A stretch of 64,000 nucleotides of DNA from Patescibacteria group bacterium. GTDB taxonomy: Bacteria; Patescibacteriota; Patescibacteriia; GWA2-46-9. The notes under the pieces were generated by a model. The model was not told the DNA's origin. It searched no databases and worked only from the letters and a program-made list of their open reading frames with translations. This document shows positions 1 through 64,000 of this stretch, in pieces; the first letter of the stretch is position 1, and every line of letters begins with the position of its first letter. The DNA lies in contig JBAZXG010000004.1 of the NCBI GenBank assembly GCA_041660005.1, positions 5,720 through 69,719 on the forward strand, read 5' to 3'. Made by a program: the position numbers and the translations under genes.

Positions 1-255
1 CAATATCCGTTAGAGCTAAAATGCGATGGTACTCGTTTGGCTGAATAGTTATTTTAGCAGGCGCCTTAACAATCTTTGTTTCACTACCAACGGTCAATTC
101 GATTTCACCCTTAAATAAGTAATGAACTTCTAGCCCATCATGAACATGATCGGCGCTAATCGATCCTTTTTTTCGCGCAATAAATTTGACCTTATCGCAA
201 TCGTAAATAATGCCCCGTTCGTCTGATTTAAAAATTTTTATTTCCTGAACATCCA
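1..255 (-). CDS. Cupin-fold protein, WxcM/FdtA-like sugar 3,4-ketoisomerase family. N-terminal 85 codons only; the 3' end is cut by the window edge.
   Basis: Minus-strand ATG at 253-255. Translation MDVQEIKIFKSDERGIIYD...GSISADHVHDGLEVHYLFKGEIEL...PNEYHRI shows the two cupin motifs (G-x5-HxH-x3-E, P-x-G-x2-H) and the DeRG motif of FdtA/WxcM-like isomerases. Confidence 0.5.
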
Positions 256-279
256 TAGTCTATCCTGTGATAAAAATTG

Positions 280-672
280 TTATTTCAATAACTCGGCCAA
301 CAGAGCAGGCGTGGCTACTACTTTATCAATCAACGAGTCACGACACGGATCTCCTGTTTTATCGCTTAAGGCAAATATTGGCTTACCGAGTGCGGAAGCA
401 TAACCAATTTCCAGAGTGACGCTGACACCAACATAATTGTCCTTGTTATATACAAAACATACATCTGCTTTACGAATCCAATCAAAATGTTCAAGCGTTA
501 ACCCTTTAAAAAGCATTCTCGTAAAATGCTTCGAGTGAAAAAATGAGTCCTCGGGAATGGGTTCGTTGATGTTAGGCTGAAAAACAGCAACGCCCAAATT
601 CCCCAAGTCCATACAAAATTGAGCTACCTCATCTTTGAATTTTTTTGACGCGCAAACGACAACAGTTTCCAT
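280..672 (-). CDS. Small Rossmann-like hypothetical protein, possibly nucleoside 2-deoxyribosyltransferase-like.
   Basis: Track ORF 280..723; the likely start is the internal METVVVCASKKF Met, which removes the overlap with the upstream gene. No diagnostic motif, so the assignment is weak. Confidence 0.3.
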   Translation of the reverse strand: METVVVCASKKFKDEVAQFCMDLGNLGVAVFQPNINEPIPEDSFFHSKHFTRMLFKGLTLEHFDWIRKADVCFVYNKDNYVGVSVTLEIGYASALGKPIFALSDKTGDPCRDSLIDKVVATPALLAELLK

Positions 673-682
673 AAGAACCGAG

Positions 683-1369
683 TTAGGGATGCAAAACCGT
701 ACCCGTAAACGATTTACCTTCAATGATTCTTTTTACGTTACCAATTTGCCGGCCATTTAAAATATAAACCGAAATGCCTAATTTTTTTGCAAGCGCCGCA
801 GCTGTCGGGTCAAACGGGGTACTCAAGCGCGGCGACCATTTTGTTCCAATTATTTTTAAATAGTTTGACCAATTCATTTCGTGAATCGGTTTTGCCTTTT
901 TGTCTATCTTCGGATCAGCGGTGTATACCTGTTTAATATTGGAGAGGTTAATAATTTCCTTTGACCCAACTTTTTTAGCCCAGAGTACTGAATCCCAGTC
1001 CGAAGAATGACCTTCCTCAAAGGCTGCACCCATAATTATTTTTTCTCGTGGTATGACCTTTAATTTTTCAGGGTTTAAAATAATTTTTTTATGCGCTAAA
1101 GGCCCAAACATTGTACGCACAAGTTCTGCGTTCAAGGTCAGCGAACGAATGCCAATCCAATCCAAGTCATACGCTGTTGGTACACCGAGAATTTTTGCCG
1201 CTTCATTATATTGTCGATTCGTTCCTCCCCCACCACAACTAATGGCAAAACGCCGAGATTTAAAAGAGATAATGAGCTCCTTAAATTTTTTTAGAAATGC
1301 AATGTCGATCTCATCAGGAACAATAATTGAGCCCCCAAGCGAAAGTATGGTCCATGATGTTTTTGGCAT
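683..1369 (-). CDS. pyrH: UMP kinase, archaeal-type (amino-acid kinase family).
   Basis: ILSLGGSIIVPDEIDIAFLK, VYTADPKIDKKAKPI and a C-terminal GTVLHP closely follow the archaeal UMPK pattern (GGS rather than the bacterial LSGE). Length 228 aa. Confidence 0.7.
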   Translation of the reverse strand: MPKTSWTILSLGGSIIVPDEIDIAFLKKFKELIISFKSRRFAISCGGGGTNRQYNEAAKILGVPTAYDLDWIGIRSLTLNAELVRTMFGPLAHKKIILNPEKLKVIPREKIIMGAAFEEGHSSDWDSVLWAKKVGSKEIINLSNIKQVYTADPKIDKKAKPIHEMNWSNYLKIIGTKWSPRLSTPFDPTAAALAKKLGISVYILNGRQIGNVKRIIEGKSFTGTVLHP

Positions 1370-1371
1370 AG

Positions 1372-2448
1372 CTACTTGGTTAGGTAAAGACGCTTACTCT
1401 GCAAATGCGTTTCGTAATCCTTGGCAAAATGCGTATGCCCGTCTTTATCGGTCAAGAAGTACCAGTAGTCGTTGGTGTCCGGAAAAATCGCTGCTTTGAT
1501 AGCGTTAAGCCCTGGGTTACTAATCGGACCCGGTGGCAAACCTGGGTGTACATAGGTGTTATACAGGGATTGGTTTTTTAAATCTTCAGATGTCAATTGT
1601 GGTTTTTTGTCCCCGACCGCAAGTACATAGTTCAATGTGGCGTCGGATTGCAGTAATTCCCCGCTATTGAGACGCTTATAAATGACGTCGGCCGCTATTG
1701 GTAGGTCAGCGGCGTCACGAATTTCCTTTTCAAGAATGCTCGCTATGGTCAATGTTGTAAAAATACTTTGCCCACGTTTTGTAATAGCTTCGCGCAAGTC
1801 CGGTGTTAATTTTCTGTCGAGCGTTATCAGCATCTTTTGCGCTATTTCGTCCGCTGAAGCGCCCTTAAAAATGCGATAACTATCAGGGAATAAATAACCC
1901 TCGAGCGAAGCACTGTCGGGCTTATCAGCCAAAACAGAAACTGCCTGGTGGTCTGCCAGACGCGCTAAGGCCTGCTTGAAGTCAGCTCGAGAGACGATGC
2001 CATGCTGTTCAAGATAACTGGCAATGTCGTCAATCGTCCAACCTTCAATAACGGTAATAGTGCGCTCATTAGCTGCGTCCATACCGCTCGCTAAAATTTG
2101 CGCGAGCTCCCGAATGTTCAAATCGAATCCTAACGTATATTCTCCCGCTTGCAGACTGCGCGACCATCCTCGAAGCCACACGTAAACCTCAAATGTACGC
2201 GGACTCACGATGAGCCCCTTTGATTGAAGGTCTCTACTAATATCTCCCAGACTTTCATTTTTTAGAACGCTAAAAGTAACGGGCGCAGCGTCGCCACCCG
2301 GAGAGCGAACAATGCCGCCAGCAAAGCTCCCCAAGTAAAGTAGCAACGAAAACACTAAACCACCAACCACAAGAAAAAAAACGGAAAAAGCACGAGATGA
2401 CATTGTATTTTTAAACGCTAGTCGTTTCCAAGGTAACGTTCGACACAA
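1372..2448 (-). CDS. mltG: Endolytic murein transglycosylase MltG/YceG. The true start may be the internal MSSRAF Met at about 2403.
   Basis: N-terminal TM anchor and YceG-like motifs (ASILEKE, LQSDATLNYVL). Confidence 0.8.
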   Translation of the reverse strand: MCRTLPWKRLAFKNTMSSRAFSVFFLVVGGLVFSLLLYLGSFAGGIVRSPGGDAAPVTFSVLKNESLGDISRDLQSKGLIVSPRTFEVYVWLRGWSRSLQAGEYTLGFDLNIRELAQILASGMDAANERTITVIEGWTIDDIASYLEQHGIVSRADFKQALARLADHQAVSVLADKPDSASLEGYLFPDSYRIFKGASADEIAQKMLITLDRKLTPDLREAITKRGQSIFTTLTIASILEKEIRDAADLPIAADVIYKRLNSGELLQSDATLNYVLAVGDKKPQLTSEDLKNQSLYNTYVHPGLPPGPISNPGLNAIKAAIFPDTNDYWYFLTDKDGHTHFAKDYETHLQSKRLYLTK

Positions 2449-2972
2449 TGCAGCACGGCAATCTGATTCAGTGCCTGAATGGTTCCACTTTTAACGAGCT
2501 CAACTAATTCTTCTTTGGAAACCAGCACTGTCTCCGTTTGCTCGCGCGATCTAAATTCGGGGGCAGTTACCCGCTCGGCGTTGATGGCAGCATAGACATG
2601 CAGCTTGGCAGATGATGCGCTTACATCCACGTCAAGAACCGCAACTTCTTCCATTTTCTCTGAAGAGTAACCGGTCTCTTCAAGCAATTCGCGGCGTGCC
2701 GCTTCTGCGGTATTAATATCATGCCGGTCTACGAAACCGCCGGGAAACTCTGTGGTAACTCGACCAACGGCATGTCGATACTGGTGCACCAACAGAACCT
2801 GGTTTTCTTTGGTCAAGCAAAAAATGATAACGCCATCGGGTTGTTCACGAACAAAATAATCCTGAATAATCGTGCCGTCAGGAAGCTGGCAGACATCTTT
2901 ACGAACTTTGTAGCGTTCGGTATCCAAAATGGTTTCCGATTGCAGTGTTTTCCACGGTTTAATATCTGGCAT
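2418..2972 (-). CDS. NUDIX hydrolase (ADP-ribose pyrophosphatase-like).
   Basis: Nudix box GGFVDRHDINTAEAARRELLEETGY (G-x5-E-x7-REuxEExGu). Confidence 0.8.
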   Translation of the reverse strand: MPDIKPWKTLQSETILDTERYKVRKDVCQLPDGTIIQDYFVREQPDGVIIFCLTKENQVLLVHQYRHAVGRVTTEFPGGFVDRHDINTAEAARRELLEETGYSSEKMEEVAVLDVDVSASSAKLHVYAAINAERVTAPEFRSREQTETVLVSKEELVELVKSGTIQALNQIAVLHCVERYLGND

Positions 2973-3024
2973 AGAATCAATAGCAACGTAGCGGACTCAA
3001 CACATACTGTCAACGTATCCCGTT

Positions 3025-3948
3025 TTAAACCGGTATATCGTAAATAACATTTTTTCGCTCAACCACAACGCGCCACTTTCTCTTTTTTGCTTCGGCGTAG
3101 AGGCCTGCCGTAGGATTAAAAGCAATTGCGTGGTCAACCAACTCGAGAAAACTGACGTCTGTTTCTGTGTCGCCTACTCCCCATGAGTCGTTGAACGATA
3201 AACCTTTCTCGGCAACAAAACTTTGCACAATTTCCGCCTTACTATCAACCGAACGGCGATCCAATATGCGCCCCGTGTAAACCCCCTTATTATCTACCTC
3301 GTATTCTGTCCCCCAGATGTAATCAAAGCCAAAATAAGCACCAAAGGGTCTTACCATTTCTGAGGGAGACCCGGAAACAGCCAAAAGTATATATTCACTG
3401 GCTAGTGTTTTTAAAAGATCACGGGTAAAGCGATAGACGCGGTCGCGACGCTGCAACAGAACAAGATTCACCGCAGCATCTACATACTTGCGCTCCTTGC
3501 CTTGCATGGCTTTCAAGTGCATTTCAACAACGCTACGAATGTAGTCATCGTAACTACCCCTCCGCTCAACCCAGGCAAAGTAAGCATCGAGTATCTGACC
3601 AAGAACGGACTCTGGAATAATGCCCGAACGCATCAGTCCCTTGTTAAATTCAACCAGTAAACTCGATCGAAAAACCGTTCCGTCAATATCGAAAATCGCT
3701 ATTTTATTTTTGCCAACACTTCGTCGGCTTGCCGCGAGGTTACCATATACTGAGGCAAAAATATCCCGCGTAGCTCCTTGACCGTCCGTAGCCCTAGGCG
3801 AAGGAGGTCCTTGACCCGCCGCATGCTTACTATGTCCCGCCGTAGTTTTATACGTAGGGGGAGCGAAGGAGGTTAGCGAAGTGGGATTACCCATGCATAC
3901 CCCGTCCACCCTGGGACGGGTTAGTTGACTTCTTTTATCTTCATGCAT
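3025..3948 (-). CDS. HAD-superfamily hydrolase (HAD-IB, phosphoserine-phosphatase-like). The start is uncertain because the N-terminus is low complexity.
   Basis: Motif I IAIFDIDGTV and a C-terminal GDTETDVSFLELVDHAIAFNP (HAD motif IV). Confidence 0.6.
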   Translation of the reverse strand: MHEDKRSQLTRPRVDGVCMGNPTSLTSFAPPTYKTTAGHSKHAAGQGPPSPRATDGQGATRDIFASVYGNLAASRRSVGKNKIAIFDIDGTVFRSSLLVEFNKGLMRSGIIPESVLGQILDAYFAWVERRGSYDDYIRSVVEMHLKAMQGKERKYVDAAVNLVLLQRRDRVYRFTRDLLKTLASEYILLAVSGSPSEMVRPFGAYFGFDYIWGTEYEVDNKGVYTGRILDRRSVDSKAEIVQSFVAEKGLSFNDSWGVGDTETDVSFLELVDHAIAFNPTAGLYAEAKKRKWRVVVERKNVIYDIPV

Positions 3949-3957
3949 ACTTGCACT

Positions 3958-4809
3958 CTACGCCTGGCAAAAAGAACAGTAAACCGTTCCGCGCCCGTTC
4001 TCCCGACTGCGCGTGAGGGACTTACCACATCGACGACACGGTTTGCCACCTCTGCCGTAGACGTTAAGGTAAGGCACAAATGAACTGTCTTTAGCATCCG
4101 TTTTTTGGTAGGTACTGCGAGTCGTTCCGCGATGCTTCACCGCCTGGATGAGCACACTACGAATTGCTTGATAGAGTCGTCGTCGTTCTAGGTTGGAGAA
4201 CGTGGGCAGTTTACGACCAGGACGAACGCCCGCACGAAAGCACGATTCGTCAACATAAATATTGCCAAGACCCGCCACGAATGTTTGGTTCAACAAAAAA
4301 CTTTTAACCGTCCCCGATCGTCGCTGAGTCATCCGTTCAAAAACCTGAAACGTAAACGAGCGAGACAACGGCTCAATACCTATTTTTTCAGTCAACTTTT
4401 TTGATGCGTCTTCGGTATACAGTCGAGCATACCCAAATTGCCGTACGTCGTTTACATAAAGCTCGTCCCCGCCGGCAAATCGCAGCGTAAGATGCGTGTA
4501 CTTGTTGGGTAATGCGGTTAATCCAGGCACTGCATGTCCGCCAAAAATAATTAACTTCTTATGGCGAAGAACAACCTGTCCGGTCATCTTAAGATGCACA
4601 TGCAAAGCACTTTTATTATCAAAAACAAAAACGAGTAACTTACCATACCGCTTTATACTGACGATCCGACGGCTTACAATTTTTTTAGCAAATCCCTTTT
4701 TGGGAGAAACAAACTTCGGTAAACCTATAACCACTTTTTTAACGCGCGCATCAATTAAATAGCGAGACAAATCTTTTCGCAAAGTCTCAACCTCGGGTAA
4801 TTCTGGCAT
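3958..4809 (-). CDS. mutM: Formamidopyrimidine-DNA glycosylase.
   Basis: Canonical MPELPEVE N-terminus (catalytic Pro2 and Glu3) and a C-terminal CxxC...CxxC zinc finger (CRRCG...CSFCQ). Confidence 0.9.
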   Translation of the reverse strand: MPELPEVETLRKDLSRYLIDARVKKVVIGLPKFVSPKKGFAKKIVSRRIVSIKRYGKLLVFVFDNKSALHVHLKMTGQVVLRHKKLIIFGGHAVPGLTALPNKYTHLTLRFAGGDELYVNDVRQFGYARLYTEDASKKLTEKIGIEPLSRSFTFQVFERMTQRRSGTVKSFLLNQTFVAGLGNIYVDESCFRAGVRPGRKLPTFSNLERRRLYQAIRSVLIQAVKHRGTTRSTYQKTDAKDSSFVPYLNVYGRGGKPCRRCGKSLTRSRENGRGTVYCSFCQA

Positions 4810-4850
4810 GGCAAAGTCTGTTCTAAATCTCGTGGTACCCGTTCTGAATA

Positions 4851-6407
4851 TTACAATTCTTGAAGTAGTGAGTGTCCGATCATGGCCGCTGGCTGCCTAA
4901 TATCAAGTAACGCCAATAGCGTAGGGGCAACATCACCCAGAACGCCGCCCTCAGCCAGCTTCTTTCCCTGCATGGACTTTCCGTAACAGCGAATAATAAG
5001 TGGCACCGGTGAAGCGGTATGTTTTGTAAGAATTGCCCCGTCAGTGGTGAGCATGCACTCAGCATTGCCATGATCCGCCGTAATCACTAGTGTTCCCTGA
5101 CGTGCTTCGAGCGCCTCATTGATGCGACCAAGGCAGCGATCAACCTCTTCAATGCCAACAATTGCCGCCGCAATATCCCCAGTGTGACCGAGCATGTCGG
5201 GATTCGCAAAGTTAACGACGATAACATCAAACTGCTGCTTTTGAAGCGCAGCTACGACAACATCGGTCACCGCAGACGCCGCCATCAGCGGGCGCTTTGC
5301 ATAACGAACGACATCGGGCGACAAAACTCGCTCCTGTGTTTCTCCGGCAACTTGGCCGGGATGACCACCGTTAAAAAAATATGTTACGTGCGCGAATTTT
5401 TCGCTCTCGCCAACATACAACTGACGAAGACCAGAAAGAAGCATAGGAAAAGTCTCTGTCACTTGAATCTCAGAGTATGCAGGAATAGCGCCTGGAAGCG
5501 ATGGACCATAATCAACAAGTGTTACGAAGCAGAGATCATGAAATGTACGCACAGCAAAAGCATCTTGATTGCCCTGTTCAAAATCAGTCTCTAAAAAGGC
5601 CTTACAAAGCTCGCGCGCTCGGTCAGGACGAAAATTGAAAAAAATAATCGCATCCCCGTCCTGAATACGCCCTTCCTCACCATTACCGTCGCTGTCAATA
5701 ATGGTCGGTGTTATAAACTCATCAGTTTCACCGCGCTTATAAGCCGCACGAAGACCCTGCAGAGCTTGAGACGCCCGCTCTCCTTCACCCAGAACAAGCG
5801 CATTGTATGCATGTTTAATTTGTTTCCAATCTTTTTTTCGATCCATGGCGTAAGCCCGACCAATAATGGTCACCACTTTTTCATGCGGTTGAAGCGAATC
5901 CACCAATACTTTAAGAAGACGCTCGCCATCGGTCGGCGAAGAATCACGCCCATCGGTAAACAAATGCAGGTATACATTTTGAATGCTTTGCTCTTTGCAA
6001 AAACGACGGAGTGCTGCCAAATGTTCAGGATTACTATGCGGACTGTCCGCTGTCGAAAGCAAACCCATAAGGTGCACTCGCCCGTTCCCCTTTTTGGCAT
6101 GCTCGGCTGCTTTTAAAAAAGCTGCATTGTTGAAAAAATTACCCTCTTGAATATCACGACTGATACGGCGTACCTGCTGCTCGACAATTCTGCCAGCACC
6201 AAGGTTCATGTGTCCGGCTTCAGAGTTTCCTGCTTCGCCGTCAAGGAGGCCCACCGCGGCACCTGAAGCCGCAAGTGCGGTCGTGACACCGTTTAGACTT
6301 ATGGCGTCAATGTTCGGCTTTTTGGCGCGTGCCACCGCATTGCCTTCGTTGTCCGAAGCAATACCATACCCATCTAAAATTGCGAGCACGAGTGGTGAGG
6401 TGTTCAT
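4851..6407 (-). CDS. gpmI: 2,3-bisphosphoglycerate-independent phosphoglycerate mutase.
   Basis: 518 aa. N-terminus LVLAILDGYG; iPGM metalloenzyme domain pattern throughout. Confidence 0.85.
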   Translation of the reverse strand: MNTSPLVLAILDGYGIASDNEGNAVARAKKPNIDAISLNGVTTALAASGAAVGLLDGEAGNSEAGHMNLGAGRIVEQQVRRISRDIQEGNFFNNAAFLKAAEHAKKGNGRVHLMGLLSTADSPHSNPEHLAALRRFCKEQSIQNVYLHLFTDGRDSSPTDGERLLKVLVDSLQPHEKVVTIIGRAYAMDRKKDWKQIKHAYNALVLGEGERASQALQGLRAAYKRGETDEFITPTIIDSDGNGEEGRIQDGDAIIFFNFRPDRARELCKAFLETDFEQGNQDAFAVRTFHDLCFVTLVDYGPSLPGAIPAYSEIQVTETFPMLLSGLRQLYVGESEKFAHVTYFFNGGHPGQVAGETQERVLSPDVVRYAKRPLMAASAVTDVVVAALQKQQFDVIVVNFANPDMLGHTGDIAAAIVGIEEVDRCLGRINEALEARQGTLVITADHGNAECMLTTDGAILTKHTASPVPLIIRCYGKSMQGKKLAEGGVLGDVAPTLLALLDIRQPAAMIGHSLLQEL

Positions 6408-7600
6408 AATGTCTGCTGGTGAGCAAGATCAAGTAATCGATTATACCTTACAATATGCTCGCCTCTTAGGAAACTTCCTAATTTCAAATACTCAGCGGAC
6501 ACAGCAAAACCAAAATCAACAAGAAAATCATCAATCGCTTCCGCATTAGGAGTAAGGAGCACGCGCGCCAAATTCATCCCTCGCGCCTGAACAGCATAGT
6601 CAAGCGCGTCACTCACTGTATCAAAGCACGCCAAATCAATAGCCGCCGCGCCGACCTCGTCACGAATGACGGCTTTCTCAAGAATAGCTGCATCTTTTGC
6701 CGCAAGATCATGACGCAAAAAAGTCACGCGGTTGGCAAAGTGGCGCTGAGCGTGACCATAAGCGTTATCAGTTTGAAAAGCGTTCTCAATCATGCCAATG
6801 GGGTAGCGACGAATGAGAGAGTGACAAAGTTGCAACATGGCAGTATCTTCTTTTTCCGGAAAAAATTCTGATGAAATCGCACGCTCGTCTTCCAGCACAC
6901 TCGCTTGACCAAAATCAACCGCAATACGAACATCACTATTACGCAGTCCAATTTTTTTTGCGCTGGCTACAATTGCCGTCAAAACTTCTTCAAGCGTTAT
7001 GTTTCTCCCTGATCCTCTCACTAAAGACGAATGCAAAACGACAGGCAATAAACGATGAAACGACGCCAACGTTTTCCTGGCAAGAGCCATGAGTGTAACG
7101 AGTGAACGTCTTGGCCCTTTTGAGGCGCGCGGGTTAATAGATAAACTGACTGTTTTAAAACCTTCTTCGGTGTTGTTTGAAAAAAACTCAAAAACAGGCA
7201 CGGGCAGCGCCCAGCCCGGCCCAGAGAATGGCGCGAATTCACGCAAATGCTGATGCAATTCTCGACCAGCAGCACGAGCGCCAACACGAGCGACTGCCTG
7301 AGAGACCGCCCGCGCGAGTAACCGCCCTGCCGCTGGATTCGCAAAAGACCGCACGAGTGAAACAATACGCCGATCAACTTCGTTTTGTTCAACAGTATCA
7401 ATGCCACGCAGTGCTTTGCGCAATTTCGTGTTGCCGAAATCAATAGCCGCATTGACCTTCGCATCACTTACTCCAACGCACGATACCGTAGCAGTTGCTG
7501 TTTGGCCAGTTAGTGTTTTAACCGTTGCCTTAATTGCTGCGTCGCCCTTACTATCAAACACCTCACGAAACAAAATGTCGTTAATGCCGGTAACCCGCAT
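6404..7600 (-). CDS. Enolase-superfamily paralog with degenerate catalytic residues (pseudo-enolase).
   Basis: Enolase-like N-terminus (FREVFDSKGDAAIKATV vs the enolase EIIDSRGNPTVE), PVPVFEF, YPIGMIENAF and a C-terminal RYNRLL. Metal ligands appear conserved, but the E211 (DEGG to RGSG), K345 (IKFNQ to LACFD) and H373 (SHRSGET to LLTPNAE) equivalents are lost. Confidence 0.6.
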   Translation of the reverse strand: MRVTGINDILFREVFDSKGDAAIKATVKTLTGQTATATVSCVGVSDAKVNAAIDFGNTKLRKALRGIDTVEQNEVDRRIVSLVRSFANPAAGRLLARAVSQAVARVGARAAGRELHQHLREFAPFSGPGWALPVPVFEFFSNNTEEGFKTVSLSINPRASKGPRRSLVTLMALARKTLASFHRLLPVVLHSSLVRGSGRNITLEEVLTAIVASAKKIGLRNSDVRIAVDFGQASVLEDERAISSEFFPEKEDTAMLQLCHSLIRRYPIGMIENAFQTDNAYGHAQRHFANRVTFLRHDLAAKDAAILEKAVIRDEVGAAAIDLACFDTVSDALDYAVQARGMNLARVLLTPNAEAIDDFLVDFGFAVSAEYLKLGSFLRGEHIVRYNRLLDLAHQQTL

Positions 7601-7611
7601 ACAACAGCAAA

Positions 7612-8856
7612 CTATTTAATTCTAAGGGGTGCCAATCCTGCTAGCTCTTTTCCTGAAAGAAACTGAAGCATGGCACCTCCACCAGTTGATCGACAGTCAA
7701 CATACTCTTCCATGCCCGTTGAACGAAGAACCTTCAATGTTTCGCCGCCACCCACAACACCAAAAGCTGGTCCTTCAGAACGAGCAGCAATCAACCAACC
7801 AAGCGCTCTGCTACCTTGAGCAAACACCGGTACTTCGAACATTCCTAAGGGGCCAGCCCAAACAATGGTTTGTGCTTTTTTGATAATACTCGCGTAACTG
7901 AGAACCGTTTTTGGACCAACATCGTAAATGGTCTCTGTAGGCCGAACCTTGTCTTTAGTACTAAAATCAACTAGCCGCGGAGCCGATTCCGGGCTTTTTG
8001 CCACAACCACATCTTCGGGTAAATGCATGAGTGGTATCAAACCAAGACCTGGGAAGCGGCGCTTTTCTTTTAAAAGTGCTTTTAATTTCCGGTATGACAC
8101 CGGAGTCGCTGCGGACGATTTTCCGATTGGTGTTTTGAGTATTTGCAAAAAAGTATTTGCCGGTCCCCCGCCTACCAAAATAGCGCTGGCGTGCTCGGCC
8201 AAATGCATCAACATCGGAATCTTATCTTCAACCTTGATGCCACCAACCATGAGGACAAAAGGCTTTTTAGGTCGCGAGCGAACGCCATCGAGCACATTGA
8301 TCTCACGCAGTAACTGCCAACCAGCATACGCTGGCAAGCGCTTCGCCACACCCAGCATAGAGGCATGCGCGCGATGAGTGTTAGAAAAACATTCGTTCAT
8401 ATAAACGTCCCCCAAGGTGGCCAAGGCATCACAAAACGCCGGATCATTTTTTTCTTCCCCTTGGTAAAACCGCATGTTCTCCAAAGCAAGCAGATGCCCG
8501 GGGACTATCCGCTTCGTTATGGCGGCTACTTTACGAAAATCGCGAACCTCAGTAAAAGCAACGTTACCAACGTCAGGAGGGAGGAGTGTTTGCAAGTGAC
8601 TGATAACGGGCTTCAGCGACATGCGCGCTACTTTGTGCCCCTTGGGTCGCCCCAGATGTCCGATGAGTACAATGCGCGCTCGGGCTCGAGAGAGACGAAC
8701 AATGGTTGGTACCAACTGCTGCAGGCGAAAGTCATCTGCTACCTCTAAAACACCGCGAGCATTTTTTGCAAGCGGAACATCGAATGCACCGCGTAGGAGC
8801 ACCCTTTTGCCGGCAAGTTTAGCATCATCAGTAATCGTCCGAAGCGCGCGTTGCAT
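7612..8856 (-). CDS. pgk: Phosphoglycerate kinase.
   Basis: 414 aa. N-terminal LAGKRVLLRGAFDVPL; PGK hinge and C-domain motifs. Confidence 0.9.
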   Translation of the reverse strand: MQRALRTITDDAKLAGKRVLLRGAFDVPLAKNARGVLEVADDFRLQQLVPTIVRLSRARARIVLIGHLGRPKGHKVARMSLKPVISHLQTLLPPDVGNVAFTEVRDFRKVAAITKRIVPGHLLALENMRFYQGEEKNDPAFCDALATLGDVYMNECFSNTHRAHASMLGVAKRLPAYAGWQLLREINVLDGVRSRPKKPFVLMVGGIKVEDKIPMLMHLAEHASAILVGGGPANTFLQILKTPIGKSSAATPVSYRKLKALLKEKRRFPGLGLIPLMHLPEDVVVAKSPESAPRLVDFSTKDKVRPTETIYDVGPKTVLSYASIIKKAQTIVWAGPLGMFEVPVFAQGSRALGWLIAARSEGPAFGVVGGGETLKVLRSTGMEEYVDCRSTGGGAMLQFLSGKELAGLAPLRIK

Positions 8857-8925
8857 AGTGAAAATAGTGTAGCACTTTTAATTCTTACCCGTCAGTATGA
8901 AAAAACTATCCTACGAAATACAGAA

Positions 8926-8958
8926 AACCTGCTCTCGAGCAGGTTTCACTGTTTTTTA
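8926..8958. terminator. Palindromic hairpin terminator between pgk and gapA. It implies separate transcription units for gapA and pgk-enoL-gpmI.
   Basis: 20-nt perfect palindrome aacctgctctcgagcaggtt with T-rich tracts on both strands. Confidence 0.6.
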
Positions 8959-9975
8959 GCGAATTGTTTTACCCACTAGCTCCGCCATTTCAACTAAACG
9001 ATTTACGTAGCCCCACTCATTGTCATACCAAGCAATGACTTTGAGTAGGTCGCCGTCAACTACCATGGTAAGTCCAAGATCAACAATAGCCGAATGACTA
9101 TTGCCCACAATATTTGAAGAGACTAACGCCTCATCAGTTACCGCCAGAATACCTTTCCAGCGTTCTTGCTCTGCTGCTTTACGAAAGGCTTCATTCACTT
9201 CTTCTTTAGTTGTAGGTCTATTCAATAAAAACGTAAAATCAGTGAGTGAACCGACAGGAAGCGGCACACGCAATGCTAGGCCGTCAAATTTTCCCTTGAG
9301 TTCTGGAATAACTTCGGTAGTCGAAACAGCAGCGCCAGTAGTTGTCGGTATGATATTAATAGCCGCCGCACGAGCTCTGCGAAGATCTTTGTGGAGGGGT
9401 GGAGTGGAACCGTCAACCAAGTTTTGTTCTGCGGTATAGGAATGCACCGTCGTTATAACCGCCTTTTTGATACCAAAAACATCCTCAATAACAGTGGTCA
9501 CTGGCGCAACGCAATTTGTGGTACATGACGCATTGGAAACAATGGCGTCACCGCTGTACGTTTCATCATTGACTCCCAAAAGATAGGTTTTGGTATCGCC
9601 CCCCTTGGTTGGCGCAGAAACGACAACACGCTTTGCCCCGGCTGCTAAGTGCGCTTTGGCTGCATCGTCACGCGTGAAACGACCAGTACACTCAAGAACT
9701 ATATCAATCCCTAATTCTTTCCAGGGCAATTTCGCAGGATCTTTCTCGGTAAAAACTTTGCACGGAACACCATCGACAACAATTTCATTTTCATTAAAAC
9801 TTACCGAAAATGGTGCCTTACCGTAAACAGAGTCATATTTCAATAAATGCGCATGCGTTTCCGTGTCCGTTGTATCGTTAATCGCAACAATATTCAGACC
9901 TTTATTACCATGTGCAACGCGAAACGCAGCACGACCTACTCGACCAAACCCGTTAATGGCAACCTTTAGAGCCAT
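8956..9975 (-). CDS. gap: Glyceraldehyde-3-phosphate dehydrogenase.
   Basis: INGFGRVGR Rossmann motif; ASCTTNCVAPV active-site Cys motif. Confidence 0.95.
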   Translation of the reverse strand: MALKVAINGFGRVGRAAFRVAHGNKGLNIVAINDTTDTETHAHLLKYDSVYGKAPFSVSFNENEIVVDGVPCKVFTEKDPAKLPWKELGIDIVLECTGRFTRDDAAKAHLAAGAKRVVVSAPTKGGDTKTYLLGVNDETYSGDAIVSNASCTTNCVAPVTTVIEDVFGIKKAVITTVHSYTAEQNLVDGSTPPLHKDLRRARAAAINIIPTTTGAAVSTTEVIPELKGKFDGLALRVPLPVGSLTDFTFLLNRPTTKEEVNEAFRKAAEQERWKGILAVTDEALVSSNIVGNSHSAIVDLGLTMVVDGDLLKVIAWYDNEWGYVNRLVEMAELVGKTIR

Positions 9976-9993
9976 AGAGTAAGAATAATTTTG

Positions 9994-10593
9994 TTATTGA
10001 CCAATAGCGTAGCGTACGAAACGCTTTATTTTTACATTCTCCCCCACTTTTGCCGTTATGGCAACCAGGAGGTCTTTCACTTTCTGTGTGTCGTCCTTAA
10101 TTGACGGCTGTTCAAGCAATACGTCTGCTTCAATAAATTTAGCAAAGCTACCCTCTAAAATCTTTGCAACGATTGCTTCATCTTTCCCGGCGAGCTTACC
10201 TTCGGTCGCAAGTCTTTCGCGAGCGAGCGCTAACTCGTTCGTTTTTACTTCCTCTGGTACGTCTTCTGCAGAAAGATAACGCGGGTCAGTGGCTGCAACT
10301 TGAAGTGCAACGTCATGAACAAATTGCTGAAAATCTTCATTTCTTGCTACAAAATCTGTTTCACACGCTACCTCAACCATCACACCAACTCGCCCATTGC
10401 CATGAACATAGGTGTGTATAAGACCCTCGGTAGTGGCACGGTCCTGTTTCTTCAATGCTTTGGCCTGACCGCGCTTGCGCAATAGTTCCAGTGCCTTATC
10501 TTGGTCACCATTTGCTTCTTGAAGTGCTTTGTGAATATCATTCATGCCCGCTCCGGTTTCACGACGAAGCGCTACGATCATGTCTTTTGTCAT
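9994..10593 (-). CDS. tsf: Elongation factor Ts (short form).
   Basis: N-terminal UBA-like LRRETGAGMNDIHKAL; a core of about 200 aa. Confidence 0.85.
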   Translation of the reverse strand: MTKDMIVALRRETGAGMNDIHKALQEANGDQDKALELLRKRGQAKALKKQDRATTEGLIHTYVHGNGRVGVMVEVACETDFVARNEDFQQFVHDVALQVAATDPRYLSAEDVPEEVKTNELALARERLATEGKLAGKDEAIVAKILEGSFAKFIEADVLLEQPSIKDDTQKVKDLLVAITAKVGENVKIKRFVRYAIGQ

Positions 10594-10646
10594 AGTACTA
10601 ACATTTAAAAATTAACATTTCCCCTCCCACAAAACCCAACCGAACG

Positions 10647-11408
10647 CTAAGCAACAGGTTTGATCGGTGCTGGCGCCACAATGCTAACTCGACGAGCCTG
10701 ACCCCGTAAGACCGCAGCTGCCACTTGGTCGATCATGAGTTTCAGCGCACCAACGGCGTCATCATTCGATGCTATAGGATACTGCACTTGATCCGGGTTC
10801 GCATTGGTGTCACAAAGTGCGGCAATCGGCACACCAATTTTGTTGGCCTCACTAATCGCGGTTCGCTCACGGCGGACATCAATCAAAAATATGGCCTCAG
10901 GAATTTTATCCAGTTTTGCAATGCCGCCAATAACGCCTTCCAACCGATTATATTCTCGCTCACGCTCCAAGCGCTCTTTCTTGGTCATGTTCTCAAATGA
11001 GTTCTGTTCAATCATGCGCCCCAGTTCTTTGTGACGGGCAATCATTTTGCCAATAACGCTAAAGTTCGTCAGCATGCCGCCGATCCAACGATCGTGAACG
11101 TAAGGCATACCTACTCCTTCCGCAGCCGACTTTACATAACTTTGTATTTGCTTCTTTGTGCCGACAAAGAGCACATTGCCGCCGTTGGCGACCACATCCT
11201 CAATAAAATTTACCGCCCGCTCCAATTGCTGTCGTGTAGCTTCAAGATTAATGATGTGTACACCCTGGCGCGAAGTAAAAATAAACGGACGCATCTTTGG
11301 GTACCATTTTGAGGTCAAATGACCAAAATGAACGCCGGCTTTCAGCATCTCTAAAATGCTGGGTAGCGCGCCGTGTTGTTTTCTTTCGGTAACCTGTATT
11401 TCTGCCAT
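10647..11408 (-). CDS. rpsB: 30S ribosomal protein S2. The likely ATG start is MAEIQV at 11408; the track ORF runs to 11414 through a TTG.
   Basis: GVHFGHLTSKWYPKM S2 signature; rpsB-tsf synteny. Confidence 0.9.
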   Translation of the reverse strand: MAEIQVTERKQHGALPSILEMLKAGVHFGHLTSKWYPKMRPFIFTSRQGVHIINLEATRQQLERAVNFIEDVVANGGNVLFVGTKKQIQSYVKSAAEGVGMPYVHDRWIGGMLTNFSVIGKMIARHKELGRMIEQNSFENMTKKERLEREREYNRLEGVIGGIAKLDKIPEAIFLIDVRRERTAISEANKIGVPIAALCDTNANPDQVQYPIASNDDAVGALKLMIDQVAAAVLRGQARRVSIVAPAPIKPVA

Positions 11409-11430
11409 AAACAATTAAAGAAAATTAAGT

Positions 11431-11450
11431 CCCACGCCCGGTTGCGTGGG
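11431..11450 (-). promoter_or_regulatory. Stable hairpin in the rpsB 5' leader, followed by a U-rich tract and lying about 23 nt upstream of the start codon. Possible autoregulatory or attenuator element.
   Basis: Perfect 7-bp stem cccacgc/gcgtggg with a 6-nt loop. It sits within a roughly 100-nt leader downstream of the predicted promoter. Confidence 0.4.
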
Positions 11451-11514
11451 TCATGCGCTCGCCTTGATACTTTAAGCAGTAACGCCAAATTATCAAAGGT
11501 AAAGAGCGAAAAAA

Positions 11515-11543
11515 AGTATAACAGGTTAGATAAAAACTGGCAA
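11515..11543 (-). promoter_or_regulatory. Sigma70-type promoter for rpsB-tsf (TTGCCA-17-TATACT on the minus strand).
   Basis: Reverse complement of 11515-11543 reads TTGCCA, a 17-nt spacer, then TATACT. Confidence 0.5.
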
Positions 11544-11578
11544 GACTTTGCTGAAATGAGGCACTTCACCAGGAAACC

Positions 11579-11607
11579 TTGCCAAAGAATTACGCCTCTG
11601 CTACTAT
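11579..11607 (+). promoter_or_regulatory. Sigma70-type promoter for rpmE-prfA-prmC (TTGCCA-17-TACTAT), giving an essentially leaderless mRNA.
   Basis: ttgcca at 11579-84, a 17-nt spacer, tactat at 11602-07, ATG at 11617. Confidence 0.5.
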
Positions 11608-11616
11608 CCTCACACT

Positions 11617-11940
11617 ATGAAATCAGCGATTCACCCAACGTATCACCCAAAAGCAACCGTTGTCTGCGTTTGCGGCAACACTTTTACGGTCGGCGCAACA
11701 GCGCCAGAACTGCATGTTGAACTGTGCAGCAATTGCCACCCCTTCTATACTGGAAAGCAAAAGCTGGTAGACACCGCACGACGGGTCGATAAATTTCAAA
11801 AACGAATTGATGCGCAGGGTTCTGCGGCCGAAGGCAAGCGCGGGAAGAAAGCCAAGCGTGCTGTACGAGCCACCAAACGAACACGAAAAGTTGACGAGTC
11901 AGCAAAGCCCCTTAGCAAAAAGAAAGCGTCCGCCGCGTAG
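11617..11940 (+). CDS. rpmE: 50S ribosomal protein L31 with a Lys-rich C-terminal extension.
   Basis: [11 protein letters not shown]...CVCGNTF...[13 protein letters not shown], the classic L31 zinc-ribbon pattern. Confidence 0.9.
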
Positions 11941-11979
11941 CTACGGACGGGCAGTATTGCCTGCCGGCAGAGAACAACT

Positions 11980-13041
11980 GTGCTATCTGAAATTGACCAA
12001 CAAAAACTGAGAGAGCAAGTACATGCCCTCGAGGAGAAACTTGCCTCTCTAAGCGCGCCACAAGATCAGGCGGCTTTTCGTCGCGTCCAAATGGAATACC
12101 AGGAGCGAAAAAAAATTCTCGACCTTATTGATGACGAAGAAAAAATTACTAAGCAAAGGGATGGCGTTAAATCAATGGCGCAGCACGAAAGCGACCCAGC
12201 GATTCGTGCCATGGCAGAGCAAGAATTTACCGATTTAGAAAAAAAATTAGAAACCACCAAGCGGGAACTGGACGAACTTTTACACCCCGCTGACCCGCTC
12301 GATAAGAAAAACATTATCGTTGAAATTCGTGCTGCCGCAGGCGGCGACGAAGCGGCGCTCTTTGCAGCGCAGCTCTTTCGCATGTACACACGCTATGCTG
12401 AAGACCGTCGCTGGAAAACACGCCTCATTAGCCAAAACCGAACCGGCATTGGTGGCTACAAAGAAATAATTTTTTCAATTGAAGGAGAGCGCGTCTACAG
12501 CCGACTGCGCTATGAAAGCGGCGTGCATCGCGTACAGCGTGTTCCTGAGACTGAAAAAAGCGGTCGCGTTCATACTTCGACCGCAACGGTCGCGGTGTTA
12601 CCAGAAGCTGATGAAGTGGACATTGTGATCGACCCTAAAGATCTTGAAATGAAGGCCTCAACTGCCGGCGGCCACGGCGGACAGTCGGTCAACACCACCT
12701 ACTCTGCCATTCGCATTGTGCACCTGCCAACCGGCATTGTTGTGCAGTGCCAAGACGAGCGCAATTTCCAGCAAAACAAACTAAAAGCCATGGAAGTTCT
12801 GCGAGCGCGGCTTTTAGACATGGAAACTCGCAAAAGGACAGCCGCAGAAGCCAGCAGTCGCAAATCACAAGTCGGCACGGGTGAGCGATCTGAAAAAATT
12901 CGAACCTATAACTTTCCACAAGATCGAGTGACGGACCATCGACTCAGTGATAATTTTCACGACGTACCCCACATTTTGGACGGTAACCTGGATCCCATTA
13001 TTGAAGAGTTAAAAACAGCTGAACGCAGTCATGCGAACTGA
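11980..13041 (+). CDS. prfA: Peptide chain release factor 1.
   Basis: GGQ motif ([11 protein letters not shown]). The RF1-type tripeptide region reads [17 protein letters not shown], so PET stands where RF1 usually has PAT/PVT. Confidence 0.85.
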
Positions 13042-13882
13042 TCGGCTTCTTAAAAAAAGTGGACTGCCTCAAGACGAGGCGGAATACCTGCTCGCCCATG
13101 TACTCCACACCGACACCGCTCACCTGCTCGCGCACCCAGAACATCTTGTATCGTTCATCAGTACTCTGCGTTTTCTTCGACTATGCTCATTGAGGCGGCA
13201 ACATAAACCCCTTGCCTATTTAACGCAGGAACAATTTTTTTACGGTCAGAAGTTCATGGTTAATCCGCGCGTGCTCATACCCCGCCACACCACTGAGATT
13301 CTTGTCGACTCTGCAGTCCAAATAATCGAACAAAACGAGCATATCAACACCGTCATTGATATCGGAACTGGGTCAGGCGCCATTGTTATTGCAACTGCGC
13401 TGGCGGTCAACCAAAACCGTAAAAATACCATACGCTGGCATGCCTCTGACGTGTCGTCTTCTTCGCTCAGAGTTGCTCAAAAAAATGCCGCGAAACTAAA
13501 TGCCCCAGCGATTACTTGGCACAAAGGTAGTCTCATTGAACCCGTGGCTCACCTACTGCAAAACAACGCTAGCAAAACTTTACTTTTAGCAAATCTGCCG
13601 TACCTCAGCTATGAAGACTATGCTAAAACAGAAATGCAAATCAGCTTTGAGCCAGAACATGCACTCTTAAGTGGCATTGATGGCCTTAACCATTACCGAC
13701 GACTCGTGCAGGAACTTGCGTTGCTCCCTTTGGGCGGACTCCATGCGATTTTTGAGACAGACCCCTGCAACATTGAAATGCTCGCTCGCTATATGAGCGA
13801 GCAGTTACCAGGAGCCACTTTAGAAATGACGCAGGACGAACTTTCTTTGCCTCGTTTTATATTTGCCCACTGGTTCGCATAA
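13031..13882 (+). CDS. prmC: Release-factor glutamine N5-methyltransferase (HemK/PrmC).
   Basis: SAM-binding [10 protein letters not shown]; catalytic motif reads LLANLPYL, i.e. NLPY instead of the canonical NPPY. prfA-prmC synteny with a coupling overlap. Confidence 0.75.
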
Positions 13883-13889
13883 ACAAAAA

Positions 13890-13914
13890 CCCCGCGTTAT
13901 CACGCGGGGTTTTT
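13890..13914. terminator. Bidirectional rho-independent terminator between prmC (plus) and rplY (minus).
   Basis: aaaaa-CCCCGCG-ttatca-CGCGGGG-ttttt, with an A-run on one side and a T-run on the other. Confidence 0.8.
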
Positions 13915-13931
13915 GTTCAGAAAAGAATCAA

Positions 13932-14612
13932 CTATTTTTTCTCGCCGCTTCCAACTTTGGCCTCTTCGCTTGCAGCTTCTTCAGTCTTTCCTTTCTTTTC
14001 AACTTCAACAGTTGAAACATCCGCCACAACAACTGGTGTCTCCTCTTCTTCCTTACGGGGTGGGTGAACAGCAACAACAACCGTTTCAGGGTCATTCATA
14101 ACGGTAACACCTTCCGGCATAGGAATATCCTTGACGTGTAGCGCATCGTTAATATTCGCGAGCACCGCAATATCAACACGAAGTTCGTGCACCAGAGCAG
14201 AAGGTAAACATTCGATCGTAGCGTGGTCCAAAGCTTTAACAAGCACGCCGCCCTGTTCTTTTACCGCTGGCGACTCACCATCAAATACAAACGGCACCGT
14301 CACGGTTAAGGTTTTCTTCATATTCACGCGATAAAAATCGACGTGCTCGAAGTCTCCGGTGACCGGCTGACGCTGAATATCGTGAATAAGCACGACAAAC
14401 GGCGTCCCTGTGCCAACGGTTAAGTCGACGAGACTGCTTTCACCTGCCGCACTAAAAAGCTTTTGAAAACTCCCGAGCGGTATGCTGACATTAATGTTTG
14501 GCTCACCTTGTCCGTAAACAACACCAGGAATCAGAGCCTCATCTCGGAGTGCTCTGTTCTTCTTACCAAAAACCGTCCGCTCTTGGACGGCAATATTAAA
14601 CTTTTGTGCCAT
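13932..14612 (-). CDS. rplY: 50S ribosomal protein L25 / general stress protein Ctc, with an acidic Lys/Glu-rich C-terminal tail.
   Basis: N-terminal AVQERTVFGKKNRALRDEALIPGVVYG is an L25 signature; 226 aa with a tail. Confidence 0.8.
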   Translation of the reverse strand: MAQKFNIAVQERTVFGKKNRALRDEALIPGVVYGQGEPNINVSIPLGSFQKLFSAAGESSLVDLTVGTGTPFVVLIHDIQRQPVTGDFEHVDFYRVNMKKTLTVTVPFVFDGESPAVKEQGGVLVKALDHATIECLPSALVHELRVDIAVLANINDALHVKDIPMPEGVTVMNDPETVVVAVHPPRKEEEETPVVVADVSTVEVEKKGKTEEAASEEAKVGSGEKK

Positions 14613-14616
14613 CGAA

Positions 14617-14955
14617 TTATTGGGTTACGAGTGCTTGGAGTGAACCATTGGTGATTGCCTCATGAAGATCGAGGACATCGTCTGCTGTTACAGGACGCCG
14701 CTCTTTGGCGAGCACCTCGTCACTAGCAAGATCGGTTAAGATACCAACCGAATTCACACCAAACATATTTGCAAAGATAAGCGCCACAACAGCGCTTTTG
14801 CACTTAACGCACGGCACATGCAATAGATACGCGTCTTCCCTTTCGGCTATAACCTTGGCTGAGCTCGGCTGATACCGCGTTTGACAGAGCGGACAACGAG
14901 CCATAAGGCGAAAGCCTTCTTGGAAAAACGAGCGATCCAGATCATGCATTGCCAT
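14617..14955 (-). CDS. Hypothetical small protein with a CxxC...CxxC zinc-ribbon.
   Basis: CPLCQ...CVKCKS; no further recognisable motif. Confidence 0.45.
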   Translation of the reverse strand: MAMHDLDRSFFQEGFRLMARCPLCQTRYQPSSAKVIAEREDAYLLHVPCVKCKSAVVALIFANMFGVNSVGILTDLASDEVLAKERRPVTADDVLDLHEAITNGSLQALVTQ

Positions 14956-15012
14956 AATAAAGTACGCCAGAAACGTATCATCTTACACCTACGATGTCAA
15001 CAATAACGAGAA

Positions 15013-15053
15013 AGGGCCGGTAGCAGCGTGGGTTTAATCCTGCTGCTCCGGCC
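15013..15053 (-). terminator. Stem-loop terminator downstream of the leuA-like gene.
   Basis: A stem of about 13 bp, gggccgg(t)agcagc / gctgctccggccc, followed on the minus strand by a moderately U-rich tract. Confidence 0.5.
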
Positions 15054-15109
15054 CGTTCTCTCTCCTTCTTGTTATTACCTCCTTCCCTCCTCGGGAAAAC
15101 TGTTCGATG

Positions 15110-16672
15110 TCACGGCCGCTCGACGTCGGTCGCACGAGCGCGGCGGACCTCAAAACGGTTGAGCGCGTCCGTGAAAGCGTACGCGCTTGCCGTCGGTACG
15201 TCGGTGTCCATGCCGTGCCCACGAATGAGCTGGCCGTCGATACTGAGCAAGCAGACCACGCGAGCGTTCGCGTCCGCCCCGACAGTTACTGACTCGCACT
15301 TGTACTCCGACAGAAGAATGATTTTTGCCGTGGGATTGATCTCCTGATAGAACTCAAGAACCCCACGGAAAATCACATTGACGATGCCATCGCCCATCGG
15401 CTCCACCACGCGCAGCGCCCCATCAACTTTTCCGACGACGACAGCCATCACGGATCGTGAGGGCAGACGGCTCATGAGCTGCGCATGGACGAAACGAACG
15501 CGCTCGGGAACATCGTCGCAACCGTCGATAATCGCGAACAGGTCTTCGTTGTAGATCTCCTTCTTTCTGTCTGCCAGTATCTTGAGCCGGTCGAAGCACC
15601 TACGAACGTCGATATCTGCAGGATTGATACCGAGCTCTTTCAGTGCCTCAATAAAGCCGGTCATCCCGGAATGTTTCCCGAGTACCAACTTTGTCCGCAC
15701 TCTGCCGACGTCTTCTGGGCGCATGATCTCGTAGGTGAGAACGTCTTTTGTAACGCCGTCCTGGTGGATTCCGGCTTCGTGCGAGAATGCGTTCGCTCCT
15801 ACGATTGGCTTCGTCGGTGCAATCGGCACACCGACAATATTCGAGAGAGTTTTGCCTGCCGGGTAGAAGTGCTTGGTTCGTACGCGAGTACTAACACCGA
15901 AGTAGTCTTCGCGCGTCCTGAGCGCCATGACCACTTCGTCCATCGCCGTGTTGCCAGCCCGCTCGCCGATCCCGTTGATGGTGCACTCGATCTGTCGGGC
16001 GCCTCCCTCCACAGCTGCCAAGGAATTGGCGACCGCCAAACCGAGGTCGTTGTGGCAATGAGTACTCCAGATGACACGATCGCCTCCCGGAGTACGCGCG
16101 CGCAGCGTACGGAAAAGTTCACGGATCTGAACCGGCACCGCGTAGCCGGTGGTGTCAGGCACGTTGCAGACGACAGCGCCGGCAGCGATGACTGCCCCGA
16201 ACACCTGGATCAGGTATTCGATGTCGCTCCGCGAGGCGTCCTCGGCCGAGAACTCGATGTAGTCAACGTCGCGCCTGCAACGCTGCACTGCCCACACTGC
16301 CGCATCCAGCGCTTCTTGCCGACTCATCCCGAGCTTCTTCTCGAGATGCAAGTCCGAGGTCGCGATGAACACGTGAATCCCCGGCTTATCGGCGCCATCG
16401 ACCGCAGAGAGCGCCCTCTCGATGTCGGCTTCCTTGGTGCGTGCCAAGCTCAGCACCACCGGCCCTTTGACCGCGCGCGCAACCCTTTTCACGGCTTCGA
16501 AATCGCCAGGCGACGCTGCTGCAAAACCCGCTTCAATCACGTCCACCCCGAGCGCCTCGAGTTGGCGGGCAACGACGAGCTTCTCCTCAACATTCATCGT
16601 GCATCCGGGCGATTGCTCGCCGTCTCGGAGGGTCGTGTCGAAAATCCGTACCCAGTCCTTGTCTTCACTCAT
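15110..16672 (-). CDS. leuA: 2-isopropylmalate synthase / citramalate synthase family enzyme (LeuA-like, with a C-terminal regulatory domain). Sits in a GC-rich island.
   Basis: N-terminal [16 protein letters not shown], HxH metal site ([10 protein letters not shown]), and the C-terminal LeuA dimerisation/regulatory domain. The ATG at 16672 has an AAGGAG/AGAGGA Shine-Dalgarno upstream; the track ORF starts at a GTG at 16693. The region is visibly GC-rich compared with its flanks. Confidence 0.8.
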
Positions 16673-16756
16673 CTCCTTAGTCCTCTTCTCCACTAGCCGC
16701 CGCCCAAACAGGACGGGTTACGAACAAACTCACAAACATCGAATTGTTACAGAACA

Positions 16757-16792
16757 ATCAAAAAAGCTCTCCACCCGAGGGTGAAGAGCTTT
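16757..16792 (-). terminator. Rho-independent terminator for the 16958..17722 gene.
   Basis: 14-bp stem aaagctctccaccc / gggtgaagagcttt with one mismatch, followed by UUUUUU on the minus strand. Confidence 0.6.
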
Positions 16793-16957
16793 CGTGCAAG
16801 TATCTAATAAAAAGCTACGCGCAAGACAACTCTTCACCCTTTCGAGGGGTGAGCAAGCTAAGCGGAAGAAGAGTTAGACTTTGCAAGCGGTACATATTGA
16901 TTAATGAAAAGTTATCACCTCACCTACCAGTTGTCAAGATTACGTACAATGGTTGGC

Positions 16958-17722
16958 CTACTCAGTTTTAATCTTTAGTCTTTCAACAATCTCCTCAATA
17001 GCAGCAGTATATTCAGCATGAGCCCTTGGTAACGCAGCTGTATAGGTTTCAATGCCTGTTAACTCTCGTCCTACTTTTGCTTCTGCCTCATCGATTTCTG
17101 GTGTTGTCGCAAAATCAACTATGCCATCCGGCTCTCCAGTTTCTATTTTAACAATAGCACCATCTCCACCAGCTTTAGGATAGTCAAAGAAGGTTACCTC
17201 GCCGCCATCACTATATGCTCTCTTGGCACGTTCCTCACCTGGCTTGCGTACCCAGAGTTGGGTCATTTCTAACGCTCCAAGCCTACCATCTTTTTGAGCC
17301 CACTGGTTTTCAAGTGTATAAACGACACCATTAGCTCCGGGAACTACGATACGACGAATCGAAAGATCATATTTCTTATCCAACTCTAATTCTGTACCTT
17401 TATTATACAAATGCTCATTAATGGCGTTTTGAACTTCCGCGGGTAGTGGAGTAACTTTTTCCTGCGCTGCGTTGAATTCTTTTTCTCGCTCTGTTTGAAT
17501 TGAATCATCTTTCATGCACATCTTCTCTGGGAATTCCATTCTGTTCATGCACATGCGTCGTGCACTTTCCTCGCTAAGCCCGTCTGCTACTAATTGTTCA
17601 ATCTGTGATTGTCCGTTTTCAGTAACGTACTTTTGTACTGCCTCAGCGCTTACTGTACCGGGCGTGAATGCTTCCATTCCTGCAAACGCCGCGCCTATAA
17701 TTTCTTTTTTTCCAAATCTCAT
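16958..17722 (-). CDS. Hypothetical secreted protein with a predicted N-terminal signal peptide.
   Basis: MRFGKKEIIGAAFAGMEAFTPGTVSAEA looks like a signal peptide; no recognisable domain. Confidence 0.5.
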   Translation of the reverse strand: MRFGKKEIIGAAFAGMEAFTPGTVSAEAVQKYVTENGQSQIEQLVADGLSEESARRMCMNRMEFPEKMCMKDDSIQTEREKEFNAAQEKVTPLPAEVQNAINEHLYNKGTELELDKKYDLSIRRIVVPGANGVVYTLENQWAQKDGRLGALEMTQLWVRKPGEERAKRAYSDGGEVTFFDYPKAGGDGAIVKIETGEPDGIVDFATTPEIDEAEAKVGRELTGIETYTAALPRAHAEYTAAIEEIVERLKIKTE

Positions 17723-17787
17723 AGATACGTGAATTTATGGATTAAGTCCCTATATTTTACTATGAAATCCGAAAATTGCAAGGTATG

Positions 17788-18921
17788 CTAAACCGTTGCC
17801 ACTCGAGACATCTGATACCCGCGCGACCCTTCCCGGCGCGCAACATTTTGCACGATGCCGAGCAAAGCTAGATGAACCAGTAGCGAACTCCCACCTGCAG
17901 AAACAAGTGGGAAAGGAATGCCAACAACGGGCACGAGCCCCATGGACATACCGGCATTGATAAAAATTTCTACAGTAAAAAGAATGATAGTACCCAGCAC
18001 AAAAAAAGCGGCAAACCAATCGTGGCAGCGATTGATAAGTAAAAACATCCGAACATACATCATGGCGATAATACCAACAAGAACCGCGACTCCAGCAAAA
18101 CCAAGCTGCTCAGCAATGACCGCAAAAATGAAATCAGTTTCCGCTTCAGGGAGAAACCGTAACTGACTTTGTGACCCTTCGCCAAGACCTCGGCCAAATA
18201 ACTGCCCGGAACCGACCGCAATAGTTGCCTGGCGCACATTGTAGCTAGCTGAGGTAACCGCTTCAGGAGAAAAAAAGGTAGCAATGCGTTCTTTTTGGTA
18301 CGGCTTAAACAAGAACATCCAACCAATAACTAAAATCACGCTCGCTGTCACAGCAAAAGCAACTAAATACTTTCGTTTCACGCCAATAACGAGCACAAGT
18401 CCTGCCCATAACGAGAGCAGTAGTGCTGCAGAACCAAAGTCTGGTTGCAAAAATACCAGCACCGCCAAAAAAGCGGCAACTAAAAAACTCTGCACTAAGT
18501 TGCTAAAGAGATCGAGTTCACGCGATCGCCTAGCAAAATAACTTGCAAGTACAATCACTCCAACAAACTTCGCCAGCTCCACTGGTTGAAAGTGCAGCGC
18601 GCCAACAGCTAGCCAACCGCGCGTACCATTGACCACTTGCCCAAACGCCAGCGTTGCTCCGAGCAGAACTAACATGCCGACGTACAACCAACGACTAATG
18701 GACTGCCAGGTGTGAAAATGCACAAAGCTAAACAGACCATACAAAAAAAGTCCGCCAAGTGCAACGGCAACTTGTTTTTTAAATGTATAGAGATCTCCCC
18801 CGCCGCGACCAATGGCGATACTGTAAAGAGTGACCAAACCAATTCCGACAACGAGTACCATGCCAGCAAACAAAAGCCAATCAAACCGCCCTACAAATTC
18901 TCGAATCCGACTAGCAACCAT
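17788..18921 (-). CDS. SEDS-family peptidoglycan polymerase (RodA/FtsW).
   Basis: 377 aa polytopic membrane protein with a FtsW/RodA-like sequence pattern (GRFDWLLF..., conserved loop regions). Confidence 0.8.
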   Translation of the reverse strand: MVASRIREFVGRFDWLLFAGMVLVVGIGLVTLYSIAIGRGGGDLYTFKKQVAVALGGLFLYGLFSFVHFHTWQSISRWLYVGMLVLLGATLAFGQVVNGTRGWLAVGALHFQPVELAKFVGVIVLASYFARRSRELDLFSNLVQSFLVAAFLAVLVFLQPDFGSAALLLSLWAGLVLVIGVKRKYLVAFAVTASVILVIGWMFLFKPYQKERIATFFSPEAVTSASYNVRQATIAVGSGQLFGRGLGEGSQSQLRFLPEAETDFIFAVIAEQLGFAGVAVLVGIIAMMYVRMFLLINRCHDWFAAFFVLGTIILFTVEIFINAGMSMGLVPVVGIPFPLVSAGGSSLLVHLALLGIVQNVARREGSRGYQMSRVATV

Positions 18922-18934
18922 GTGATAATCGAAA

Positions 18935-19882
18935 CTAAAACCGAATGGGCTCGGCTTGGCCGCGCATAAAGTTACCCTGGTCTACAATATCAACATTTGG
19001 CACCACCAAAACATCACTGACGCCAACGATGGTGGTGTATAAATTGATAGCAACTTTGCGCTGTTCGCCCGCTTTCAATTGATCAAGCATCAATGCTTCA
19101 GCTGCAACCGCACGATCCCCCTGGAGTAAAACAACAGTAAAACCAGCAGACCAAAACCCGTTGATACTTTCGTTGGTTACCGTAAACATAACTCTACCCG
19201 GCACTCCTGTCCCTGTGCGGTCAGCGCCCTGTCCTGATTCAAAGGAAACATCGCTTACAACAAAATGTGGTTTTAACTGATTTGTCGCTTCAGGATTACG
19301 TAGACGCATCCACTTCGTACCCAAAATAGTTATGGGAGGTGCTGACGCAGGTGAAGGAGCTGCTCCGACAGCAATAGCAAATCGCTCCTCATTGTTCAGT
19401 ACGAGTACTGTCTCTTGCTTACTTTGGTCCTCCGCTTGGAACGTTATCCATGCAACCCAGTTCGGATTCGAATTAAAAAACTTAACCAGAGCATCATAGC
19501 GCCCATCCTTGCTGCTACCCGGTAAAACAACTGCCGCTGATATGCTGATGGGTTTTGGGGCCATGATGCGGTGCGCATCCGTACTATCAACCCCTTGGGA
19601 AAGCGCCTGCTCAACTTGACGATTTGCAGCGCTTGAAAAAACGTAGAGATTCAAAAGTGAGTAACCGCTAAAAATGAGCAATGCTGCCTCCGCGCCAATC
19701 GTAATAACAATGGCAATAGAACGAATACGTTCTCGATTATTTATCCAAAAAGTAGCCCAGCGAAACCAGGACTCATTAAGTACTGGGTTATCATTGTGCA
19801 CCTCAGCCATATAGCGAACAGTGTACCATAAACGCATGAAAATCCTATCCCTATGAATCAAAAAACCGTTTACCAATGACAC
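18935..19882 (-). CDS. Hypothetical membrane-anchored protein with an extracytoplasmic domain, immediately upstream of rodA/ftsW.
   Basis: One TM helix near the N-terminus (IAIVITIGAEAALLIFSGYSLL); no recognised domain. Confidence 0.45.
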   Translation of the reverse strand: MSLVNGFLIHRDRIFMRLWYTVRYMAEVHNDNPVLNESWFRWATFWINNRERIRSIAIVITIGAEAALLIFSGYSLLNLYVFSSAANRQVEQALSQGVDSTDAHRIMAPKPISISAAVVLPGSSKDGRYDALVKFFNSNPNWVAWITFQAEDQSKQETVLVLNNEERFAIAVGAAPSPASAPPITILGTKWMRLRNPEATNQLKPHFVVSDVSFESGQGADRTGTGVPGRVMFTVTNESINGFWSAGFTVVLLQGDRAVAAEALMLDQLKAGEQRKVAINLYTTIVGVSDVLVVPNVDIVDQGNFMRGQAEPIRF

Positions 19883-19897
19883 ACTTCATGCTACAAT
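19870..19897 (+). promoter_or_regulatory. Sigma70-type promoter for gyrB (TTACCA-16-TACAAT).
   Basis: ttacca at 19870-75, tacaat at 19892-97, gyrB ATG at 19933. Confidence 0.45.
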
Positions 19898-19920
19898 ACC
19901 TACTAATTCACCTTACCTAA

Positions 19921-22874
<2,954 letters not shown>

Positions 22875-23040
22875 ATTCGTATTATAGCAGATGCCATAAA
22901 TTTTTAAGCGTAATCAATTACCACGCCCCTGAAGGGACGGGATATGTAATGGTGATCCCGCTTCGCCGAGTCAAACTCGGCTACGAGGGATATTTTTGTC
23001 TTCTGTATTGTAACCTCGCGCCAAGACGACGAGGTATTGT

Positions 23041-23093
23041 AAACAAAAATAAAAAGGGAAAGGAGCTCCAAGCGGTGCGACGCCTGGAGCTCC
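23041..23093 (-). terminator. Rho-independent terminator of the GC-rich two-gene cassette.
   Basis: 9-bp stem ggagctcca / tggagctcc, followed on the minus strand by uuucccuuuuuauuuuuguuu. Confidence 0.65.
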
Positions 23094-23165
23094 TTGTTAG
23101 CATTAAGGCCGTATCCTCAATGCGGTTAATCATGCGCGAAACGGCGCGCAGGCGAAACGACGCGG

Positions 23166-23495
23166 TCAATACTGTTCCGTCAACTCCACTACCCCGTCCC
23201 TCTGGACGTTGAGGTGGCGTCCGGCCTGAATCCGGGCGGCAGCGTACCCAAGTTGGGTAGGCCCTCCGTTGACGACGACCATGTCATCGATCGTCGGGGG
23301 TATGAAATCGAGGCACGCACCGTCCTCACGGACGAAAACGCGGTCGTCGACCTGGTCGTCGGTCGGCCCGTCCTCTCCTTCGCAGACGAGCGCAATGACC
23401 TCAACGTACTCAACCCCTTGCAATGCGAGATACGCCAGCGTATCTCGCACGATGCCCTCGAAAGACCGAGGGCTGAAAGGAATAAAAACTTTCAT
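23166..23495 (-). CDS. Small protein with a P-II/GlnB-like (CutA/DUF190-like) pattern. GC-rich cassette gene 2.
   Basis: MKVFIPFSPRSFEGIVRDTLAYLALQGVEYVEVIAL resembles the GlnB-superfamily N-terminal beta-alpha-beta pattern. ATG at 23495 is preceded by AAGGAG. GC-rich. Confidence 0.4.
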   Translation of the reverse strand: MKVFIPFSPRSFEGIVRDTLAYLALQGVEYVEVIALVCEGEDGPTDDQVDDRVFVREDGACLDFIPPTIDDMVVVNGGPTQLGYAAARIQAGRHLNVQRDGVVELTEQY

Positions 23496-23506
23496 TCGAC
23501 TTCTCC

Positions 23507-23899
23507 TTAGTAGCCACACTCGCAGCTACTGTCACTCGCGTAGGGTTGGCCACACCCAACGCACGTCTCCCAGTGCCATTCCCCCTTATCTTCCTCGTGG
23601 TAGCACTTGGCTTCGTAACCGCCATGTGCCGCCACCATGTGGCGGATCTCCTGTGGTTCGCCACCATCACAGGAAATGGTCACCCGTACCTTGGTTCCGT
23701 TTTCGGAACCCACAGAGCGCAGGGTGGCGTTCACCTCCTGCTTGCTCGAGCAAGGGGTCGTGTACACGGTCCCGTTGGGCCGTGTTTCAGTCACCATGTA
23801 GGTGACCGCCGACCCTACCGGTATTTCTACTGGCGAGTCGATCACCTGCCACCTCGGAACCCACACCGCAGGGGTTCCGCATTTCTTACAAGCTTCCAT
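23507..23899 (-). CDS. Small Cys-rich protein (9 Cys, including an N-terminal CxxC and a C-terminal CxC), probably metal-binding. GC-rich cassette gene 1.
   Basis: MEACKKCGTPAVW...CVGCGQPYASDSSCECGY. ATG at 23899 is preceded by GGAGGAGAGAGAG. The track ORF extends upstream with no support. Confidence 0.45.
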   Translation of the reverse strand: MEACKKCGTPAVWVPRWQVIDSPVEIPVGSAVTYMVTETRPNGTVYTTPCSSKQEVNATLRSVGSENGTKVRVTISCDGGEPQEIRHMVAAHGGYEAKCYHEEDKGEWHWETCVGCGQPYASDSSCECGY

Positions 23900-24223
23900 C
23901 TCTCTCTCCTCGCCGCCGTAGAACCTAGCGGCTTTTGTTTGTAGCGCAACGACCGTAGCCACCGCGCGATGTTGGTGTTTATACCCAACGGCATGAGCCC
24001 GTCGGTCTCTAACTTCCTTGTCTCTCTTCCTTTTGAGATAGAGGGACGAACTTAATTTGAAATATTTTTCAAAGCAAATTCGTCCCGCCGTCACTTTTTT
24101 TAAAGAACCAGGTATAATGACACGTTTGAAGCTTTTTGTCAATAGTTTTTGAGAGAATGTACTAGCACCTTATTTTTGGCTCTTGCCAAAACTGAAACAC
24201 TTTGGTAAGGTATTTCTGTAAAT

Positions 24224-24248
24224 CCCCCGTCTCGGGGGCTTTTAAAAT
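24224..24248 (+). terminator. Terminator/attenuator-like hairpin with a T-tract immediately upstream of secE.
   Basis: CCCCCG-tct-CGGGGG then cttttaaaat, about 10 nt before the secE ATG. Confidence 0.35.
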
Positions 24249-24256
24249 CCGCAAAT

Positions 24257-24451
24257 ATGACCCTCGCCGACAACCCAATCATCAACTACTTCAAAACCTC
24301 CTACCAGGAACTCACCAAAGTAACCTGGCCAACACGGAAAGAAGCTACCAAGCACTCGCTTCTGGTCATTGCGATCAGTCTTGCGGTAGCGGCCTTCTTT
24401 GGCATTGTTGACTTTCTGTTGTCACGGGGTCTTGAATTGTTACTGCGCTAA
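24257..24451 (+). CDS. secE: Preprotein translocase subunit SecE.
   Basis: 64 aa. KVTWPTRKEATKHSLLVIAISLAVAAFFGIVD is the SecE TM signature; secE-nusG synteny. Confidence 0.85.
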   Translation: MTLADNPIINYFKTSYQELTKVTWPTRKEATKHSLLVIAISLAVAAFFGIVDFLLSRGLELLLR

Positions 24452-24453
24452 CT

Positions 24454-24999
24454 ATGCCAAAGCAAATCGCCGACCAGGGACGCAGATGGTACGTTCTGCA
24501 CACCTACTCGGGCTATGAAGAAAACGTCGAGCGTAACCTTCGCCAGCGCATTGAAACCCTCGGCATGGAAGACAAAATTTTTAATGTACTTATCCCGACC
24601 GAAAGAAAGATAAAAATCAGAAACGGCCGACGACGCGTCGTGACAGAAAAAATTTTCCCTGGGTACGTCATGATTGAAATGTTTGTTACCGATGACTCCT
24701 GGTATGTTGTTCGCAACACGCCCAACGTTACCGGCTTCATCGGCACCGGCACAACACCTACTGCTCTCTCTGACGAAGAAGTGAAGCAAATTCAGAAACG
24801 CATGGGTATTGAAGAACCAAAATACACCATTGATGTTACGCCAGACTCACCGGTTAAAATTGTCGACGGGCCGTTCAAAGACTTCGAGGGCAAAGTCGCT
24901 AGTGTCGACGATGTCCGCGGAAAGGTGAAGGTGCTCGTTTCTATGTTTGGCAGAGAAACACCCGTCGAACTCGACTTCTTGCAAATTCAAAAAACTTAA
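24454..24999 (+). CDS. nusG: Transcription termination/antitermination factor NusG.
   Basis: [17 protein letters not shown] domain and a C-terminal KOW ([15 protein letters not shown]). Confidence 0.9.
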
Positions 25000-25016
25000 C
25001 TGCAACATTAAATTCT

Positions 25017-25439
25017 ATGGCAAAGAAAGTAAAAGCAATTATTAAGCTTCAGATTCCAGCGGGCAAAGCAACCCCGGCGCAGCCGGTTGGTCCGGCACTT
25101 GGTCAGCACGGTCTCAACATTCAAGATTTTTGTTCCAAGTTTAACGCAGCAACAAGAGATCGTGGTGACGAAATTACGCCAGTAGAAATTACGGCCTTTG
25201 AAGACCGTACCTATACTTTCATCTTGAAAACTCCGCCAGCCGCCGAGCTTATCAAAAAAGCCGCCGGTATTGCCAAGGGTTCTGGTAAGCCGCTCCAGGA
25301 AAAAGTTGGCAAAATTTCTCGTGCTCAGGTTAAAGAAATTGCAGAGCGAAAAATGCCGGACTTGAACGCCAACGATATTGAAGCGGCCATGCGCATCATC
25401 GAAGGTACGGCAAAAAACATGGGTGTAACGGTTGAATAA
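25017..25439 (+). CDS. rplK: 50S ribosomal protein L11.
   Basis: [35 protein letters not shown]. Confidence 0.95.
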
Positions 25440-25505
25440 CTTTTCTTTTGTTTATTCGGGTGGGACCTTGTTTAAACAGGGGCTCGTACCACTTAATGAA
25501 ACACT

Positions 25506-26189
25506 ATGCCAAAACAAGGCAAACGACATGCGGCCAACACGGCCAAAGTAGAAAAACGGCTTTACACGCCGACAGAAGCTATTGCTCTATTGAAAGAGCT
25601 CAGGCACGCAAAATTCTCTGAATCAGTTGAGCTTCATCTGCGGCTCGGCATTGACCCTAAACAGGGCGAACAGCAAGTCCGCGGAACGCTGACGCTCCCC
25701 CACGGCACCGGCAAGACAAAGAAAGTCGCCGTATTTGCTGAGGGTGAAGCCGAAATGGAGGCAAAAAAAGCTGGCGCTGACATTGTTGGCGGCAAAGAAC
25801 TTATTGATAAAATTCGTACCTCGGGAAAGTGTGAGTTCGATGTTGCGGTTGCGACCCCGGACATGATGGTGAACCTCGCCGGTATTGCAAAAATTCTTGG
25901 ACCCCGCGGTCTCATGCCGTCACCAAAAAACGAAACCGTAACAAAAAATGTGGCAAAAGCTGTAGCGGAACTTAGGAAAGGAAAAATTACTTTCAAAAAT
26001 GACGACACTTCTAATTTGCACCAAGCAATTGGAAAAATAGACCAGCCAGCAAACGAAATACTGGAAAACTTACAGACCTTGCTCGATGCTGTTCGTCGCG
26101 CAAAACCAGCTTCTTCAAAAGGTGTCTACATCAAAGGAGCAACACTGACGACTACCATGGGACCTGGTCTGCAGCTCTCGCTGAGCTAA
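25506..26189 (+). CDS. rplA: 50S ribosomal protein L1.
   Basis: 227 aa; L1 pattern (DPKQGEQQVRGTLTLPHGTGK). Confidence 0.9.
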   Translation: MPKQGKRHAANTAKVEKRLYTPTEAIALLKELRHAKFSESVELHLRLGIDPKQGEQQVRGTLTLPHGTGKTKKVAVFAEGEAEMEAKKAGADIVGGKELIDKIRTSGKCEFDVAVATPDMMVNLAGIAKILGPRGLMPSPKNETVTKNVAKAVAELRKGKITFKNDDTSNLHQAIGKIDQPANEILENLQTLLDAVRRAKPASSKGVYIKGATLTTTMGPGLQLSLS

Positions 26190-26223
26190 TACCCGGCGAC
26201 CCCAAACACTCAAAGAGTCAACT

Positions 26224-26251
26224 TTGTCTCGCTCCGGCTATTTGCTACAAT
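26224..26251 (+). promoter_or_regulatory. Sigma70-type promoter (TTGTCT-16-TACAAT) giving a leaderless transcript of the nucleotide-metabolism operon.
   Basis: tacaat at 26246-51 lies 8 nt before the ATG at 26260. Confidence 0.45.
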
Positions 26252-26259
26252 AGCATCCT

Positions 26260-26853
26260 ATGGCGAGCAAAAAACTGCAAAAAAAAGTTATCGGCCTAAC
26301 TGGCCCCAAAGGGAGCGGTAAAGGCACCGTGGCCCGCTATTTTGCGCAGCACTACGGTGCGAGCACTATTAGTGGCTCAGATCTTCTGAATGAAATGTTG
26401 GCTGTTGTTGGCATAGAACGTACGCGAGTAAACCAAATAAACCTCGTACAAGCCCTTCGTAAAACATTTGGTTCTGACGTGCTCGGGCGAGCCGCACAAG
26501 CAGCGCTTCGTCGGCTGCCTCCTAACAAACAGCGGCTTGTTGTCATCGACAATATTCGACCACGCGAAGATTGGGATCCGTGGCGCAGCAAAACTAACAC
26601 CGTACTCATTGCCATCACGGCGAAACCTAAAATACGGTTCGAACGCTTACGAAAACGCGGAAAAACTAAAGAGGAAAAAACACTAACCTATGCCCGTTTC
26701 CTTAACGAAGAAGCCCTGCCGACAGAAACAAAAACTATTCAAAAGACAAGTCGGCTAGCAAACTTCACTATTGATGCAAATGGTTCGCGAAAAAACGTCT
26801 ACCAGCAGATTGATCGCATTGCTGCAAAACTCAAACTAAAAAGAACTCAATAA
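26260..26853 (+). CDS. P-loop nucleoside/nucleotide kinase. dephospho-CoA-kinase-like Walker A; possibly a dNMP kinase.
   Basis: GLTGPKGSGKGT Walker A. First gene of the kinase-dcd-thyX-tmk operon. Confidence 0.5.
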   Translation: MASKKLQKKVIGLTGPKGSGKGTVARYFAQHYGASTISGSDLLNEMLAVVGIERTRVNQINLVQALRKTFGSDVLGRAAQAALRRLPPNKQRLVVIDNIRPREDWDPWRSKTNTVLIAITAKPKIRFERLRKRGKTKEEKTLTYARFLNEEALPTETKTIQKTSRLANFTIDANGSRKNVYQQIDRIAAKLKLKRTQ

Positions 26854-26855
26854 CC

Positions 26856-27959
26856 ATGGCTCTCCCCTATCAACGCATTAAAGCACTCGCTCGCGACGGA
26901 GCAATTTTGAGCTCAGCCGAGAGCATTAATGAGCAGCAGTTTCAACCTGCATCGCTCGACTGCACGCTCGGGGAAAAGGTGTATCGCATCTCATCCGGCT
27001 TTCTTCCCAAAGAAAATGAAACTGTTGCTGAACTCCTAAAAGAGCGCACGCTCTATGACTTTGCGCTGAAACCCGGAACGATCCTTGAGACGAATACCCC
27101 CTACATCATTCCTTTGCAAGAGTCGCTGGCTCTACCGGAAGCACTGACTGCCATTGCCAGCCCCAAAAGCTCAATTGGTCGGGTGGACGTCTTTGTTCGC
27201 GTCATTAGCGACAACAACCCGCAGTACGATTCTGTGCCAGCGGGTTACCATGGGCCACTTTACCTTGAAATTATTCCACTGACCTTTGCTATTCGCGTCT
27301 CTCCGGGTCTCGCTATGACGCAACTGCGTTTTCGAGATAATAACGAACATTTTCCAACCACAACTGAAATGCGGGCAATCCATAAAGAGCAATCGTTAAT
27401 TTTGAGCGAAAACGGAGAGCCATTACCCGCTGACGGCCTCCGGCTGAGAGACAATGTCCTATCTTTTACGGTTGACCTCACTGGTTCAGAAATTGTCGGC
27501 TACCGTGCAAAGCATTATGTAAACAAACTGCTCGATCTCACTAAAATCAATGAACACGAGACCGAGCTCTTTTGGCATCAGATTGATCGACAACCGGACG
27601 GCGAACTTATTCTAGAACCAAACTCCTTTTACATTATCGCCACAAAAGAACGAGTACGTGTTCCGGCAAACATGGCAGCAGAAATTATGCCCTACGACCC
27701 TTCAACAGGAGAGCTGCGCTCCCACTACGCCGGCTTTTTCGACCCGGGTTTTGGCTGTGGCAGTGACGGAACCATGCATGGGAACATTGTGGTACTCGAA
27801 GTTCGAGCGCACAGCGCCCCCTTCCGGCTGACAGACGGTCAAGTAATCTGTAAGATGATGTTTGAGCACCTTACCGAACTGCCAGAAAAAACCTACGGAT
27901 CTCTTATCGGTTCCACCTACACCGATACAAAAATTCGCTTGAGTAAATACTTTGTCTAA
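26856..27959 (+). CDS. dcd: dCTP deaminase family protein, long (about 360 aa) two-domain form.
   Basis: QPASLDCTLG matches the dCTP-deaminase/dUTPase-fold motif (QPASVDLRLG). 367 aa fits the long 2'-deoxycytidine-5'-triphosphate-deaminase family. Confidence 0.6.
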   Translation: MALPYQRIKALARDGAILSSAESINEQQFQPASLDCTLGEKVYRISSGFLPKENETVAELLKERTLYDFALKPGTILETNTPYIIPLQESLALPEALTAIASPKSSIGRVDVFVRVISDNNPQYDSVPAGYHGPLYLEIIPLTFAIRVSPGLAMTQLRFRDNNEHFPTTTEMRAIHKEQSLILSENGEPLPADGLRLRDNVLSFTVDLTGSEIVGYRAKHYVNKLLDLTKINEHETELFWHQIDRQPDGELILEPNSFYIIATKERVRVPANMAAEIMPYDPSTGELRSHYAGFFDPGFGCGSDGTMHGNIVVLEVRAHSAPFRLTDGQVICKMMFEHLTELPEKTYGSLIGSTYTDTKIRLSKYFV

Positions 27960-27960
27960 T

Positions 27961-29490
27961 ATGGAAAGCCAAGCCAAACGAGATGTGTTTGCCATTACCG
28001 GCCTGACGCCAGAAGTTCTGGCGGTCGCGATGGCAAAGTATAGCCGGTCAAAAAATTCGATCCGCGATACAATCGACGAGCTAACCGAGGAAAAGTCTGC
28101 GCAATTTCACGAAAAATGGGTGCTGGGGTATGGCGACGCTTCAGTGGCAGACATGGCAATTATTGCCATTGCTTGCGAAAACGTCTCTATTATTGCCTCA
28201 AAAGCCATAGAGGACACGCGCCTCGCCTCGTTTCAGGAAAAATCAACCCGCTACGTTGACTTTGATTCCTCGAAATATCATCGCCCCAAAGCGGCCATGA
28301 TGCGCCATGCTGAACTTTACGAAAAAACCGTAAATCATCTTTTTACCATGTATAACACGCTACTTGAAAAGATGATTCCCTATCTTCGCAAACGCATCCC
28401 TCGGCCAGCGGACACAACTGACAAACTCTACGAAGCAAAGCTGAAAGCCCGCTCACTCGATGCCGTGCGCTACCTCTTGCCAGTTGCCACGCTTACAAAC
28501 TTCGGGATGATTATGAGCGCTCGCTCGCTCCGTCATTTGATTTCAAAACTCAAGGGAAACGCTTACGAAGAAGTGCGCGAACTAGCCGAAGAGATTCAAG
28601 CAGCGGCACTAGAGCCAGCGTATAACCCACAAATAAAAAAACTACAGGAACCACTTGAGGCCCTGAAGAGTATGGGCACTGTTACCGCAAACATAGCTGA
28701 ACAAATTACCAGCATCGCTTCACTGCAAGTCAAGGGTGCGCCAACACTCATTAAACATACAGAAGCTTCACAGTACCATGCTGAGACACAAGTATATCTG
28801 AACAGCATCGCTACTGAACTGCTTGGTAGTGCTGCAATTGAAGACGCACCGCGAGTTGACTATCTTGAAGAACATTCTTACGAAGACGAACTTATCACGA
28901 CACTCGTTTACAGTGCCTGCAGCTATCCGTACCGTCAAATTCTTGCTCGTGTACAACCACTTACCCAAGAAAAAAAGCAGGAAATTTTAGACGCTCTCGC
29001 TAAACTACGCGGAACTTTTGACTACCCACGAAGGGAGTACGAAATTGGTGGGCAGTTCGTATTTGATATACTCATGGACTACGGCGCATTTCGTGACCTG
29101 CAACGACACCGCATCTGTACACAAATAAACCAGCCCCTAACAACGCAGCATGGCTATGAAGTTCCGTTTGAATTTCGCGATGCCGGTTTGGAACACGAAT
29201 TTACTGCCGCCATTGACGAAGCCCTCAAAGTTCACGCCATGATTTCTAAAAATATTGGCACTGAAGCAGACTATCTTATTCCTCTGGCTTGCAAGAAAAG
29301 AACATTATTCAAAATGAACTTGCGAGAACTTCACCACATGGTGGAACTGCGCTCAAAGCCGGGTGGGCACATGTCGTACCGAACGGTTGTTGTTGACATG
29401 CTCGACGCCGTACAAAAACGCCATCCGCTACTCGGAAAACACGTACGCGTATCAAAGCTGAACTATGATGAAGACTTCTTCAAACGCTAA
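27961..29490 (+). CDS. thyX: Flavin-dependent thymidylate synthase ThyX, tandem-duplicated (two ThyX domains, about 510 aa).
   Basis: Second domain carries the ThyX signature AFRDLQRHR...; first domain has a degenerate version (TRLASFQEKSTRY). The ATG at 27961 directly abuts the dcd stop; the track start 27952 is also possible. Confidence 0.65.
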   Translation: MESQAKRDVFAITGLTPEVLAVAMAKYSRSKNSIRDTIDELTEEKSAQFHEKWVLGYGDASVADMAIIAIACENVSIIASKAIEDTRLASFQEKSTRYVDFDSSKYHRPKAAMMRHAELYEKTVNHLFTMYNTLLEKMIPYLRKRIPRPADTTDKLYEAKLKARSLDAVRYLLPVATLTNFGMIMSARSLRHLISKLKGNAYEEVRELAEEIQAAALEPAYNPQIKKLQEPLEALKSMGTVTANIAEQITSIASLQVKGAPTLIKHTEASQYHAETQVYLNSIATELLGSAAIEDAPRVDYLEEHSYEDELITTLVYSACSYPYRQILARVQPLTQEKKQEILDALAKLRGTFDYPRREYEIGGQFVFDILMDYGAFRDLQRHRICTQINQPLTTQHGYEVPFEFRDAGLEHEFTAAIDEALKVHAMISKNIGTEADYLIPLACKKRTLFKMNLRELHHMVELRSKPGGHMSYRTVVVDMLDAVQKRHPLLGKHVRVSKLNYDEDFFKR

Positions 29491-30178
29491 GCTACGGAAA
29501 AAAAATAGAGGACGGCTTATCGTCATTGACGGAACAGACGGTACAGGAAAAGCCACGCAAACTGCACTCCTTGTAAAAAAATTGCGCGCACAGGGTCAGC
29601 GCGTCGCTGTCGCAGACTTTCCACGCTACGGTCTGCCTTCCGCCTACTTTGTCGAGCAGTATCTCAACGGCAAGTATGGGTCGTCAAAAGAGATTCACCC
29701 GCAAACCGCTTCTCTTTTTTATGCACTAGATAGGTATGACGCGAAAGAGCGCATGATAAAGCAGTTGAACGAAGGTAACATTGTGGTATCAAATCGTTTT
29801 GTGACTGCCAATATGGGACACCAGGGCGGGAAAATTCAATCTCAGAAAGAACGCAATAAATTTTACGCTTGGCTAGACTGGCTTGAGCATGACCTTCTTG
29901 GCCTTCCCCGACCTGACCTCACTATCATTCTGCACGTCCCCGCAGCAGTGGCACAGCGTCTTATAGACCGCAAGGGACGACGTGACTATATTCGCGGCAA
30001 ACGCGATATTCACGAAGACGACCTCGGGCATCTTAAAGCAGCTGAGCGAACCTACCTCGAGATCGTACGGCGCTTTCCAAAGTTCCTCTTGATTGAATGC
30101 ATGCGCAAGGGCTCAATGTTAACCCCCGAAGAAGTACATGAAAAAATTTGGAGTAACCTCAGAAACGTACTAAGCTAA
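29465..30178 (+). CDS. tmk: Thymidylate kinase.
   Basis: LIVIDGTDGTGKATQ P-loop and DRY-like motif (LDRYDAKE). Overlaps the thyX end. Confidence 0.85.
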   Translation: MMKTSSNAKLRKKNRGRLIVIDGTDGTGKATQTALLVKKLRAQGQRVAVADFPRYGLPSAYFVEQYLNGKYGSSKEIHPQTASLFYALDRYDAKERMIKQLNEGNIVVSNRFVTANMGHQGGKIQSQKERNKFYAWLDWLEHDLLGLPRPDLTIILHVPAAVAQRLIDRKGRRDYIRGKRDIHEDDLGHLKAAERTYLEIVRRFPKFLLIECMRKGSMLTPEEVHEKIWSNLRNVLS

Positions 30179-30183
30179 CCACC

Positions 30184-31728
30184 ATGAGCAGCACAAAATA
30201 CATACCTGTTATTGGCATGGAGGTACACGCCGAACTAAAGACAAACTCTAAAATGTTTTGCCGCTGCCTTAATGATTTTGGGCTTGAAGAGAAACCAAAT
30301 GTTAATGTTTGTCCGGTCTGCCTTGGCCACCCGGGTGCACTTCCGGTCGCAAATATTGAAGCGGTTAAAATGGTTATTAAAGTTGGCCTAGCACTCGGCG
30401 CTGACATTGCCAGGGTTTCAAAATTTGACCGTAAAAACTACTTTTATCCTGACCTCCCAAAGGGCTACCAAATAAGCCAGTACGACCAGCCACTAACCCA
30501 GCACGGTACGCTGGAGGCCAACGGCAAGGCCATAGCCATTACGCGGGTGCACCTTGAGGAAGATACCGGTAAACTGCAGCATCCGGACGGTGCAGAGTAC
30601 TCTCTAGTTGATTTTAACCGATCCGGCGTTCCTTTAATGGAGCTCGTTACTGAGCCTGATATTACCGGAGCCGCAGAGGCAAAAAAATTCTGCCAGGAGC
30701 TACAAATTTTGTTGCGTGCACTTGATGTGTCTGGTGCTGACATGGAAAAGGGGCAGATGCGCTGCGAAGCAAATATTTCGCTCATGCCCGCAAATAAGGA
30801 GCGCAAACCGGAAAATTTTGGCACCAAGGTTGAGGTCAAAAACCTGAACTCGTTTCGAGCAGTCGAGCGCGCCATCGAATATGAAATTACTCGCCAGGAA
30901 GCGGCGCTCGAGGCCGGTGAACTAGTACTCCAAGAAACGCGCGGGTGGAACGATAGCAAACAAGAAACATATTCGCAGCGCAGTAAAGAATCAGCGCATG
31001 ACTACCGCTACTTCCCTGAGCCAGATTTGCCACCAATGGTCTTGGGTCAAATTGACAAGCCGCAACCAGGCGCAATAGTCATTTCAATTGAAGACATTAA
31101 AGCAACGCTACCCGAACTACCGCAGCAACGTCGTGCAAGATTTATGGAAGAATACGCATTTTCAAAAGAAGATGCACATCTCCTCTCTTCGGATTTTGCA
31201 CTCGCCCATTTTACAGAAAATATCTTTGCAGAAATCAAAGGATGGCTAACGACACTTGAAGGAGTCGAAGGCGATGCTGAAGAAATTTGGGAGAAAGAAA
31301 AAAAGAAAGTCGGCAAGCTTGTGTCTGGATGGCTGACGAGCGAACTCTTTAAGCTGATGAATGAAAAAAAATTGACCATCACGGATATAAAGATTACGCC
31401 GACTGCGTTTGCTGGTTTTTTGAAACTTGTCTTTGAACGCAAGGTTAACAGCTCTGCAGCACAAATAGTTCTGCGCGAAATGTTTGAGACCGGTAAAGAC
31501 CCTGAAACGGTGTTAGAAGAAAAGGACTTGCACCAGGTGCACGACAGCGCTTCACTAGATGGAGTTATTGAAAAAATTATCACGGCAAACCCCGGACCTA
31601 TTGCCGACTATAAATCAGGTAAAGAAAACGCCCTGCAGTACCTCATTGGCCAGGGAATGAAAGAGGCCAAAGGTAAGGCAAACCCGGAGAAACTAAAGGA
31701 AATGATTAAGGCAAAGCTCGCCGAGTAG
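30184..31728 (+). CDS. gatB: Asp/Glu-tRNA(Asn/Gln) amidotransferase subunit B.
   Basis: N-terminal IGMEVHAELKTNSKMFCRC...CPVCLGHPGALP and the GatB/YqeY C-terminal domain. Confidence 0.9.
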   Translation: MSSTKYIPVIGMEVHAELKTNSKMFCRCLNDFGLEEKPNVNVCPVCLGHPGALPVANIEAVKMVIKVGLALGADIARVSKFDRKNYFYPDLPKGYQISQYDQPLTQHGTLEANGKAIAITRVHLEEDTGKLQHPDGAEYSLVDFNRSGVPLMELVTEPDITGAAEAKKFCQELQILLRALDVSGADMEKGQMRCEANISLMPANKERKPENFGTKVEVKNLNSFRAVERAIEYEITRQEAALEAGELVLQETRGWNDSKQETYSQRSKESAHDYRYFPEPDLPPMVLGQIDKPQPGAIVISIEDIKATLPELPQQRRARFMEEYAFSKEDAHLLSSDFALAHFTENIFAEIKGWLTTLEGVEGDAEEIWEKEKKKVGKLVSGWLTSELFKLMNEKKLTITDIKITPTAFAGFLKLVFERKVNSSAAQIVLREMFETGKDPETVLEEKDLHQVHDSASLDGVIEKIITANPGPIADYKSGKENALQYLIGQGMKEAKGKANPEKLKEMIKAKLAE

Positions 31729-31854
31729 TGTGTGGATAAGTCATAAACGCCAGTGTTTACTAGGCGTTGACGCAAGACACAAACGCTGATAGCATACGTC
31801 AGGGTATGCATATACCAAAGAAACAATTTCGAAACATAAACAGGGCTTAAATCT

Positions 31855-31879
31855 TCCCCGATCGTGGGGATTTTTTTTT
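31855..31879 (+). terminator. Rho-independent terminator (short hairpin plus T9) after gatB, just before the GC-rich gene.
   Basis: ccccg-atc-gtgggg-a then ttttttttt. Confidence 0.6.
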
Positions 31880-31906
31880 GCCCAAAAAAGGCAACGGAGG
31901 GACACC

Positions 31907-32527
31907 ATGAACGTTCGATCTTTACAGGCGAGGTTCGAAGACCTCTTCAACGAAACAAGGCTTGGCCACCGCTGGCTTCTCGTTGCGGCTATCGCTGACT
32001 GGGCTCTGCGAGCAACCGAGAGAGAGTTCTCCCAAGTGGTCGCGTTCGTCAAAGAACGCGAGGATGTCTGGGCATGGACAGCCGAGACTACTCGAGCACA
32101 CGCGCAGACCAAGGGCGATCCTCATTTCGGCTGGGCGCTCAACGCCGAAACCGCAATACAGGACGTTGGGTCTAATCTCACGCAAAAGCTAGAGGTGAGC
32201 CGAACGACCTGCGAGGCCATCGAGGTTCTTGCCCAACTGGCGATCCAGTGCGCGCTCGACACACGCTCGCCGCTTGCGGCAGAACTGATCTGTGAGTTGA
32301 TCGCCCTCGCTGCGGTAATGCCAAACGACACGACTGGGATCGTTCGGGGAGGAAGGCCTCTCATGTGGACGGTTGCGACAGCATCGTCACACTACGGCCC
32401 AGACGAGGTACGCTACGGCGACGACGCCCTGCTCATCGAAGAACGCCGACATATCCTCGAAGGCGCAGCCACGCTGCGTCACAACCCCGGAGTGGCAACG
32501 CCACTCTACGAAGGCCGATCACCATGA
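31907..32527 (+). CDS. Hypothetical protein in a GC-rich island.
   Basis: 206 aa, no recognisable motif. GGAGGG Shine-Dalgarno 7 nt upstream of the ATG. Composition is clearly GC-richer than gatB and miaA on either side. Confidence 0.5.
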   Translation: MNVRSLQARFEDLFNETRLGHRWLLVAAIADWALRATEREFSQVVAFVKEREDVWAWTAETTRAHAQTKGDPHFGWALNAETAIQDVGSNLTQKLEVSRTTCEAIEVLAQLAIQCALDTRSPLAAELICELIALAAVMPNDTTGIVRGGRPLMWTVATASSHYGPDEVRYGDDALLIEERRHILEGAATLRHNPGVATPLYEGRSP

Positions 32528-32543
32528 TCGGCCTTCACTCCTT

Positions 32544-33446
32544 TCATAACCTTAACCAATCCTTGGTTAGCTTCTTTGCTTCTTCAGCGCTATCTGTCCA
32601 AAAAATACTTTTATCTCTTTTCCACCACGTCATTTGCCGTTTGGCGTACTGGTAGGTATGAGTAACAATTTTTTCTATACATTCTTCCTTTGAAATTTTT
32701 TTGTCCAGATACAAGGCAACTTCTGGATAACCAATACCACTCATAGAAGGCAATGATAAATCGTAGCGCCTTCGAAGCCGCCTCGTTTCTTCAATTAAAC
32801 CGTGAGTCATCATTTGCCTCACACGCTTATCAATGCGCTCACGCAATATCGTACGGTCCATTTGAATGCCAAGTTTTAAAACATCGTAATGCATTCCTTT
32901 TTTCGTTCTGCCGGTAATCGACGAGTTACCAATAGCACTTGCCACTTCTATAGCACGAATAACTCTCCGAGCGTTTTTAGCGTCAACTCGCGCTGAAACT
33001 AAAGGATCAAGACGCTCTAATTTTTCAACCAAATGCGACAAACCATGTTTTTCAAGCTCACGCTCGAGTTTTGTCCTCAATTTTTTATCTGGTGGAATTT
33101 GTGGCACATCCCAATTTTCTACCAGCGCATCAATAAAAAGCGCTGTTCCGCCAACAACTATCGGCAGTTTTTTGCGCTTATGAATTAGAGCAATCGCTTT
33201 TGCAGCATCCTCCTTAAACCTTTGAACAGAATACGGTTTGTCAGGGTCAACAATACTAACAAGCTGCTGCTTTATACCGCGTGGCGGGACAAGTTTAGCG
33301 GTGGCAACGTCCATTCCACGGTAGACTTGCCTCGAATCAGCAGAAATAAGTTCGCCTTGAAATTTTCGAGCAAGCTTAATAGCGAGATCAGATTTTCCCG
33401 ATGCAGTTGGACCAAGAATAACTAAAACTTTTTTCTGATTAATCAC
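32544..33446 (-). CDS. miaA: tRNA dimethylallyltransferase, with a GTG start.
   Basis: VLVILGPTASGKSDLAIKLA P-loop and DSRQVYRGMDVATAK. Confidence 0.9.
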   Translation of the reverse strand: MINQKKVLVILGPTASGKSDLAIKLARKFQGELISADSRQVYRGMDVATAKLVPPRGIKQQLVSIVDPDKPYSVQRFKEDAAKAIALIHKRKKLPIVVGGTALFIDALVENWDVPQIPPDKKLRTKLERELEKHGLSHLVEKLERLDPLVSARVDAKNARRVIRAIEVASAIGNSSITGRTKKGMHYDVLKLGIQMDRTILRERIDKRVRQMMTHGLIEETRRLRRRYDLSLPSMSGIGYPEVALYLDKKISKEECIEKIVTHTYQYAKRQMTWWKRDKSIFWTDSAEEAKKLTKDWLRL

Positions 33447-33484
33447 TACGCAATACTAACTTAATAAGATAAATCGCTCAAGAA

Positions 33485-33782
33485 CAGAAAAAACCCTATT
33501 CGGGTTTATCGATCTTACAAATGGCTATTTGCCACTAGCCATTTGCTAACTTATATATTCGCCCAAAGAACCAAAGAAATAAAAAGTGTAAGTGCACTAC
33601 CGAATACGAAAAAATTATCGTCAATGGTTTCTAGCCACCGCTGAACGCCTGTTGTTTTTAAAATGGGGAAAAATACACCAAAAGTACCAGCCAAGAGCTC
33701 GCGCATACTTTTATTTTTTGTTTTATTTTACGAACTTTACGAACGTATTATATAGTATAGCGTATTTTTTCAAAAAAATCAA
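33485..33782 (-). ncRNA. Candidate small RNA or regulatory transcript. A strong promoter (TTGATT-17-TATACT), about 260 nt of AT-rich non-coding sequence, then a rho-independent terminator.
   Basis: Minus-strand -35 at 33777-82 and -10 at 33754-59. Terminator aaaccc-tattc-gggttt plus U6 at 33487-33507. A direct repeat GUUCGUAAA x2 sits near the 5' end and an internal hairpin atggcta/tagccat is present. No ORF longer than 15 codons. miaA has its own promoter-like TTGAGC-16/17-TAGTAT downstream. Confidence 0.4.
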
Positions 33783-33783
33783 G

Positions 33784-33830
33784 TTAAAAACGATTGAGCC
33801 GGTGCAGTCCTCCTTGATCTGCACCGGCTC
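33784..33830 (-). terminator. Rho-independent terminator of the GC-rich 33850..34416 gene.
   Basis: Perfect 12-bp stem gagccggtgcag / ctgcaccggctc with an 11-nt loop, followed on the minus strand by UUUUUA. Confidence 0.75.
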
Positions 33831-33849
33831 CCTCTCGTAAATTGATTGC

Positions 33850-34416
33850 TCAGCCCCCGCCAAGCGTGAGCAACGCGAATTCGAACGCATCCGAAATCGC
33901 AATCCAACTGCCAGCTGTTACGCTCTTGCTCATAGCCGCAGTTGCCCAGACGAGCTCTCCGAGTTCCCACTCAACATGAACCCGAACGGGTGAATCAGCA
34001 CCCGACGACCCATTTGCTGGCTTGACCGTGTAATCGGTCAGTGTGAGCTGTTCAAGTCCTGGGTAGGTACCCTTGAGGGCACGCCGTGCCGCCATGTCGA
34101 GGGCACACACAGGGCCGTTTCCCGGAGCAGCGACGTGCAACGGCTCGGCGACACCACGAATCCTAATATTGAGGGTTGCCTCTGCCTGACTGTGACCCTC
34201 TGAATCGCCGATCTCGTAGATTCGATACCGATCAGCAACGAAGGGCAATTCGTAACCCGGTGTTGATTGCAAGAGCCGCATGCCAAGAGAGACGACCTCA
34301 CGCACCTCGTAGCCGCCACTTCCGCCAAGAATCTCGGCGACAAATTCAGCGGTCCCACCGGACAGGTCAAGCCCTAACCGTCGGAAATGCCCAAGAGTCA
34401 CGTTTGTCTTCCTCAT
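33850..34416 (-). CDS. Hypothetical protein in a GC-rich island, resembling a standalone LeuA C-terminal regulatory (LeuA_dimer-like) domain.
   Basis: GNGPVCALDMAARRAL and a C-terminal SKSVTAGSWIAISDAFEFAL resemble the two beta-alpha-beta halves of the LeuA allosteric domain (recalled from memory, not searched). The Met at 34416 is preceded by GGAGGA; the track ORF extends to 34491. Confidence 0.35.
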   Translation of the reverse strand: MRKTNVTLGHFRRLGLDLSGGTAEFVAEILGGSGGYEVREVVSLGMRLLQSTPGYELPFVADRYRIYEIGDSEGHSQAEATLNIRIRGVAEPLHVAAPGNGPVCALDMAARRALKGTYPGLEQLTLTDYTVKPANGSSGADSPVRVHVEWELGELVWATAAMSKSVTAGSWIAISDAFEFALLTLGGG

Positions 34417-34502
34417 CTTATCCTCCGCAAATTGCGTTCTTCGGTTGTAACGAACGGGGAAGTGAATCCCCTCCTCACTTCCCGCATCCATTTCTCGATG
34501 GA

Positions 34503-34533
34503 TACAAAACGCCAGCCCGGTGAAGGGCTGGCG
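34503..34533 (-). terminator. Rho-independent terminator of the giant subtilase gene.
   Basis: Perfect 9-bp stem cgccagccc / gggctggcg with loop ggtgaa, and a U-rich tract on the minus strand. Confidence 0.6.
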
Positions 34534-34679
34534 CTGGAATTCAAGTTAATCTTTAACTACAGCGTAAACCTTCCACCCCACAAGGGCTGGCTAATAATAA
34601 TGCTAATAATCTGGGCAAAAATCACTCTCTTCATATCTGTTAGGGCTATGTTACCACGACTAAATGAGGTGTCAATAAC

Positions 34680-37600
34680 TTAGTTCGTTGACCCGCCGGG
34701 TGCAAAGAGGACGGGTTCTAGGCCAGTCACCGGAGCGCCATCGGGGTACGCAAACTGCATTTCACTAATACCCCGCACAAAGTACTCCAACTGAAACTGG
34801 TTCTCTCGCATTCCACGGTCAGTTATCAGTCGGCGTTGTCCGTTCATCATTACATAGCGAAGGTGTGATCCGGCATAATTAAACACAGTGCCGTCCGGAT
34901 GCGGCGAAGACATCGTTAATGGTTCTCCTACGGTGTACTGCACCATAACGTCATCTGGAAGCGTGACAATGCGATCTCTCCAATTGGTGCCATACAACCT
35001 CTCCCCCACATCGTCAGTTTCAATCCAATGCAATACTCCACCGGGCGAAACAGCATAGACGTGTGGATCAGTTTCTATTTTTACCAAACGAGTTCCCGGA
35101 CGAACATGCGTTATGCCACTCAAAGGGTAGTAACTTAACTCCTCATCAGTTATGGCAATGACCTTTGGGTCTCTTTTGTACCAGCTACGGAACGTAACAC
35201 CATCTTCGAGGAAAGCATAGCGTTTACCATCATACCCAACAAAATACAGAGTATCGGGCCACACAGCTTTCACTACATCACCAGGGGCGGCTCGCCAGTG
35301 CGTCGGTTCGGCGCCAAGATAACGACCAGATCTTTCGTTGTCGCGATGAAACGTAGGCCATGGACTAAGAGTATTCCCGTCTGTGGTTCCATCGAGCTCC
35401 CAAACATAAATTGAACTACGATACTTGCTGTTCCTGGTCGACATCTCCGAATCCCAATCAGAACTTGCCACAATCTCAACCTTACCGTCGTTATCGATAT
35501 CAGCAACGGTTGCCGGTGCCTGTGCGTCCTGTTCAGTAATCTTAGGAAAGCCAGGTAAAACAATTCCAGCTGCGTCCCAAGCGTAAACACCGCCACCAAC
35601 CGATATGCCGCCGGCTGTTGTCAGTACATCTACTTTGTCGTCTGCGTCTACATCACTAATAATCGTAGAGTAATAATCATTCCACCCTGTCTGCTTTGGC
35701 CAACCAGGCATAAACGTGCCATCACTCTCAAAAGCTGCCGTTTCAAGGCCAAGACTACTGCCAACAACCTCTAAGTCCCCATCGTTGTCTAGATCGGCGA
35801 GTGAAGGTGATGACCAGAAATTATAACCCTTTCGTGCCGGCCAGCCCGGTAACATGTTTCCGCCTCGGTCAAAAACCGCCAGCCCGCCATAATTATAATC
35901 GGGCCATATCTCAGAGGCGTACTGCAAACCAACAACAATATCTTCGCGTCCGTCTTTGTCTAGGTCTCCAATAGCAGGAGATGAAAAAATTATACCCTGC
36001 GTGATAACGGGCCAACCATCTACCAAAGAACCATCCATATTGAACACTAAAATCTCACCATCGTTATTCCATCCTACAAATTTACCATCCTCAACGATTC
36101 CTCCTGCTTTTTCCGAAGGACGCACAATGACAATTTCAAGATCTTCGTCGTCGTCAAAATTACCTACCGCCGGCGTCGATTCATGATCGGCTCCCCAAGA
36201 ATTCTTTGAAAGTTGCCAGTCCGAGTACACAGTACCGTCGCTTCGCAGCACGGTAACATAATCTTCCCATGAACGAGAATGAATAATTATTTCGTACCGA
36301 CCATCTCGGTCAAGATCGGCCGCGGCAATGGTCGAACTGTAAGACGAAGGAATGACCCGAGGCCATCCCGCCAACATCTTACCCCTCGCATCAAAGCCGT
36401 AAATGTTAGAACCACTACCATCGTCAAACTGGTTGGTAACAAATATTTCTTTTTTCCCGTCGCCGTCGACATCGATTACTAATGGAATGTGCAGGTTGCC
36501 GCCAGTGGCAGCCCCGGTTCCGACATCGCTTACCCATAGTTGTTTCCCGCTGTCTGAAAAAGCGTACAACTTGGGAGGTTTACCGCCAACGTACGCGATA
36601 ATTTCCTTTTTTCCTTTGCCGTTGATATCACTAACGACTGGTGTAGCGTAACCGCCCCAAATTTTGCAGCCCGGTCCTGGTGCTGGGAACCAGTCATCAG
36701 CACAATCTTCAAAAGGTAACCTAACCGGCCAACCCTCCTTGAGAGTTGAGTCTAAGTAGACATGAACAGTAGACTGTTCGATTGTTGATCCGTACGTTAC
36801 GGTAACGTTTAAACTATACCAACCAGTAGAGAGCCCTCTGGTATCCCAGGCCTTAAGCGAACGAATTTTTGTCCAGCTGGTTGGCTGGTACCCTGACCCG
36901 TATTCAATACTCGTAACTTTTGCTCTGAGACCAGCTACCGCACGTATGTCTACCGGAACAACATCTCCCGCTCGTATAACATCTGAATCCAAGGGCGAAA
37001 CAAAAGTGACATTTTTAACAGAGACGTAGCCGTAATCTACGGCGCGCTCTATTACTTCTTGCCCGTCATATTTCTTCGCAACCACCCTAACCACGTAATC
37101 ACCACTAGACATTTTAAATGTGTCCAAAGGCCACACGATGTGCTCAAACCCTCCGCCATAGTTCTGGTGGAAAAGTTCTACCCAAGCATCTTCACTCGCA
37201 CTACTAGCGAGAGGTGCGTAGCTAAGAAATATCTGCCCACCACCAACGCTCTGAACAGTATAATCAATGTTTCGTATCTGACCCTCGCTCAAGATAGGTT
37301 GAATATTAACAATGGTTGGATGGTTTGGAATAGCCGCCGCCTTCAATACATCAATGCGACCACTTCCTTGCTCAATCGCAGTAACACCCAGGTTAGAAGC
37401 CGTATTTTTGAAAGCCGCTTTTATTTCCCGTGCACTCCAATCCGGATGCAATTGTTTTAAAAGTGCCGCCGCCCCAGCGACATGCGGGGTAGCCATTGAG
37501 GTGCCGGAGATCGCAATGTGTTCGCTGTCTAAACAGAGAGACCCATTAGCGTAATTGTCGTGCTGAGCAGCGCAAATACCAACCCCCGGAGCTGTTATAT

Positions 37601-38963
37601 CCGGCTTTACAAATGTTTGCTTATTATAACTGACTGGACCGCGCGAGCTGAAGTAAGCCAACTCTTCTTTCCCGTTAGAATCCAAAACCTTAGTACTAGC
37701 TCCAACTGTTATAACTTCCCTCGCCATACCAGGACTCCCGACCGATCCACTTGACGGCCCGGAATTGCCGGCCGCTACCGCAACCACAGTGCCTGCCAAC
37801 ATAGCGTTGTTTACAGCGGTTGATATGGGATCATCCGGGCTTCCCCAACCGCCGAGACTTAAGTTAATGACGTCAACTGCGTCTGAAGGGTCACCATCGC
37901 CATTTGGATCCATAGCCCGCTCTACCCCCTCAATGACGGCCGTCGTCGATCCTGACCCGGATTCATTTAAAACTTTATAAGCATAAATTGTAGCGTCAGG
38001 TGCCACACCTTTGAGTACACCGTTACCGGCGGCAGTAGCGGCCACATGCGTCCCATGCCCATGGTCGTCCATTGGATCGCTGTCGTTATTGATGACATCA
38101 TACCCACCGGCGACTTTACAGTTCGAACCTACGGCATTGCACCCGCCCAAGTCAGGATGCGTATAGTCAACACCGGTATCGACAATGGCAATTGTTACCC
38201 CCTGACCAGTAACAGCAGCACCACTGCTGTCAGTTTTTTCCCATAATGTATCTGCCTCAATCAAAGGAACTGAATCTGACAAATTAATTTGCGTAATATA
38301 ATTTGGCCAAAGCGTATACCCCGACCGTCTGATGTCGGCTGCCTCCTTGTCAGTGATATTTAGTTCAACACCATTAAAAACATTTGCAAACTGCCTACCG
38401 ACCGCAAGCGAAGGCAGCGAACGCTTGAGGTTCAAGAGTGCGACTTGCTGCTCGTTATTAATAACCGCTTTTCTATTAGCAAACCTTTGTTTGCTTAATT
38501 TACTTTGTTCGACTAACTGTTTTTCTAAATTTTTTATCGCCTTTGTACTTTTAGTTTGGCGAAGCTGCGTTGTAATGCCTCTCCGCTCTTCATCAATTTC
38601 TGTTTTTAACTGAGCGAGAGGTTCAGTATGAAGTTCTAAAATGTACCCGTTATATTTCCCCTGAGAAAACGACTGCATTGCTGATGAGGGTAACCCTGAA
38701 GTGGAGGCACCACCGGCCATGCCTGTGTATATTGAGGGATTTCCTTGTGTGCTATGTAAAATCTGAGGAAACAATACACCACTGTTCTGCGTCTTTTCTG
38801 CACTATTTCTAACACCCAGAGTGGTAGGCGTCGCTGAGTAATCAATTTTTGCACTAGCGCCTACTGGTGCGACGACTGATACGAGCATTGAAGCGACAAC
38901 GACGACATGGAGCGACTTCGACCAGACTTTTATCAGGCGAGAAAACCGACTCAATGGGGTCAT
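34680..38963 (-). CDS. Giant secreted subtilisin-like serine protease (peptidase S8) fused to an 8-blade FG-GAP beta-propeller and a C-terminal domain of unknown function. 1427 aa from the likely ATG.
   Basis: Signal peptide MTPLSRFSRLIKVWSKSLHVVVVASMLVSVVAPVGASA|K. Catalytic triad motifs AIVDTGVDYTHPDL (Asp), HGHGTHVAATAAG (His) and GTSMATPHVAGAAALL (Ser). Eight FG-GAP-like repeats (DINGKGKKEII, DVDGDGKKEIFV, DLDRDGRYEIII, GNFDDDEDLEIVIV, DLDKDGREDIVV, DLDNDGDLEVVG, DVDADDKVDVLT, DIDNDGKVEIVA). The track ORF starts at an upstream TTG at 39017. Confidence 0.85.
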   Translation of the reverse strand: MTPLSRFSRLIKVWSKSLHVVVVASMLVSVVAPVGASAKIDYSATPTTLGVRNSAEKTQNSGVLFPQILHSTQGNPSIYTGMAGGASTSGLPSSAMQSFSQGKYNGYILELHTEPLAQLKTEIDEERRGITTQLRQTKSTKAIKNLEKQLVEQSKLSKQRFANRKAVINNEQQVALLNLKRSLPSLAVGRQFANVFNGVELNITDKEAADIRRSGYTLWPNYITQINLSDSVPLIEADTLWEKTDSSGAAVTGQGVTIAIVDTGVDYTHPDLGGCNAVGSNCKVAGGYDVINNDSDPMDDHGHGTHVAATAAGNGVLKGVAPDATIYAYKVLNESGSGSTTAVIEGVERAMDPNGDGDPSDAVDVINLSLGGWGSPDDPISTAVNNAMLAGTVVAVAAGNSGPSSGSVGSPGMAREVITVGASTKVLDSNGKEELAYFSSRGPVSYNKQTFVKPDITAPGVGICAAQHDNYANGSLCLDSEHIAISGTSMATPHVAGAAALLKQLHPDWSAREIKAAFKNTASNLGVTAIEQGSGRIDVLKAAAIPNHPTIVNIQPILSEGQIRNIDYTVQSVGGGQIFLSYAPLASSASEDAWVELFHQNYGGGFEHIVWPLDTFKMSSGDYVVRVVAKKYDGQEVIERAVDYGYVSVKNVTFVSPLDSDVIRAGDVVPVDIRAVAGLRAKVTSIEYGSGYQPTSWTKIRSLKAWDTRGLSTGWYSLNVTVTYGSTIEQSTVHVYLDSTLKEGWPVRLPFEDCADDWFPAPGPGCKIWGGYATPVVSDINGKGKKEIIAYVGGKPPKLYAFSDSGKQLWVSDVGTGAATGGNLHIPLVIDVDGDGKKEIFVTNQFDDGSGSNIYGFDARGKMLAGWPRVIPSSYSSTIAAADLDRDGRYEIIIHSRSWEDYVTVLRSDGTVYSDWQLSKNSWGADHESTPAVGNFDDDEDLEIVIVRPSEKAGGIVEDGKFVGWNNDGEILVFNMDGSLVDGWPVITQGIIFSSPAIGDLDKDGREDIVVGLQYASEIWPDYNYGGLAVFDRGGNMLPGWPARKGYNFWSSPSLADLDNDGDLEVVGSSLGLETAAFESDGTFMPGWPKQTGWNDYYSTIISDVDADDKVDVLTTAGGISVGGGVYAWDAAGIVLPGFPKITEQDAQAPATVADIDNDGKVEIVASSDWDSEMSTRNSKYRSSIYVWELDGTTDGNTLSPWPTFHRDNERSGRYLGAEPTHWRAAPGDVVKAVWPDTLYFVGYDGKRYAFLEDGVTFRSWYKRDPKVIAITDEELSYYPLSGITHVRPGTRLVKIETDPHVYAVSPGGVLHWIETDDVGERLYGTNWRDRIVTLPDDVMVQYTVGEPLTMSSPHPDGTVFNYAGSHLRYVMMNGQRRLITDRGMRENQFQLEYFVRGISEMQFAYPDGAPVTGLEPVLFAPGGSTN

Positions 38964-39220
38964 AGTGTTCAAAAAAATTAGAGAAAACCCTTTTAGAAGG
39001 GTTGAATATCTTAGCAAAAATTAGCTTTTTGTCAAGGCGACTGCGGGGACCCACTATAAAATGACCAAAAAGCGAAGGTATCATTTTTTTATACCAACGC
39101 AGGCAGCGACGACGCAAAAAGATATAAATGGTATTAACCCCAGGGCTAAGCCCTGGATTTCTCAATTCGCCCGTGGGCGAAGTGAGAAAGGGAGCGCGAC
39201 AGAGCTACGCAAGTATCAAA

Positions 39221-39256
39221 TTACACCATTTTGTGCGTACGCACAAAATGGTGTAA
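39221..39256. repeat. Perfect 36-bp palindrome (inverted repeat) between the thrS 3' end and the subtilase promoter region.
   Basis: ttacaccattttgtgcgtacgcacaaaatggtgtaa is exactly self-complementary. There is no convincing U-tract on either side. Confidence 0.7.
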
Positions 39257-39374
39257 AAATCATAATAAGTGATATTAAACCCTTTGACTCTAACGTCGCT
39301 CGGAAATGCAAATTGCAGTTTGTACTTTGCTCGAATATCCAGCAATAAATGTAGTCCGTCAGTTTTACGGCGCC

Positions 39375-41183
39375 TTAATTATGACGAGTTTTGATTTGTT
39401 CTTTCATCCGGTGAACAAAATCACCAAGCGTAATTACCAGTAATTCCTTTTCGCCTCGTAAACGAACTGCCAGCATAGTATTGTCTGACCATGAACCATT
39501 TTCCGGAATCTCTTTGTCGCCAATGACAAGAGCATAGGGTAACTTTTCCCCCGCAGCTTTGCGAATTTTATTACCAACCGTATCTCCGGTCTCGTCCACG
39601 CTTACGCGTACTCCTTTTGCTTCAAGGTCGCGAGCAAGATTTCGCGCTGCGACAAGATGGCTCTCCCCAACAGGAACAATGCCGACCTGCACTGGTGAGA
39701 GCCAAACGGGAAACGCGCCAGCAAAGTGTTCAATGATGATACCGATGAAGCGTTCCATTGAACCGTAGATGACTCGATGAATGGCGACAGGTATCTGTTT
39801 CTTACCTTCTGCGTCAGTATAGTGAAGATTAAAACGGCGCGGCTGTTGAAAGTCTAATTGAATTGTTCCCATTTGCCACTCTCTTCCAAGAATATCTCGC
39901 ATGAGAATATCAATCTTCGGACCATAGAATGCACCGTCCCCCTCAAGAACAATGAACGACTTACCACTATCAACCAATATCTTCTTAAGAGCTGCCTCAG
40001 CTTGATCCCAGGTTGCGACGTCGCCCATAAACTTTTCAGGACGGGTGCCCAGTCGGTATGAATATTCAAGACCAAATATTGAGTAAAAACGATCAACAAT
40101 GCTCATCACTTCGGCAAATTCTGCAGCAATCATGTCTTCTGATACAAAAATATGCGCGTCATCCTGTCGAAATTCACGCACGCGCAATAAACCATTCAGC
40201 GTGCCAGAAAGTTCATTACGATGCAAAGTGTCCGTGTCAGACAGACGGAGAGGCAAGTCGCGATAGCTATGCCCACGCGAACCAAAGACCACCATAGCAT
40301 TCGGACAATTCATGGCCTTAACACCGTATTCTTCACCTTCATCAGTTTTAGCAACAAACATATCACTCCAGTAGTGCTCGTAGTGCCCAGAGATTTCGTA
40401 AAGCTCTCGCTTGTTCAGCATTGGCGAAACGATTTCTTGATATCCGCGCCGACGATGCTCTTCTCTCCAAAACTGAACCAGCTCATTATAGACAATCACT
40501 CCTTTCGGTAACCAGTACGGCATGCCGGGAGCTGTTTCGTGAAACATGAAGAGATCAAGTTCTTGACCTAATTTTCGATGATCCCGCTTTTTTGCCTCTT
40601 CGACCATCGTCAAATACTGAGATAACTCTCGCGCAGTCAGGAATGCCACACCGTACACACGCTGCAGCATCTTATTCTTCTCGCTCCCCCGCCAATAAGC
40701 GCCGGCTAGTTTCGTCAGGGTAAAAGCGCCAATGTCGTGAGTCGTTTTAACGTGCGGCCCTCTGCAAAGGTCAACGAACTTTCCGGTTTCGTAAACCGAG
40801 GTGATTTCTTTAGCGCTCGGATCAATATCGAACACAGCGTCCGGGTCAACTTTGGTCGTGCCTTTGTCTCGGAGCGCCTCAAGTAATTCAACTTTATATG
40901 GCTGATTCCGTTCACCAAAAAATGCAATGGCCTCGGCAATCGACATTTCTTTGCGAATGTATGCTTCTCCCCTTTTCTGAATTTCCCGCATTGTCGCTTC
41001 TATTTTTGGAAAGTCTTCAAACGAAAGCGAGACCGGCAAATCAACATCATAATAAAATCCATTCTCAACAACGGGGCCAACGCCAAACTTTGCCTCCGGA
41101 TAAAGTTCCTGGAGAGCTGCCGCAAGTAAATGCGCGGTGGAGTGTCGCATAGTGTCTACTGCCGATAATTCTTGTTTAGACAT
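39375..41183 (-). CDS. thrS: Threonyl-tRNA synthetase, lacking the N-terminal TGS domain.
   Basis: Starts in the N2/editing domain (HSTAHLLAAALQELYPE...GPVVENGFYYDVDLP), then the class II core and the anticodon-binding domain. 602 aa. Confidence 0.9.
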   Translation of the reverse strand: MSKQELSAVDTMRHSTAHLLAAALQELYPEAKFGVGPVVENGFYYDVDLPVSLSFEDFPKIEATMREIQKRGEAYIRKEMSIAEAIAFFGERNQPYKVELLEALRDKGTTKVDPDAVFDIDPSAKEITSVYETGKFVDLCRGPHVKTTHDIGAFTLTKLAGAYWRGSEKNKMLQRVYGVAFLTARELSQYLTMVEEAKKRDHRKLGQELDLFMFHETAPGMPYWLPKGVIVYNELVQFWREEHRRRGYQEIVSPMLNKRELYEISGHYEHYWSDMFVAKTDEGEEYGVKAMNCPNAMVVFGSRGHSYRDLPLRLSDTDTLHRNELSGTLNGLLRVREFRQDDAHIFVSEDMIAAEFAEVMSIVDRFYSIFGLEYSYRLGTRPEKFMGDVATWDQAEAALKKILVDSGKSFIVLEGDGAFYGPKIDILMRDILGREWQMGTIQLDFQQPRRFNLHYTDAEGKKQIPVAIHRVIYGSMERFIGIIIEHFAGAFPVWLSPVQVGIVPVGESHLVAARNLARDLEAKGVRVSVDETGDTVGNKIRKAAGEKLPYALVIGDKEIPENGSWSDNTMLAVRLRGEKELLVITLGDFVHRMKEQIKTRHN

Positions 41184-41220
41184 ATATTTGTAATACGCCG
41201 TAAGCTTTACGCTATACGTA

Positions 41221-41256
41221 AAAATAAAAAACCCAAAACCAAATAATGGCCTTGGG
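41221..41256 (-). terminator. Intrinsic terminator inside the thrS leader (the attenuator).
   Basis: 10-bp stem with two G-U pairs, a UUAUU loop, and a U-tract of at least 11 of 12 nt. Confidence 0.65.
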
Positions 41257-41460
41257 GTCCTAACATCGTGTCAGGACGGTTCCACCCAAATTCCCTGCTG
41301 TAGGCACCCTAAGTAAAATCGAAGGGCTACCCCTAGCCAGGCACTCAATAATCTGTCTCTGGGCTTAGTCCTGATAAGGAACACCGAATTCGATGTACGG
41401 TCGTGGTAAGACCGTCAATTACCCAAGGAAACTATACTTCCAAAGGAGAAAAAGCGTCAA
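41221..41460 (-). promoter_or_regulatory. T-box riboswitch-like leader of thrS. A promoter, a stem-I-like region, the antiterminator with the canonical 7-nt UGGAACC bulge, and a competing intrinsic terminator.
   Basis: Read on the minus strand: promoter TTGACG-18-TATAGT at plus 41431-41460. T-box-like sequence AAUUUGGGUGGAACCGUC at plus 41275-41292, against the consensus AAUUAGGGUGGUACCGCG. Antiterminator A1 is UUUGGG pairing with CCCAAG, the bulge is UGGAACC, and A2 is GUCCUGACA/UGUUAGGAC. The terminator is CCCAAGGCCA-UUAUU-UGGUUUUGGG followed by UUUUUUAUUUUU, 39 nt before the thrS ATG. A conserved AGAGA element and a hairpin with loop UUACCAC (Thr codon ACC plus A) occur upstream. Confidence 0.6.
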
Positions 41461-41461
41461 G

Positions 41462-42583
41462 TTATTCAAAACGAACCTGAATTTTGTTAGGTAACCGGGG
41501 TAAGTGCTTTTGCCAGTAGGGCGTCAGCTCGACATTTACGCTGTCAACACCTTCGAAGTTCATTAAAAACTGTTTCACCTCGTTCGGCGTAGCGCCAACA
41601 AAATTAATTGGAGAAAATACGGAACTGGTTGTATCAAGATTTGCTCCGACCTTCGCGCGTCCGCTCACTACAGCCGTTCTCGCCACGGGGTCATAATTAT
41701 CAATTGCATAGTGCCACTCGGTGTCGCTGACCGTCACGCCACTACCTGCTGTCTCTTTAACTCTTTCTTTCAATGCATTCTTACTAAATGCCGCTGCAAT
41801 AACTTTCACTTTCATGGAAACAGTAAGGGCTGCTGCCTTCTCCCCAACTTTACTCGAATCTGTCTCCTGAATGACTTGCGTTATAAAGTCGGCGTCGGTA
41901 AGGTCCCCGCTTGCCACTTGGGCAACATCAGCACTTTTCACGGCGTCAATGGCACGACTGAGTAAGGTTTGCTTTGCGTTCTCTAAATCCTGCTCACTAA
42001 CTGCCCGCACTGCCGCCCCACCTCGAGCCATGGCGCTATTTGACGTCGCATAAATCGAATTCTGTAAACTTGCAGAAAGACCGGGTATAGTAAAGCGGCT
42101 CGGACCAATGAGGAAGCTATCGTCAGTTCCATCTGCTTCTACAACTGCAGTCACTTCACCTTTGGCAGGAACTCGGACCGCCTGCTTTAACCGAAAAAGT
42201 ATGTTATCAGCTGTGAGCAAACGTGTAGTTTCAACAAGCGGCTGCGGCCTGTCGGTAGTGTTGGTAATAGTTACAACGCCACCGGCCTTCGCTGTTGCCT
42301 CAGTACCACCAGGCAGCAGAAAAGTGTCAGAAACGTCTTGTGTGGTTTCTAAAAAGGTAGCAGGTATGTTTTTACTGGGTATGTTTTGTCCAATGGTTTC
42401 TTCGGCTAATATGGCCTTGTAAACCACTTCTCGCTCGACCGCATGACGTCGAACAACCACAACCGCATGGGATAAAGTCGTATAAGCAATAAACAGCAAC
42501 AACAAAACCGTCAGCACGACGAAAGTGATGGCGATGTTTCTCAAAACTTTTGCTTTGTCCGGCATCAAATCAAATTCCCCCAT
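41462..42583 (-). CDS. Hypothetical membrane-anchored protein with a large extracytoplasmic domain, possibly with YbbR-like repeats.
   Basis: Single N-terminal TM (IAITFVVLTVLLLLFIAYTTL); repetitive beta-rich sequence; no diagnostic motif. Confidence 0.4.
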   Translation of the reverse strand: MGEFDLMPDKAKVLRNIAITFVVLTVLLLLFIAYTTLSHAVVVVRRHAVEREVVYKAILAEETIGQNIPSKNIPATFLETTQDVSDTFLLPGGTEATAKAGGVVTITNTTDRPQPLVETTRLLTADNILFRLKQAVRVPAKGEVTAVVEADGTDDSFLIGPSRFTIPGLSASLQNSIYATSNSAMARGGAAVRAVSEQDLENAKQTLLSRAIDAVKSADVAQVASGDLTDADFITQVIQETDSSKVGEKAAALTVSMKVKVIAAAFSKNALKERVKETAGSGVTVSDTEWHYAIDNYDPVARTAVVSGRAKVGANLDTTSSVFSPINFVGATPNEVKQFLMNFEGVDSVNVELTPYWQKHLPRLPNKIQVRFE

Positions 42584-42629
42584 ACAGAAGCATCATAGCA
42601 AATACACCGAAATTTAACTAGAACCCACC

Positions 42630-45600
42630 TCAAGACTCTGCTTCTGGCTCCCGACGCCGAAACTGCAAGCGCTCCCAACGCTTCACAATGTCAGGTAGAC
42701 GCTGTGAATCTAAGGATTCAACAGCATCGGCAATAATCTGTATCTCGCCGTCCCTTTTTGATACCTTACCTGCCAAAAGCACGACATTGTCCGGCTCCCA
42801 AACAACTGGGTTCTTTTGATAAGTACTCGGAAATACAATGATTTCTGCACTGGTTTTTGCGTCAGAAACTTTGACAAAACACATGGGGTCGCCCTTCTTG
42901 GTCGTAATGCGTCGCACGGTCTCTATGACAACCCCGACACCAATAACGTCATCACTGCGATAATACTGTAAATGATCAAGAGGAACCGTGAAAGGTAAAA
43001 TGGCAGCGGAAAACTCCTGCAGGGGATGCTCAGTTACATAAAGCCCCAGTAACTCTTTTTCCCAGGTTAAGCACTGCTTGGCATCAGCCGCAGGTACCTC
43101 TTCCAGCGTCAAAGCAGAAGGCGCATTCACACTTGCTCCAAACAAAGTCGCCTGCCGACTAGCAGCTTCCGAAATGGCAGCACGGTTATAACGTAACAAG
43201 TTTTCTGAACTGGCGAGCAAGCTTTGACGTTCGCCCCACTCGTCAAGGCAACCCGATTTAATAAGACTTTCTAAAAAGCGTTTATTGAAATTCTTCGTTT
43301 TCATTCTGAGCAAAAAATCTGCCAAAGAAACAAACGGCCCGTTTTTTTTACGCTCCTCAATCAAAGCATGGGCAACATCTTCGCCCACATTTTTAATGGC
43401 CAAAAGTCCAAAACGAATATGATTTTCATCTAACCAAGTAAAATGTTCATGACTCTCGTTGACATTCGGTGGTAACACATCAATACCCATACGACGGCAC
43501 TCCTCAACAATTTCAGAAACCTTATCAAGATTGTTACTCTCTGCCCTGAGGACAGCCGTCATGTAAGCGCAGGGATAATTTGCTTTCAAATACGCCGTTT
43601 GGTAGGCAACAATGCCGTAGCTCGCCGCGTGTGCTTTGTTAAAACCGTAAGCGGCAAATGGTTCAATGAGCTTCCACAGCTCCTCTGCTTTGGGGCCGGC
43701 GAGGTTACTGGTGCGCATACAACCGCTAATAAAGCGCTCTTTCTCGGCAGCCATTGCTTTAGGAATTTTCTTACCCATAGCTTTTCGCAGTGCATCAACC
43801 TCTTCCCAACTGTAACCCGCAATCTCGATGGCAATCAAAAGCACATCGTCTTGGTAGGTTACGATGCCGTACGATCGATCAAGAATCGACTTCAGTCGCG
43901 GGTCAAGATACTGTACGCGGCGAGGATTATTTTTTCGTTCAATATACTCAGGAATATTACTCATGGGGCCAGGCCGGAAAAGTGCCACCATGGCCATGAT
44001 GTGGTGAATAGTGGTGGGACGAAGATCCTTTAGGTAACGGGTCATGCCGGATCCGGAAAGCTGAAAGAGGCCTACGGTTTCGCCTCGTGCCAATAGTTCA
44101 TACGTTTTTTTGTCGTCCAAGGGCAGGTTATCTAAAAATATATCTACACTATATATTTTTTTAATGAGCTTTACGGCACTACCTAAAATAGACAGGTTGC
44201 GGATGCCCAAAAAATCCATCTTCAGCACGCCAATATCCTCGACAGCGTGCATTTCATATTGGGTAATGATTTTTTCCCCACCAGCTTCACGCTGCAGTGG
44301 CATGTAGTCAACGAGCGGCCCTGGGGTAATCACGACACCTGCAGCATGAACTGAAGCGTGGCGCACACATCCTTCTACCTTGCGAGCGAGGTCGAGAAGC
44401 CGATTAACTTCCGGGTCAGTATCGTACATTTTCTTTAACTCCGGTTCTATGTCGAGGGCGTGGTCAATAGACATAGGAAAGCCCTGCGAACCGAAAGGAA
44501 TTGTTTTTGCCACCTTATCGCACAAAGAGTAAGCGTAACCCAGCACGCGTCCGATATCGCGCACTGCCGCCCGGGCTTGCAACGTTCCAAAGGTAACGAT
44601 TTGCGCAACCCTATCTTCACCGTATTTTTCTTTAACATAAGCGATAACCTCATCTCTTCGATCATCGGCAAAGTCCATATCGATGTCTGGTGGGGTCGGC
44701 CGCCATTCATTTAAAAACCGTTCAAATGGAAGCCGATAGGTCAACGGGTCAACCGTAGTAATACCTAAACTAAAAGCAACGAGAGACCCTGCGGCAGATC
44801 CGCGGGTTGTTGCCACAATCCCCTGCGCCCGCGACCAGTTAGCAAAATCAGCCACAACCAGAAAATACGTGGCGTATCCTTTTTTCTTAATAATATGCAA
44901 CTCATACTGAAGCCGCTCTTCAGCTTCAGAAGAAATTTCTCCAAATCGCTCCCGCAATCCCTGATAAGCGCTCTCCTCAAGGTACTCATCAGCGGTTTTT
45001 CCGGCAGGAATCTCAAACTGCGGGAATATCCAAGTACCTAACGTGAGTTCAACATTACAACGGTCGGCTATTTCAGCAGTGCGCAAAACTGCATCATGAT
45101 CATCGGGAAACGCCTTCATCATTTCTTCTTCACTTGCAAAATGCAGGTCGGTGCCGGTCATGTTCAGTCGCTTGGTATCACTAATGAGCTTGCCGGTCTG
45201 TACGCAAACGAGAGCGTCCTGCGCTTCGGCGTCGTCCGTGTCGAGATAATGACTGTCTTTTGTTGCGACTAACTGCACACCGGTCTCCTTTGCTAAACGC
45301 CGCAAACCCGTGTTTGCTTTTGCTTGTTCGGCTAATAAGGGGTGGCTCTGTATCTCCAGGTAAAAATTATGTTCACCGAAAATTGATCGATAAACCTCCA
45401 CGGTATTTTTAGCTGCCTCGTAATCGTCGCGCAGCAACGCCTGAGAAACCTCTCCTCCCAAACAACCAGAGAGCGCGATAATTCCCTTTGCATACGTACG
45501 CAGCACCTCGCGGTCAACACGGGGCTTATAGTAAAAACCCTCCAAATGAGCAATGGTAACGAGCTTTAAAATATTATGATAACCCTCCAAATTCTCTGCC

Positions 45601-45875
45601 AGCAACGTTAAATGAAATGCACTGTCGTCAATGCGTGGCCGTTTATCGGAAAGACGATTCGGCGCCACATATGCTTCAACGCCAATAATGGGCTTGATAC
45701 CCGCCTTTTTGGCGGTCTTATAAAATTCAACAACGCCATACAAAACCCCATGATCAGTTATGGCTAAGGCGTCCATACCAAGTTTTTTTGCACGCGCAAC
45801 TAATTCTGGAATTTTCGGCAATCCATCAAGCAAGCTGTAATGACTGTGCGTGTGGAGATGAATAAACCGCGGCAT
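42630..45875 (-). CDS. dnaE: DNA polymerase III alpha subunit.
   Basis: PHP domain N-terminus (HLHTHSHYSLLDG...ITDHG), polymerase core and OB-fold. 1081 aa. Confidence 0.95.
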   Translation of the reverse strand: MPRFIHLHTHSHYSLLDGLPKIPELVARAKKLGMDALAITDHGVLYGVVEFYKTAKKAGIKPIIGVEAYVAPNRLSDKRPRIDDSAFHLTLLAENLEGYHNILKLVTIAHLEGFYYKPRVDREVLRTYAKGIIALSGCLGGEVSQALLRDDYEAAKNTVEVYRSIFGEHNFYLEIQSHPLLAEQAKANTGLRRLAKETGVQLVATKDSHYLDTDDAEAQDALVCVQTGKLISDTKRLNMTGTDLHFASEEEMMKAFPDDHDAVLRTAEIADRCNVELTLGTWIFPQFEIPAGKTADEYLEESAYQGLRERFGEISSEAEERLQYELHIIKKKGYATYFLVVADFANWSRAQGIVATTRGSAAGSLVAFSLGITTVDPLTYRLPFERFLNEWRPTPPDIDMDFADDRRDEVIAYVKEKYGEDRVAQIVTFGTLQARAAVRDIGRVLGYAYSLCDKVAKTIPFGSQGFPMSIDHALDIEPELKKMYDTDPEVNRLLDLARKVEGCVRHASVHAAGVVITPGPLVDYMPLQREAGGEKIITQYEMHAVEDIGVLKMDFLGIRNLSILGSAVKLIKKIYSVDIFLDNLPLDDKKTYELLARGETVGLFQLSGSGMTRYLKDLRPTTIHHIMAMVALFRPGPMSNIPEYIERKNNPRRVQYLDPRLKSILDRSYGIVTYQDDVLLIAIEIAGYSWEEVDALRKAMGKKIPKAMAAEKERFISGCMRTSNLAGPKAEELWKLIEPFAAYGFNKAHAASYGIVAYQTAYLKANYPCAYMTAVLRAESNNLDKVSEIVEECRRMGIDVLPPNVNESHEHFTWLDENHIRFGLLAIKNVGEDVAHALIEERKKNGPFVSLADFLLRMKTKNFNKRFLESLIKSGCLDEWGERQSLLASSENLLRYNRAAISEAASRQATLFGASVNAPSALTLEEVPAADAKQCLTWEKELLGLYVTEHPLQEFSAAILPFTVPLDHLQYYRSDDVIGVGVVIETVRRITTKKGDPMCFVKVSDAKTSAEIIVFPSTYQKNPVVWEPDNVVLLAGKVSKRDGEIQIIADAVESLDSQRLPDIVKRWERLQFRRREPEAES

Positions 45876-46052
45876 AGCTATAAGAGCCTGCTCACAATCT
45901 CGCGGTACCCGTCCTGAAAATGCAGGTTTTTGAGTGAAAAACGAGACGGAGCGCGAAGCGTAATGGTGTTACGGTAAGTGCGAGACGAAGTTTTGTAGCC
46001 AAAAACATAGCATTTTAAGGGTGGGGGAAGATGTTGAACGGGCTCTAGGAGA

Positions 46053-46073
46053 CGAAAACCCCGCTTTACGGGG
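46053..46073 (-). terminator. Weak terminator-like hairpin after the small membrane gene 46108..46425.
   Basis: ccccg-cttta-cgggg with a UUUUC tract on the minus strand. Confidence 0.3.
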
Positions 46074-46107
46074 CAAATGGCTTCCGTCAAATGACACGCC
46101 AAATGGT

Positions 46108-46425
46108 TCATGCTGACGTATTTTTCTTACCCTTTTTTGTGGTAGTGCGTCGTGAGAACGGTTCGCTCCGCGCCATCAAAAAAGTAGCCACCCTGCCGAC
46201 GCCGTCAACCAATAACTGTAGTGAAGAGCTGGCGTGCTCTGCCTTATCACCAATCAATTTTACAAAACGATCGATAGCGGCGACGCGATCACGAAAATCC
46301 TCAAAGGTTCGGTAAACACCTCTCAGCAGCATGGCAACATAGTAGAGAGACCAGGAAATAAAAATGGTCAGCCAAAGAACGCAAAATGCAATTACGATGT
46401 AAAGAATGTCACTGCTCGTATACAT
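46108..46425 (-). CDS. Small membrane protein, hypothetical.
   Basis: 105 aa, one or two TM helices near the N-terminus. Downstream of pheT. Confidence 0.4.
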   Translation of the reverse strand: MYTSSDILYIVIAFCVLWLTIFISWSLYYVAMLLRGVYRTFEDFRDRVAAIDRFVKLIGDKAEHASSSLQLLVDGVGRVATFLMARSEPFSRRTTTKKGKKNTSA

Positions 46426-46429
46426 AAAT

Positions 46430-48799
46430 TTATTGACGAATAATTATATTGCTCTTACTGAGTGCTTTGCCAATGCTCTCCTCAACCTCTTGAACTTCGG
46501 TAGCGTTTAACGTACGGTCAGCGGCTCGCAATGTCAGATGCAAACTGTAACTTTGCTTACCCTCCCCGAGTTGCGATCCTCGGTAAATATCAAAAAGCTC
46601 AACCCTTTCAAGGAGCGGCGAGGAGTGGCGCAGAAGATCTACAATGTCACTATAGCGAATGTCATCGGGCACCACAAGACTGATATCTCGTTTCACTTCG
46701 GGAAATTTTGGCAAAGCAATAAACGGCACCTGGCCGACTCTCGTTACGATTGGACCGACTAGTAGTTCAAACGCCGCAATCTGCGCCGTTACCCCCAATG
46801 GTTTCAGAAATGCAGGAGCAAGAATACCGAGAGAACCTACTTCCCGACCGTCGATCTCGACGACCACAGAAGCACCCTCGGCAAACGGATACGGCGCTCG
46901 TTCGCGAAACGTTACCGCAATGCCGTGTTCTTGTATAAGAGACTCGATAACTCCTCGAACAGCACGATATCTGTCTTCGGGTTTACCTGGTAAAATTACG
47001 ACACCGGAAAGACGAACTTCTTCGTGACGGTAGGAATCAATAATTTCTTTACTTTTTTTACCCGGTATATAGACCGTGGCCATTTCAAAAATTTTGAAAG
47101 CTTCGCGATTCGCAAGATTTTTTTCAACAATTTGAACAAGTGATGCCAAGAGGCTTGGTCGCATGTACACCAACTCATTGTTGAGCGGATTACTGATTTT
47201 AAGTGCCGCAAACTCCTTCACCTGAAGCGCGTCAAGCATTTTTTTACTGATGAGAGAGTAACTATAGGTCTCGGTGAAACCCATAGCGAGCAAATGCTCT
47301 TTGAGGCGCGTTTCGGTATCCAGTTGGTCGCCCCCGAGTCCCCTACTAATCACTGGCGGCGGTAGAAGACCGTCAATGTTGTGATACCCATAAAGACGCG
47401 CAACCTCCTCAACAAGATCCTCAGGGCCTGCAACATCGTGATCCCTCCAGTAAGGCACGCTCACCACAAACATCGTTCCACTCTTCTTCACACCAAAGCC
47501 AAGGCGACGAAGCAATTGATTCACAGTAGCCGCCGGAATAGTAATACCGAGAACACGGCTAATTTCAGAAAGAGGAAATTTAATCGTTAACGCGCGCTTA
47601 GCAGGACCCTTGAGGTCAAACATACTTCCTCGCTGTTTTCCGCCAGAGATGCTAAAGCAAAGATCAACAGCACGAGCAAGAGCAATTGGCGGCGCTTCGG
47701 TCGAAAGACCTTTTTCAAACAGTCGCGAAGCGTCGGAAGAAAGCTGAAGCAAACGGCTCGTTTTTCTGACCGTGATCGGATCCCAAGTTGCGGCCTCAAA
47801 TAGTACATTGGTCGTTTTGTTCGTAACCCCGCTCAGTTCTCCACCCATAATCCCGGCAATATCAACGGGTCCGTGATTGTCTGCATTAACGAGCTCTCCA
47901 CCATTCAAGGTATGTGTCCGACCGTCCAAGGTTAAAATACTTTCACCTTTTTTCGCACTACGAATGACCAGATCTCCTCTGAGCGCGTCGGCATCAAAAG
48001 CATGCAGTGGCTGACCAAACTCGAGCATCACATAATTTGTGATGTCTACAATACTATTAATGGGACGAACTCCTGCACGCATCAGCCGTTCTTGCATCCA
48101 GAATGGAGAGCTCCCAACTTTTACGCCGGCAACAAACGCGGCGCTAAAACGTTGACAGCGCTTACGGTCGAGGACGCGGATATGCAGTGGTAAGCTCCCC
48201 TTGCCCGCCGCACGAGAAACTTTGGGCAACTTTAAGGGCTTGCCTGTTATGGCACTCACTTCACGCGCCACACCAACGACAGAAGCAATGTCAGGTCGGT
48301 TGGTTGTTGGTTCGACTTCAAGAATATCATCCTCGGTTACTCCGTCAGCGGTTATCGGTTCTCCAAGACGCGCACCTGGATGCAGTACCAAAATAGTTCG
48401 ATCATGCTCCCGTAATCCTAGCTCGCTCGCGGCACAAAGCATTCCATCTGACTGAACGCCCCGCACACTACGAGACTCTATAACGACACCCCCGGGAAGC
48501 ACGGCGCCCGGTAAAGCCAACGGCACCTTTTGACCAACGGCTATGTTCGTTGCTCCGCACACAATTTGACGCACGCCACCGCGACCTGTTGTTACGGTAG
48601 CGATTTGTAACTTGTCCGCATTGCCATGGGGAACAATCTTAATAATTTCTGCAACAATCACTTTACTGAATTCATGGCGCGAGTGTTCGATGCGATCAAT
48701 TGAAACACCGTGCAAGGACAGCGTCGCCGCCAATGTTCTCGAATTTTTAGGAACGTTAACGTATTCCTTGAGCCAGCTGTAGGGTAACTTAAAAATCAT
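46430..48799 (-). CDS. pheT: Phenylalanyl-tRNA synthetase beta subunit.
   Basis: 789 aa. N-terminal tRNA-binding domain (MIFKLPYSWLKEYV), B3/B4, B5 and FDX-ACB-like C-terminus. Confidence 0.9.
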   Translation of the reverse strand: MIFKLPYSWLKEYVNVPKNSRTLAATLSLHGVSIDRIEHSRHEFSKVIVAEIIKIVPHGNADKLQIATVTTGRGGVRQIVCGATNIAVGQKVPLALPGAVLPGGVVIESRSVRGVQSDGMLCAASELGLREHDRTILVLHPGARLGEPITADGVTEDDILEVEPTTNRPDIASVVGVAREVSAITGKPLKLPKVSRAAGKGSLPLHIRVLDRKRCQRFSAAFVAGVKVGSSPFWMQERLMRAGVRPINSIVDITNYVMLEFGQPLHAFDADALRGDLVIRSAKKGESILTLDGRTHTLNGGELVNADNHGPVDIAGIMGGELSGVTNKTTNVLFEAATWDPITVRKTSRLLQLSSDASRLFEKGLSTEAPPIALARAVDLCFSISGGKQRGSMFDLKGPAKRALTIKFPLSEISRVLGITIPAATVNQLLRRLGFGVKKSGTMFVVSVPYWRDHDVAGPEDLVEEVARLYGYHNIDGLLPPPVISRGLGGDQLDTETRLKEHLLAMGFTETYSYSLISKKMLDALQVKEFAALKISNPLNNELVYMRPSLLASLVQIVEKNLANREAFKIFEMATVYIPGKKSKEIIDSYRHEEVRLSGVVILPGKPEDRYRAVRGVIESLIQEHGIAVTFRERAPYPFAEGASVVVEIDGREVGSLGILAPAFLKPLGVTAQIAAFELLVGPIVTRVGQVPFIALPKFPEVKRDISLVVPDDIRYSDIVDLLRHSSPLLERVELFDIYRGSQLGEGKQSYSLHLTLRAADRTLNATEVQEVEESIGKALSKSNIIIRQ

Positions 48800-48814
48800 A
48801 AAATCATGCAGTCG

Positions 48815-49831
48815 CTAAAACTGCTCAAGGAAACGTAAATCGTTTTCATAAAGAATACGAATGTCCGGAATATTGAGACCCGCGCGCATAAGCATGGTGC
48901 GTTCGACTCCCCATCCAAAAGCCAGACCGGTAACTTTTTTCGGGTTCAGCTTTGCCGCTGCTATGACATTAGGGTGGAGCATGCCTGCTCCGCCAAGTTC
49001 AACCCACCCCTGTTTACATAGTCGACACCCTTTACCATTGCAGACACCGCAACTGATATCGACTTCAAAACTCGGTTCAGTAAAACGGAAATGAAAAGGA
49101 CGAAGACGAACTTCGCGATCTACACCAAAGTATGTTTTCACAAAATATTCTAGTACGCCCTTCAAGTGACGAAAGGTCACCCCTTCAGCCGCGTACACGC
49201 CATCAAACTGATGAAAGACCGGCGTATGTGAGGCGTCCGACTGACGCCGATAACACTTTTGAATATTAATGAAGCGCACCGGTAAAGGTGACAGGGCGAG
49301 CGAGCGAGCAGTACCTGATGTACCGTGCGGCGTCAAAACAAAACGGTAGTTTCCCTCTAGCTTCGCGTCCATAAAGAACGTCTCCCACTCGTCGCGAGCA
49401 GGATGGTCAGCCGGCATATTCAGCGCCTCAAACGGATAGAACTCGGTCTCAATGTCCGGATGACGAACGCGCGTAAAACCAATTTCTCGAAAAATTCTAG
49501 CAATGTCTTCAATGGCTTTCGTCACTAAATGAAGATGACCAGTTTCGATTTCTATGCCGGGCAAGGTTGTATCAAGACGTAGGACCTCACCCACAACATT
49601 TTCTTCCGCTTCTGCTAAAGCTTTGTCAATCTCCACGCGCGCCTTATTGGCGGCACTGCCAATCTGAGGACGTTCTTTCGGCGCCACATTTTTGACTCCA
49701 CGCAATAACTGGGTCAATTTGCCTTGCCGACCAAGGTAACGTAAACGCACCTGCTCAACCGCTTCACTAGAATGCGCCCCGGCAATAGCAGTTTTTGCTT
49801 CGGCGAGTAATGCCTTAATGGCTTCCATCAT
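48815..49831 (-). CDS. pheS: Phenylalanyl-tRNA synthetase alpha subunit.
   Basis: Class II motifs (FRxE-like: PFHFRFTEPSFEVD) and a C-terminal GFAFGWGVERTMLM. Confidence 0.9.
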   Translation of the reverse strand: MMEAIKALLAEAKTAIAGAHSSEAVEQVRLRYLGRQGKLTQLLRGVKNVAPKERPQIGSAANKARVEIDKALAEAEENVVGEVLRLDTTLPGIEIETGHLHLVTKAIEDIARIFREIGFTRVRHPDIETEFYPFEALNMPADHPARDEWETFFMDAKLEGNYRFVLTPHGTSGTARSLALSPLPVRFINIQKCYRRQSDASHTPVFHQFDGVYAAEGVTFRHLKGVLEYFVKTYFGVDREVRLRPFHFRFTEPSFEVDISCGVCNGKGCRLCKQGWVELGGAGMLHPNVIAAAKLNPKKVTGLAFGWGVERTMLMRAGLNIPDIRILYENDLRFLEQF

Positions 49832-50217
49832 AAACGACGACCCCTCTGCTGGTAAGCAAGCACGGCAAATTCAAGAAAGGTGAGAGCGATAATTAAAAAA
49901 ACCATGTTCCACCAGGTTAGCAACTGTTTGCTCTGAAGAAATAACGCAGCCACAACTAAAAACGAAAAAGAAAATGCCTGACGAAAAGAAATAGTTACTT
50001 GCTGGTAAATAAGCTCATTTTTTAAAATGTAGTGGCGCAAAACTAGCCCCAGAAGAGAAAATGAACCAGTGAGCGCCAGATAGAGAGCAAGGTAAAAAAC
50101 GGTAAAGCCCAACCAGCCAGCGGTCGCCGGATCAAGAAAAAAAATAACCAATACCCAAGCACCCCAGGTGAGTAACGTCCCAAGTGCCATTAAAAAAACG
50201 TACTGTCTAAGTGTCAT
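49828..50217 (-). CDS. Small polytopic membrane protein, hypothetical. Translationally coupled to pheS.
   Basis: 129 aa, 3-4 predicted TM helices. Overlaps the pheS start by 4 nt. Confidence 0.45.
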   Translation of the reverse strand: MTLRQYVFLMALGTLLTWGAWVLVIFFLDPATAGWLGFTVFYLALYLALTGSFSLLGLVLRHYILKNELIYQQVTISFRQAFSFSFLVVAALFLQSKQLLTWWNMVFLIIALTFLEFAVLAYQQRGRRL

Positions 50218-50281
50218 AATGTAATTTTCTCTATAGATACAGTACCAGAATACTGAGGCAAACTCAACGTCTTTAGCTTTT

Positions 50282-50608
50282 TTAGTATCGCTTCGACCAG
50301 CTATCTTCTCTCGCCATTGGCCGCACCCGTATTCTTACAATACCCTGATTGGGAAACGTGCTGCGGAGTGCCTCTAGGAGCGCTTCCGAACGCATTTTCA
50401 CTTCCTGTCCAACGGTGGGGTTAGCAGCGCCAATGGTCAACGTTCCCAATTTATACGAAATGACGCGTATATCTGCCGGATGCAAGTCAGAAAGTATTTG
50501 ACGCATCAGTGGTTCAGCATTTTCAACAACAACGGCTGCGCTCACAACACGCTCAGCCCCGGTACGGTTGAGAGCGCTCTGTAAAAAGTCTGCAATGGGT
50601 TTAAGCAT
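50282..50608 (-). CDS. DUF721/DciA-like small protein (possible helicase-loader family).
   Basis: 108 aa. The N-terminal region and a C-terminal VISYKLGTLTIGAANPTVGQEV...LLEAL fit the DUF721 pattern loosely. Confidence 0.35.
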   Translation of the reverse strand: MLKPIADFLQSALNRTGAERVVSAAVVVENAEPLMRQILSDLHPADIRVISYKLGTLTIGAANPTVGQEVKMRSEALLEALRSTFPNQGIVRIRVRPMAREDSWSKRY

Positions 50609-50611
50609 AGT

Positions 50612-53569
50612 TTACGCCTCCGAAAAGGGACAAATATCTTTAAAGTCGCAATGACTACAATTTTGCTTTGACGGTTTCGCTGGAAATTTACCCGTCTGAA
50701 TTGCCGCTACGGTCGTCTTAACTTTCTCTTCAAGCTTTTGCAAATCGTCCGTTGAGCCCTTAAACGACAACGCCTTATTCTCGTTGAGGTAGTAAAAGGT
50801 AAGCTGCATCGGATCATCCCCCCAGATACGCTCTGCTGCCAGCTGGTAAATAAGGAGCTGATCCTTGTCCACTTCAGCAAGACTCCCAGGAACACGACCT
50901 GTTTTGTAGTCGATAATTTCAATGCCGCCCACAACAGCGTCGATACGGTCAATTTTACCACGAAGGGTGTAAGGTCCAATCTTTAAGGTGAATCCCTTTT
51001 CAACCGCTTGCGTCTTCGGCCACTTGCCATCATGCAACGCATAAAATGCTTTCAGAGACTCTTTGCCACGCGCGAAGTACTCATCGTGTATTTTTCGACT
51101 TGGATACCACTCATCAATCCATGCTTCTTCAAAGAGTTTGAGCAAATCCTGAAGTGTCGGAATGGCTATTACTGTCTCTGTCTTTCCATTGGGAAATAAC
51201 TGCACCTGCTCACGCGACTCTGCGTCGATTACGCGCTGAAAAAAACGCTCCAGCGTAAAGTGCATGGACTGCCCAAAACTAAAGGTATGCCGACCCCATA
51301 CCGGCACCTTCAAAACATGTGCATAACGATACTGCAGCGGACACGTTTCATAAGCTTTTAATGCAGTAAAACTAAAATGCTCAGGTATTGGCTGAGGGAA
51401 AACCTCGGGCCAGCGCTCGTCCACCGCAGCTACCGGGAATGCTTGGGCAGTAGCCACGTGCGTGATGGTACTCAAAGGAATATTGAGTTCAACCAGAAAA
51501 CGAGAAATTTTTTTCTTGCGCGCCCCTCCGTAATCTTCAGCTGACGTTAAATACAAACCCTGTTTAGCGCGCGTCATAGCTACATAGAAAAGTCGTCGCT
51601 CTTCTTCCAAGTGCACATCCCCTTCTGGAAGTATTTCTTTTAAGAGCGCCTCAGGCAACACAATGGGCTCACTGCGTTCAGTTGACGGGAAACGACGGTC
51701 AACGAGGCCGACAATGAATACGTGTGCAAATTCCAACCCTTTTGCAGCATGCACGGTCATCACTTTTACAACATCGGGTCCAAGCTCTGGATCAACGTTG
51801 AGGACGCCTGTTTCGCCAGATTCCATTTCGTACGCCATGGTCTCCATAAAATCACGCAACCGTGGATCACTCTGTGTTGCTTCCCAATGTCTGATGCGCT
51901 CATAAAACTGATTGAGATAATTGAAATTGATACGGGCACTCTCTTCTCCGGCAGCTTCGATAGCTTTGGTGTAGCCAATATCGGTTAAAACTTTGACCAA
52001 CAACTCGCTCGGGCGCCGCGTACGCGTCATCTCACTATGGTTCCGAACAAAAAATAAAATACGTTCAACAGCTTTAAGTCCTGCGGCACTCATGAGCGGC
52101 ACCAAACGTGCTTTGTCTAAGGCCTCAAAAAGCGAAATTGATTTCATTTTTGCATAGTGGCTGAGTTGAATGGCATCTTCTCCTGATAATTTCCAAAGTG
52201 AAAAACTGAGAACGCGCCATAAGCTCGGACTTTCGTGGTAATTATCAAGAAGACGTAAATAGCACAAAGTGTCCACGATAACCGGAGTTTTATAAAGACC
52301 CCTATTGGAAAATGAATGGTAGGGTATGCCGGCACGGGCAAGAACATCGCTAAAGGCGCCCGCTTGGTCGTTCGAGCGAGCCAAAATGGCCATGTCCCCC
52401 CAATTAATCTTTTTTTTCTGATGCAGGTCCGTAATTTTTTGCGCTACCAGCGCCTCTTCGTCGGCCAAGGTGGCACCATGCAAATGCACAATCTCCCCTT
52501 TTTCTTTTTGTACGGCCAATAATTTTTTATTGAGAGCCTGGCCGTCAATAATGGTTAATTGATGCTCGAGACGATTAGGATCATTCTGACGAATGAATGC
52601 ATAGGCGGCATCCAGAATGGATTGTCCAGAACGGTAATTTTGTACGAGAACGACGCTGGCAGCCGCGCTAAAATCTTTTCTGAACTGCAAGATGTTACTC
52701 ATAGAAGCACCGCGGAATCGGTAAATAGCTTGGTCGTCGTCACCGACAACCGTTAAGTTTTTCTTGTCGCCCGCGAGCAGTTTAACAAGTTCGTACTGCG
52801 CCCAGTTTGTATCTTGAAATTCGTCAACGAGAATATAGCGAAATTGCTTTTGGTAATCTTCCAAAATATCCGGTCGAGTGCGCAGTAAACGCAGGGTGTA
52901 AACGATGAGATCTCCAAAATCAAGCGCGTTATGCTCCAACAAAAGCTGCTGGTAAACGTGATAAGCGTTCGCTACCTCTTGAAGACGCGCCGCTTCGTCA
53001 TCGTCCGTCGTCTTTTTCTTGCGCTTCGCTTTACCGACGCGTTCGCTGTCTCTATTTAATACAGACTGCTCAGCAAAAGCCAGGTACTTTTCAGGATAAA
53101 TTTCCTCATCTTTCGCCCGCGAAAAATGACGAATAAGCGCATGCACAAACTTAACAGGATTCCCGAGCGGTCGGTAATAGTTTAACGAAAACCGATCTAA
53201 ATTTTTTCTGACCAGAAGCCACTGTTCTGTTTCGGTGAGCACTTTAAAATCATGCGGCACACCAATTGCTAGCGCGTGGCGTTCAAGTATGCGCTGGCAA
53301 AAAGAATGAAATGTTGAAACCCAAAGATCGGTATAGCCATAGGGCAGTAATTTATCAACCCGCTCTTCTATTTCACCTGCGGCCTTGTCGGTAAACGTGA
53401 GCGCTAAAATCTCGTCTGGCTTAACCTTCTTCGTATCAATAAGCCAGGCAAGGCGCCTCGTAATAACCGTGGTCTTGCCGGTACCGGCACCCGCAACAAT
53501 CAAAAGCGGTCCATCTGCGTGTGTTACTGCTATCCGTTGCTCTTCGTTTAAGCCCTGCAAAGTGTCCAT
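50612..53569 (-). CDS. UvrD/PcrA-family SF1 helicase fused to a C-terminal PD-(D/E)xK nuclease with a Cys cluster (AddA/AddB- or Cas4-like, single chain).
   Basis: Walker A LLIVAGAGTGKTT and UvrD motifs through about 650 aa. The C-terminus has IDRIDAV...IEIIDYKTG (PD-(D/E)xK) and a terminal C...CSHCDFKDIC Fe-S-type cysteine motif. The likely start is MDTLQGLNEEQRIAV at 53569; the 86 GC-rich codons upstream in the track ORF are judged non-coding. Confidence 0.8.
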   Translation of the reverse strand: MDTLQGLNEEQRIAVTHADGPLLIVAGAGTGKTTVITRRLAWLIDTKKVKPDEILALTFTDKAAGEIEERVDKLLPYGYTDLWVSTFHSFCQRILERHALAIGVPHDFKVLTETEQWLLVRKNLDRFSLNYYRPLGNPVKFVHALIRHFSRAKDEEIYPEKYLAFAEQSVLNRDSERVGKAKRKKKTTDDDEAARLQEVANAYHVYQQLLLEHNALDFGDLIVYTLRLLRTRPDILEDYQKQFRYILVDEFQDTNWAQYELVKLLAGDKKNLTVVGDDDQAIYRFRGASMSNILQFRKDFSAAASVVLVQNYRSGQSILDAAYAFIRQNDPNRLEHQLTIIDGQALNKKLLAVQKEKGEIVHLHGATLADEEALVAQKITDLHQKKKINWGDMAILARSNDQAGAFSDVLARAGIPYHSFSNRGLYKTPVIVDTLCYLRLLDNYHESPSLWRVLSFSLWKLSGEDAIQLSHYAKMKSISLFEALDKARLVPLMSAAGLKAVERILFFVRNHSEMTRTRRPSELLVKVLTDIGYTKAIEAAGEESARINFNYLNQFYERIRHWEATQSDPRLRDFMETMAYEMESGETGVLNVDPELGPDVVKVMTVHAAKGLEFAHVFIVGLVDRRFPSTERSEPIVLPEALLKEILPEGDVHLEEERRLFYVAMTRAKQGLYLTSAEDYGGARKKKISRFLVELNIPLSTITHVATAQAFPVAAVDERWPEVFPQPIPEHFSFTALKAYETCPLQYRYAHVLKVPVWGRHTFSFGQSMHFTLERFFQRVIDAESREQVQLFPNGKTETVIAIPTLQDLLKLFEEAWIDEWYPSRKIHDEYFARGKESLKAFYALHDGKWPKTQAVEKGFTLKIGPYTLRGKIDRIDAVVGGIEIIDYKTGRVPGSLAEVDKDQLLIYQLAAERIWGDDPMQLTFYYLNENKALSFKGSTDDLQKLEEKVKTTVAAIQTGKFPAKPSKQNCSHCDFKDICPFSEA

Positions 53570-53654
53570 ATTGAAATAGTATAGCATTATTGAAAAATGA
53601 TGCCCGGCGTCGCTCTTGGTGAGCGAGCGCCGGGCGGCGGACGGAAAACGGAGC

Positions 53655-53888
53655 TCATGGCGAGGCTCCAGTGGGATTCTTCTTCCGGCTGAGAACGCCG
53701 GTGAGCAGATCCAACATCTGCCTGGGACCAAACCCGGTAGGAAGCTCGTGCCTCCTGTTTGCGGCTTCCCCCTGAATCCGCTTATCGAGCGCCTTGAGCG
53801 TTCTGAGACTACACGCCTCGAGGTCACTCCTCGCTTCCGCGGGGTTCAGGCTGAGAAATGCAACGATGTCGAGGTCTTGAATCGGCAT
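53655..53888 (-). CDS. Small hypothetical protein (77 aa), GC-rich cassette gene 2.
   Basis: MPIQDLDIVAFLSLNPAEARSDLEACSLRTLKALDKRIQ... A perfect AGGAGG lies 7 nt upstream of the ATG. GC-rich. Confidence 0.45.
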   Translation of the reverse strand: MPIQDLDIVAFLSLNPAEARSDLEACSLRTLKALDKRIQGEAANRRHELPTGFGPRQMLDLLTGVLSRKKNPTGASP

Positions 53889-53901
53889 TATAAGGGGCCT
53901 C

Positions 53902-54024
53902 CTAGTCCCCGAACGACGCAGGCCCAATCAGGGCTTCTTGCTCTGCTTCCGGAAGGTCCGGAAACGTCGTAATGCGGATCACTTCTTCTGCCGCCACTTC
54001 CCCAGCCACGCCTTCGTTCTTCAT
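53902..54024 (-). CDS. Very small acidic protein (40 aa), GC-rich cassette gene 1.
   Basis: MKNEGVAGEVAAEEVIRITTFPDLPEAEQEALIGPASFGD. AGGGAG lies 5 nt upstream of the ATG. Its stop overlaps the Shine-Dalgarno of the next gene. Confidence 0.35.
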   Translation of the reverse strand: MKNEGVAGEVAAEEVIRITTFPDLPEAEQEALIGPASFGD

Positions 54025-54042
54025 GATTTCTCCCTATAACGC

Positions 54043-54071
54043 AAACTGCTCCGAGTTCTTCGGAGCAGTTT
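54043..54071. other. Perfect 11-bp-stem hairpin at the boundary between eno and the GC-rich mini-cassette.
   Basis: aaactgctccg-agttctt-cggagcagttt. A T-rich tract follows on the plus strand only. Confidence 0.4.
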
Positions 54072-54221
54072 GGGTCTTTGTTATTGAACGTTGACCTCAA
54101 ATTGCTCCGTCGTCGACAACGACAATACCAACGACGTTCTTCACGACGATGGAATTAAGAGAGTTTGAGGTGATGTGTTTCATCTTTACTAACATAGCAC
54201 ATCCGACTCGAACGTCAAGCG

Positions 54222-55409
54222 CTAGTCGTAAAGCCGAATGAGTTCGTTAAATTTGTCTAGCCGTTCGTGTATTGGTACGCCGATCTTGAGGCCATACGCC
54301 CCACCGGCCTTAGCCAGGTGAACAATAAAAGCGTCATTAGTTTCTCCGGATCGATGTGAGACTATCGTTTTAATGCCATGCTTTCTCGCGATATTCACGG
54401 AAGCGCATGCTTCACTGACTGAGCCAACTTGATTCGGCTTAATGATAACCCCGCTAATGCTATGAGCCAGTTTTTCTATTCGTTTAGGGTTTGTCACAGT
54501 TAAATCGTCGCCCACAATGAGTTTATTCGGGAATTTTTCCTTAGATTGCCTAAAACCATTTTCGTCGTCTTCTGAAAAATGATCTTCTATAGAAACGAGC
54601 TCAGGCACACGTTTAAAATAATCTTTGTAAACAGCTAAAAGCTCTACCGTAGAAAGTTTCTTCCCTCCAAAATGATAAGCCCCGCTGCGGTAAAATTCAG
54701 AGGCGGCTACATCTAACCCTAAACGAAATGTATAGCCACCCCTTACTTTGGCAACAGCCCGCTGCAATAACGTAAGAGGTGTTAAATTATCTTTGAAGTC
54801 ATACGAGTAACCGCCTTCGTCACCAATCGCTAAGTTCGAAATGTTATATTTCTTTTTAGTCAAATCTCCAAGCAAGCGATAGACAGAGGAAAGCTCTTGC
54901 GTTAACTCAGCGTAGGTTGACTTAACTCTGGCAATAATCATGTACTCCTGAATGTCTAGACTGTTGGTGGCATGCGCTCCCCCGTTAATGGTATTTGAAA
55001 AAATGAGCGGCCTTGTCTCCTGAACACCTTTAAAAAATTCTTTTCGCAACACTTCCCATGGTGCCTTTTTTTGTTCGTCCGCCAAAGCTCGCACAAAAGC
55101 AATCGAGCACCCAAGGATAACGTTGCCGCCTAATTTTTCTTTACGCGACGTTGGGTCAAGCGAGAGTAAGACAGAGTCAAACTGCTGAACGCTACTAAAA
55201 TTTTTACCGAGAACGTATTTTTCTATTTTCAAAACTGATTTTTTCGCGGCAGAAAAGTCGAAGATACTCGCTTCAAGACTGCCGCAACTAGCTCCCGCCG
55301 GCACGCTAGCAAGAAACGACTTACTGTTATGTCCTTGCAGTTCAATTTCAATCGTTGGATTACCGCGAGAATCAAAAATTTTACGTACCTTCAATTCTTT
55401 TACTCTCAT
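54222..55409 (-). CDS. eno: Enolase, canonical with the catalytic residues present.
   Basis: IFDSRGNPTIEIEL, IGDEGGY, IIKPNQVGSVSE, SHRSGETND and a terminal LKIG are all present. Confidence 0.9.
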   Translation of the reverse strand: MRVKELKVRKIFDSRGNPTIEIELQGHNSKSFLASVPAGASCGSLEASIFDFSAAKKSVLKIEKYVLGKNFSSVQQFDSVLLSLDPTSRKEKLGGNVILGCSIAFVRALADEQKKAPWEVLRKEFFKGVQETRPLIFSNTINGGAHATNSLDIQEYMIIARVKSTYAELTQELSSVYRLLGDLTKKKYNISNLAIGDEGGYSYDFKDNLTPLTLLQRAVAKVRGGYTFRLGLDVAASEFYRSGAYHFGGKKLSTVELLAVYKDYFKRVPELVSIEDHFSEDDENGFRQSKEKFPNKLIVGDDLTVTNPKRIEKLAHSISGVIIKPNQVGSVSEACASVNIARKHGIKTIVSHRSGETNDAFIVHLAKAGGAYGLKIGVPIHERLDKFNELIRLYD

Positions 55410-56446
55410 AGGTTTGTAACTATGTTTTTCGACTTCCCGTCATAAAACGCATGAATATTATCATAGGTAATTCCCATGATGCGCTCCATGGCCTCCTGCG
55501 TATTGAAAGCATTGTGCGGACTCACCAGTACATTTGGCATCGACATCAGCACATGATTTTCAAAAGCAATCTTGAACTTATCCGATGAGACACCAGCGTT
55601 TTTCAAAAACGTGAACTCATCGCTGATTTCCCCTTCTTCCTCGAGTACATCAAGTGCTGCACCAGCCAACGTGCCGTCGTTCAATGCGCGTACCAAAGCA
55701 TCAGTCTCCACGAGTCCTCCTCGAGCGGTGTTGATCAAATAGGCACCTTTTTTCATGATGCCAATATTCGTTGCATTAATGAGGTGATGCGTATTTTTAT
55801 TATACGGCGCGTGCAAGGTAACGACGTCGGACGAGCGCAGTAGTTCTTCCATGCTCACGAAACGAAAACCCATGTCTTTAGCAACTAGCTCGTCAGGCGT
55901 CGGATCATGGGCAAGAACGTTCATACCAAACCCGAGTGCAATGTGCACCGCTACCATGCCAATGCGACCAGTACCAACAATACCTATCGTTTTCCCTTTA
56001 AGATCAGTACCCCGCAATCCGTCTGGAGAAAACGGTCCCGATTCTTTAACGCGATGAATCGCTTGGTAAATATTTCGGGTTAAGCTCAGCAGTAATCCAA
56101 AAGCATACTCGGCAACCGTATGGTCTCCATATCCAGGGACATAGGTAACGGCCACACCTCGATTTTTACAAGCTACAAGGTCAATGTGGTCATACCCCGT
56201 TGAACGAGCTGCAATGAGCTTGAGCTTAGGCAGCTTATCTAACTCCGCTGCCGTAACTTCAGAATGAACAAAAATAGAAACAACTTCGAGCTTTACAGCA
56301 ATCTCAGGGCTAACCGACGACAGTGACTCTCTGCTGAAATAAATCTCTGCACCAGGAAATTCTTTTTGAATCTGCGCTTCTTCCCATCCTTCAAGATCAA
56401 AAAAACCTATCACTCCCTTCTGGTCGATTGCATCAGCTGCTTTCAT
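55406..56446 (-). CDS. D-isomer-specific 2-hydroxyacid dehydrogenase (D-lactate / phosphoglycerate dehydrogenase family).
   Basis: NAD-binding GIVGTGRIGMVAVHIALGFGMNV and a catalytic R/E/H region (TARGGLVETDAL...SPHNAF). Confidence 0.8.
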   Translation of the reverse strand: MKAADAIDQKGVIGFFDLEGWEEAQIQKEFPGAEIYFSRESLSSVSPEIAVKLEVVSIFVHSEVTAAELDKLPKLKLIAARSTGYDHIDLVACKNRGVAVTYVPGYGDHTVAEYAFGLLLSLTRNIYQAIHRVKESGPFSPDGLRGTDLKGKTIGIVGTGRIGMVAVHIALGFGMNVLAHDPTPDELVAKDMGFRFVSMEELLRSSDVVTLHAPYNKNTHHLINATNIGIMKKGAYLINTARGGLVETDALVRALNDGTLAGAALDVLEEEGEISDEFTFLKNAGVSSDKFKIAFENHVLMSMPNVLVSPHNAFNTQEAMERIMGITYDNIHAFYDGKSKNIVTNL

Positions 56447-56447
56447 A

Positions 56448-58904
56448 CTAGCGTCGACGCTTGCGTCGCAATAAAGACCTATTCTTTTTTTCGTGCTCGG
56501 CTATCACAATAGTCATATCAAGAACAGCATCAGGATTAAGCGAAATGCTTTCGATACCCTGATCAACTAAAAACTTTCCGAACTCAGGGTAGTCAGAAGG
56601 AGCCTGCCCGCAAATACCAATATATTTTTTACGCCGTAAACATGCCTGAATAGCCCGCACCACCATTTCTTGAAGAGCCGGGCTCTTTTCATTGCCCACA
56701 TGAGCCACGATGCCCGAGTCTCTATCTAAACCGAGTGTTAACTGTGTTAAGTCGTTGGAACCGATGGACATGCCGTCAAAAATATCTAGGAATGCATCTG
56801 CCTGAATAACATTTGACGGAATTTCACACATGACATAAATTCTCAGTTTTCGGTCTGTTGTTTTAGAGAGGCCGTGCTTGGCCATGACCGCTATAACTTT
56901 TTTTCCTTCTTCAGGAGTTCGGCAAAATGGCACCATCGGAAGAACATTAGTGAGCCCCATCTCATTTCTGACCCTGATCAAGGCCTCACATTCCAGACCA
57001 AACGCTTCGGCAAATTTAGGATCGTAGTAACGTGAAGCGCCCCTCCATCCCAGCATTGGATTTTCCTCAATCGGTTCATAGCGCTCTCCGCCAAGTAGGG
57101 TTCGGTATTCGTTCGTCTTAAAATCCGAAAAGCGAATAATTACTTCATGCGGCCAAAAGGTCGCACCAATTTTAGCTATACCCTCTGATAATTTATCAAC
57201 GTAGTACTTAGACTTCTTGGTATAGCCAACCGTCAATGCGTCAATTTCTGAAACTAAACGACGGGCCTTAACGTCTTTTTTTGCTTCTCGCTTCAATTTC
57301 GTATATTCGATTAAGGCATTGGGGTGAACCTTCACATGTGCGGCAATAATAAACTCGAGGCGTCCAAGACCTACCCCCTCAGCCGGCGAGGCGTGGTACT
57401 GGAAAGCGCCGTCGGGCGACGCCAAAATCATCATTACTTTTGTTTTTGTTTTTGGAATTTGTTTGAGGCTCCTCTTTGAAACTGAGAACGGCAACTCCCC
57501 GGCGTACACAATTCCCGATTCTCCGGATGAGCAATCGATCGTTACCGGCATACCATTCTTCAACACTGCGGTAGCATTATTAGTTCCGACGATGCAGGGA
57601 ATACCCAATTCACGCGACACAATAGCCGCATGACTAGTGCGCCCACCCTTGTCGGTAACAATAGCCGAAGCTATTTTCATGATGGGCTCCCAATCAGGAT
57701 CAGTAATGCCCGTCACCAATACCTCTCCTTTTTGGAAAGTACTCATTTGCTTCGCACTTTTAATCGCTCGCACTTTGCCTACGGCTACCTTAGAACCTAC
57801 TGCAATGCCGTTCACCAGCACTTTACCTTTACGCTTTAAGGTGTAAGTAATTTGCACACTGGCGTCCGCCATGGCGTGAACCGTTTCTGGCCGCGCTTGC
57901 ACAATATACAGTTTTCCATTTTTGCCATCTTTTGCCCACTCAATATCCATGGGCTGATAGTGACCGCGTTTTTTGGAAAAATATTTTTCAATCTCGACAC
58001 ACCAACGTCCTAACTGCAAGACCTCTCGGTCCGTTAAACAATACTTCTGACGATCTGCCGGTGCTACGTTCACTTGCTTAATGCCGGTCTTGGCATAAAT
58101 CATCTTGACCTTTTTTGAGCCCAAGGTCCTGGAAATAATCGCCTGCTTCCCAGCGGCGAGCGTTGGTTTAAAAACGGTAAACTCATCTGGAGTCACCTTG
58201 CCTTGCACCACCATTTCGCCTAAACCGTAAGACCCCGTAATCGACACCACTTTATCAAACCCTGTTTCTGTATGAATAGTAAAGGCAACACCGCTTGCAG
58301 CGAGATCAGATCGAACCATTATCTGCACGCCAACAGACAAGGCAATTTTGGTGTGGGAGAAACCCTTATCAGCTCGGTATGAAATAGCGCGATCGGTAAA
58401 AAGTGAAGCAAAGCAGCGTCGCGTAGCATCGAGAACGGCTGCAGTTCCCTGCATATTCAAGAACGTCTCCTGTTGGCCGGCAAAGGAAGCGCCGGGTAAA
58501 TCTTCGGCTGTGGCAGAAGAACGAATCGCCACGTCAATACGTTTACCAAAACGACGTTCAAGCTCTTGGTAACCCGCAATAATTTCTTTCTCTAAATCTT
58601 CTGGGAATGAAGTTTTTAAAAAAAGATCGCGAACCTGCTTGCCGCGATGCTGCAAATCAACAACCCGCCGGGTATCTAACCCCTTAAGAATTTCGGTAAT
58701 ACGCCGGTCAATGCTGTTGTGACGAACAAAATACTGATAGGCATGAGCGGTAATAGCAAAACCATCTGGCACCTTAACACCCTTAGGAACAAGCGCCGCA
58801 TAGAGTTCACCGAGCGCCGCATTTTTTCCTCCAACATAGGGCACATCTTCTATTGCGAGTTCTCGAAACGAAATAGTCAAACGTTCGGCTTTCTTCTGAG
58901 TCAT
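56448..58904 (-). CDS. ppsA: Phosphoenolpyruvate synthase (pyruvate, water dikinase). The likely start is the MTQKK Met.
   Basis: N-terminal ATP-grasp (VPYVGGKNAALGELY), the phospho-His domain GGRTSHAAIVSRELGIPCIVG, and a C-terminal PEP-utilising domain (SIGSNDLTQLTLGLDRDS). Confidence 0.85.
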   Translation of the reverse strand: MTQKKAERLTISFRELAIEDVPYVGGKNAALGELYAALVPKGVKVPDGFAITAHAYQYFVRHNSIDRRITEILKGLDTRRVVDLQHRGKQVRDLFLKTSFPEDLEKEIIAGYQELERRFGKRIDVAIRSSATAEDLPGASFAGQQETFLNMQGTAAVLDATRRCFASLFTDRAISYRADKGFSHTKIALSVGVQIMVRSDLAASGVAFTIHTETGFDKVVSITGSYGLGEMVVQGKVTPDEFTVFKPTLAAGKQAIISRTLGSKKVKMIYAKTGIKQVNVAPADRQKYCLTDREVLQLGRWCVEIEKYFSKKRGHYQPMDIEWAKDGKNGKLYIVQARPETVHAMADASVQITYTLKRKGKVLVNGIAVGSKVAVGKVRAIKSAKQMSTFQKGEVLVTGITDPDWEPIMKIASAIVTDKGGRTSHAAIVSRELGIPCIVGTNNATAVLKNGMPVTIDCSSGESGIVYAGELPFSVSKRSLKQIPKTKTKVMMILASPDGAFQYHASPAEGVGLGRLEFIIAAHVKVHPNALIEYTKLKREAKKDVKARRLVSEIDALTVGYTKKSKYYVDKLSEGIAKIGATFWPHEVIIRFSDFKTNEYRTLLGGERYEPIEENPMLGWRGASRYYDPKFAEAFGLECEALIRVRNEMGLTNVLPMVPFCRTPEEGKKVIAVMAKHGLSKTTDRKLRIYVMCEIPSNVIQADAFLDIFDGMSIGSNDLTQLTLGLDRDSGIVAHVGNEKSPALQEMVVRAIQACLRRKKYIGICGQAPSDYPEFGKFLVDQGIESISLNPDAVLDMTIVIAEHEKKNRSLLRRKRRR

Positions 58905-58964
58905 AATGAAAATACAGTTAATAGGTGCTAATAGTATAGCAGAACAAAGTCGGACGACCAAAAG

Positions 58965-59819
58965 TTACCCTTTGCCAATGCCAAACAAGTGCTTGGCATT
59001 TGCAGTCGTCGTGCGGGCAACCTCATCAAAGGAAAGACCTTTTATTTTTGCGAGGTGCGCTGCAGTGTAGGCAACGTACGCTGGTTCATTACGTTTTCCT
59101 CGATGCGGAACCGGTGTCAAATATGGACAATCTGTTTCTACGAGTAGTTTTTCTAACGGCGTTTTTCTGATAAAGGAATCCCAGCTTTGAGCAAAAGTAA
59201 TAATGCCTGAAAAGGAAATGTAAAAACCCAGGCTCATCAACCGTTCAGCTTCCTCTTCGGCGCCCGTAAAACAATGGATAACACCCCGCACTTTTGCATA
59301 CCTCGCTTGGGCCTCTTTAAGCATACGGTAGACGTCATCATAAGCGTCTCGGCAGTGAATAGAGAGCGGTAAATTAAGGTCTACGGCGAGTAAAATCTGC
59401 TGGCGAAAAACATCCTGCTGCGTACGTTTAACCGCTTCACGCTCGGCCTCAGTTCCTTCCAGCCGATAGTAATCGAGACCGACTTCACCGATTGCTACAA
59501 CTTTTGGCGAAGATCTTGCAAGGCGACGGTACATTTCAGCATCGAATATTTCCGCGCGACGGCGAAACCCCCCGCCGACCGGCGCACCCGTTTCTTCCGC
59601 GGGATCAAAGTACCCCTCGGTGGTATGCACCGGGTGCAGGCCTATGGCGGCCCACGCCCCGTCGTAACGCTTCGCGGTTTCTACTGTTTTTACACTTGTG
59701 TCCGCTTGCGTGCCGACGAGCAGCATCTCCACATTCGCTGCTAGTGAACGCCGAATAACCGCGTCACTATCTTCGCGGAAAGCGTTAAAATGTGGATGGG
59801 CGTGCGAGTCAAACAGCAT
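58965..59819 (-). CDS. tatD: TatD-family metal-dependent hydrolase/DNase.
   Basis: N-terminal LFDSHAHPHF and the downstream His/Asp/Glu pattern of the TatD TIM barrel. Confidence 0.8.
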   Translation of the reverse strand: MLFDSHAHPHFNAFREDSDAVIRRSLAANVEMLLVGTQADTSVKTVETAKRYDGAWAAIGLHPVHTTEGYFDPAEETGAPVGGGFRRRAEIFDAEMYRRLARSSPKVVAIGEVGLDYYRLEGTEAEREAVKRTQQDVFRQQILLAVDLNLPLSIHCRDAYDDVYRMLKEAQARYAKVRGVIHCFTGAEEEAERLMSLGFYISFSGIITFAQSWDSFIRKTPLEKLLVETDCPYLTPVPHRGKRNEPAYVAYTAAHLAKIKGLSFDEVARTTTANAKHLFGIGKG

Positions 59820-60346
59820 TAAAAGTAGGACTGCAGCTGACGTACCGACTCAGGAAAGAGCGGACGCAAAATACTTGATGCCACAAGCAAGTACTGTGCA
59901 AGTTGAGATTGAATAACTGCATCGTTGAAACTGGTCCAAAGCGAATACTTGCCAGCAATATAAAGAAGCGTTCCCAAAACGAGTACCCCCAGGATTAAGC
60001 CAAAGAGCGCCCCCGCTAAGCGATTAATACTCTTAAGAAAAGGGAGAAAAGCCAAAAAATCGAAAGCTCGTTCCACCAAAAGAACGACAAAGCCAAAAAG
60101 CCTGCCGATGAGCAAAAAAAGAAATGCAAACGACGCTATGCGAGCAACTGCTTGAAATGGACCAAAAATTGGCCCCACGATATTGGCAAGCCAAAGATAA
60201 AATTGACCGGCAACGAACGCGGCAATAATAATGCCGATAATGCCTCCGATAGCGCGGATAAAACCATTACTAAAACCCCAGACGGCAAACCCAAAGAGAA
60301 GAATGGAAAGAATGATGTCAAGCGTAAAAAAATGGAAAACTTCCAT
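59819..60346 (-). CDS. CvpA-family membrane protein.
   Basis: 175 aa with 4 TM helices; N-terminal LDIILSILLFGFAVWGFSNGFIRAIGG is the CvpA pattern. Confidence 0.6.
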   Translation of the reverse strand: MEVFHFFTLDIILSILLFGFAVWGFSNGFIRAIGGIIGIIIAAFVAGQFYLWLANIVGPIFGPFQAVARIASFAFLFLLIGRLFGFVVLLVERAFDFLAFLPFLKSINRLAGALFGLILGVLVLGTLLYIAGKYSLWTSFNDAVIQSQLAQYLLVASSILRPLFPESVRQLQSYF

Positions 60347-60349
60347 GTT

Positions 60350-61855
60350 CTATGCTGTTAACCTCGGAAAGAGCGGTTGCGGTGAGGCAATTTTTGGAGC
60401 ACTGACCTCTGAACCCCAAACCGAGGCCTCGGCTAAAGGTCGGTCATGCTCTTGCTCGAGTCCAAGGAGAATAAAAATTTTGTCTGACGTTTGAGGAAGC
60501 AGGGGCTGCAACAACCAAGCCAGCTGCCGCAGACTCTCCACTAGCGTACCGAGTACTATTTCCAATGTTTCTTTTTTTTGTGGATCTTTTTTAAGTACCC
60601 AGGGTGCCTGCTCGTCAATATAACGATCGCCAGCGCGAATTGCTTGCCATATCACCTCAAGCGCGCGACCAGGTTCATTGGCAGCAAACAGTTCATGATA
60701 CTCTCGCCAGGTATTCTCAAAAATTGGACGCAGGGCGTCCCCGACCGATAAATGATCAACGTCTTTAGCAAGTGTCAACACGCGACTGACGTAGTTTCCC
60801 AAGCCGCTCGCGAGATCGCTGTCATAACGGCCAGCCAGACGTTCGATGGAGAAATCACCGTCCCCGCCAAAAGGTATTTCGCGCAGCAAGAAATAGCGCA
60901 GCGCATCAACGCCGTAGGTTTCTACTAAGTCGCGGGGGTCAATGGCGTTACCTAAGGATTTAGAAATTTTTTGTCCGGAGATAGTAAAAAATCCATGTGC
61001 AAACACTCTGAGCGGTAACGGCAGACCTGCCGCCAAAAGCATAGCCGGCCAGAGAGCACAGTGGAATTTTGTAATGTCCTTACCGATAATATGTAGATCA
61101 GCCGGCCACCAACGGTTAAATTTTTCTTCATCAGTCCCGTAACCAACACCCGTAAGATAATTGAGTAAAGCATCGAACCACACATAGATAACCTGCGACT
61201 CGTCCCCGGGAACAGGAATTCCCCAGCCCTTAGACGGACGCGAGATACTGATATCTTCAAGGTGATTGGTAATGTAGTTCAATACTTCGTTTCGCCTTGC
61301 TGCGGGTGCCACCAGGCCTGTATTGCGTTCGTGGTAATCGAGAAGGGCCTGCTTATACTTTGACAAGCGAAAAAAGTAGTTATCTTCTTTTACCAACTCC
61401 GGCTTTCGATTATGGTCAGGACAAAGGCCTTCTGCTGTTAAGTCGGCCTCACGATAAAATGCCTCACAGCCGACGCAGTATAACCCCTCATAGCTGCCCT
61501 TATAGATGTCGCCGGCGGCTTCAACGGCGTGCCAAAATTTTTCTACACCACGACGGTGACGTTCTTCGGTTGTCCTAATAAAATCGTCATTTGATATAGC
61601 AAGCTCATCCCAGGTTACTTGCCAGAGCGCTGACATGCGGTTCACATAGTCCTGCACATTAGACTCCCCTTCGCGCGTTGCGGCTTCGACATTTTTTTCA
61701 GCATTCTCATCAGTCCCCGTAAGAAGCAGGGTTCTCTCGCCCACCAATCGATGGTAGCGGGCAAAAGTATCGGCAGCAAAAGTCGCATAGGCGTGACCAA
61801 TATGCGGCCGATCGTTCACATAGTAAATGGGTGTAGTAATGTAAAATTTTTCCAT
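60350..61855 (-). CDS. metG: Methionyl-tRNA synthetase (short form, no C-terminal tRNA-binding extension).
   Basis: FYITTPIYYVNDRPHIGHAY (HIGH motif), a zinc knuckle (CVGCEAF...CPDH) and KISKSLGN (KMSKS). Confidence 0.9.
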   Translation of the reverse strand: MEKFYITTPIYYVNDRPHIGHAYATFAADTFARYHRLVGERTLLLTGTDENAEKNVEAATREGESNVQDYVNRMSALWQVTWDELAISNDDFIRTTEERHRRGVEKFWHAVEAAGDIYKGSYEGLYCVGCEAFYREADLTAEGLCPDHNRKPELVKEDNYFFRLSKYKQALLDYHERNTGLVAPAARRNEVLNYITNHLEDISISRPSKGWGIPVPGDESQVIYVWFDALLNYLTGVGYGTDEEKFNRWWPADLHIIGKDITKFHCALWPAMLLAAGLPLPLRVFAHGFFTISGQKISKSLGNAIDPRDLVETYGVDALRYFLLREIPFGGDGDFSIERLAGRYDSDLASGLGNYVSRVLTLAKDVDHLSVGDALRPIFENTWREYHELFAANEPGRALEVIWQAIRAGDRYIDEQAPWVLKKDPQKKETLEIVLGTLVESLRQLAWLLQPLLPQTSDKIFILLGLEQEHDRPLAEASVWGSEVSAPKIASPQPLFPRLTA

Positions 61856-61948
61856 ACGACTACCGAAAGCGTAGCGCGCCTAGGGCATTTGGTAAAGACG
61901 ACTCCACGAAAAGTCCCCTAACCGCTTCAGAGGATAAATGTAAAATGA

Positions 61949-62015
61949 CAAAAAAGGACGAGGGGCGGATCAATCAGCAGCACTGTTGCTACCAATCGAA
62001 CCCGCCCCTCTCGTC
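61949..62015 (-). terminator. Rho-independent terminator with a long loop, after the small acidic-protein gene and upstream of metG.
   Basis: 12-14-bp stem gacgag(a)ggggcgg / ccgcccctctcgtc with a loop of about 30 nt, then CUUUUUUGU on the minus strand. Confidence 0.55.
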
Positions 62016-62016
62016 A

Positions 62017-62259
62017 CTAGTGGACGTTCGGCTTCGGAGGCTGACCTCCGTAGATGGTTTCGAACGCCTGATCGAGACTTGCTAGGGCAATGAACTCTTC
62101 GCGCATTGCCTGGCTCGTGCAGCGATCAAGAATGTCCGCCCATTGGGTCGAACCCCTTTTCCCTTCCCGAACTTCGTCAGAGAATTCACCGAGGAGCTCA
62201 GCGAGAAGGTTCTCTTCTTCCTCACCCAACTCCTGGTCGTTGTCGTCAGAATCAGCCAT
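62017..62259 (-). CDS. Small acidic protein (80 aa), GC-rich cassette gene.
   Basis: MADSDDNDQELGEEEENLLAELL... A GAGGAG Shine-Dalgarno lies about 7 nt upstream. GC-rich. Confidence 0.45.
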   Translation of the reverse strand: MADSDDNDQELGEEEENLLAELLGEFSDEVREGKRGSTQWADILDRCTSQAMREEFIALASLDQAFETIYGGQPPKPNVH

Positions 62260-62277
62260 GATGTTGTCTCCTCTTGG

Positions 62278-62730
62278 CTAGCGTAGTACCTCATGACCAG
62301 CGTTGCAGTGATGAGTGCGGTAATCGGCTAACGCACGGAGAACCGCGTCTTTGAACCGCTCCGCCCGGGGCTGGTCTTCGATTGTTCGCTTGATCGTCAC
62401 GATCGTGGTTTTCATGACAATCACTCGGTTGTACCGGTGGGCCAGAGTCCAGAACCCCCAGGCGCCATAGGCAAACCATGGATCATTCCAGTAGAGCGAC
62501 GCAGGCACACAGGCAATCGCGAGGAGCAGGAGAAAAATGCCGACCAAGCTAGGTCGGACATCAATCCTCGTAATACCACTGATCGGATACGTGCCAGCGA
62601 CATCGTAGCGACCCCGCGCGCCAGTGAATAGACGCTCTTCGACGATTCCCTCAGTAAGAGCCAACTCACCCTCTCCGCGGCTCGAAGTGAACCACCCCAG
62701 AAACGGGACATCTGCCAAAATACGGTTCAT
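62278..62730 (-). CDS. Small membrane protein (about 150 aa), GC-rich cassette gene.
   Basis: Central hydrophobic stretch LVGIFLLLLAIACVPASLYW...WGFWTLA. The Met at 62730 has GGAGAGAGG 8 nt upstream; the track ORF extends to 62772. Confidence 0.45.
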   Translation of the reverse strand: MNRILADVPFLGWFTSSRGEGELALTEGIVEERLFTGARGRYDVAGTYPISGITRIDVRPSLVGIFLLLLAIACVPASLYWNDPWFAYGAWGFWTLAHRYNRVIVMKTTIVTIKRTIEDQPRAERFKDAVLRALADYRTHHCNAGHEVLR

Positions 62731-62939
62731 GTTGGATACCTCTCTCCTGGTTGTTTTGGGCTGTATGGACATTGGAAAAGAACAGCCCTCCTTGGGAGCA
62801 CCCTAGTATTTTAGATGGAAATTAGCAAGTAACCCTTACCATTTCGTCGTACGTTCAGTACTCCCTAAGCAAAAGAAAATCTGCCCAACACAGGGACGAT
62901 CCTTTTAGCATGGGCAGTGGTAGAATCTATAGTAAAATG

Positions 62940-62972
62940 AAAACCGCCCCGACGCTAGGTCGGAGCGGTTTT
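62940..62972. terminator. Bidirectional rho-independent terminator downstream of the HU gene.
   Basis: Compound hairpin aaaaccgc-c-ccgac-gctag-gtcgg-a-gcggtttt, with A/T runs on both sides. Confidence 0.7.
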
Positions 62973-62990
62973 CACAAACTGGGAAAAACC

Positions 62991-63272
62991 TTAAAGAACA
63001 GCGTCCTTCGCGGCCTTTGCAACGCGGAATTTAACCACGGTCTTTGCCGGGATCTGAATTTCCGCACCGGTTGCCGGGTTGCGTCCCATACGGGCGTTCC
63101 GGTGAACCTTGACGAGTTTCCCGATGCCAGGCACCAGGAACTCTCCGTTAACCTTTACCTCGCGGTACGCAAGGGTGGTCATGGCGTCAATAAACGCGCT
63201 GACGTCCTTCTTGCTCATGCTGGTTTTCTCGGCGAGCGCCTGGAGAACCTGCGATTTTGTCATCTTCGCCAT
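62991..63272 (-). CDS. hup: Nucleoid-associated DNA-binding protein HU/IHF family.
   Basis: 93 aa; GFGKF-arm equivalent (LVPGIGKLVKVHRNARMGRNPATGAEIQIPAKTVVKFR). Confidence 0.85.
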   Translation of the reverse strand: MAKMTKSQVLQALAEKTSMSKKDVSAFIDAMTTLAYREVKVNGEFLVPGIGKLVKVHRNARMGRNPATGAEIQIPAKTVVKFRVAKAAKDAVL

Positions 63273-63407
63273 AGGCGATAATGGTTAGTAAATGAACTTA
63301 AGTTAGATGTTGAGGATGAATCCGCTTTGAGTAAGCAAGATTAACTGTCCCCAACTTGCAAGCAGTATACAGGAAAGCAAAATTGCCCGCAAATACAACA
63401 AGTCAAC

Positions 63408-64000
63408 CTAACGCTCTGGGGCCACCACAACGGTATACTCCCCACGCGGCTTTTCGTTACCTAACGACACCGCTAACTCCTCAGCACTGCCTCGGTACAC
63501 AGTCTCAAAATGCTTCGTCAATTCACGGCAAACAACCAATAAACGCTGGGGAATACGCAAAGATAGCTCTCGGAGCGCTTTTTGAATGCGATGCGGCGCC
63601 TCATAGAAAATAACTGCGTCATGAGTAGCCGCAACGCGATCAAAAAAAGTTTTCCGTCCTTTTTTGTGCGGCGGATAACCTAAAAAAAGAAATGCGTCCA
63701 TAGGAAATCCGCTGATGGAAGCAGTGGTAGCAAGAGCACTCGGGCCAGGAATAGGAACGATACTAAGCGAAGAACCAAAGCGTCTCAGTGCTTCCTCAAT
63801 AAAAAGTCCACCCGGATCACTAATACCCGGCGTTCCCGCATCGGTCACAAGTGCCACATCACTCGTTTCTAAATAACTAAGCAACTGATCACGTTTTGTC
63901 TTTATCGTATGTTGATGATACGACGCAAGCGTTGGATGAGCACTGAGATGTGCTAACAATACACGCGTCCGTCGAGTATCCTCAGCAAGCACGATCGGGA
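63408..64000 (-). CDS. rsmI: 16S rRNA (cytidine1402-2'-O)-methyltransferase RsmI. The 5' end lies outside the window.
   Basis: Tetrapyrrole-methylase fold. LAEDTRRTRVLLAHL corresponds to the conserved AEDTRxT motif; the C-terminal part carries GEYTVVVAP. Confidence 0.75.
   Translation of the reverse strand, partial: PIVLAEDTRRTRVLLAHLSAHPTLASYHQHTIKTKRDQLLSYLETSDVALVTDAGTPGISDPGGLFIEEALRRFGSSLSIVPIPGPSALATTASISGFPMDAFLFLGYPPHKKGRKTFFDRVAATHDAVIFYEAPHRIQKALRELSLRIPQRLLVVCRELTKHFETVYRGSAEELAVSLGNEKPRGEYTVVVAPER

Follow-up and report, generated by a model that had tools for sequence, protein, structure and literature searches.

Can a T-box regulate transcription when its decoding domain has shrunk to little more than a short hairpin? 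In current reviews, a long Stem I and an elbow platform are considered necessary for terminator-type T-boxes to capture tRNA quickly (PMC7583486), and these reviews assign ultrashort Stem I forms to the translational, mostly actinobacterial ileS T-boxes that rely on Stem II and a pseudoknot (PMC7583486, PMC11297988). The question is raised by the leader of a threonyl-tRNA synthetase gene (thrS) in a 64-kb stretch of Patescibacteria DNA (64,000 nucleotides, referred to here as the window), where an original prediction, made from the letters of this DNA alone, had placed a T-box-type attenuator directed by tRNA-Thr in a CPR bacterium. That proposal is borne out by homologous leaders at related loci, by matches of CPR relatives to the Rfam T-box model RF00230, and by covariation of the A1 helix, the bulge region and the A2 helix. 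With a probability of roughly 85%, the leader belongs to the T-box family and attenuates transcription by sensing tRNA-Thr, its decoding domain being minimal; the tRNA binding, charging-state sensing and regulatory outcome that this reading entails are deduced from sequence comparison.

The thrS locus and its promoter

The regulated gene lies on the minus strand at 39375-41183, as do all leader elements described below, and encodes a protein of 602 aa that is assigned as threonyl-tRNA synthetase on the basis of its Pfam domains tRNA-synt_2b, tRNA_SAD and HGTP_anticodon. Its closest ThrS relatives are found in metagenome-assembled genomes (MAGs) of Patescibacteria/CPR, the best of them reaching 81% identity in a Candidatus Uhrbacteria MAG, and an identical protein is on record from a Patescibacteria contig, which bears out the CPR-like host that had been surmised. 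The leader occupies the interval between thrS and a 373-aa ORF (41462-42583) without a Pfam match. It is preceded by a sigma-70-type promoter (41431-41460), in which TTGACG (41460-41455) and TATAGT (41436-41431) are separated by the 18-nt spacer originally described, and transcription is predicted to start near 41424. TTGAC and TAnAnT boxes with equal spacing recur in five relatives (L001, L083, L084, L162 and L163), and in each of these the promoter ends 5-8 nt upstream of helix P1, the first helix of the leader. The pheST genes located upstream have no comparable leader.

Taken as a single sequence, the 278-nt leader folds more stably than 200 of 200 shuffled versions (z = -3.55), and in its minimum free energy (MFE) structure a four-way junction and a long Stem III can be seen, as can the A2 hairpin and a terminator.

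Survey of CPR thrS leaders and alignment of the window subgroup

For comparison, thrS loci were gathered from genomes, metagenomes and exact-protein look-ups. About a quarter of the sampled CPR thrS loci are preceded by GTGGAACC, nearly always in company with a hairpin and a T-run. Seven leaders form the subgroup to which the window belongs (the window itself, L001, L083, L084, L162, L163 and L164), their ThrS proteins being 65-81% identical to that of the window.

Because a MAFFT-only alignment misplaced the variable middle of these leaders, the subgroup was aligned manually (alignment A2, in which N stands for a gap) and fitted to the proposed structure, so that its pair counts lean toward that structure. 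On this basis 97.5% of the cells are paired and 28 of the 43 pairs have changed on both sides, with covariation in seven helices, against 33-52% paired cells and 0-4 such pairs in slid controls whose partners were moved by 1-3 columns. Two independent checks agree with the hand-made alignment, namely the single-sequence MFE fold and an RNAalifold analysis of the unedited MAFFT alignment, the latter recovering Stem I, A2 and the terminator.

The 3' discriminator, antiterminator and terminator

The published discriminator motif of T-boxes consists of a purine string (RRRxG or RAG), Stem III and AA (PMC7583486, PMC11297988). The corresponding flanks in the window, GAGUG and AA on either side of Stem III, fit this motif, and none of the seven subgroup leaders departs from R-A-G-x-G or from AA. 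The purine string GAGUG is located at 41342-41346, where RF00230 aligns its AGuG. It is followed by Stem III (41293-41341; CCUGGCU...AGCAGGG), in which 4 of 7 pairs have changed on both sides and whose tip carries a 35-nt extension with the loop UCGAUUUUACUU. Only L084 shares this extension with the window, and it shows compensatory changes there.

Next comes a segment invariant in the subgroup (41278-41292), comprising AA, the A1 5' strand UUUGGG and the 7-nt bulge UGGAACC (41284-41278). The bulge is the canonical UGGNACC with N=A that had been recognized at the outset, and the enclosing T-box string AAUUUGGGUGGAACCGUC (41292-41275) reproduces the earlier count of 14 matches among 18 consensus positions. 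The anticipated pairing of UUUGGG with CCCAAG, the 5' strand of the terminator, is confirmed as helix A1, which covaries across CPR classes (GUCGAG/CUUGAC, GCGAGG/CCUUGC, GCUCGG/CCGAGC). At the variable position of the bulge, most CPR leaders have A and two (L166 and L148) have G; C or U never occurs there, and both A and G can pair with U73. An ARAGORN search for tRNA-Thr in the window and about 170 loci found none.

The A2 hairpin expected after the bulge is also present (41277-41257), with the form GUCCUGACA CGA UGUUAGGAC, and in 8 of its 9 pairs both partners have changed. At its base, the window and 5 of 7 subgroup members have a G-C pair in place of the conserved G.U that serves as a steric sensor; of 17 leaders from other CPR classes, 11 have G-C here and one has G.U.

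The A1 3' strand CCCAAG (41256-41251) is at the same time the start of the terminator (41220-41256 including its U-tract), whose stem CCCAAGGCCA/UGGUUUUGGG spans 41256-41232 and is followed by the U-tract UUUUUUAUUUUU (41231-41220). The original description of a perfect 10-bp stem with a 12-nt U-tract ending 39 nt before the ATG stands as far as the terminator and tract are concerned, but the stem includes two G.U pairs, the tract is interrupted by one A, and the distance is 36 nt. Since CCCAAG is common to A1 and the terminator, the two pairings are mutually exclusive. Folding the alternatives gives -48.2 kcal/mol for the terminator state, against -38.4 kcal/mol for the antiterminator state; given this advantage of about 10 kcal/mol, the default should be OFF (termination), as in known T-boxes. 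The terminator overlaps A1 only, so that the A2 hairpin can coexist with it and is present in both states. A hairpin with a T-run follows nearly every CPR leader examined and is weak or absent in a few, e.g., L153, L166 and L168.

Covariance-model searches and T-box homology

At its gathering score, which is 93 bits in the Rfam copy used, RF00230 has no match in the window. A search in E-value mode aligns model positions 155-216 locally to Stem III and the antiterminator, with 9.2 bits (E 6.3). The search originally proposed as a check thus returned no significant match, a result counted in advance as a refutation. This test is too blunt, because even a Clostridial thrS T-box that scores 85.8 bits, against the window's 9.2, falls below the 93-bit score. 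Clostridial thrS leaders share the bulge UGGAACC with the window. A gathering-score scan with Rfam of the window and 17 loci yielded no T-box at all, Clostridia included, and E-value mode is consequently needed for such leaders.

In this mode, CPR relatives match RF00230 from end to end, with 45.6 bits (E 2e-7) for L107 and 40 bits (E 6e-6) for L044. Both retain the K-turn, the F-box CGUUA, the purine string, Stem III and the T-box; L107 has the Stem II S-turn as well as the pseudoknot, and L044 has the pseudoknot. In these two leaders, about 72-76 Stem I positions of the model are reduced to an end loop of 5-6 nt that carries ACC.

A second model, R2, was built for the 3' discriminator from 17 CPR thrS leaders (alignment A4), including L107 and L044 and excluding the window and its six close relatives. 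Applied to A4, RNAalifold returns helices A1 and A2 with the 7-nt bulge between them, and compensatory changes are seen in 8 of the 10 pairs. Run with filters off over the 64-kb window, R2 produces a sole strong match at 41251-41353 on the minus strand (33.2 bits, E 3.2e-7), the next scoring 12.9 bits, and it also detects the other subgroup members, which are absent from its seed. This match, together with those of seed members to RF00230, indicates that the 3' half of the window leader is homologous to T-box discriminators.

These results also bear on a plainer account, in which the region is an ordinary structured intergenic segment where the terminator of the upstream 373-aa gene happens to be accompanied by T-box-like motifs, or where a Thr leader peptide controls attenuation. 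A strong intrinsic terminator does lie 205-240 nt past the upstream stop codon, and patterns like GGTGGNACC arise by chance about twice per window; this string is found at 25458, 27918 and 52468, close to the chance rate and without other T-box elements, and no second T-box was found within the 64-kb window. However, a conserved promoter separates the upstream gene from the leader, seven helices covary, and the R2 match has an E-value of 3e-7, all of which render an ordinary intergenic region highly improbable. Chance in particular is excluded by the covariation in alignments A2 and A4 along with the uniqueness of the R2 match, and leader-peptide attenuation by the lack of any leader ORF with a run of Thr codons, the sole ATG ORF containing none.

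The putative 5' decoding domain

The predicted transcript opens with GGGU (41421-41424), the 5' strand of P1, which pairs with GCCC (41364-41361) and thereby closes a four-way junction. P1 is seen in the single-sequence MFE fold, and its pairs across the seven relatives include GGGU/GCCC, AGGU/GCCU, UGGU/ACCA, UAGC/GCUG and UAGC/GCUA (89% of cells paired and 2 of 4 pairs changed on both sides in alignment A2).

It is followed by AAUUGA (41415-41420), the 5' half of a K-turn-like element (GA motif) at the base of Stem I, whose UGA at the junction is invariant in alignment A2. AUUGA or GAUGA starts the canonical K-turns of other CPR leaders; the window keeps the 5' AAUUGA, but the canonical 3' GA and C-stem are missing, and UA, two hairpins, CUAA and P1 stand in their place. 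A model of the canonical CPR K-turn and Stem I (R1), built from 20 leaders outside the subgroup and having little power with its 39 positions, gives no match at the window hairpin and has its top matches, of about 12 bits, elsewhere, which indicates that the window hairpin lies outside a canonical K-turn context.

Stem I itself is an ultrashort hairpin of 6 bp (41397-41415), ACGGUC-UUACCAC-GACCGU, with the end loop UUACCAC at 41409-41403 and the specifier ACC at 41407-41405, followed by A. Its helix is 100% paired in alignment A2, where both bases have changed in 4 of 5 pairs. The loop had been put forward as a specifier candidate, and the hairpin is confirmed. In a count restricted to thrS loci but covering all CPR classes and hairpins of at least 4 bp, 27 of the 28 non-redundant leaders place ACC[AG] in the end loop, compared with 8.6 expected from dinucleotide shuffles, and the stem beneath covaries. 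Judged from these alignments, an ACC-purine loop conserved above a covarying stem is a signature of selection on the loop sequence. With C as its third base, ACC also agrees with the published "C rule" for specifiers (PMC7583486).

Since the gene is thrS and a hairpin with a 7-nt loop resembles an anticodon arm, an operator of the E. coli type has to be weighed as well, in which ThrRS would repress expression by binding, within its own leader, structures that imitate the anticodon arm of tRNA-Thr. The window would share with the E. coli thrS translational operator the feedback control of thrS through the 5' leader. However, that operator is protein-binding, acts on translation and presents anticodon-like loops, whereas the window combines a codon loop with an antiterminator and a terminator. 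The loop holds the codon ACC and not a Thr anticodon (GGU, UGU or CGU), and no 7-nt loop with any of these three at the anticodon position is present. Such an operator would also leave the UGGAACC bulge, the covariation of A1 and A2 and the competition with the terminator unexplained. A ThrRS-binding operator is accordingly very improbable, and anticodon mimicry of the E. coli type is excluded by the codon in the loop and the lack of an anticodon-like loop.

Beyond Stem I, the junction contains two small hairpins, both 100% paired with 5 of 6 pairs changed on both sides. Hairpin 2 (41382-41395; CAUCG AAUU CGGUG) varies in sequence and is missing in L083, and hairpin 3 (41369-41380; UCCU UAUC AGGA) may by its position be the counterpart of Stem IIA. 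CUAA, invariant in all seven subgroup leaders, and the P1 3' strand GCCC complete the junction (41361-41368). A poorly conserved linker, AGAGACAGAUUAUU (41347-41360), then leads to the discriminator. Its AGAGA (41360-41356) had been taken for a conserved element of the Stem I type; given its place in the linker after P1, outside Stem I, and its lack of conservation in L001, it does not represent the AG box of a Stem I. The order common to the subgroup is promoter, P1, AAUUGA, a Stem I of 5-6 bp with the loop Y-Y-ACC-A-M, one or two small hairpins, CUAA, the P1 3' strand, linker and discriminator.

With a Stem I of 6 bp and a 7-nt loop, the window has no Stem I distal platform, i.e., the AG bulge and distal loop that form interdigitated T-loops for docking of the tRNA elbow. 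Nor do its junction hairpins contain a Stem II S-turn or a IIA/B pseudoknot (F-box CCGUUA), inspection by eye revealing no consistent loop-linker pairing; the leader had indeed been described as short and without an obvious Stem II. According to the literature, Stem II and the pseudoknot are essential when Stem I is short (PMC7583486), and both are absent here.

This reduction raises the possibility of a relic or repurposed T-box, which would have kept the discriminator and terminator while its truncated 5' domain no longer decodes, leaving the gene constitutive or under other control, e.g., by the 3' end of any uncharged tRNA or by a protein. All known elbow and anticodon-clamping modules (IDTM, S-turn, pseudoknot) are missing, the K-turn is non-canonical, and a long Stem I is what reviews require of transcriptional T-boxes. 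Further points counted against a T-box are the RF00230 score of just 9.2 bits, the failure of R1 at the hairpin and the basal G-C pair of A2. Against a relic stand the ACC-purine end loop, retained in 27 of 28 leaders from very divergent CPR classes above a covarying stem, and the two invariant junction elements CUAA and UGA. In particular, the strictness with which the ACC loop is conserved makes loss of decoding unlikely, though less so than the operator or intergenic accounts, and a decoding T-box remains the preferred interpretation.

Comparison with known systems

The transcriptional T-boxes of Firmicutes (RF00230; e.g., B. subtilis tyrS and thrS) resemble the window leader in the 7-nt UGGNACC bulge between A1 and A2, the RRRxG-Stem III-AA discriminator, the competition of a terminator for the A1 3' strand, the cognate specifier codon followed by a purine and having C as its third base, and the control of an aminoacyl-tRNA synthetase gene. 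In contrast, the window lacks their long Stem I, with its AG bulge and distal-loop platform (IDTM), as well as the S-turn of Stem II and the IIA/B pseudoknot. Its specifier is presented in an end loop and not in a side bulge, a four-way junction that the 5'-terminal helix closes stands where the K-turn would have its 3' half, A2 has G-C at its base in place of G.U, and the terminator overlaps A1 alone, not A2.

In its short Stem I, end-loop specifier and lack of an elbow platform, the window leader resembles the translational ileS T-boxes of actinobacteria (M. tuberculosis, M. smegmatis and N. farcinica), as far as these are described in the account of Sherwood et al. 2015 given in PMC7583486. 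However, the actinobacterial leaders hide the Shine-Dalgarno sequence and sense Ile (AUC), whereas the window has an intrinsic terminator 36 nt before the ATG and a Thr specifier (ACC). Stem II and the pseudoknot, essential in the former, are absent from the window subgroup, in which two small hairpins and P1 are found instead.

The glyQS T-box (B. subtilis, O. iheyensis and G. kaustophilus) is likewise transcriptional and naturally devoid of Stem II and the IIA/B pseudoknot, from which it follows that these modules are optional in the T-box family. Its Stem I, however, is long and bears a K-turn and an elbow platform, and it depends on a G+C-rich GGC specifier, in contrast to the 6-bp Stem I and ACC of the window. 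The classification as a reduced, glyQS-like or ultrashort variant thus holds for the ultrashort Stem I, a 6-bp hairpin, whereas "glyQS-like" is wrong for the window because glyQS retains a long Stem I.

Proposed mechanism of regulation

A model of regulation can be outlined from these elements. Transcription would begin near 41424, and the first ~65 nt would fold into the four-way junction of P1, Stem I and the two small hairpins, allowing the end loop of the 6-bp Stem I to offer ACC-A to the GGU anticodon of tRNA-Thr. The discriminator, composed of GAGUG, Stem III, AA, A1, UGGAACC and A2, would then probe the 3' end of the bound tRNA. If the tRNA-Thr were uncharged, its UCCA end could pair with UGGA and stabilize A1 (UUUGGG/CCCAAG); with CCCAAG sequestered in A1, the terminator would be blocked and RNA polymerase could enter thrS. 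A charged tRNA would presumably be unable to dock, in which case the terminator CCCAAGGCCA/UGGUUUUGGG and its U-tract would form and stop transcription about 36 nt before the ATG.

A broader proposal is that the CPR harbor a previously undescribed lineage of transcriptional T-boxes that sense tRNA co-transcriptionally without elbow contact, using a four-way junction of 65 nt, which the 5' end of the transcript closes, to display the codon in an end loop, with the T-loop-like tip of an extended Stem III possibly compensating in some members. We regard the case for and against this proposal as evenly balanced.

Significance for T-box diversity

In the CPR thrS leaders an ultrashort Stem I is found together with a terminator, in the window subgroup even without Stem II and the pseudoknot, a combination that challenges the long-Stem-I rule. 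If the proposed mechanism is true, no terminator-type T-box with a smaller natural decoding module than that of the window subgroup would be known, and the requirement for a long Stem I would be contradicted. It would also extend T-boxes to the Patescibacteria, which fits an early origin of T-boxes among Gram-positive and Chloroflexi-related phyla.

The paper describing TBDB makes no mention of CPR, and none of the papers covered by a full-text search of one library links T-boxes with CPR/Patescibacteria. Screening of viral contigs with the T-box string and a free discriminator base gave about 200 matches, mostly due to chance, together with one ordinary T-box (L304), and no CPR leaders for other amino acids. 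Standard Rfam annotation overlooks the CPR thrS leaders entirely, which constitutes a gap in annotation. These leaders apparently represent an undescribed, wider family of CPR thrS T-boxes with stepwise loss of modules. If functional, the window leader would be a natural minimal tRNA-decoding module, and the stepwise-reduced CPR leaders would offer a series for structural and kinetic work.

Reduction series and structural variation

The thrS T-boxes of CPR bacteria form a reduction series, in which an ultrashort Stem I is common to all members among the fetched loci (L-numbers). Stem II is present in L107, L141, L144 and L048 and absent from L044, and Stem III is not evident in L002, L056, L102 and L167. 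Within the subgroup of seven leaders that includes the window, Stem III carries a 35-nt tip extension in the window (41293-41341, minus strand) and in L084 (1281-1329), with a plain Stem III of 4-6 bp in the remaining five. Compensatory changes occur within this extension (CCCU/AGGG versus UCCU/AGGA), and its 12-nt loop, UCGAUUUUACU(U/C), is near-identical in the two leaders and contains a T-loop-like UUCGA. The extension may provide an additional tRNA contact.

Variation also affects the T-box bulge, which reads UGGGACC in place of UGGAACC in two CPR thrS leaders, L166 (9871-9877) and L148 (1400-1406), both of which keep the ACC specifier loop. This variant fits G.U pairing to a U73 discriminator. 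Elsewhere in the window, GGGTGGGACC occurs at 25458-25467 (plus strand) and precedes rplA (25506-26189; Pfam Ribosomal_L1) by 48 nt. It lacks an A1, A2 or terminator context and probably arose by chance, an L1 autoregulatory site being the less likely alternative.

In the window, the stretch from the U-tract of the terminator to the thrS start codon (41184-41219, minus strand) contains a 5-bp hairpin (CGUAA AGC UUACG) and no obvious Shine-Dalgarno sequence.

Detection with Rfam

The gathering score of RF00230, the Rfam T-box model, is 93 bits in the copy used. That threshold lies above the 85.8 bits reached by a full-length thrS T-box from Clostridia and the 63.4 bits of one from Chloroflexi (locus given with this comparison, L071 2698-2898), so default Rfam annotation overlooks genuine T-boxes in MAGs.

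Gene neighborhood

In many CPR loci, including L007, L013, L089, L100, L104, L106 and L166-L168, the roughly 1 kb preceding thrS holds tRNA-Val(GAC/CAC) genes and sometimes tRNA-Leu. No tRNA genes of any kind were found in the 64-kb window. The window shares with L164 and L169 the conserved gene order pheS-pheT-(small ORFs)-dnaE-(ORF of 373-384 aa)-thrS, part of which can also be seen on the short contig L162. The ORF directly upstream of thrS (window 41462-42583, minus strand; L164 8611-9741; L162 1528-2667; L169 8681-9835) has no confident Pfam match, with only a weak Baseplate_J match in L169. The window dnaE (42630-45875) lacks an intein; that of L169, a Candidatus Uhrbacteria relative (1019-5818; product of 1599 aa), contains one bearing a LAGLIDADG endonuclease domain.

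Follow-up and report, generated by a model that had tools for sequence, protein, structure and literature searches.

Gene organization of the locus

The window analyzed here is a 64-kb stretch of DNA from a Patescibacteria MAG. On its minus strand lies a gene for a 985-amino-acid protein (50612..53569, including the stop codon) in which a helicase motor and a C-terminal nuclease are joined in one chain. The CDS was defined by ORF translation, Pfam matches, and comparison with NCBI, where MFA5954594.1 has exactly the same 985-residue sequence and the gene is already annotated. It is followed by a small gene of the DciA family, a gene for a small membrane protein, pheST, and dnaE, and its neighbors in the window (enolase, pheST, dnaE, and DciA) are housekeeping genes throughout. 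We found no restriction-modification, GajA, reverse-transcriptase, or other defense genes nearby in the window, no cas genes among its annotated neighbors or large ORFs, and no AddB/RecC-like gene among the ORFs of the 64 kb.

The ATG start codon of the helicase-nuclease gene is at 53567-53569 (minus strand), and the mechanical ORF continues upstream to a GTG at 53827, which would give 1071 amino acids. Homologs are 960-1050 amino acids long with a query coverage of 99-100%, NCBI calls the same ATG, no conservation of the upstream DNA was found in the extension frame, and a putative terminator and a -10 element fall inside the extension. These observations support the 985-residue start. The 86-codon 5' extension (53570..53827, minus strand), already suspected to be spurious in the preliminary description, is by these sequence comparisons an artifact and not coding in that frame.

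An extended -10 promoter element, TGcTATACT (53578..53586, minus strand), ends 8 nt upstream of the ATG, implying a leaderless or near-leaderless mRNA from this putative promoter. Within the spurious extension, a GC-rich hairpin (14 bp with one bulge) followed by a T-run (53602..53635, minus strand) is a putative terminator of the upstream unit. Two related loci (L081 and L085) keep the TGnTATA element and carry an equivalent hairpin. The helicase-nuclease gene appears to be the first of a separate transcription unit, preceded by the extended -10 element and with a leader that would be very short or absent.

SF1A motor

Residues 1-700 (51470..53569, minus strand) form an SF1A motor with domains 1A, 1B, 2B, and 2A, as judged from PDB profile scores, Foldseek, and motifs. 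Pfam assigns UvrD-helicase to residues 7-300 (E 3e-85) and UvrD_C to residues 306-678 (E 3e-51). The SF1A motifs are complete (GAGTGKT at residue 27, DEFQD at 249, GDDDQAIYRFRGA at 276, QNYRS at 310, TVHAAKG at 605, and YVAMTRA at 662), and helicase motifs Q, I, Ia, II, III, IV, V, and VI are intact, which places the protein in the SF1A UvrD/PcrA/Rep group. Walker A, DEFQD, GDDDQ..FRGA, QNYRS, TVHAAKG, and VAMTRA are conserved among the motor motifs; the Walker A sequence GAGTGKT (residues 27-33; 53471..53491, minus strand) is invariant in a 28-sequence alignment. Against PDB entries, the family profile scored 494 bits for PcrA, 415-429 for UvrD, 261 for AdnB, 223 for AddA, and 87 for RecB. 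The top Foldseek match of the motor is PcrA (1pjr, E 2e-44), and whole-chain fold matches also include AddA, AdnA/B, and RecB. Phe285 sits at the position of the aromatic ratchet pawl of AdnB in motif III. The equivalog scores are below their cut-offs for PcrA (TIGR01073, 525.3 vs 911.2), UvrD (TIGR01075, 399.3 vs 1144.45), and Rep (398.3 vs 951.45). By sequence, the motor belongs to the PcrA/UvrD clade of SF1A and is closest to PcrA and UvrD.

Linker and Fe-S nuclease domain

The motor is followed by a linker predicted to be flexible (residues 701-730; 51380..51469, minus strand), which is poorly conserved and has an AlphaFold2 pLDDT below 50 at residues 708-725. Owing to this low-confidence segment and a pTM of 0.69, the placement of the nuclease relative to the motor cannot be read from the model.

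Residues 731-985 (50615..51379, minus strand) form a PD-(D/E)xK nuclease of the RecB/Cas4/AddB/AdnA type. Pfam PDDEXK_1 (PF12705) covers residues 731-981 (E 1e-40, 140.7 bits vs a cut-off of 22), and the top PDB sequence match of the domain is the mycobacterial AdnA nuclease. Twelve residues are invariant in all 119 sequences of the family alignment: C743, H770, D874, D877, D887, Y888, K889, Q904, Y908, C971, C974, and C980. Among them is the catalytic set of the RecB-family PD-(D/E)xK nucleases (D874, D887, K889, Q904, and Y908). Nuclease motifs II and III, from D874 (GKIDRID) to D887-Y-K889 (IIDYKTG; 50903..50950, minus strand), align with GRLDRLE and VVDLKTG of AdnA, and QLLIY, the QxxxY motif with Q904 and Y908 (50846..50860, minus strand), aligns with QLAMYQ.

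One cysteine, C743 (51341..51343, minus strand), precedes the nuclease core, and three follow it in CSHCDFKDIC (C971-x2-C974-x5-C980; 50630..50659, minus strand), which aligns with CANCPVRSSC of AdnA. The spacing, C-x227-C-x2-C-x5-C, reproduces the layout of the AddB iron staple, with one cysteine N-terminal to the core and CxxCx5C after it. These four residues are the predicted Fe-S cluster ligands of a staple of the AddB/AdnA/Cas4 type. Such strict conservation of the nuclease and cysteine residues points to the nuclease as a core part of the protein's function. The preliminary description had proposed a UvrD/PcrA helicase and a RecB/Cas4-type nuclease with an AddB/Cas4-like cysteine cluster in one 985-residue chain, next to a DUF721/DciA-like ORF; its coordinates and strand are correct for both genes, and Pfam, the motifs, and the intact, invariant motif II/III and cysteine residues bear out the reading of the larger protein.

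DciA gene and small membrane protein gene

The next gene (50282..50608, minus strand) begins 3 nt past the helicase-nuclease stop codon and encodes 108 amino acids. With Pfam PF05258 (DciA; cut-off 24), this protein reaches 27.1 bits and four positional orthologs reach 25.8-43.6; most of the 34 matches in a DciA-profile search carry PF05258. NCBI lists it as MFA5954593.1 under the name "DciA family protein". Its AlphaFold2 model (pLDDT 81.7) has Vibrio cholerae DciA (8a3v, E 1.4e-4) and the DUF721 domain of Deinococcus radiodurans DciA (7ykm, TM 0.76 on the target) as its top PDB fold matches, with DnaA domain I next, as expected for a KH-like DciA fold in the predicted model. The C-terminal flank of the domain is approximately 13 residues long, which is under the limit of 14 for Group 4. 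Judging by Pfam and the predicted fold, the protein is a domain-only (Group 4) DciA, in line with the DUF721 assignment made earlier, and is presumed to be an operator of the replicative DnaB helicase.

A third gene (49828..50217, minus strand), which overlaps the start of pheS, encodes a hydrophobic protein of 129 amino acids with approximately four predicted TM segments that matched no Pfam family. Its homologs come after DciA in seven loci (L001, L005, L016, L085, L086, L088, and L089) and directly behind the helicase gene in L084.

Distribution and conserved gene block

The helicase-nuclease family is found widely in Patescibacteria, with conserved synteny. In 14 loci, the window among them, the helicase-nuclease gene is followed by DciA, and the block with the small membrane protein has at least seven different genes upstream across them. 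The helicase is approximately 43-76% identical across the loci with conserved order and DciA approximately 12-25%, rising to 44-66% in the three closest relatives. The gap between the two genes is 1-4 nt in several genomes, RarA/MgsA is inserted within the block in L091, and, when sampled from the DciA side, three of three DciA homologs lay directly behind such a helicase-nuclease gene. A DciA neighbor is absent in six close homologs (L004, L006, L019, L032, L084, and L087) and at all more distant Patescibacteria and Acidobacteriota loci examined. No helicase-DciA fusion occurs among the best 150 of 2190 DciA-profile matches, all of which are 89-139 amino acids long. The pairing proposed in the preliminary description gains from conserved adjacency, and no fused protein was seen among these matches. 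The most economical reading of the adjacency is that replication and repair genes are co-expressed in a conserved operon.

The fusion is a paralog and not the sole UvrD: L012, L029-type genomes, and Southlakia epibionticum also carry plain PcrA/UvrD genes. L029 encodes a canonical Patescibacteria PcrA of 754 amino acids with a Tudor-like tail. Many homologs of the fusion are labeled "DNA helicase-2/PcrA" by JGI. The copy in Acidobacteriaceae also has housekeeping neighbors (hrcA-grpE-dnaJ-rsmE).

Tn-seq of a likely ortholog

In Southlakia epibionticum, a cultivated relative from the Saccharibacteria, SEML1_0364 is a 1093-amino-acid UvrD+PF12705 protein flagged as a core family and the only PF12705 match in the proteome table. 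It is likely orthologous to the window protein, a match made by architecture and KEGG K03657 alone. Its Tn-seq calls are NE/NE/GD, with normalized reads falling from 8081 to 1516 and 361. The reads of recA are 790, 264, and 43, and recA and recF share the call pattern of SEML1_0364, while the plain UvrD and RecJ are called NE. Neither AddA nor RecB is listed in the Southlakia table, and no DciA (PF05258) is found there, beside SEML1_0364 or elsewhere. A late growth defect of this kind is non-specific for recombination. The presence of RecJ and RecF in Southlakia makes an alternative resection route available.

Proposed role and alternatives

We propose, with moderate confidence, that the protein is part of the chromosomal core of Patescibacteria and works as a stand-alone helicase-nuclease, processing DNA ends or forks and feeding RecA. 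We infer its substrate, cutting-strand polarity, oligomeric state, and physiological role as follows. At a DNA end or regressed fork, the motor would load onto the 3'-ended strand and unwind the DNA in the 3'-to-5' direction of SF1A. The Fe-S nuclease, tethered by the linker, would trim one strand, acting in cis or, if the protein forms a homodimer, in trans, and would leave single-stranded DNA for RecA. Of the nucleases in AdnAB and AddAB, it is the Fe-S one, located at the fork junction, that binds the DNA end or fork and cleaves the displaced 5' strand. Such an activity would take the place of AddAB, AdnAB, or RecBCD, none of which these small genomes appear to carry. One active motor and one nuclease can cut only one strand unless the protein dimerizes, and the motor is so close to PcrA (494 bits) that PcrA-like roles are conceivable. 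The literature searched holds no biochemistry for any family member. The AddAB-like end processing in one chain put forward in the preliminary description is plausible, given that no partner is encoded in the window and that the Tn-seq pattern in Southlakia resembles that of recA and recF; as an activity, it is something we infer.

An unlikely alternative, yet one with several observations in its favor, is a replication-fork module in which the helicase-nuclease, as an accessory motor of the replisome, clears or degrades stalled or reversed forks and DciA then reloads DnaB to restart replication, or in which the DciA-like KH domain is an adaptor or operator of the helicase-nuclease itself. It is consistent with the order kept in 14 loci behind varied upstream genes, the three DciA-side samples, the short gaps, dnaE in the same gene string, RarA/MgsA within one block, and the PcrA-like motor, and also with the lack of an extension for DnaB engagement in Group 4 DciA. 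However, DciA is missing beside six close homologs and all the more distant ones examined, as well as from the Southlakia table, no fusion was seen among the best 150 of 2190 profile matches, and co-expression alone can explain a kept order in streamlined genomes. The DciA survey of Blaine et al. (bioRxiv 10.1101/2022.01.24.477630), which excluded candidate phyla, reports neither a UvrD/nuclease link nor a position behind a helicase-nuclease gene. We consider it improbable, and put it forward as speculation, that the block is a functional unit, with DciA as adaptor or operator of an SF1 helicase-nuclease or with processing of broken or reversed forks leading to DnaB reloading in a compact restart pathway, and that the single-chain homodimer resembles the presumed ancestor of AdnAB and AddAB. 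The ancestor idea is our own, and we found no paper stating it.

It is also rather improbable that the protein is simply the lineage's own PcrA/UvrD, acting in nucleotide excision or mismatch repair, RecA-filament removal, or transcription-replication conflict, and that an accessory nuclease stands where the C-terminal Tudor domain would otherwise be. PcrA, UvrD, and Rep are the top matches at every level, and the JGI label agrees, but the scores are far under the equivalog cut-offs (525 vs 911 and 399 vs 1144), the Tudor domain is lacking while a canonical PcrA with its tail exists in L029, and plain UvrD paralogs stand beside the fusion in L012 and Southlakia. In the latter, the plain UvrD is called NE while the fusion shows a late growth defect, and the nuclease and cysteine residues are strictly conserved.

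A defense nuclease-helicase, also raised in the preliminary description, is very improbable. In its favor, defense contexts (type III restriction-modification or Dcm/Vsr) predominate among the reported UvrD-Cas4-like fusions, UvrD helicases of the GajB kind have a role in defense, and the motor scores 338 bits with the GajB and DRT-helicase models of PADLOC. Against it, these matches span only the generic helicase core and are lower than the PcrA score, the neighbors are enolase, pheST, dnaE, and DciA with no companion defense gene nearby, the gene is syntenic across Patescibacteria and flagged as a core family in Saccharibacteria, and the Acidobacteriaceae copy lies among hrcA, grpE, and dnaJ.

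The gene is a housekeeping gene of known architecture that was annotated before, and its product probably trims broken DNA. The novelty implied by the preliminary description was overstated, because the fusion architecture was described in 2017 and both genes are annotated by NCBI. The present finding is a correct domain annotation of that architecture, and the new element is the conserved block of helicase-nuclease, DciA, and small membrane protein.

The ultra-small Patescibacteria account for a large share of bacterial diversity, and, to our knowledge, their DNA repair is almost unstudied. If this one protein carries out their end resection, no bacterial counterpart of RecBCD, AddAB, or AdnAB would be simpler, and it would offer a tractable model of the cooperation between an SF1A motor and an iron-staple nuclease that have no partner subunits. 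Its adjacency to a domain-only DciA provides a testable lead on the working of Group 4 DciA, which lacks the DnaB-binding extensions of the studied species.

Comparison with known systems

Several identities were considered and rejected. RecBCD does not fit (RecB 190.8 vs 696; no RecC or RecD in the 64-kb window), nor does Cas4 (TIGR00372, 52.5 vs 65; PF01930, 21 vs 22.7; no cas genes in the annotated neighborhood or the large ORFs of the window). Gabija (GajB) and the DRT-associated helicase match in the helicase core only, and the neighbors are housekeeping genes, with neither GajA nor a reverse transcriptase.

AdnAB resembles the window protein in that each subunit consists of a UvrD-like motor and a C-terminal RecB-type nuclease, AdnA has an Fe-S cluster with CxxCx5C, and AdnB, the active 3'-to-5' motor, has the aromatic ratchet pawl at whose position Phe285 is found. 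In AdnAB, two paralogous genes encode the halves of a heterodimer that divide the labor, AdnB providing the lead motor and AdnA the Fe-S nuclease for the 5' strand, whereas the window protein unites an intact motor and an AdnA-type Fe-S nuclease in one gene, and its motor scores far higher with PcrA (494 bits) than with AdnB (261). An identity with AdnAB was rejected, as the single gene is flanked by DciA and a non-coding gap with no adjacent paralog, and likewise in 14 related loci. In AddAB, AddA combines an SF1A motor with a RecB nuclease, and AddB has an iron staple with one cysteine before and three after the core, a domain needed for DNA-end binding and 5'-to-3' strand cutting. The window protein differs in having no AddB-like dead-helicase subunit for Chi scanning and in carrying the Fe-S nuclease on the active-motor chain; the scores (AddA 208 vs 707.65; AddB 47.1 vs 903.7) and the lack of an AddB partner in the window speak against an identity with AddAB. 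Dna2 and bacterial Bad also combine an SF1 helicase with a RecB-family nuclease in a single polypeptide and have a Cys4 Fe-S staple around that nuclease, but their nuclease is N-terminal, their motor is SF1B with the opposite, 5'-to-3' polarity, and the whole proteins are not homologous.

Both sequence and fold make PcrA, UvrD, and Rep the nearest relatives of the motor, whose motifs are complete and which is approximately 33% identical to PcrA; in place of their C-terminal Tudor domain, which binds RNA polymerase, the window protein has a nuclease of approximately 255 amino acids. Its DciA neighbor resembles the Group 4 proteins of Bacteroidetes, Chlorobi, and Thermotogae, which likewise consist of a DUF721/KH-like domain with flanks of less than 14 amino acids and of which no member has been studied experimentally (Blaine et al., bioRxiv 10.1101/2022.01.24.477630). 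The architecture, with a UvrD-like SF1 helicase at the N-terminus and a Cas4-like PDDEXK_1 nuclease at the C-terminus, is identical to that of the UvrD-Cas4-like fusions, the largest pfam12705 branch, which are sometimes stand-alone and are predicted to have a RecB/AddB-like role (Hudaiberdiev et al. 2017, PMC5704561). We place the window protein among them by architecture; those fusions were described in type III restriction-modification or Dcm/Vsr contexts and in genomes with RecB, whereas the window gene belongs to an operon with dciA, pheST, and dnaE.

Domain organization and translation start of the helicase-nuclease

The 985-aa helicase-nuclease (50612–53569) and the DciA-like protein encoded downstream of it are both on the minus strand of the window. 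Pfam places a UvrD-helicase domain at residues 7–300 (E = 3e-85), a UvrD_C domain at residues 306–678, and a PDDEXK_1 nuclease domain at residues 731–981 (E = 1e-40) of the former, and its set of SF1A motifs is complete. In a family alignment of the query and 118 homologs, the nuclease residues D874, D877, D887, Y888, K889, Q904, and Y908, as well as H770 and the cysteines C743, C971, C974, and C980, are identical in all 119 sequences. The preliminary description of this protein as a helicase joined to an Fe-S-type nuclease holds in all its details, and its reading of the domains was correct. One cysteine lies ahead of the nuclease core and a CxxCx5C motif behind it, which is the "iron staple" layout reported for AddB and Dna2. 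The AlphaFold2 model (mean pLDDT 81.6, pTM 0.69) comprises two well-folded parts connected by a low-confidence linker (residues 708–725).

The mechanical ORF (50612–53827, minus strand) encodes 1071 aa from a GTG codon and has a 5′ extension of 258 nt. The ATG at 53567–53569, which yields the 985-aa protein, fits the start of every homolog. The exact 985-aa sequence is deposited under MFA5954594.1 ("UvrD-helicase domain-containing protein") on a 141,810-bp contig of a Patescibacteria-group MAG, and the 1071-aa version is absent from the NCBI protein collection. A 14-bp GC-rich terminator hairpin with a T-run (53602–53635, minus strand) lies inside the supposed extension and is directly followed by an extended −10 element, TGcTATACT (53578–53586, minus strand), which stops 8 nt short of the ATG. 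The two closest relatives (loci L081 and L085) share the −10 element and have a corresponding hairpin, and the remainder of the gap is unconserved. Therefore, the extension is an artefact, as had been suspected from the sequence. Because the −10 element is so close to the ATG, an mRNA with little or no leader would best account for the lack of a ribosome-binding site. A 118-aa plus-strand ORF at 53616–53972 was rejected as a gene because it is unconserved in relatives. Rfam searches of the whole window at gathering thresholds and of 53500–54300 at E-value thresholds gave nothing meaningful, and no tRNAs were found.

Further upstream, a conserved and non-coding-looking element of approximately 150 nt (54042–54218, minus strand) is located between the enolase and helicase genes. 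It contains a promoter-like TTGACG-16-TGcTATGTT, followed by a 32-codon Val/Ile-rich mini-ORF, MLVKMKHITSNSLNSIVVKNVVGIVVVDDGAI, nested hairpins, and a terminator hairpin of 12–14 bp; a ribosome-binding site and a 40-aa ORF with poor conservation lie beyond these. The element is 74% identical to that of L081, and its 35-nt core is 91% identical to that of L085; RNAalifold predicted 41 pairs, 12 of which have compensatory changes, from only three sequences. It has no match in Rfam and resembles either an attenuator with a leader peptide or a small RNA. Biosynthetic genes are usually few in Patescibacteria, and a LeuA/homocitrate-synthase-like gene in the window (HMGL-like and LeuA_dimer; 15110–16693, minus strand) would then be unusual; it could be related to the Val/Ile-rich leader at 54100–54200.

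The DciA-like protein and its conserved gene block

The 108-aa ORF (50282–50608) starts 3 nt past the helicase stop codon. Its product, named "DciA family protein" by NCBI, exceeds the Pfam DciA gathering score and contains little beyond the DciA domain itself. The best fold matches of its AlphaFold2 model (pLDDT 81.7) are Vibrio cholerae DciA in complex with DnaB and a DUF721 domain of Deinococcus radiodurans, followed by DnaA domain I, so the initial DUF721/DciA assignment is confirmed. Since its fold matches DciA and it is hardly longer than the domain, the protein is a "Group 4" domain-only DciA. Group 4 proteins are common in several phyla and have never been studied experimentally, and the survey that described them did not include candidate phyla (Blaine et al., bioRxiv 10.1101/2022.01.24.477630). 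A single-sequence search retrieved only two homologs, and a profile search was needed. The profile built from positional orthologs found 34 proteins of 86–129 aa, most of them with PF05258. An exhaustive DciA profile search of 1.84 billion representatives yielded 2190 cluster representatives; among these 2190, every one of the best 150 is 89–139 aa long.

A DciA gene directly follows the helicase-nuclease gene in 14 loci (the window, L081/L082, which carry the same protein and are counted once, L085, L083, L088, L086, L089, L001, L002, L005, L016, L090, L091, and L092). Most of these loci continue with a gene for a homolog of the 129-aa membrane protein of the window (49828–50217, minus strand), which has approximately four hydrophobic stretches and belongs to no Pfam family. 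The upstream neighbors differ among the 14 loci (enolase, an ATP synthase operon with a carbonic-anhydrase-like gene, cvpA, a MazG-like gene, DUF218, H+-pyrophosphatase, or unknown genes), and the downstream side is occupied by pheST or by a hisS-like gene with mreBC. When sampled from the DciA side, all three DciA homologs, picked solely by the length of their contigs, were located behind a helicase-nuclease gene. In L091, a gene for a RarA/MgsA-type AAA+ protein, which is associated with stalled forks, is inserted between the DciA and small membrane-protein genes (5567–6793).

Against these loci stand six close homologs without a DciA neighbor (L004, L006, L019, L032, L084, and L087), and the neighbor is absent from all more distant Patescibacteria loci and all Acidobacteriota loci examined. 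An HMM built locally from the DciA-like proteins, whose sensitivity to very divergent DciA is limited, recovered only its seed loci among all ORFs of 85 loci; in the same loci, it detected no DciA in the vicinity of either the Acidobacteriota fusions or plain PcrA/UvrD genes from other phyla. No long protein that would represent a helicase-DciA fusion (Rosetta-stone test) is present among the best 150 of the 2190 DciA-profile matches. Weighing the 14 loci with differing upstream genes against those lacking DciA, we conclude that the adjacency is genuine and has been kept by selection as an operon feature within one large subclade of Patescibacteria. The pairing proposed in the preliminary description therefore holds as conserved adjacency, although it is not matched by a fused protein among those 150 and does not extend to the six close homologs. 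The 129-aa protein accompanies the pair in many Patescibacteria, and in L084 its homolog is beside the helicase gene although DciA is missing. The block of helicase-nuclease, mini-DciA, and membrane-protein genes is the only new lead that goes beyond existing annotation.

Genomic neighborhood

The gene order on the minus strand is cvpA, tatD, PEP synthase/PPDK, 2-hydroxyacid dehydrogenase, and enolase, then, after a 650-bp gap, helicase-nuclease, DciA, the 129-aa membrane protein, pheS, pheT, a 105-aa ORF, and dnaE. The window also contains gyrB, thrS, gatB, thyX, and glycolytic genes, and the neighborhood of the helicase-nuclease is entirely housekeeping. No defense genes were found in the window, and a role as a defense nuclease-helicase, which had been raised as a possibility, was rejected because the PADLOC matches (GajB and DRT-helicase models, 338 bits) cover only the generic UvrD-type helicase core and companion genes are absent nearby. 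No AddB/RecC-like partner gene turned up in a scan of the adjoining genes and of the larger ORFs in the window.

Several other genes in the window deserve mention. The 105-aa ORF between pheT and dnaE (46108–46425, minus strand) has no Pfam family, and its position is kept in L081 (103 aa), L085 (100 aa), and L001. A 373-aa ORF between dnaE and thrS (41462–42583, minus strand) also lacks a Pfam match. In addition to the normal enolase (54222–55409), a very divergent enolase-like gene (6404–7600, minus strand; Enolase_C 47 bits, Enolase_N 41 bits) adjoins PGK and iPGM in a glycolytic cluster. A 512-aa ORF (27952–29490, plus strand) with two Thy1 (ThyX) stretches, approximately twice the usual ThyX length, may encode a tandem-fused flavin-dependent thymidylate synthase. 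The 1445-aa subtilase (Peptidase_S8) with FG-GAP repeats (34680–39017, minus strand) is probably a large surface protease.

Distribution of the fusion and Tn-seq data

The fusion has over 8000 matches among database proteins. The best 120 are nearly all 960–1050 aa long with the same architecture, and those with names are mostly from Patescibacteria (Uhr-, Magasanik-, Buchanan-, and Azambacteria); the top match shows 76% identity. Among species-representative genomes, full-length fusions are also present in Saccharimonadales, Dojkabacteria, and Peribacteria, and beyond Patescibacteria in Acidobacteriota/Terriglobia (29–33% identity over the whole length) and one Chloroflexia MAG. The copy on one complete Acidobacteriaceae chromosome is flanked by hrcA-grpE-dnaJ-rsmE and by a thiolase gene, a housekeeping context. 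The fusion is a paralog of ordinary PcrA/UvrD and does not replace it; the PcrA encoded by a Paceibacteria MAG (L029) is 754 aa long and ends in the usual Tudor-like tail. In L012, a 646-aa nuclease-less UvrD-like ORF (10324–12261, minus strand) is located 1.4 kb downstream of the fusion gene on the opposite strand.

The architecture was known before: according to Hudaiberdiev et al. (2017; PMC5704561), UvrD-Cas4-like fusions make up the largest pfam12705 branch and are monophyletic, occur stand-alone or with type III restriction-modification or Dcm/Vsr genes beside them, and are predicted to have a RecB/AddB-like role. The helicase-nuclease itself already carries a generic annotation. The literature searched held nothing specific on the biochemistry of single-chain UvrD and Fe-S nuclease proteins or on recombination genes surveyed in Patescibacteria, and no statement that AdnAB/AddAB had a homodimeric ancestor.

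Tn-seq tables are available for Southlakia epibionticum, a cultivated Saccharibacterium (Wang et al. 2023), and include SEML1_0364, a 1093-aa protein with UvrD-helicase, UvrD_C, and PF12705 that is flagged as a core family. It is the only PF12705 protein in the proteome table, which contains no PF05258, and neither "AddA" nor "RecB" occurs in the supplementary files. SEML1_0364 is called NE/NE/GD (normalized reads 8081, 1516, and 361), as are recA (790, 264, and 43) and recF (1618, 574, and 206); the plain 700-aa UvrD SEML1_0668 (5101, 3894, and 2154) and recJ (3649, 1970, and 1177) are called NE. These data fit a recombinational-repair role, with SEML1_0364 judged orthologous by architecture only and the phenotype non-specific.

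Comparison with AdnAB and AddAB

The family profile scored highest with PcrA (494 bits), followed by UvrD (415–429), UvrD1 (406), and Rep (392), and lower with AdnB (261), AddA (223), and RecB (87). PcrA also ranks first in a Foldseek search with the fusion model (E = 2e-44). The motor is PcrA/UvrD-like, and the fusion misses the NCBIfam equivalog cut-offs for PcrA, UvrD, Rep, AddA, RecB, AddB, and Cas4. The sole PDB match of the nuclease domain alone is the AdnA nuclease, joined by two Cas4-family nucleases when a profile is used, and the C-terminal cysteine motif lines up position by position with the C-terminal end of mycobacterial AdnA.

AddAB-like end processing by a single chain is the best available explanation of the helicase-nuclease, and we consider it somewhat probable. 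In AddAB, the Fe-S nuclease is the 5′-to-3′ nuclease and is required for DNA-end binding. In AdnAB, the lead 3′-to-5′ motor is AdnB, and the Fe-S cluster is in the AdnA nuclease, which is sited at the Y-junction and cleaves the displaced 5′ strand. Compared with these domains, the window protein is a single chain that holds both an intact lead-type motor and a junction-type Fe-S nuclease, which in AdnAB are divided between AdnB and AdnA.
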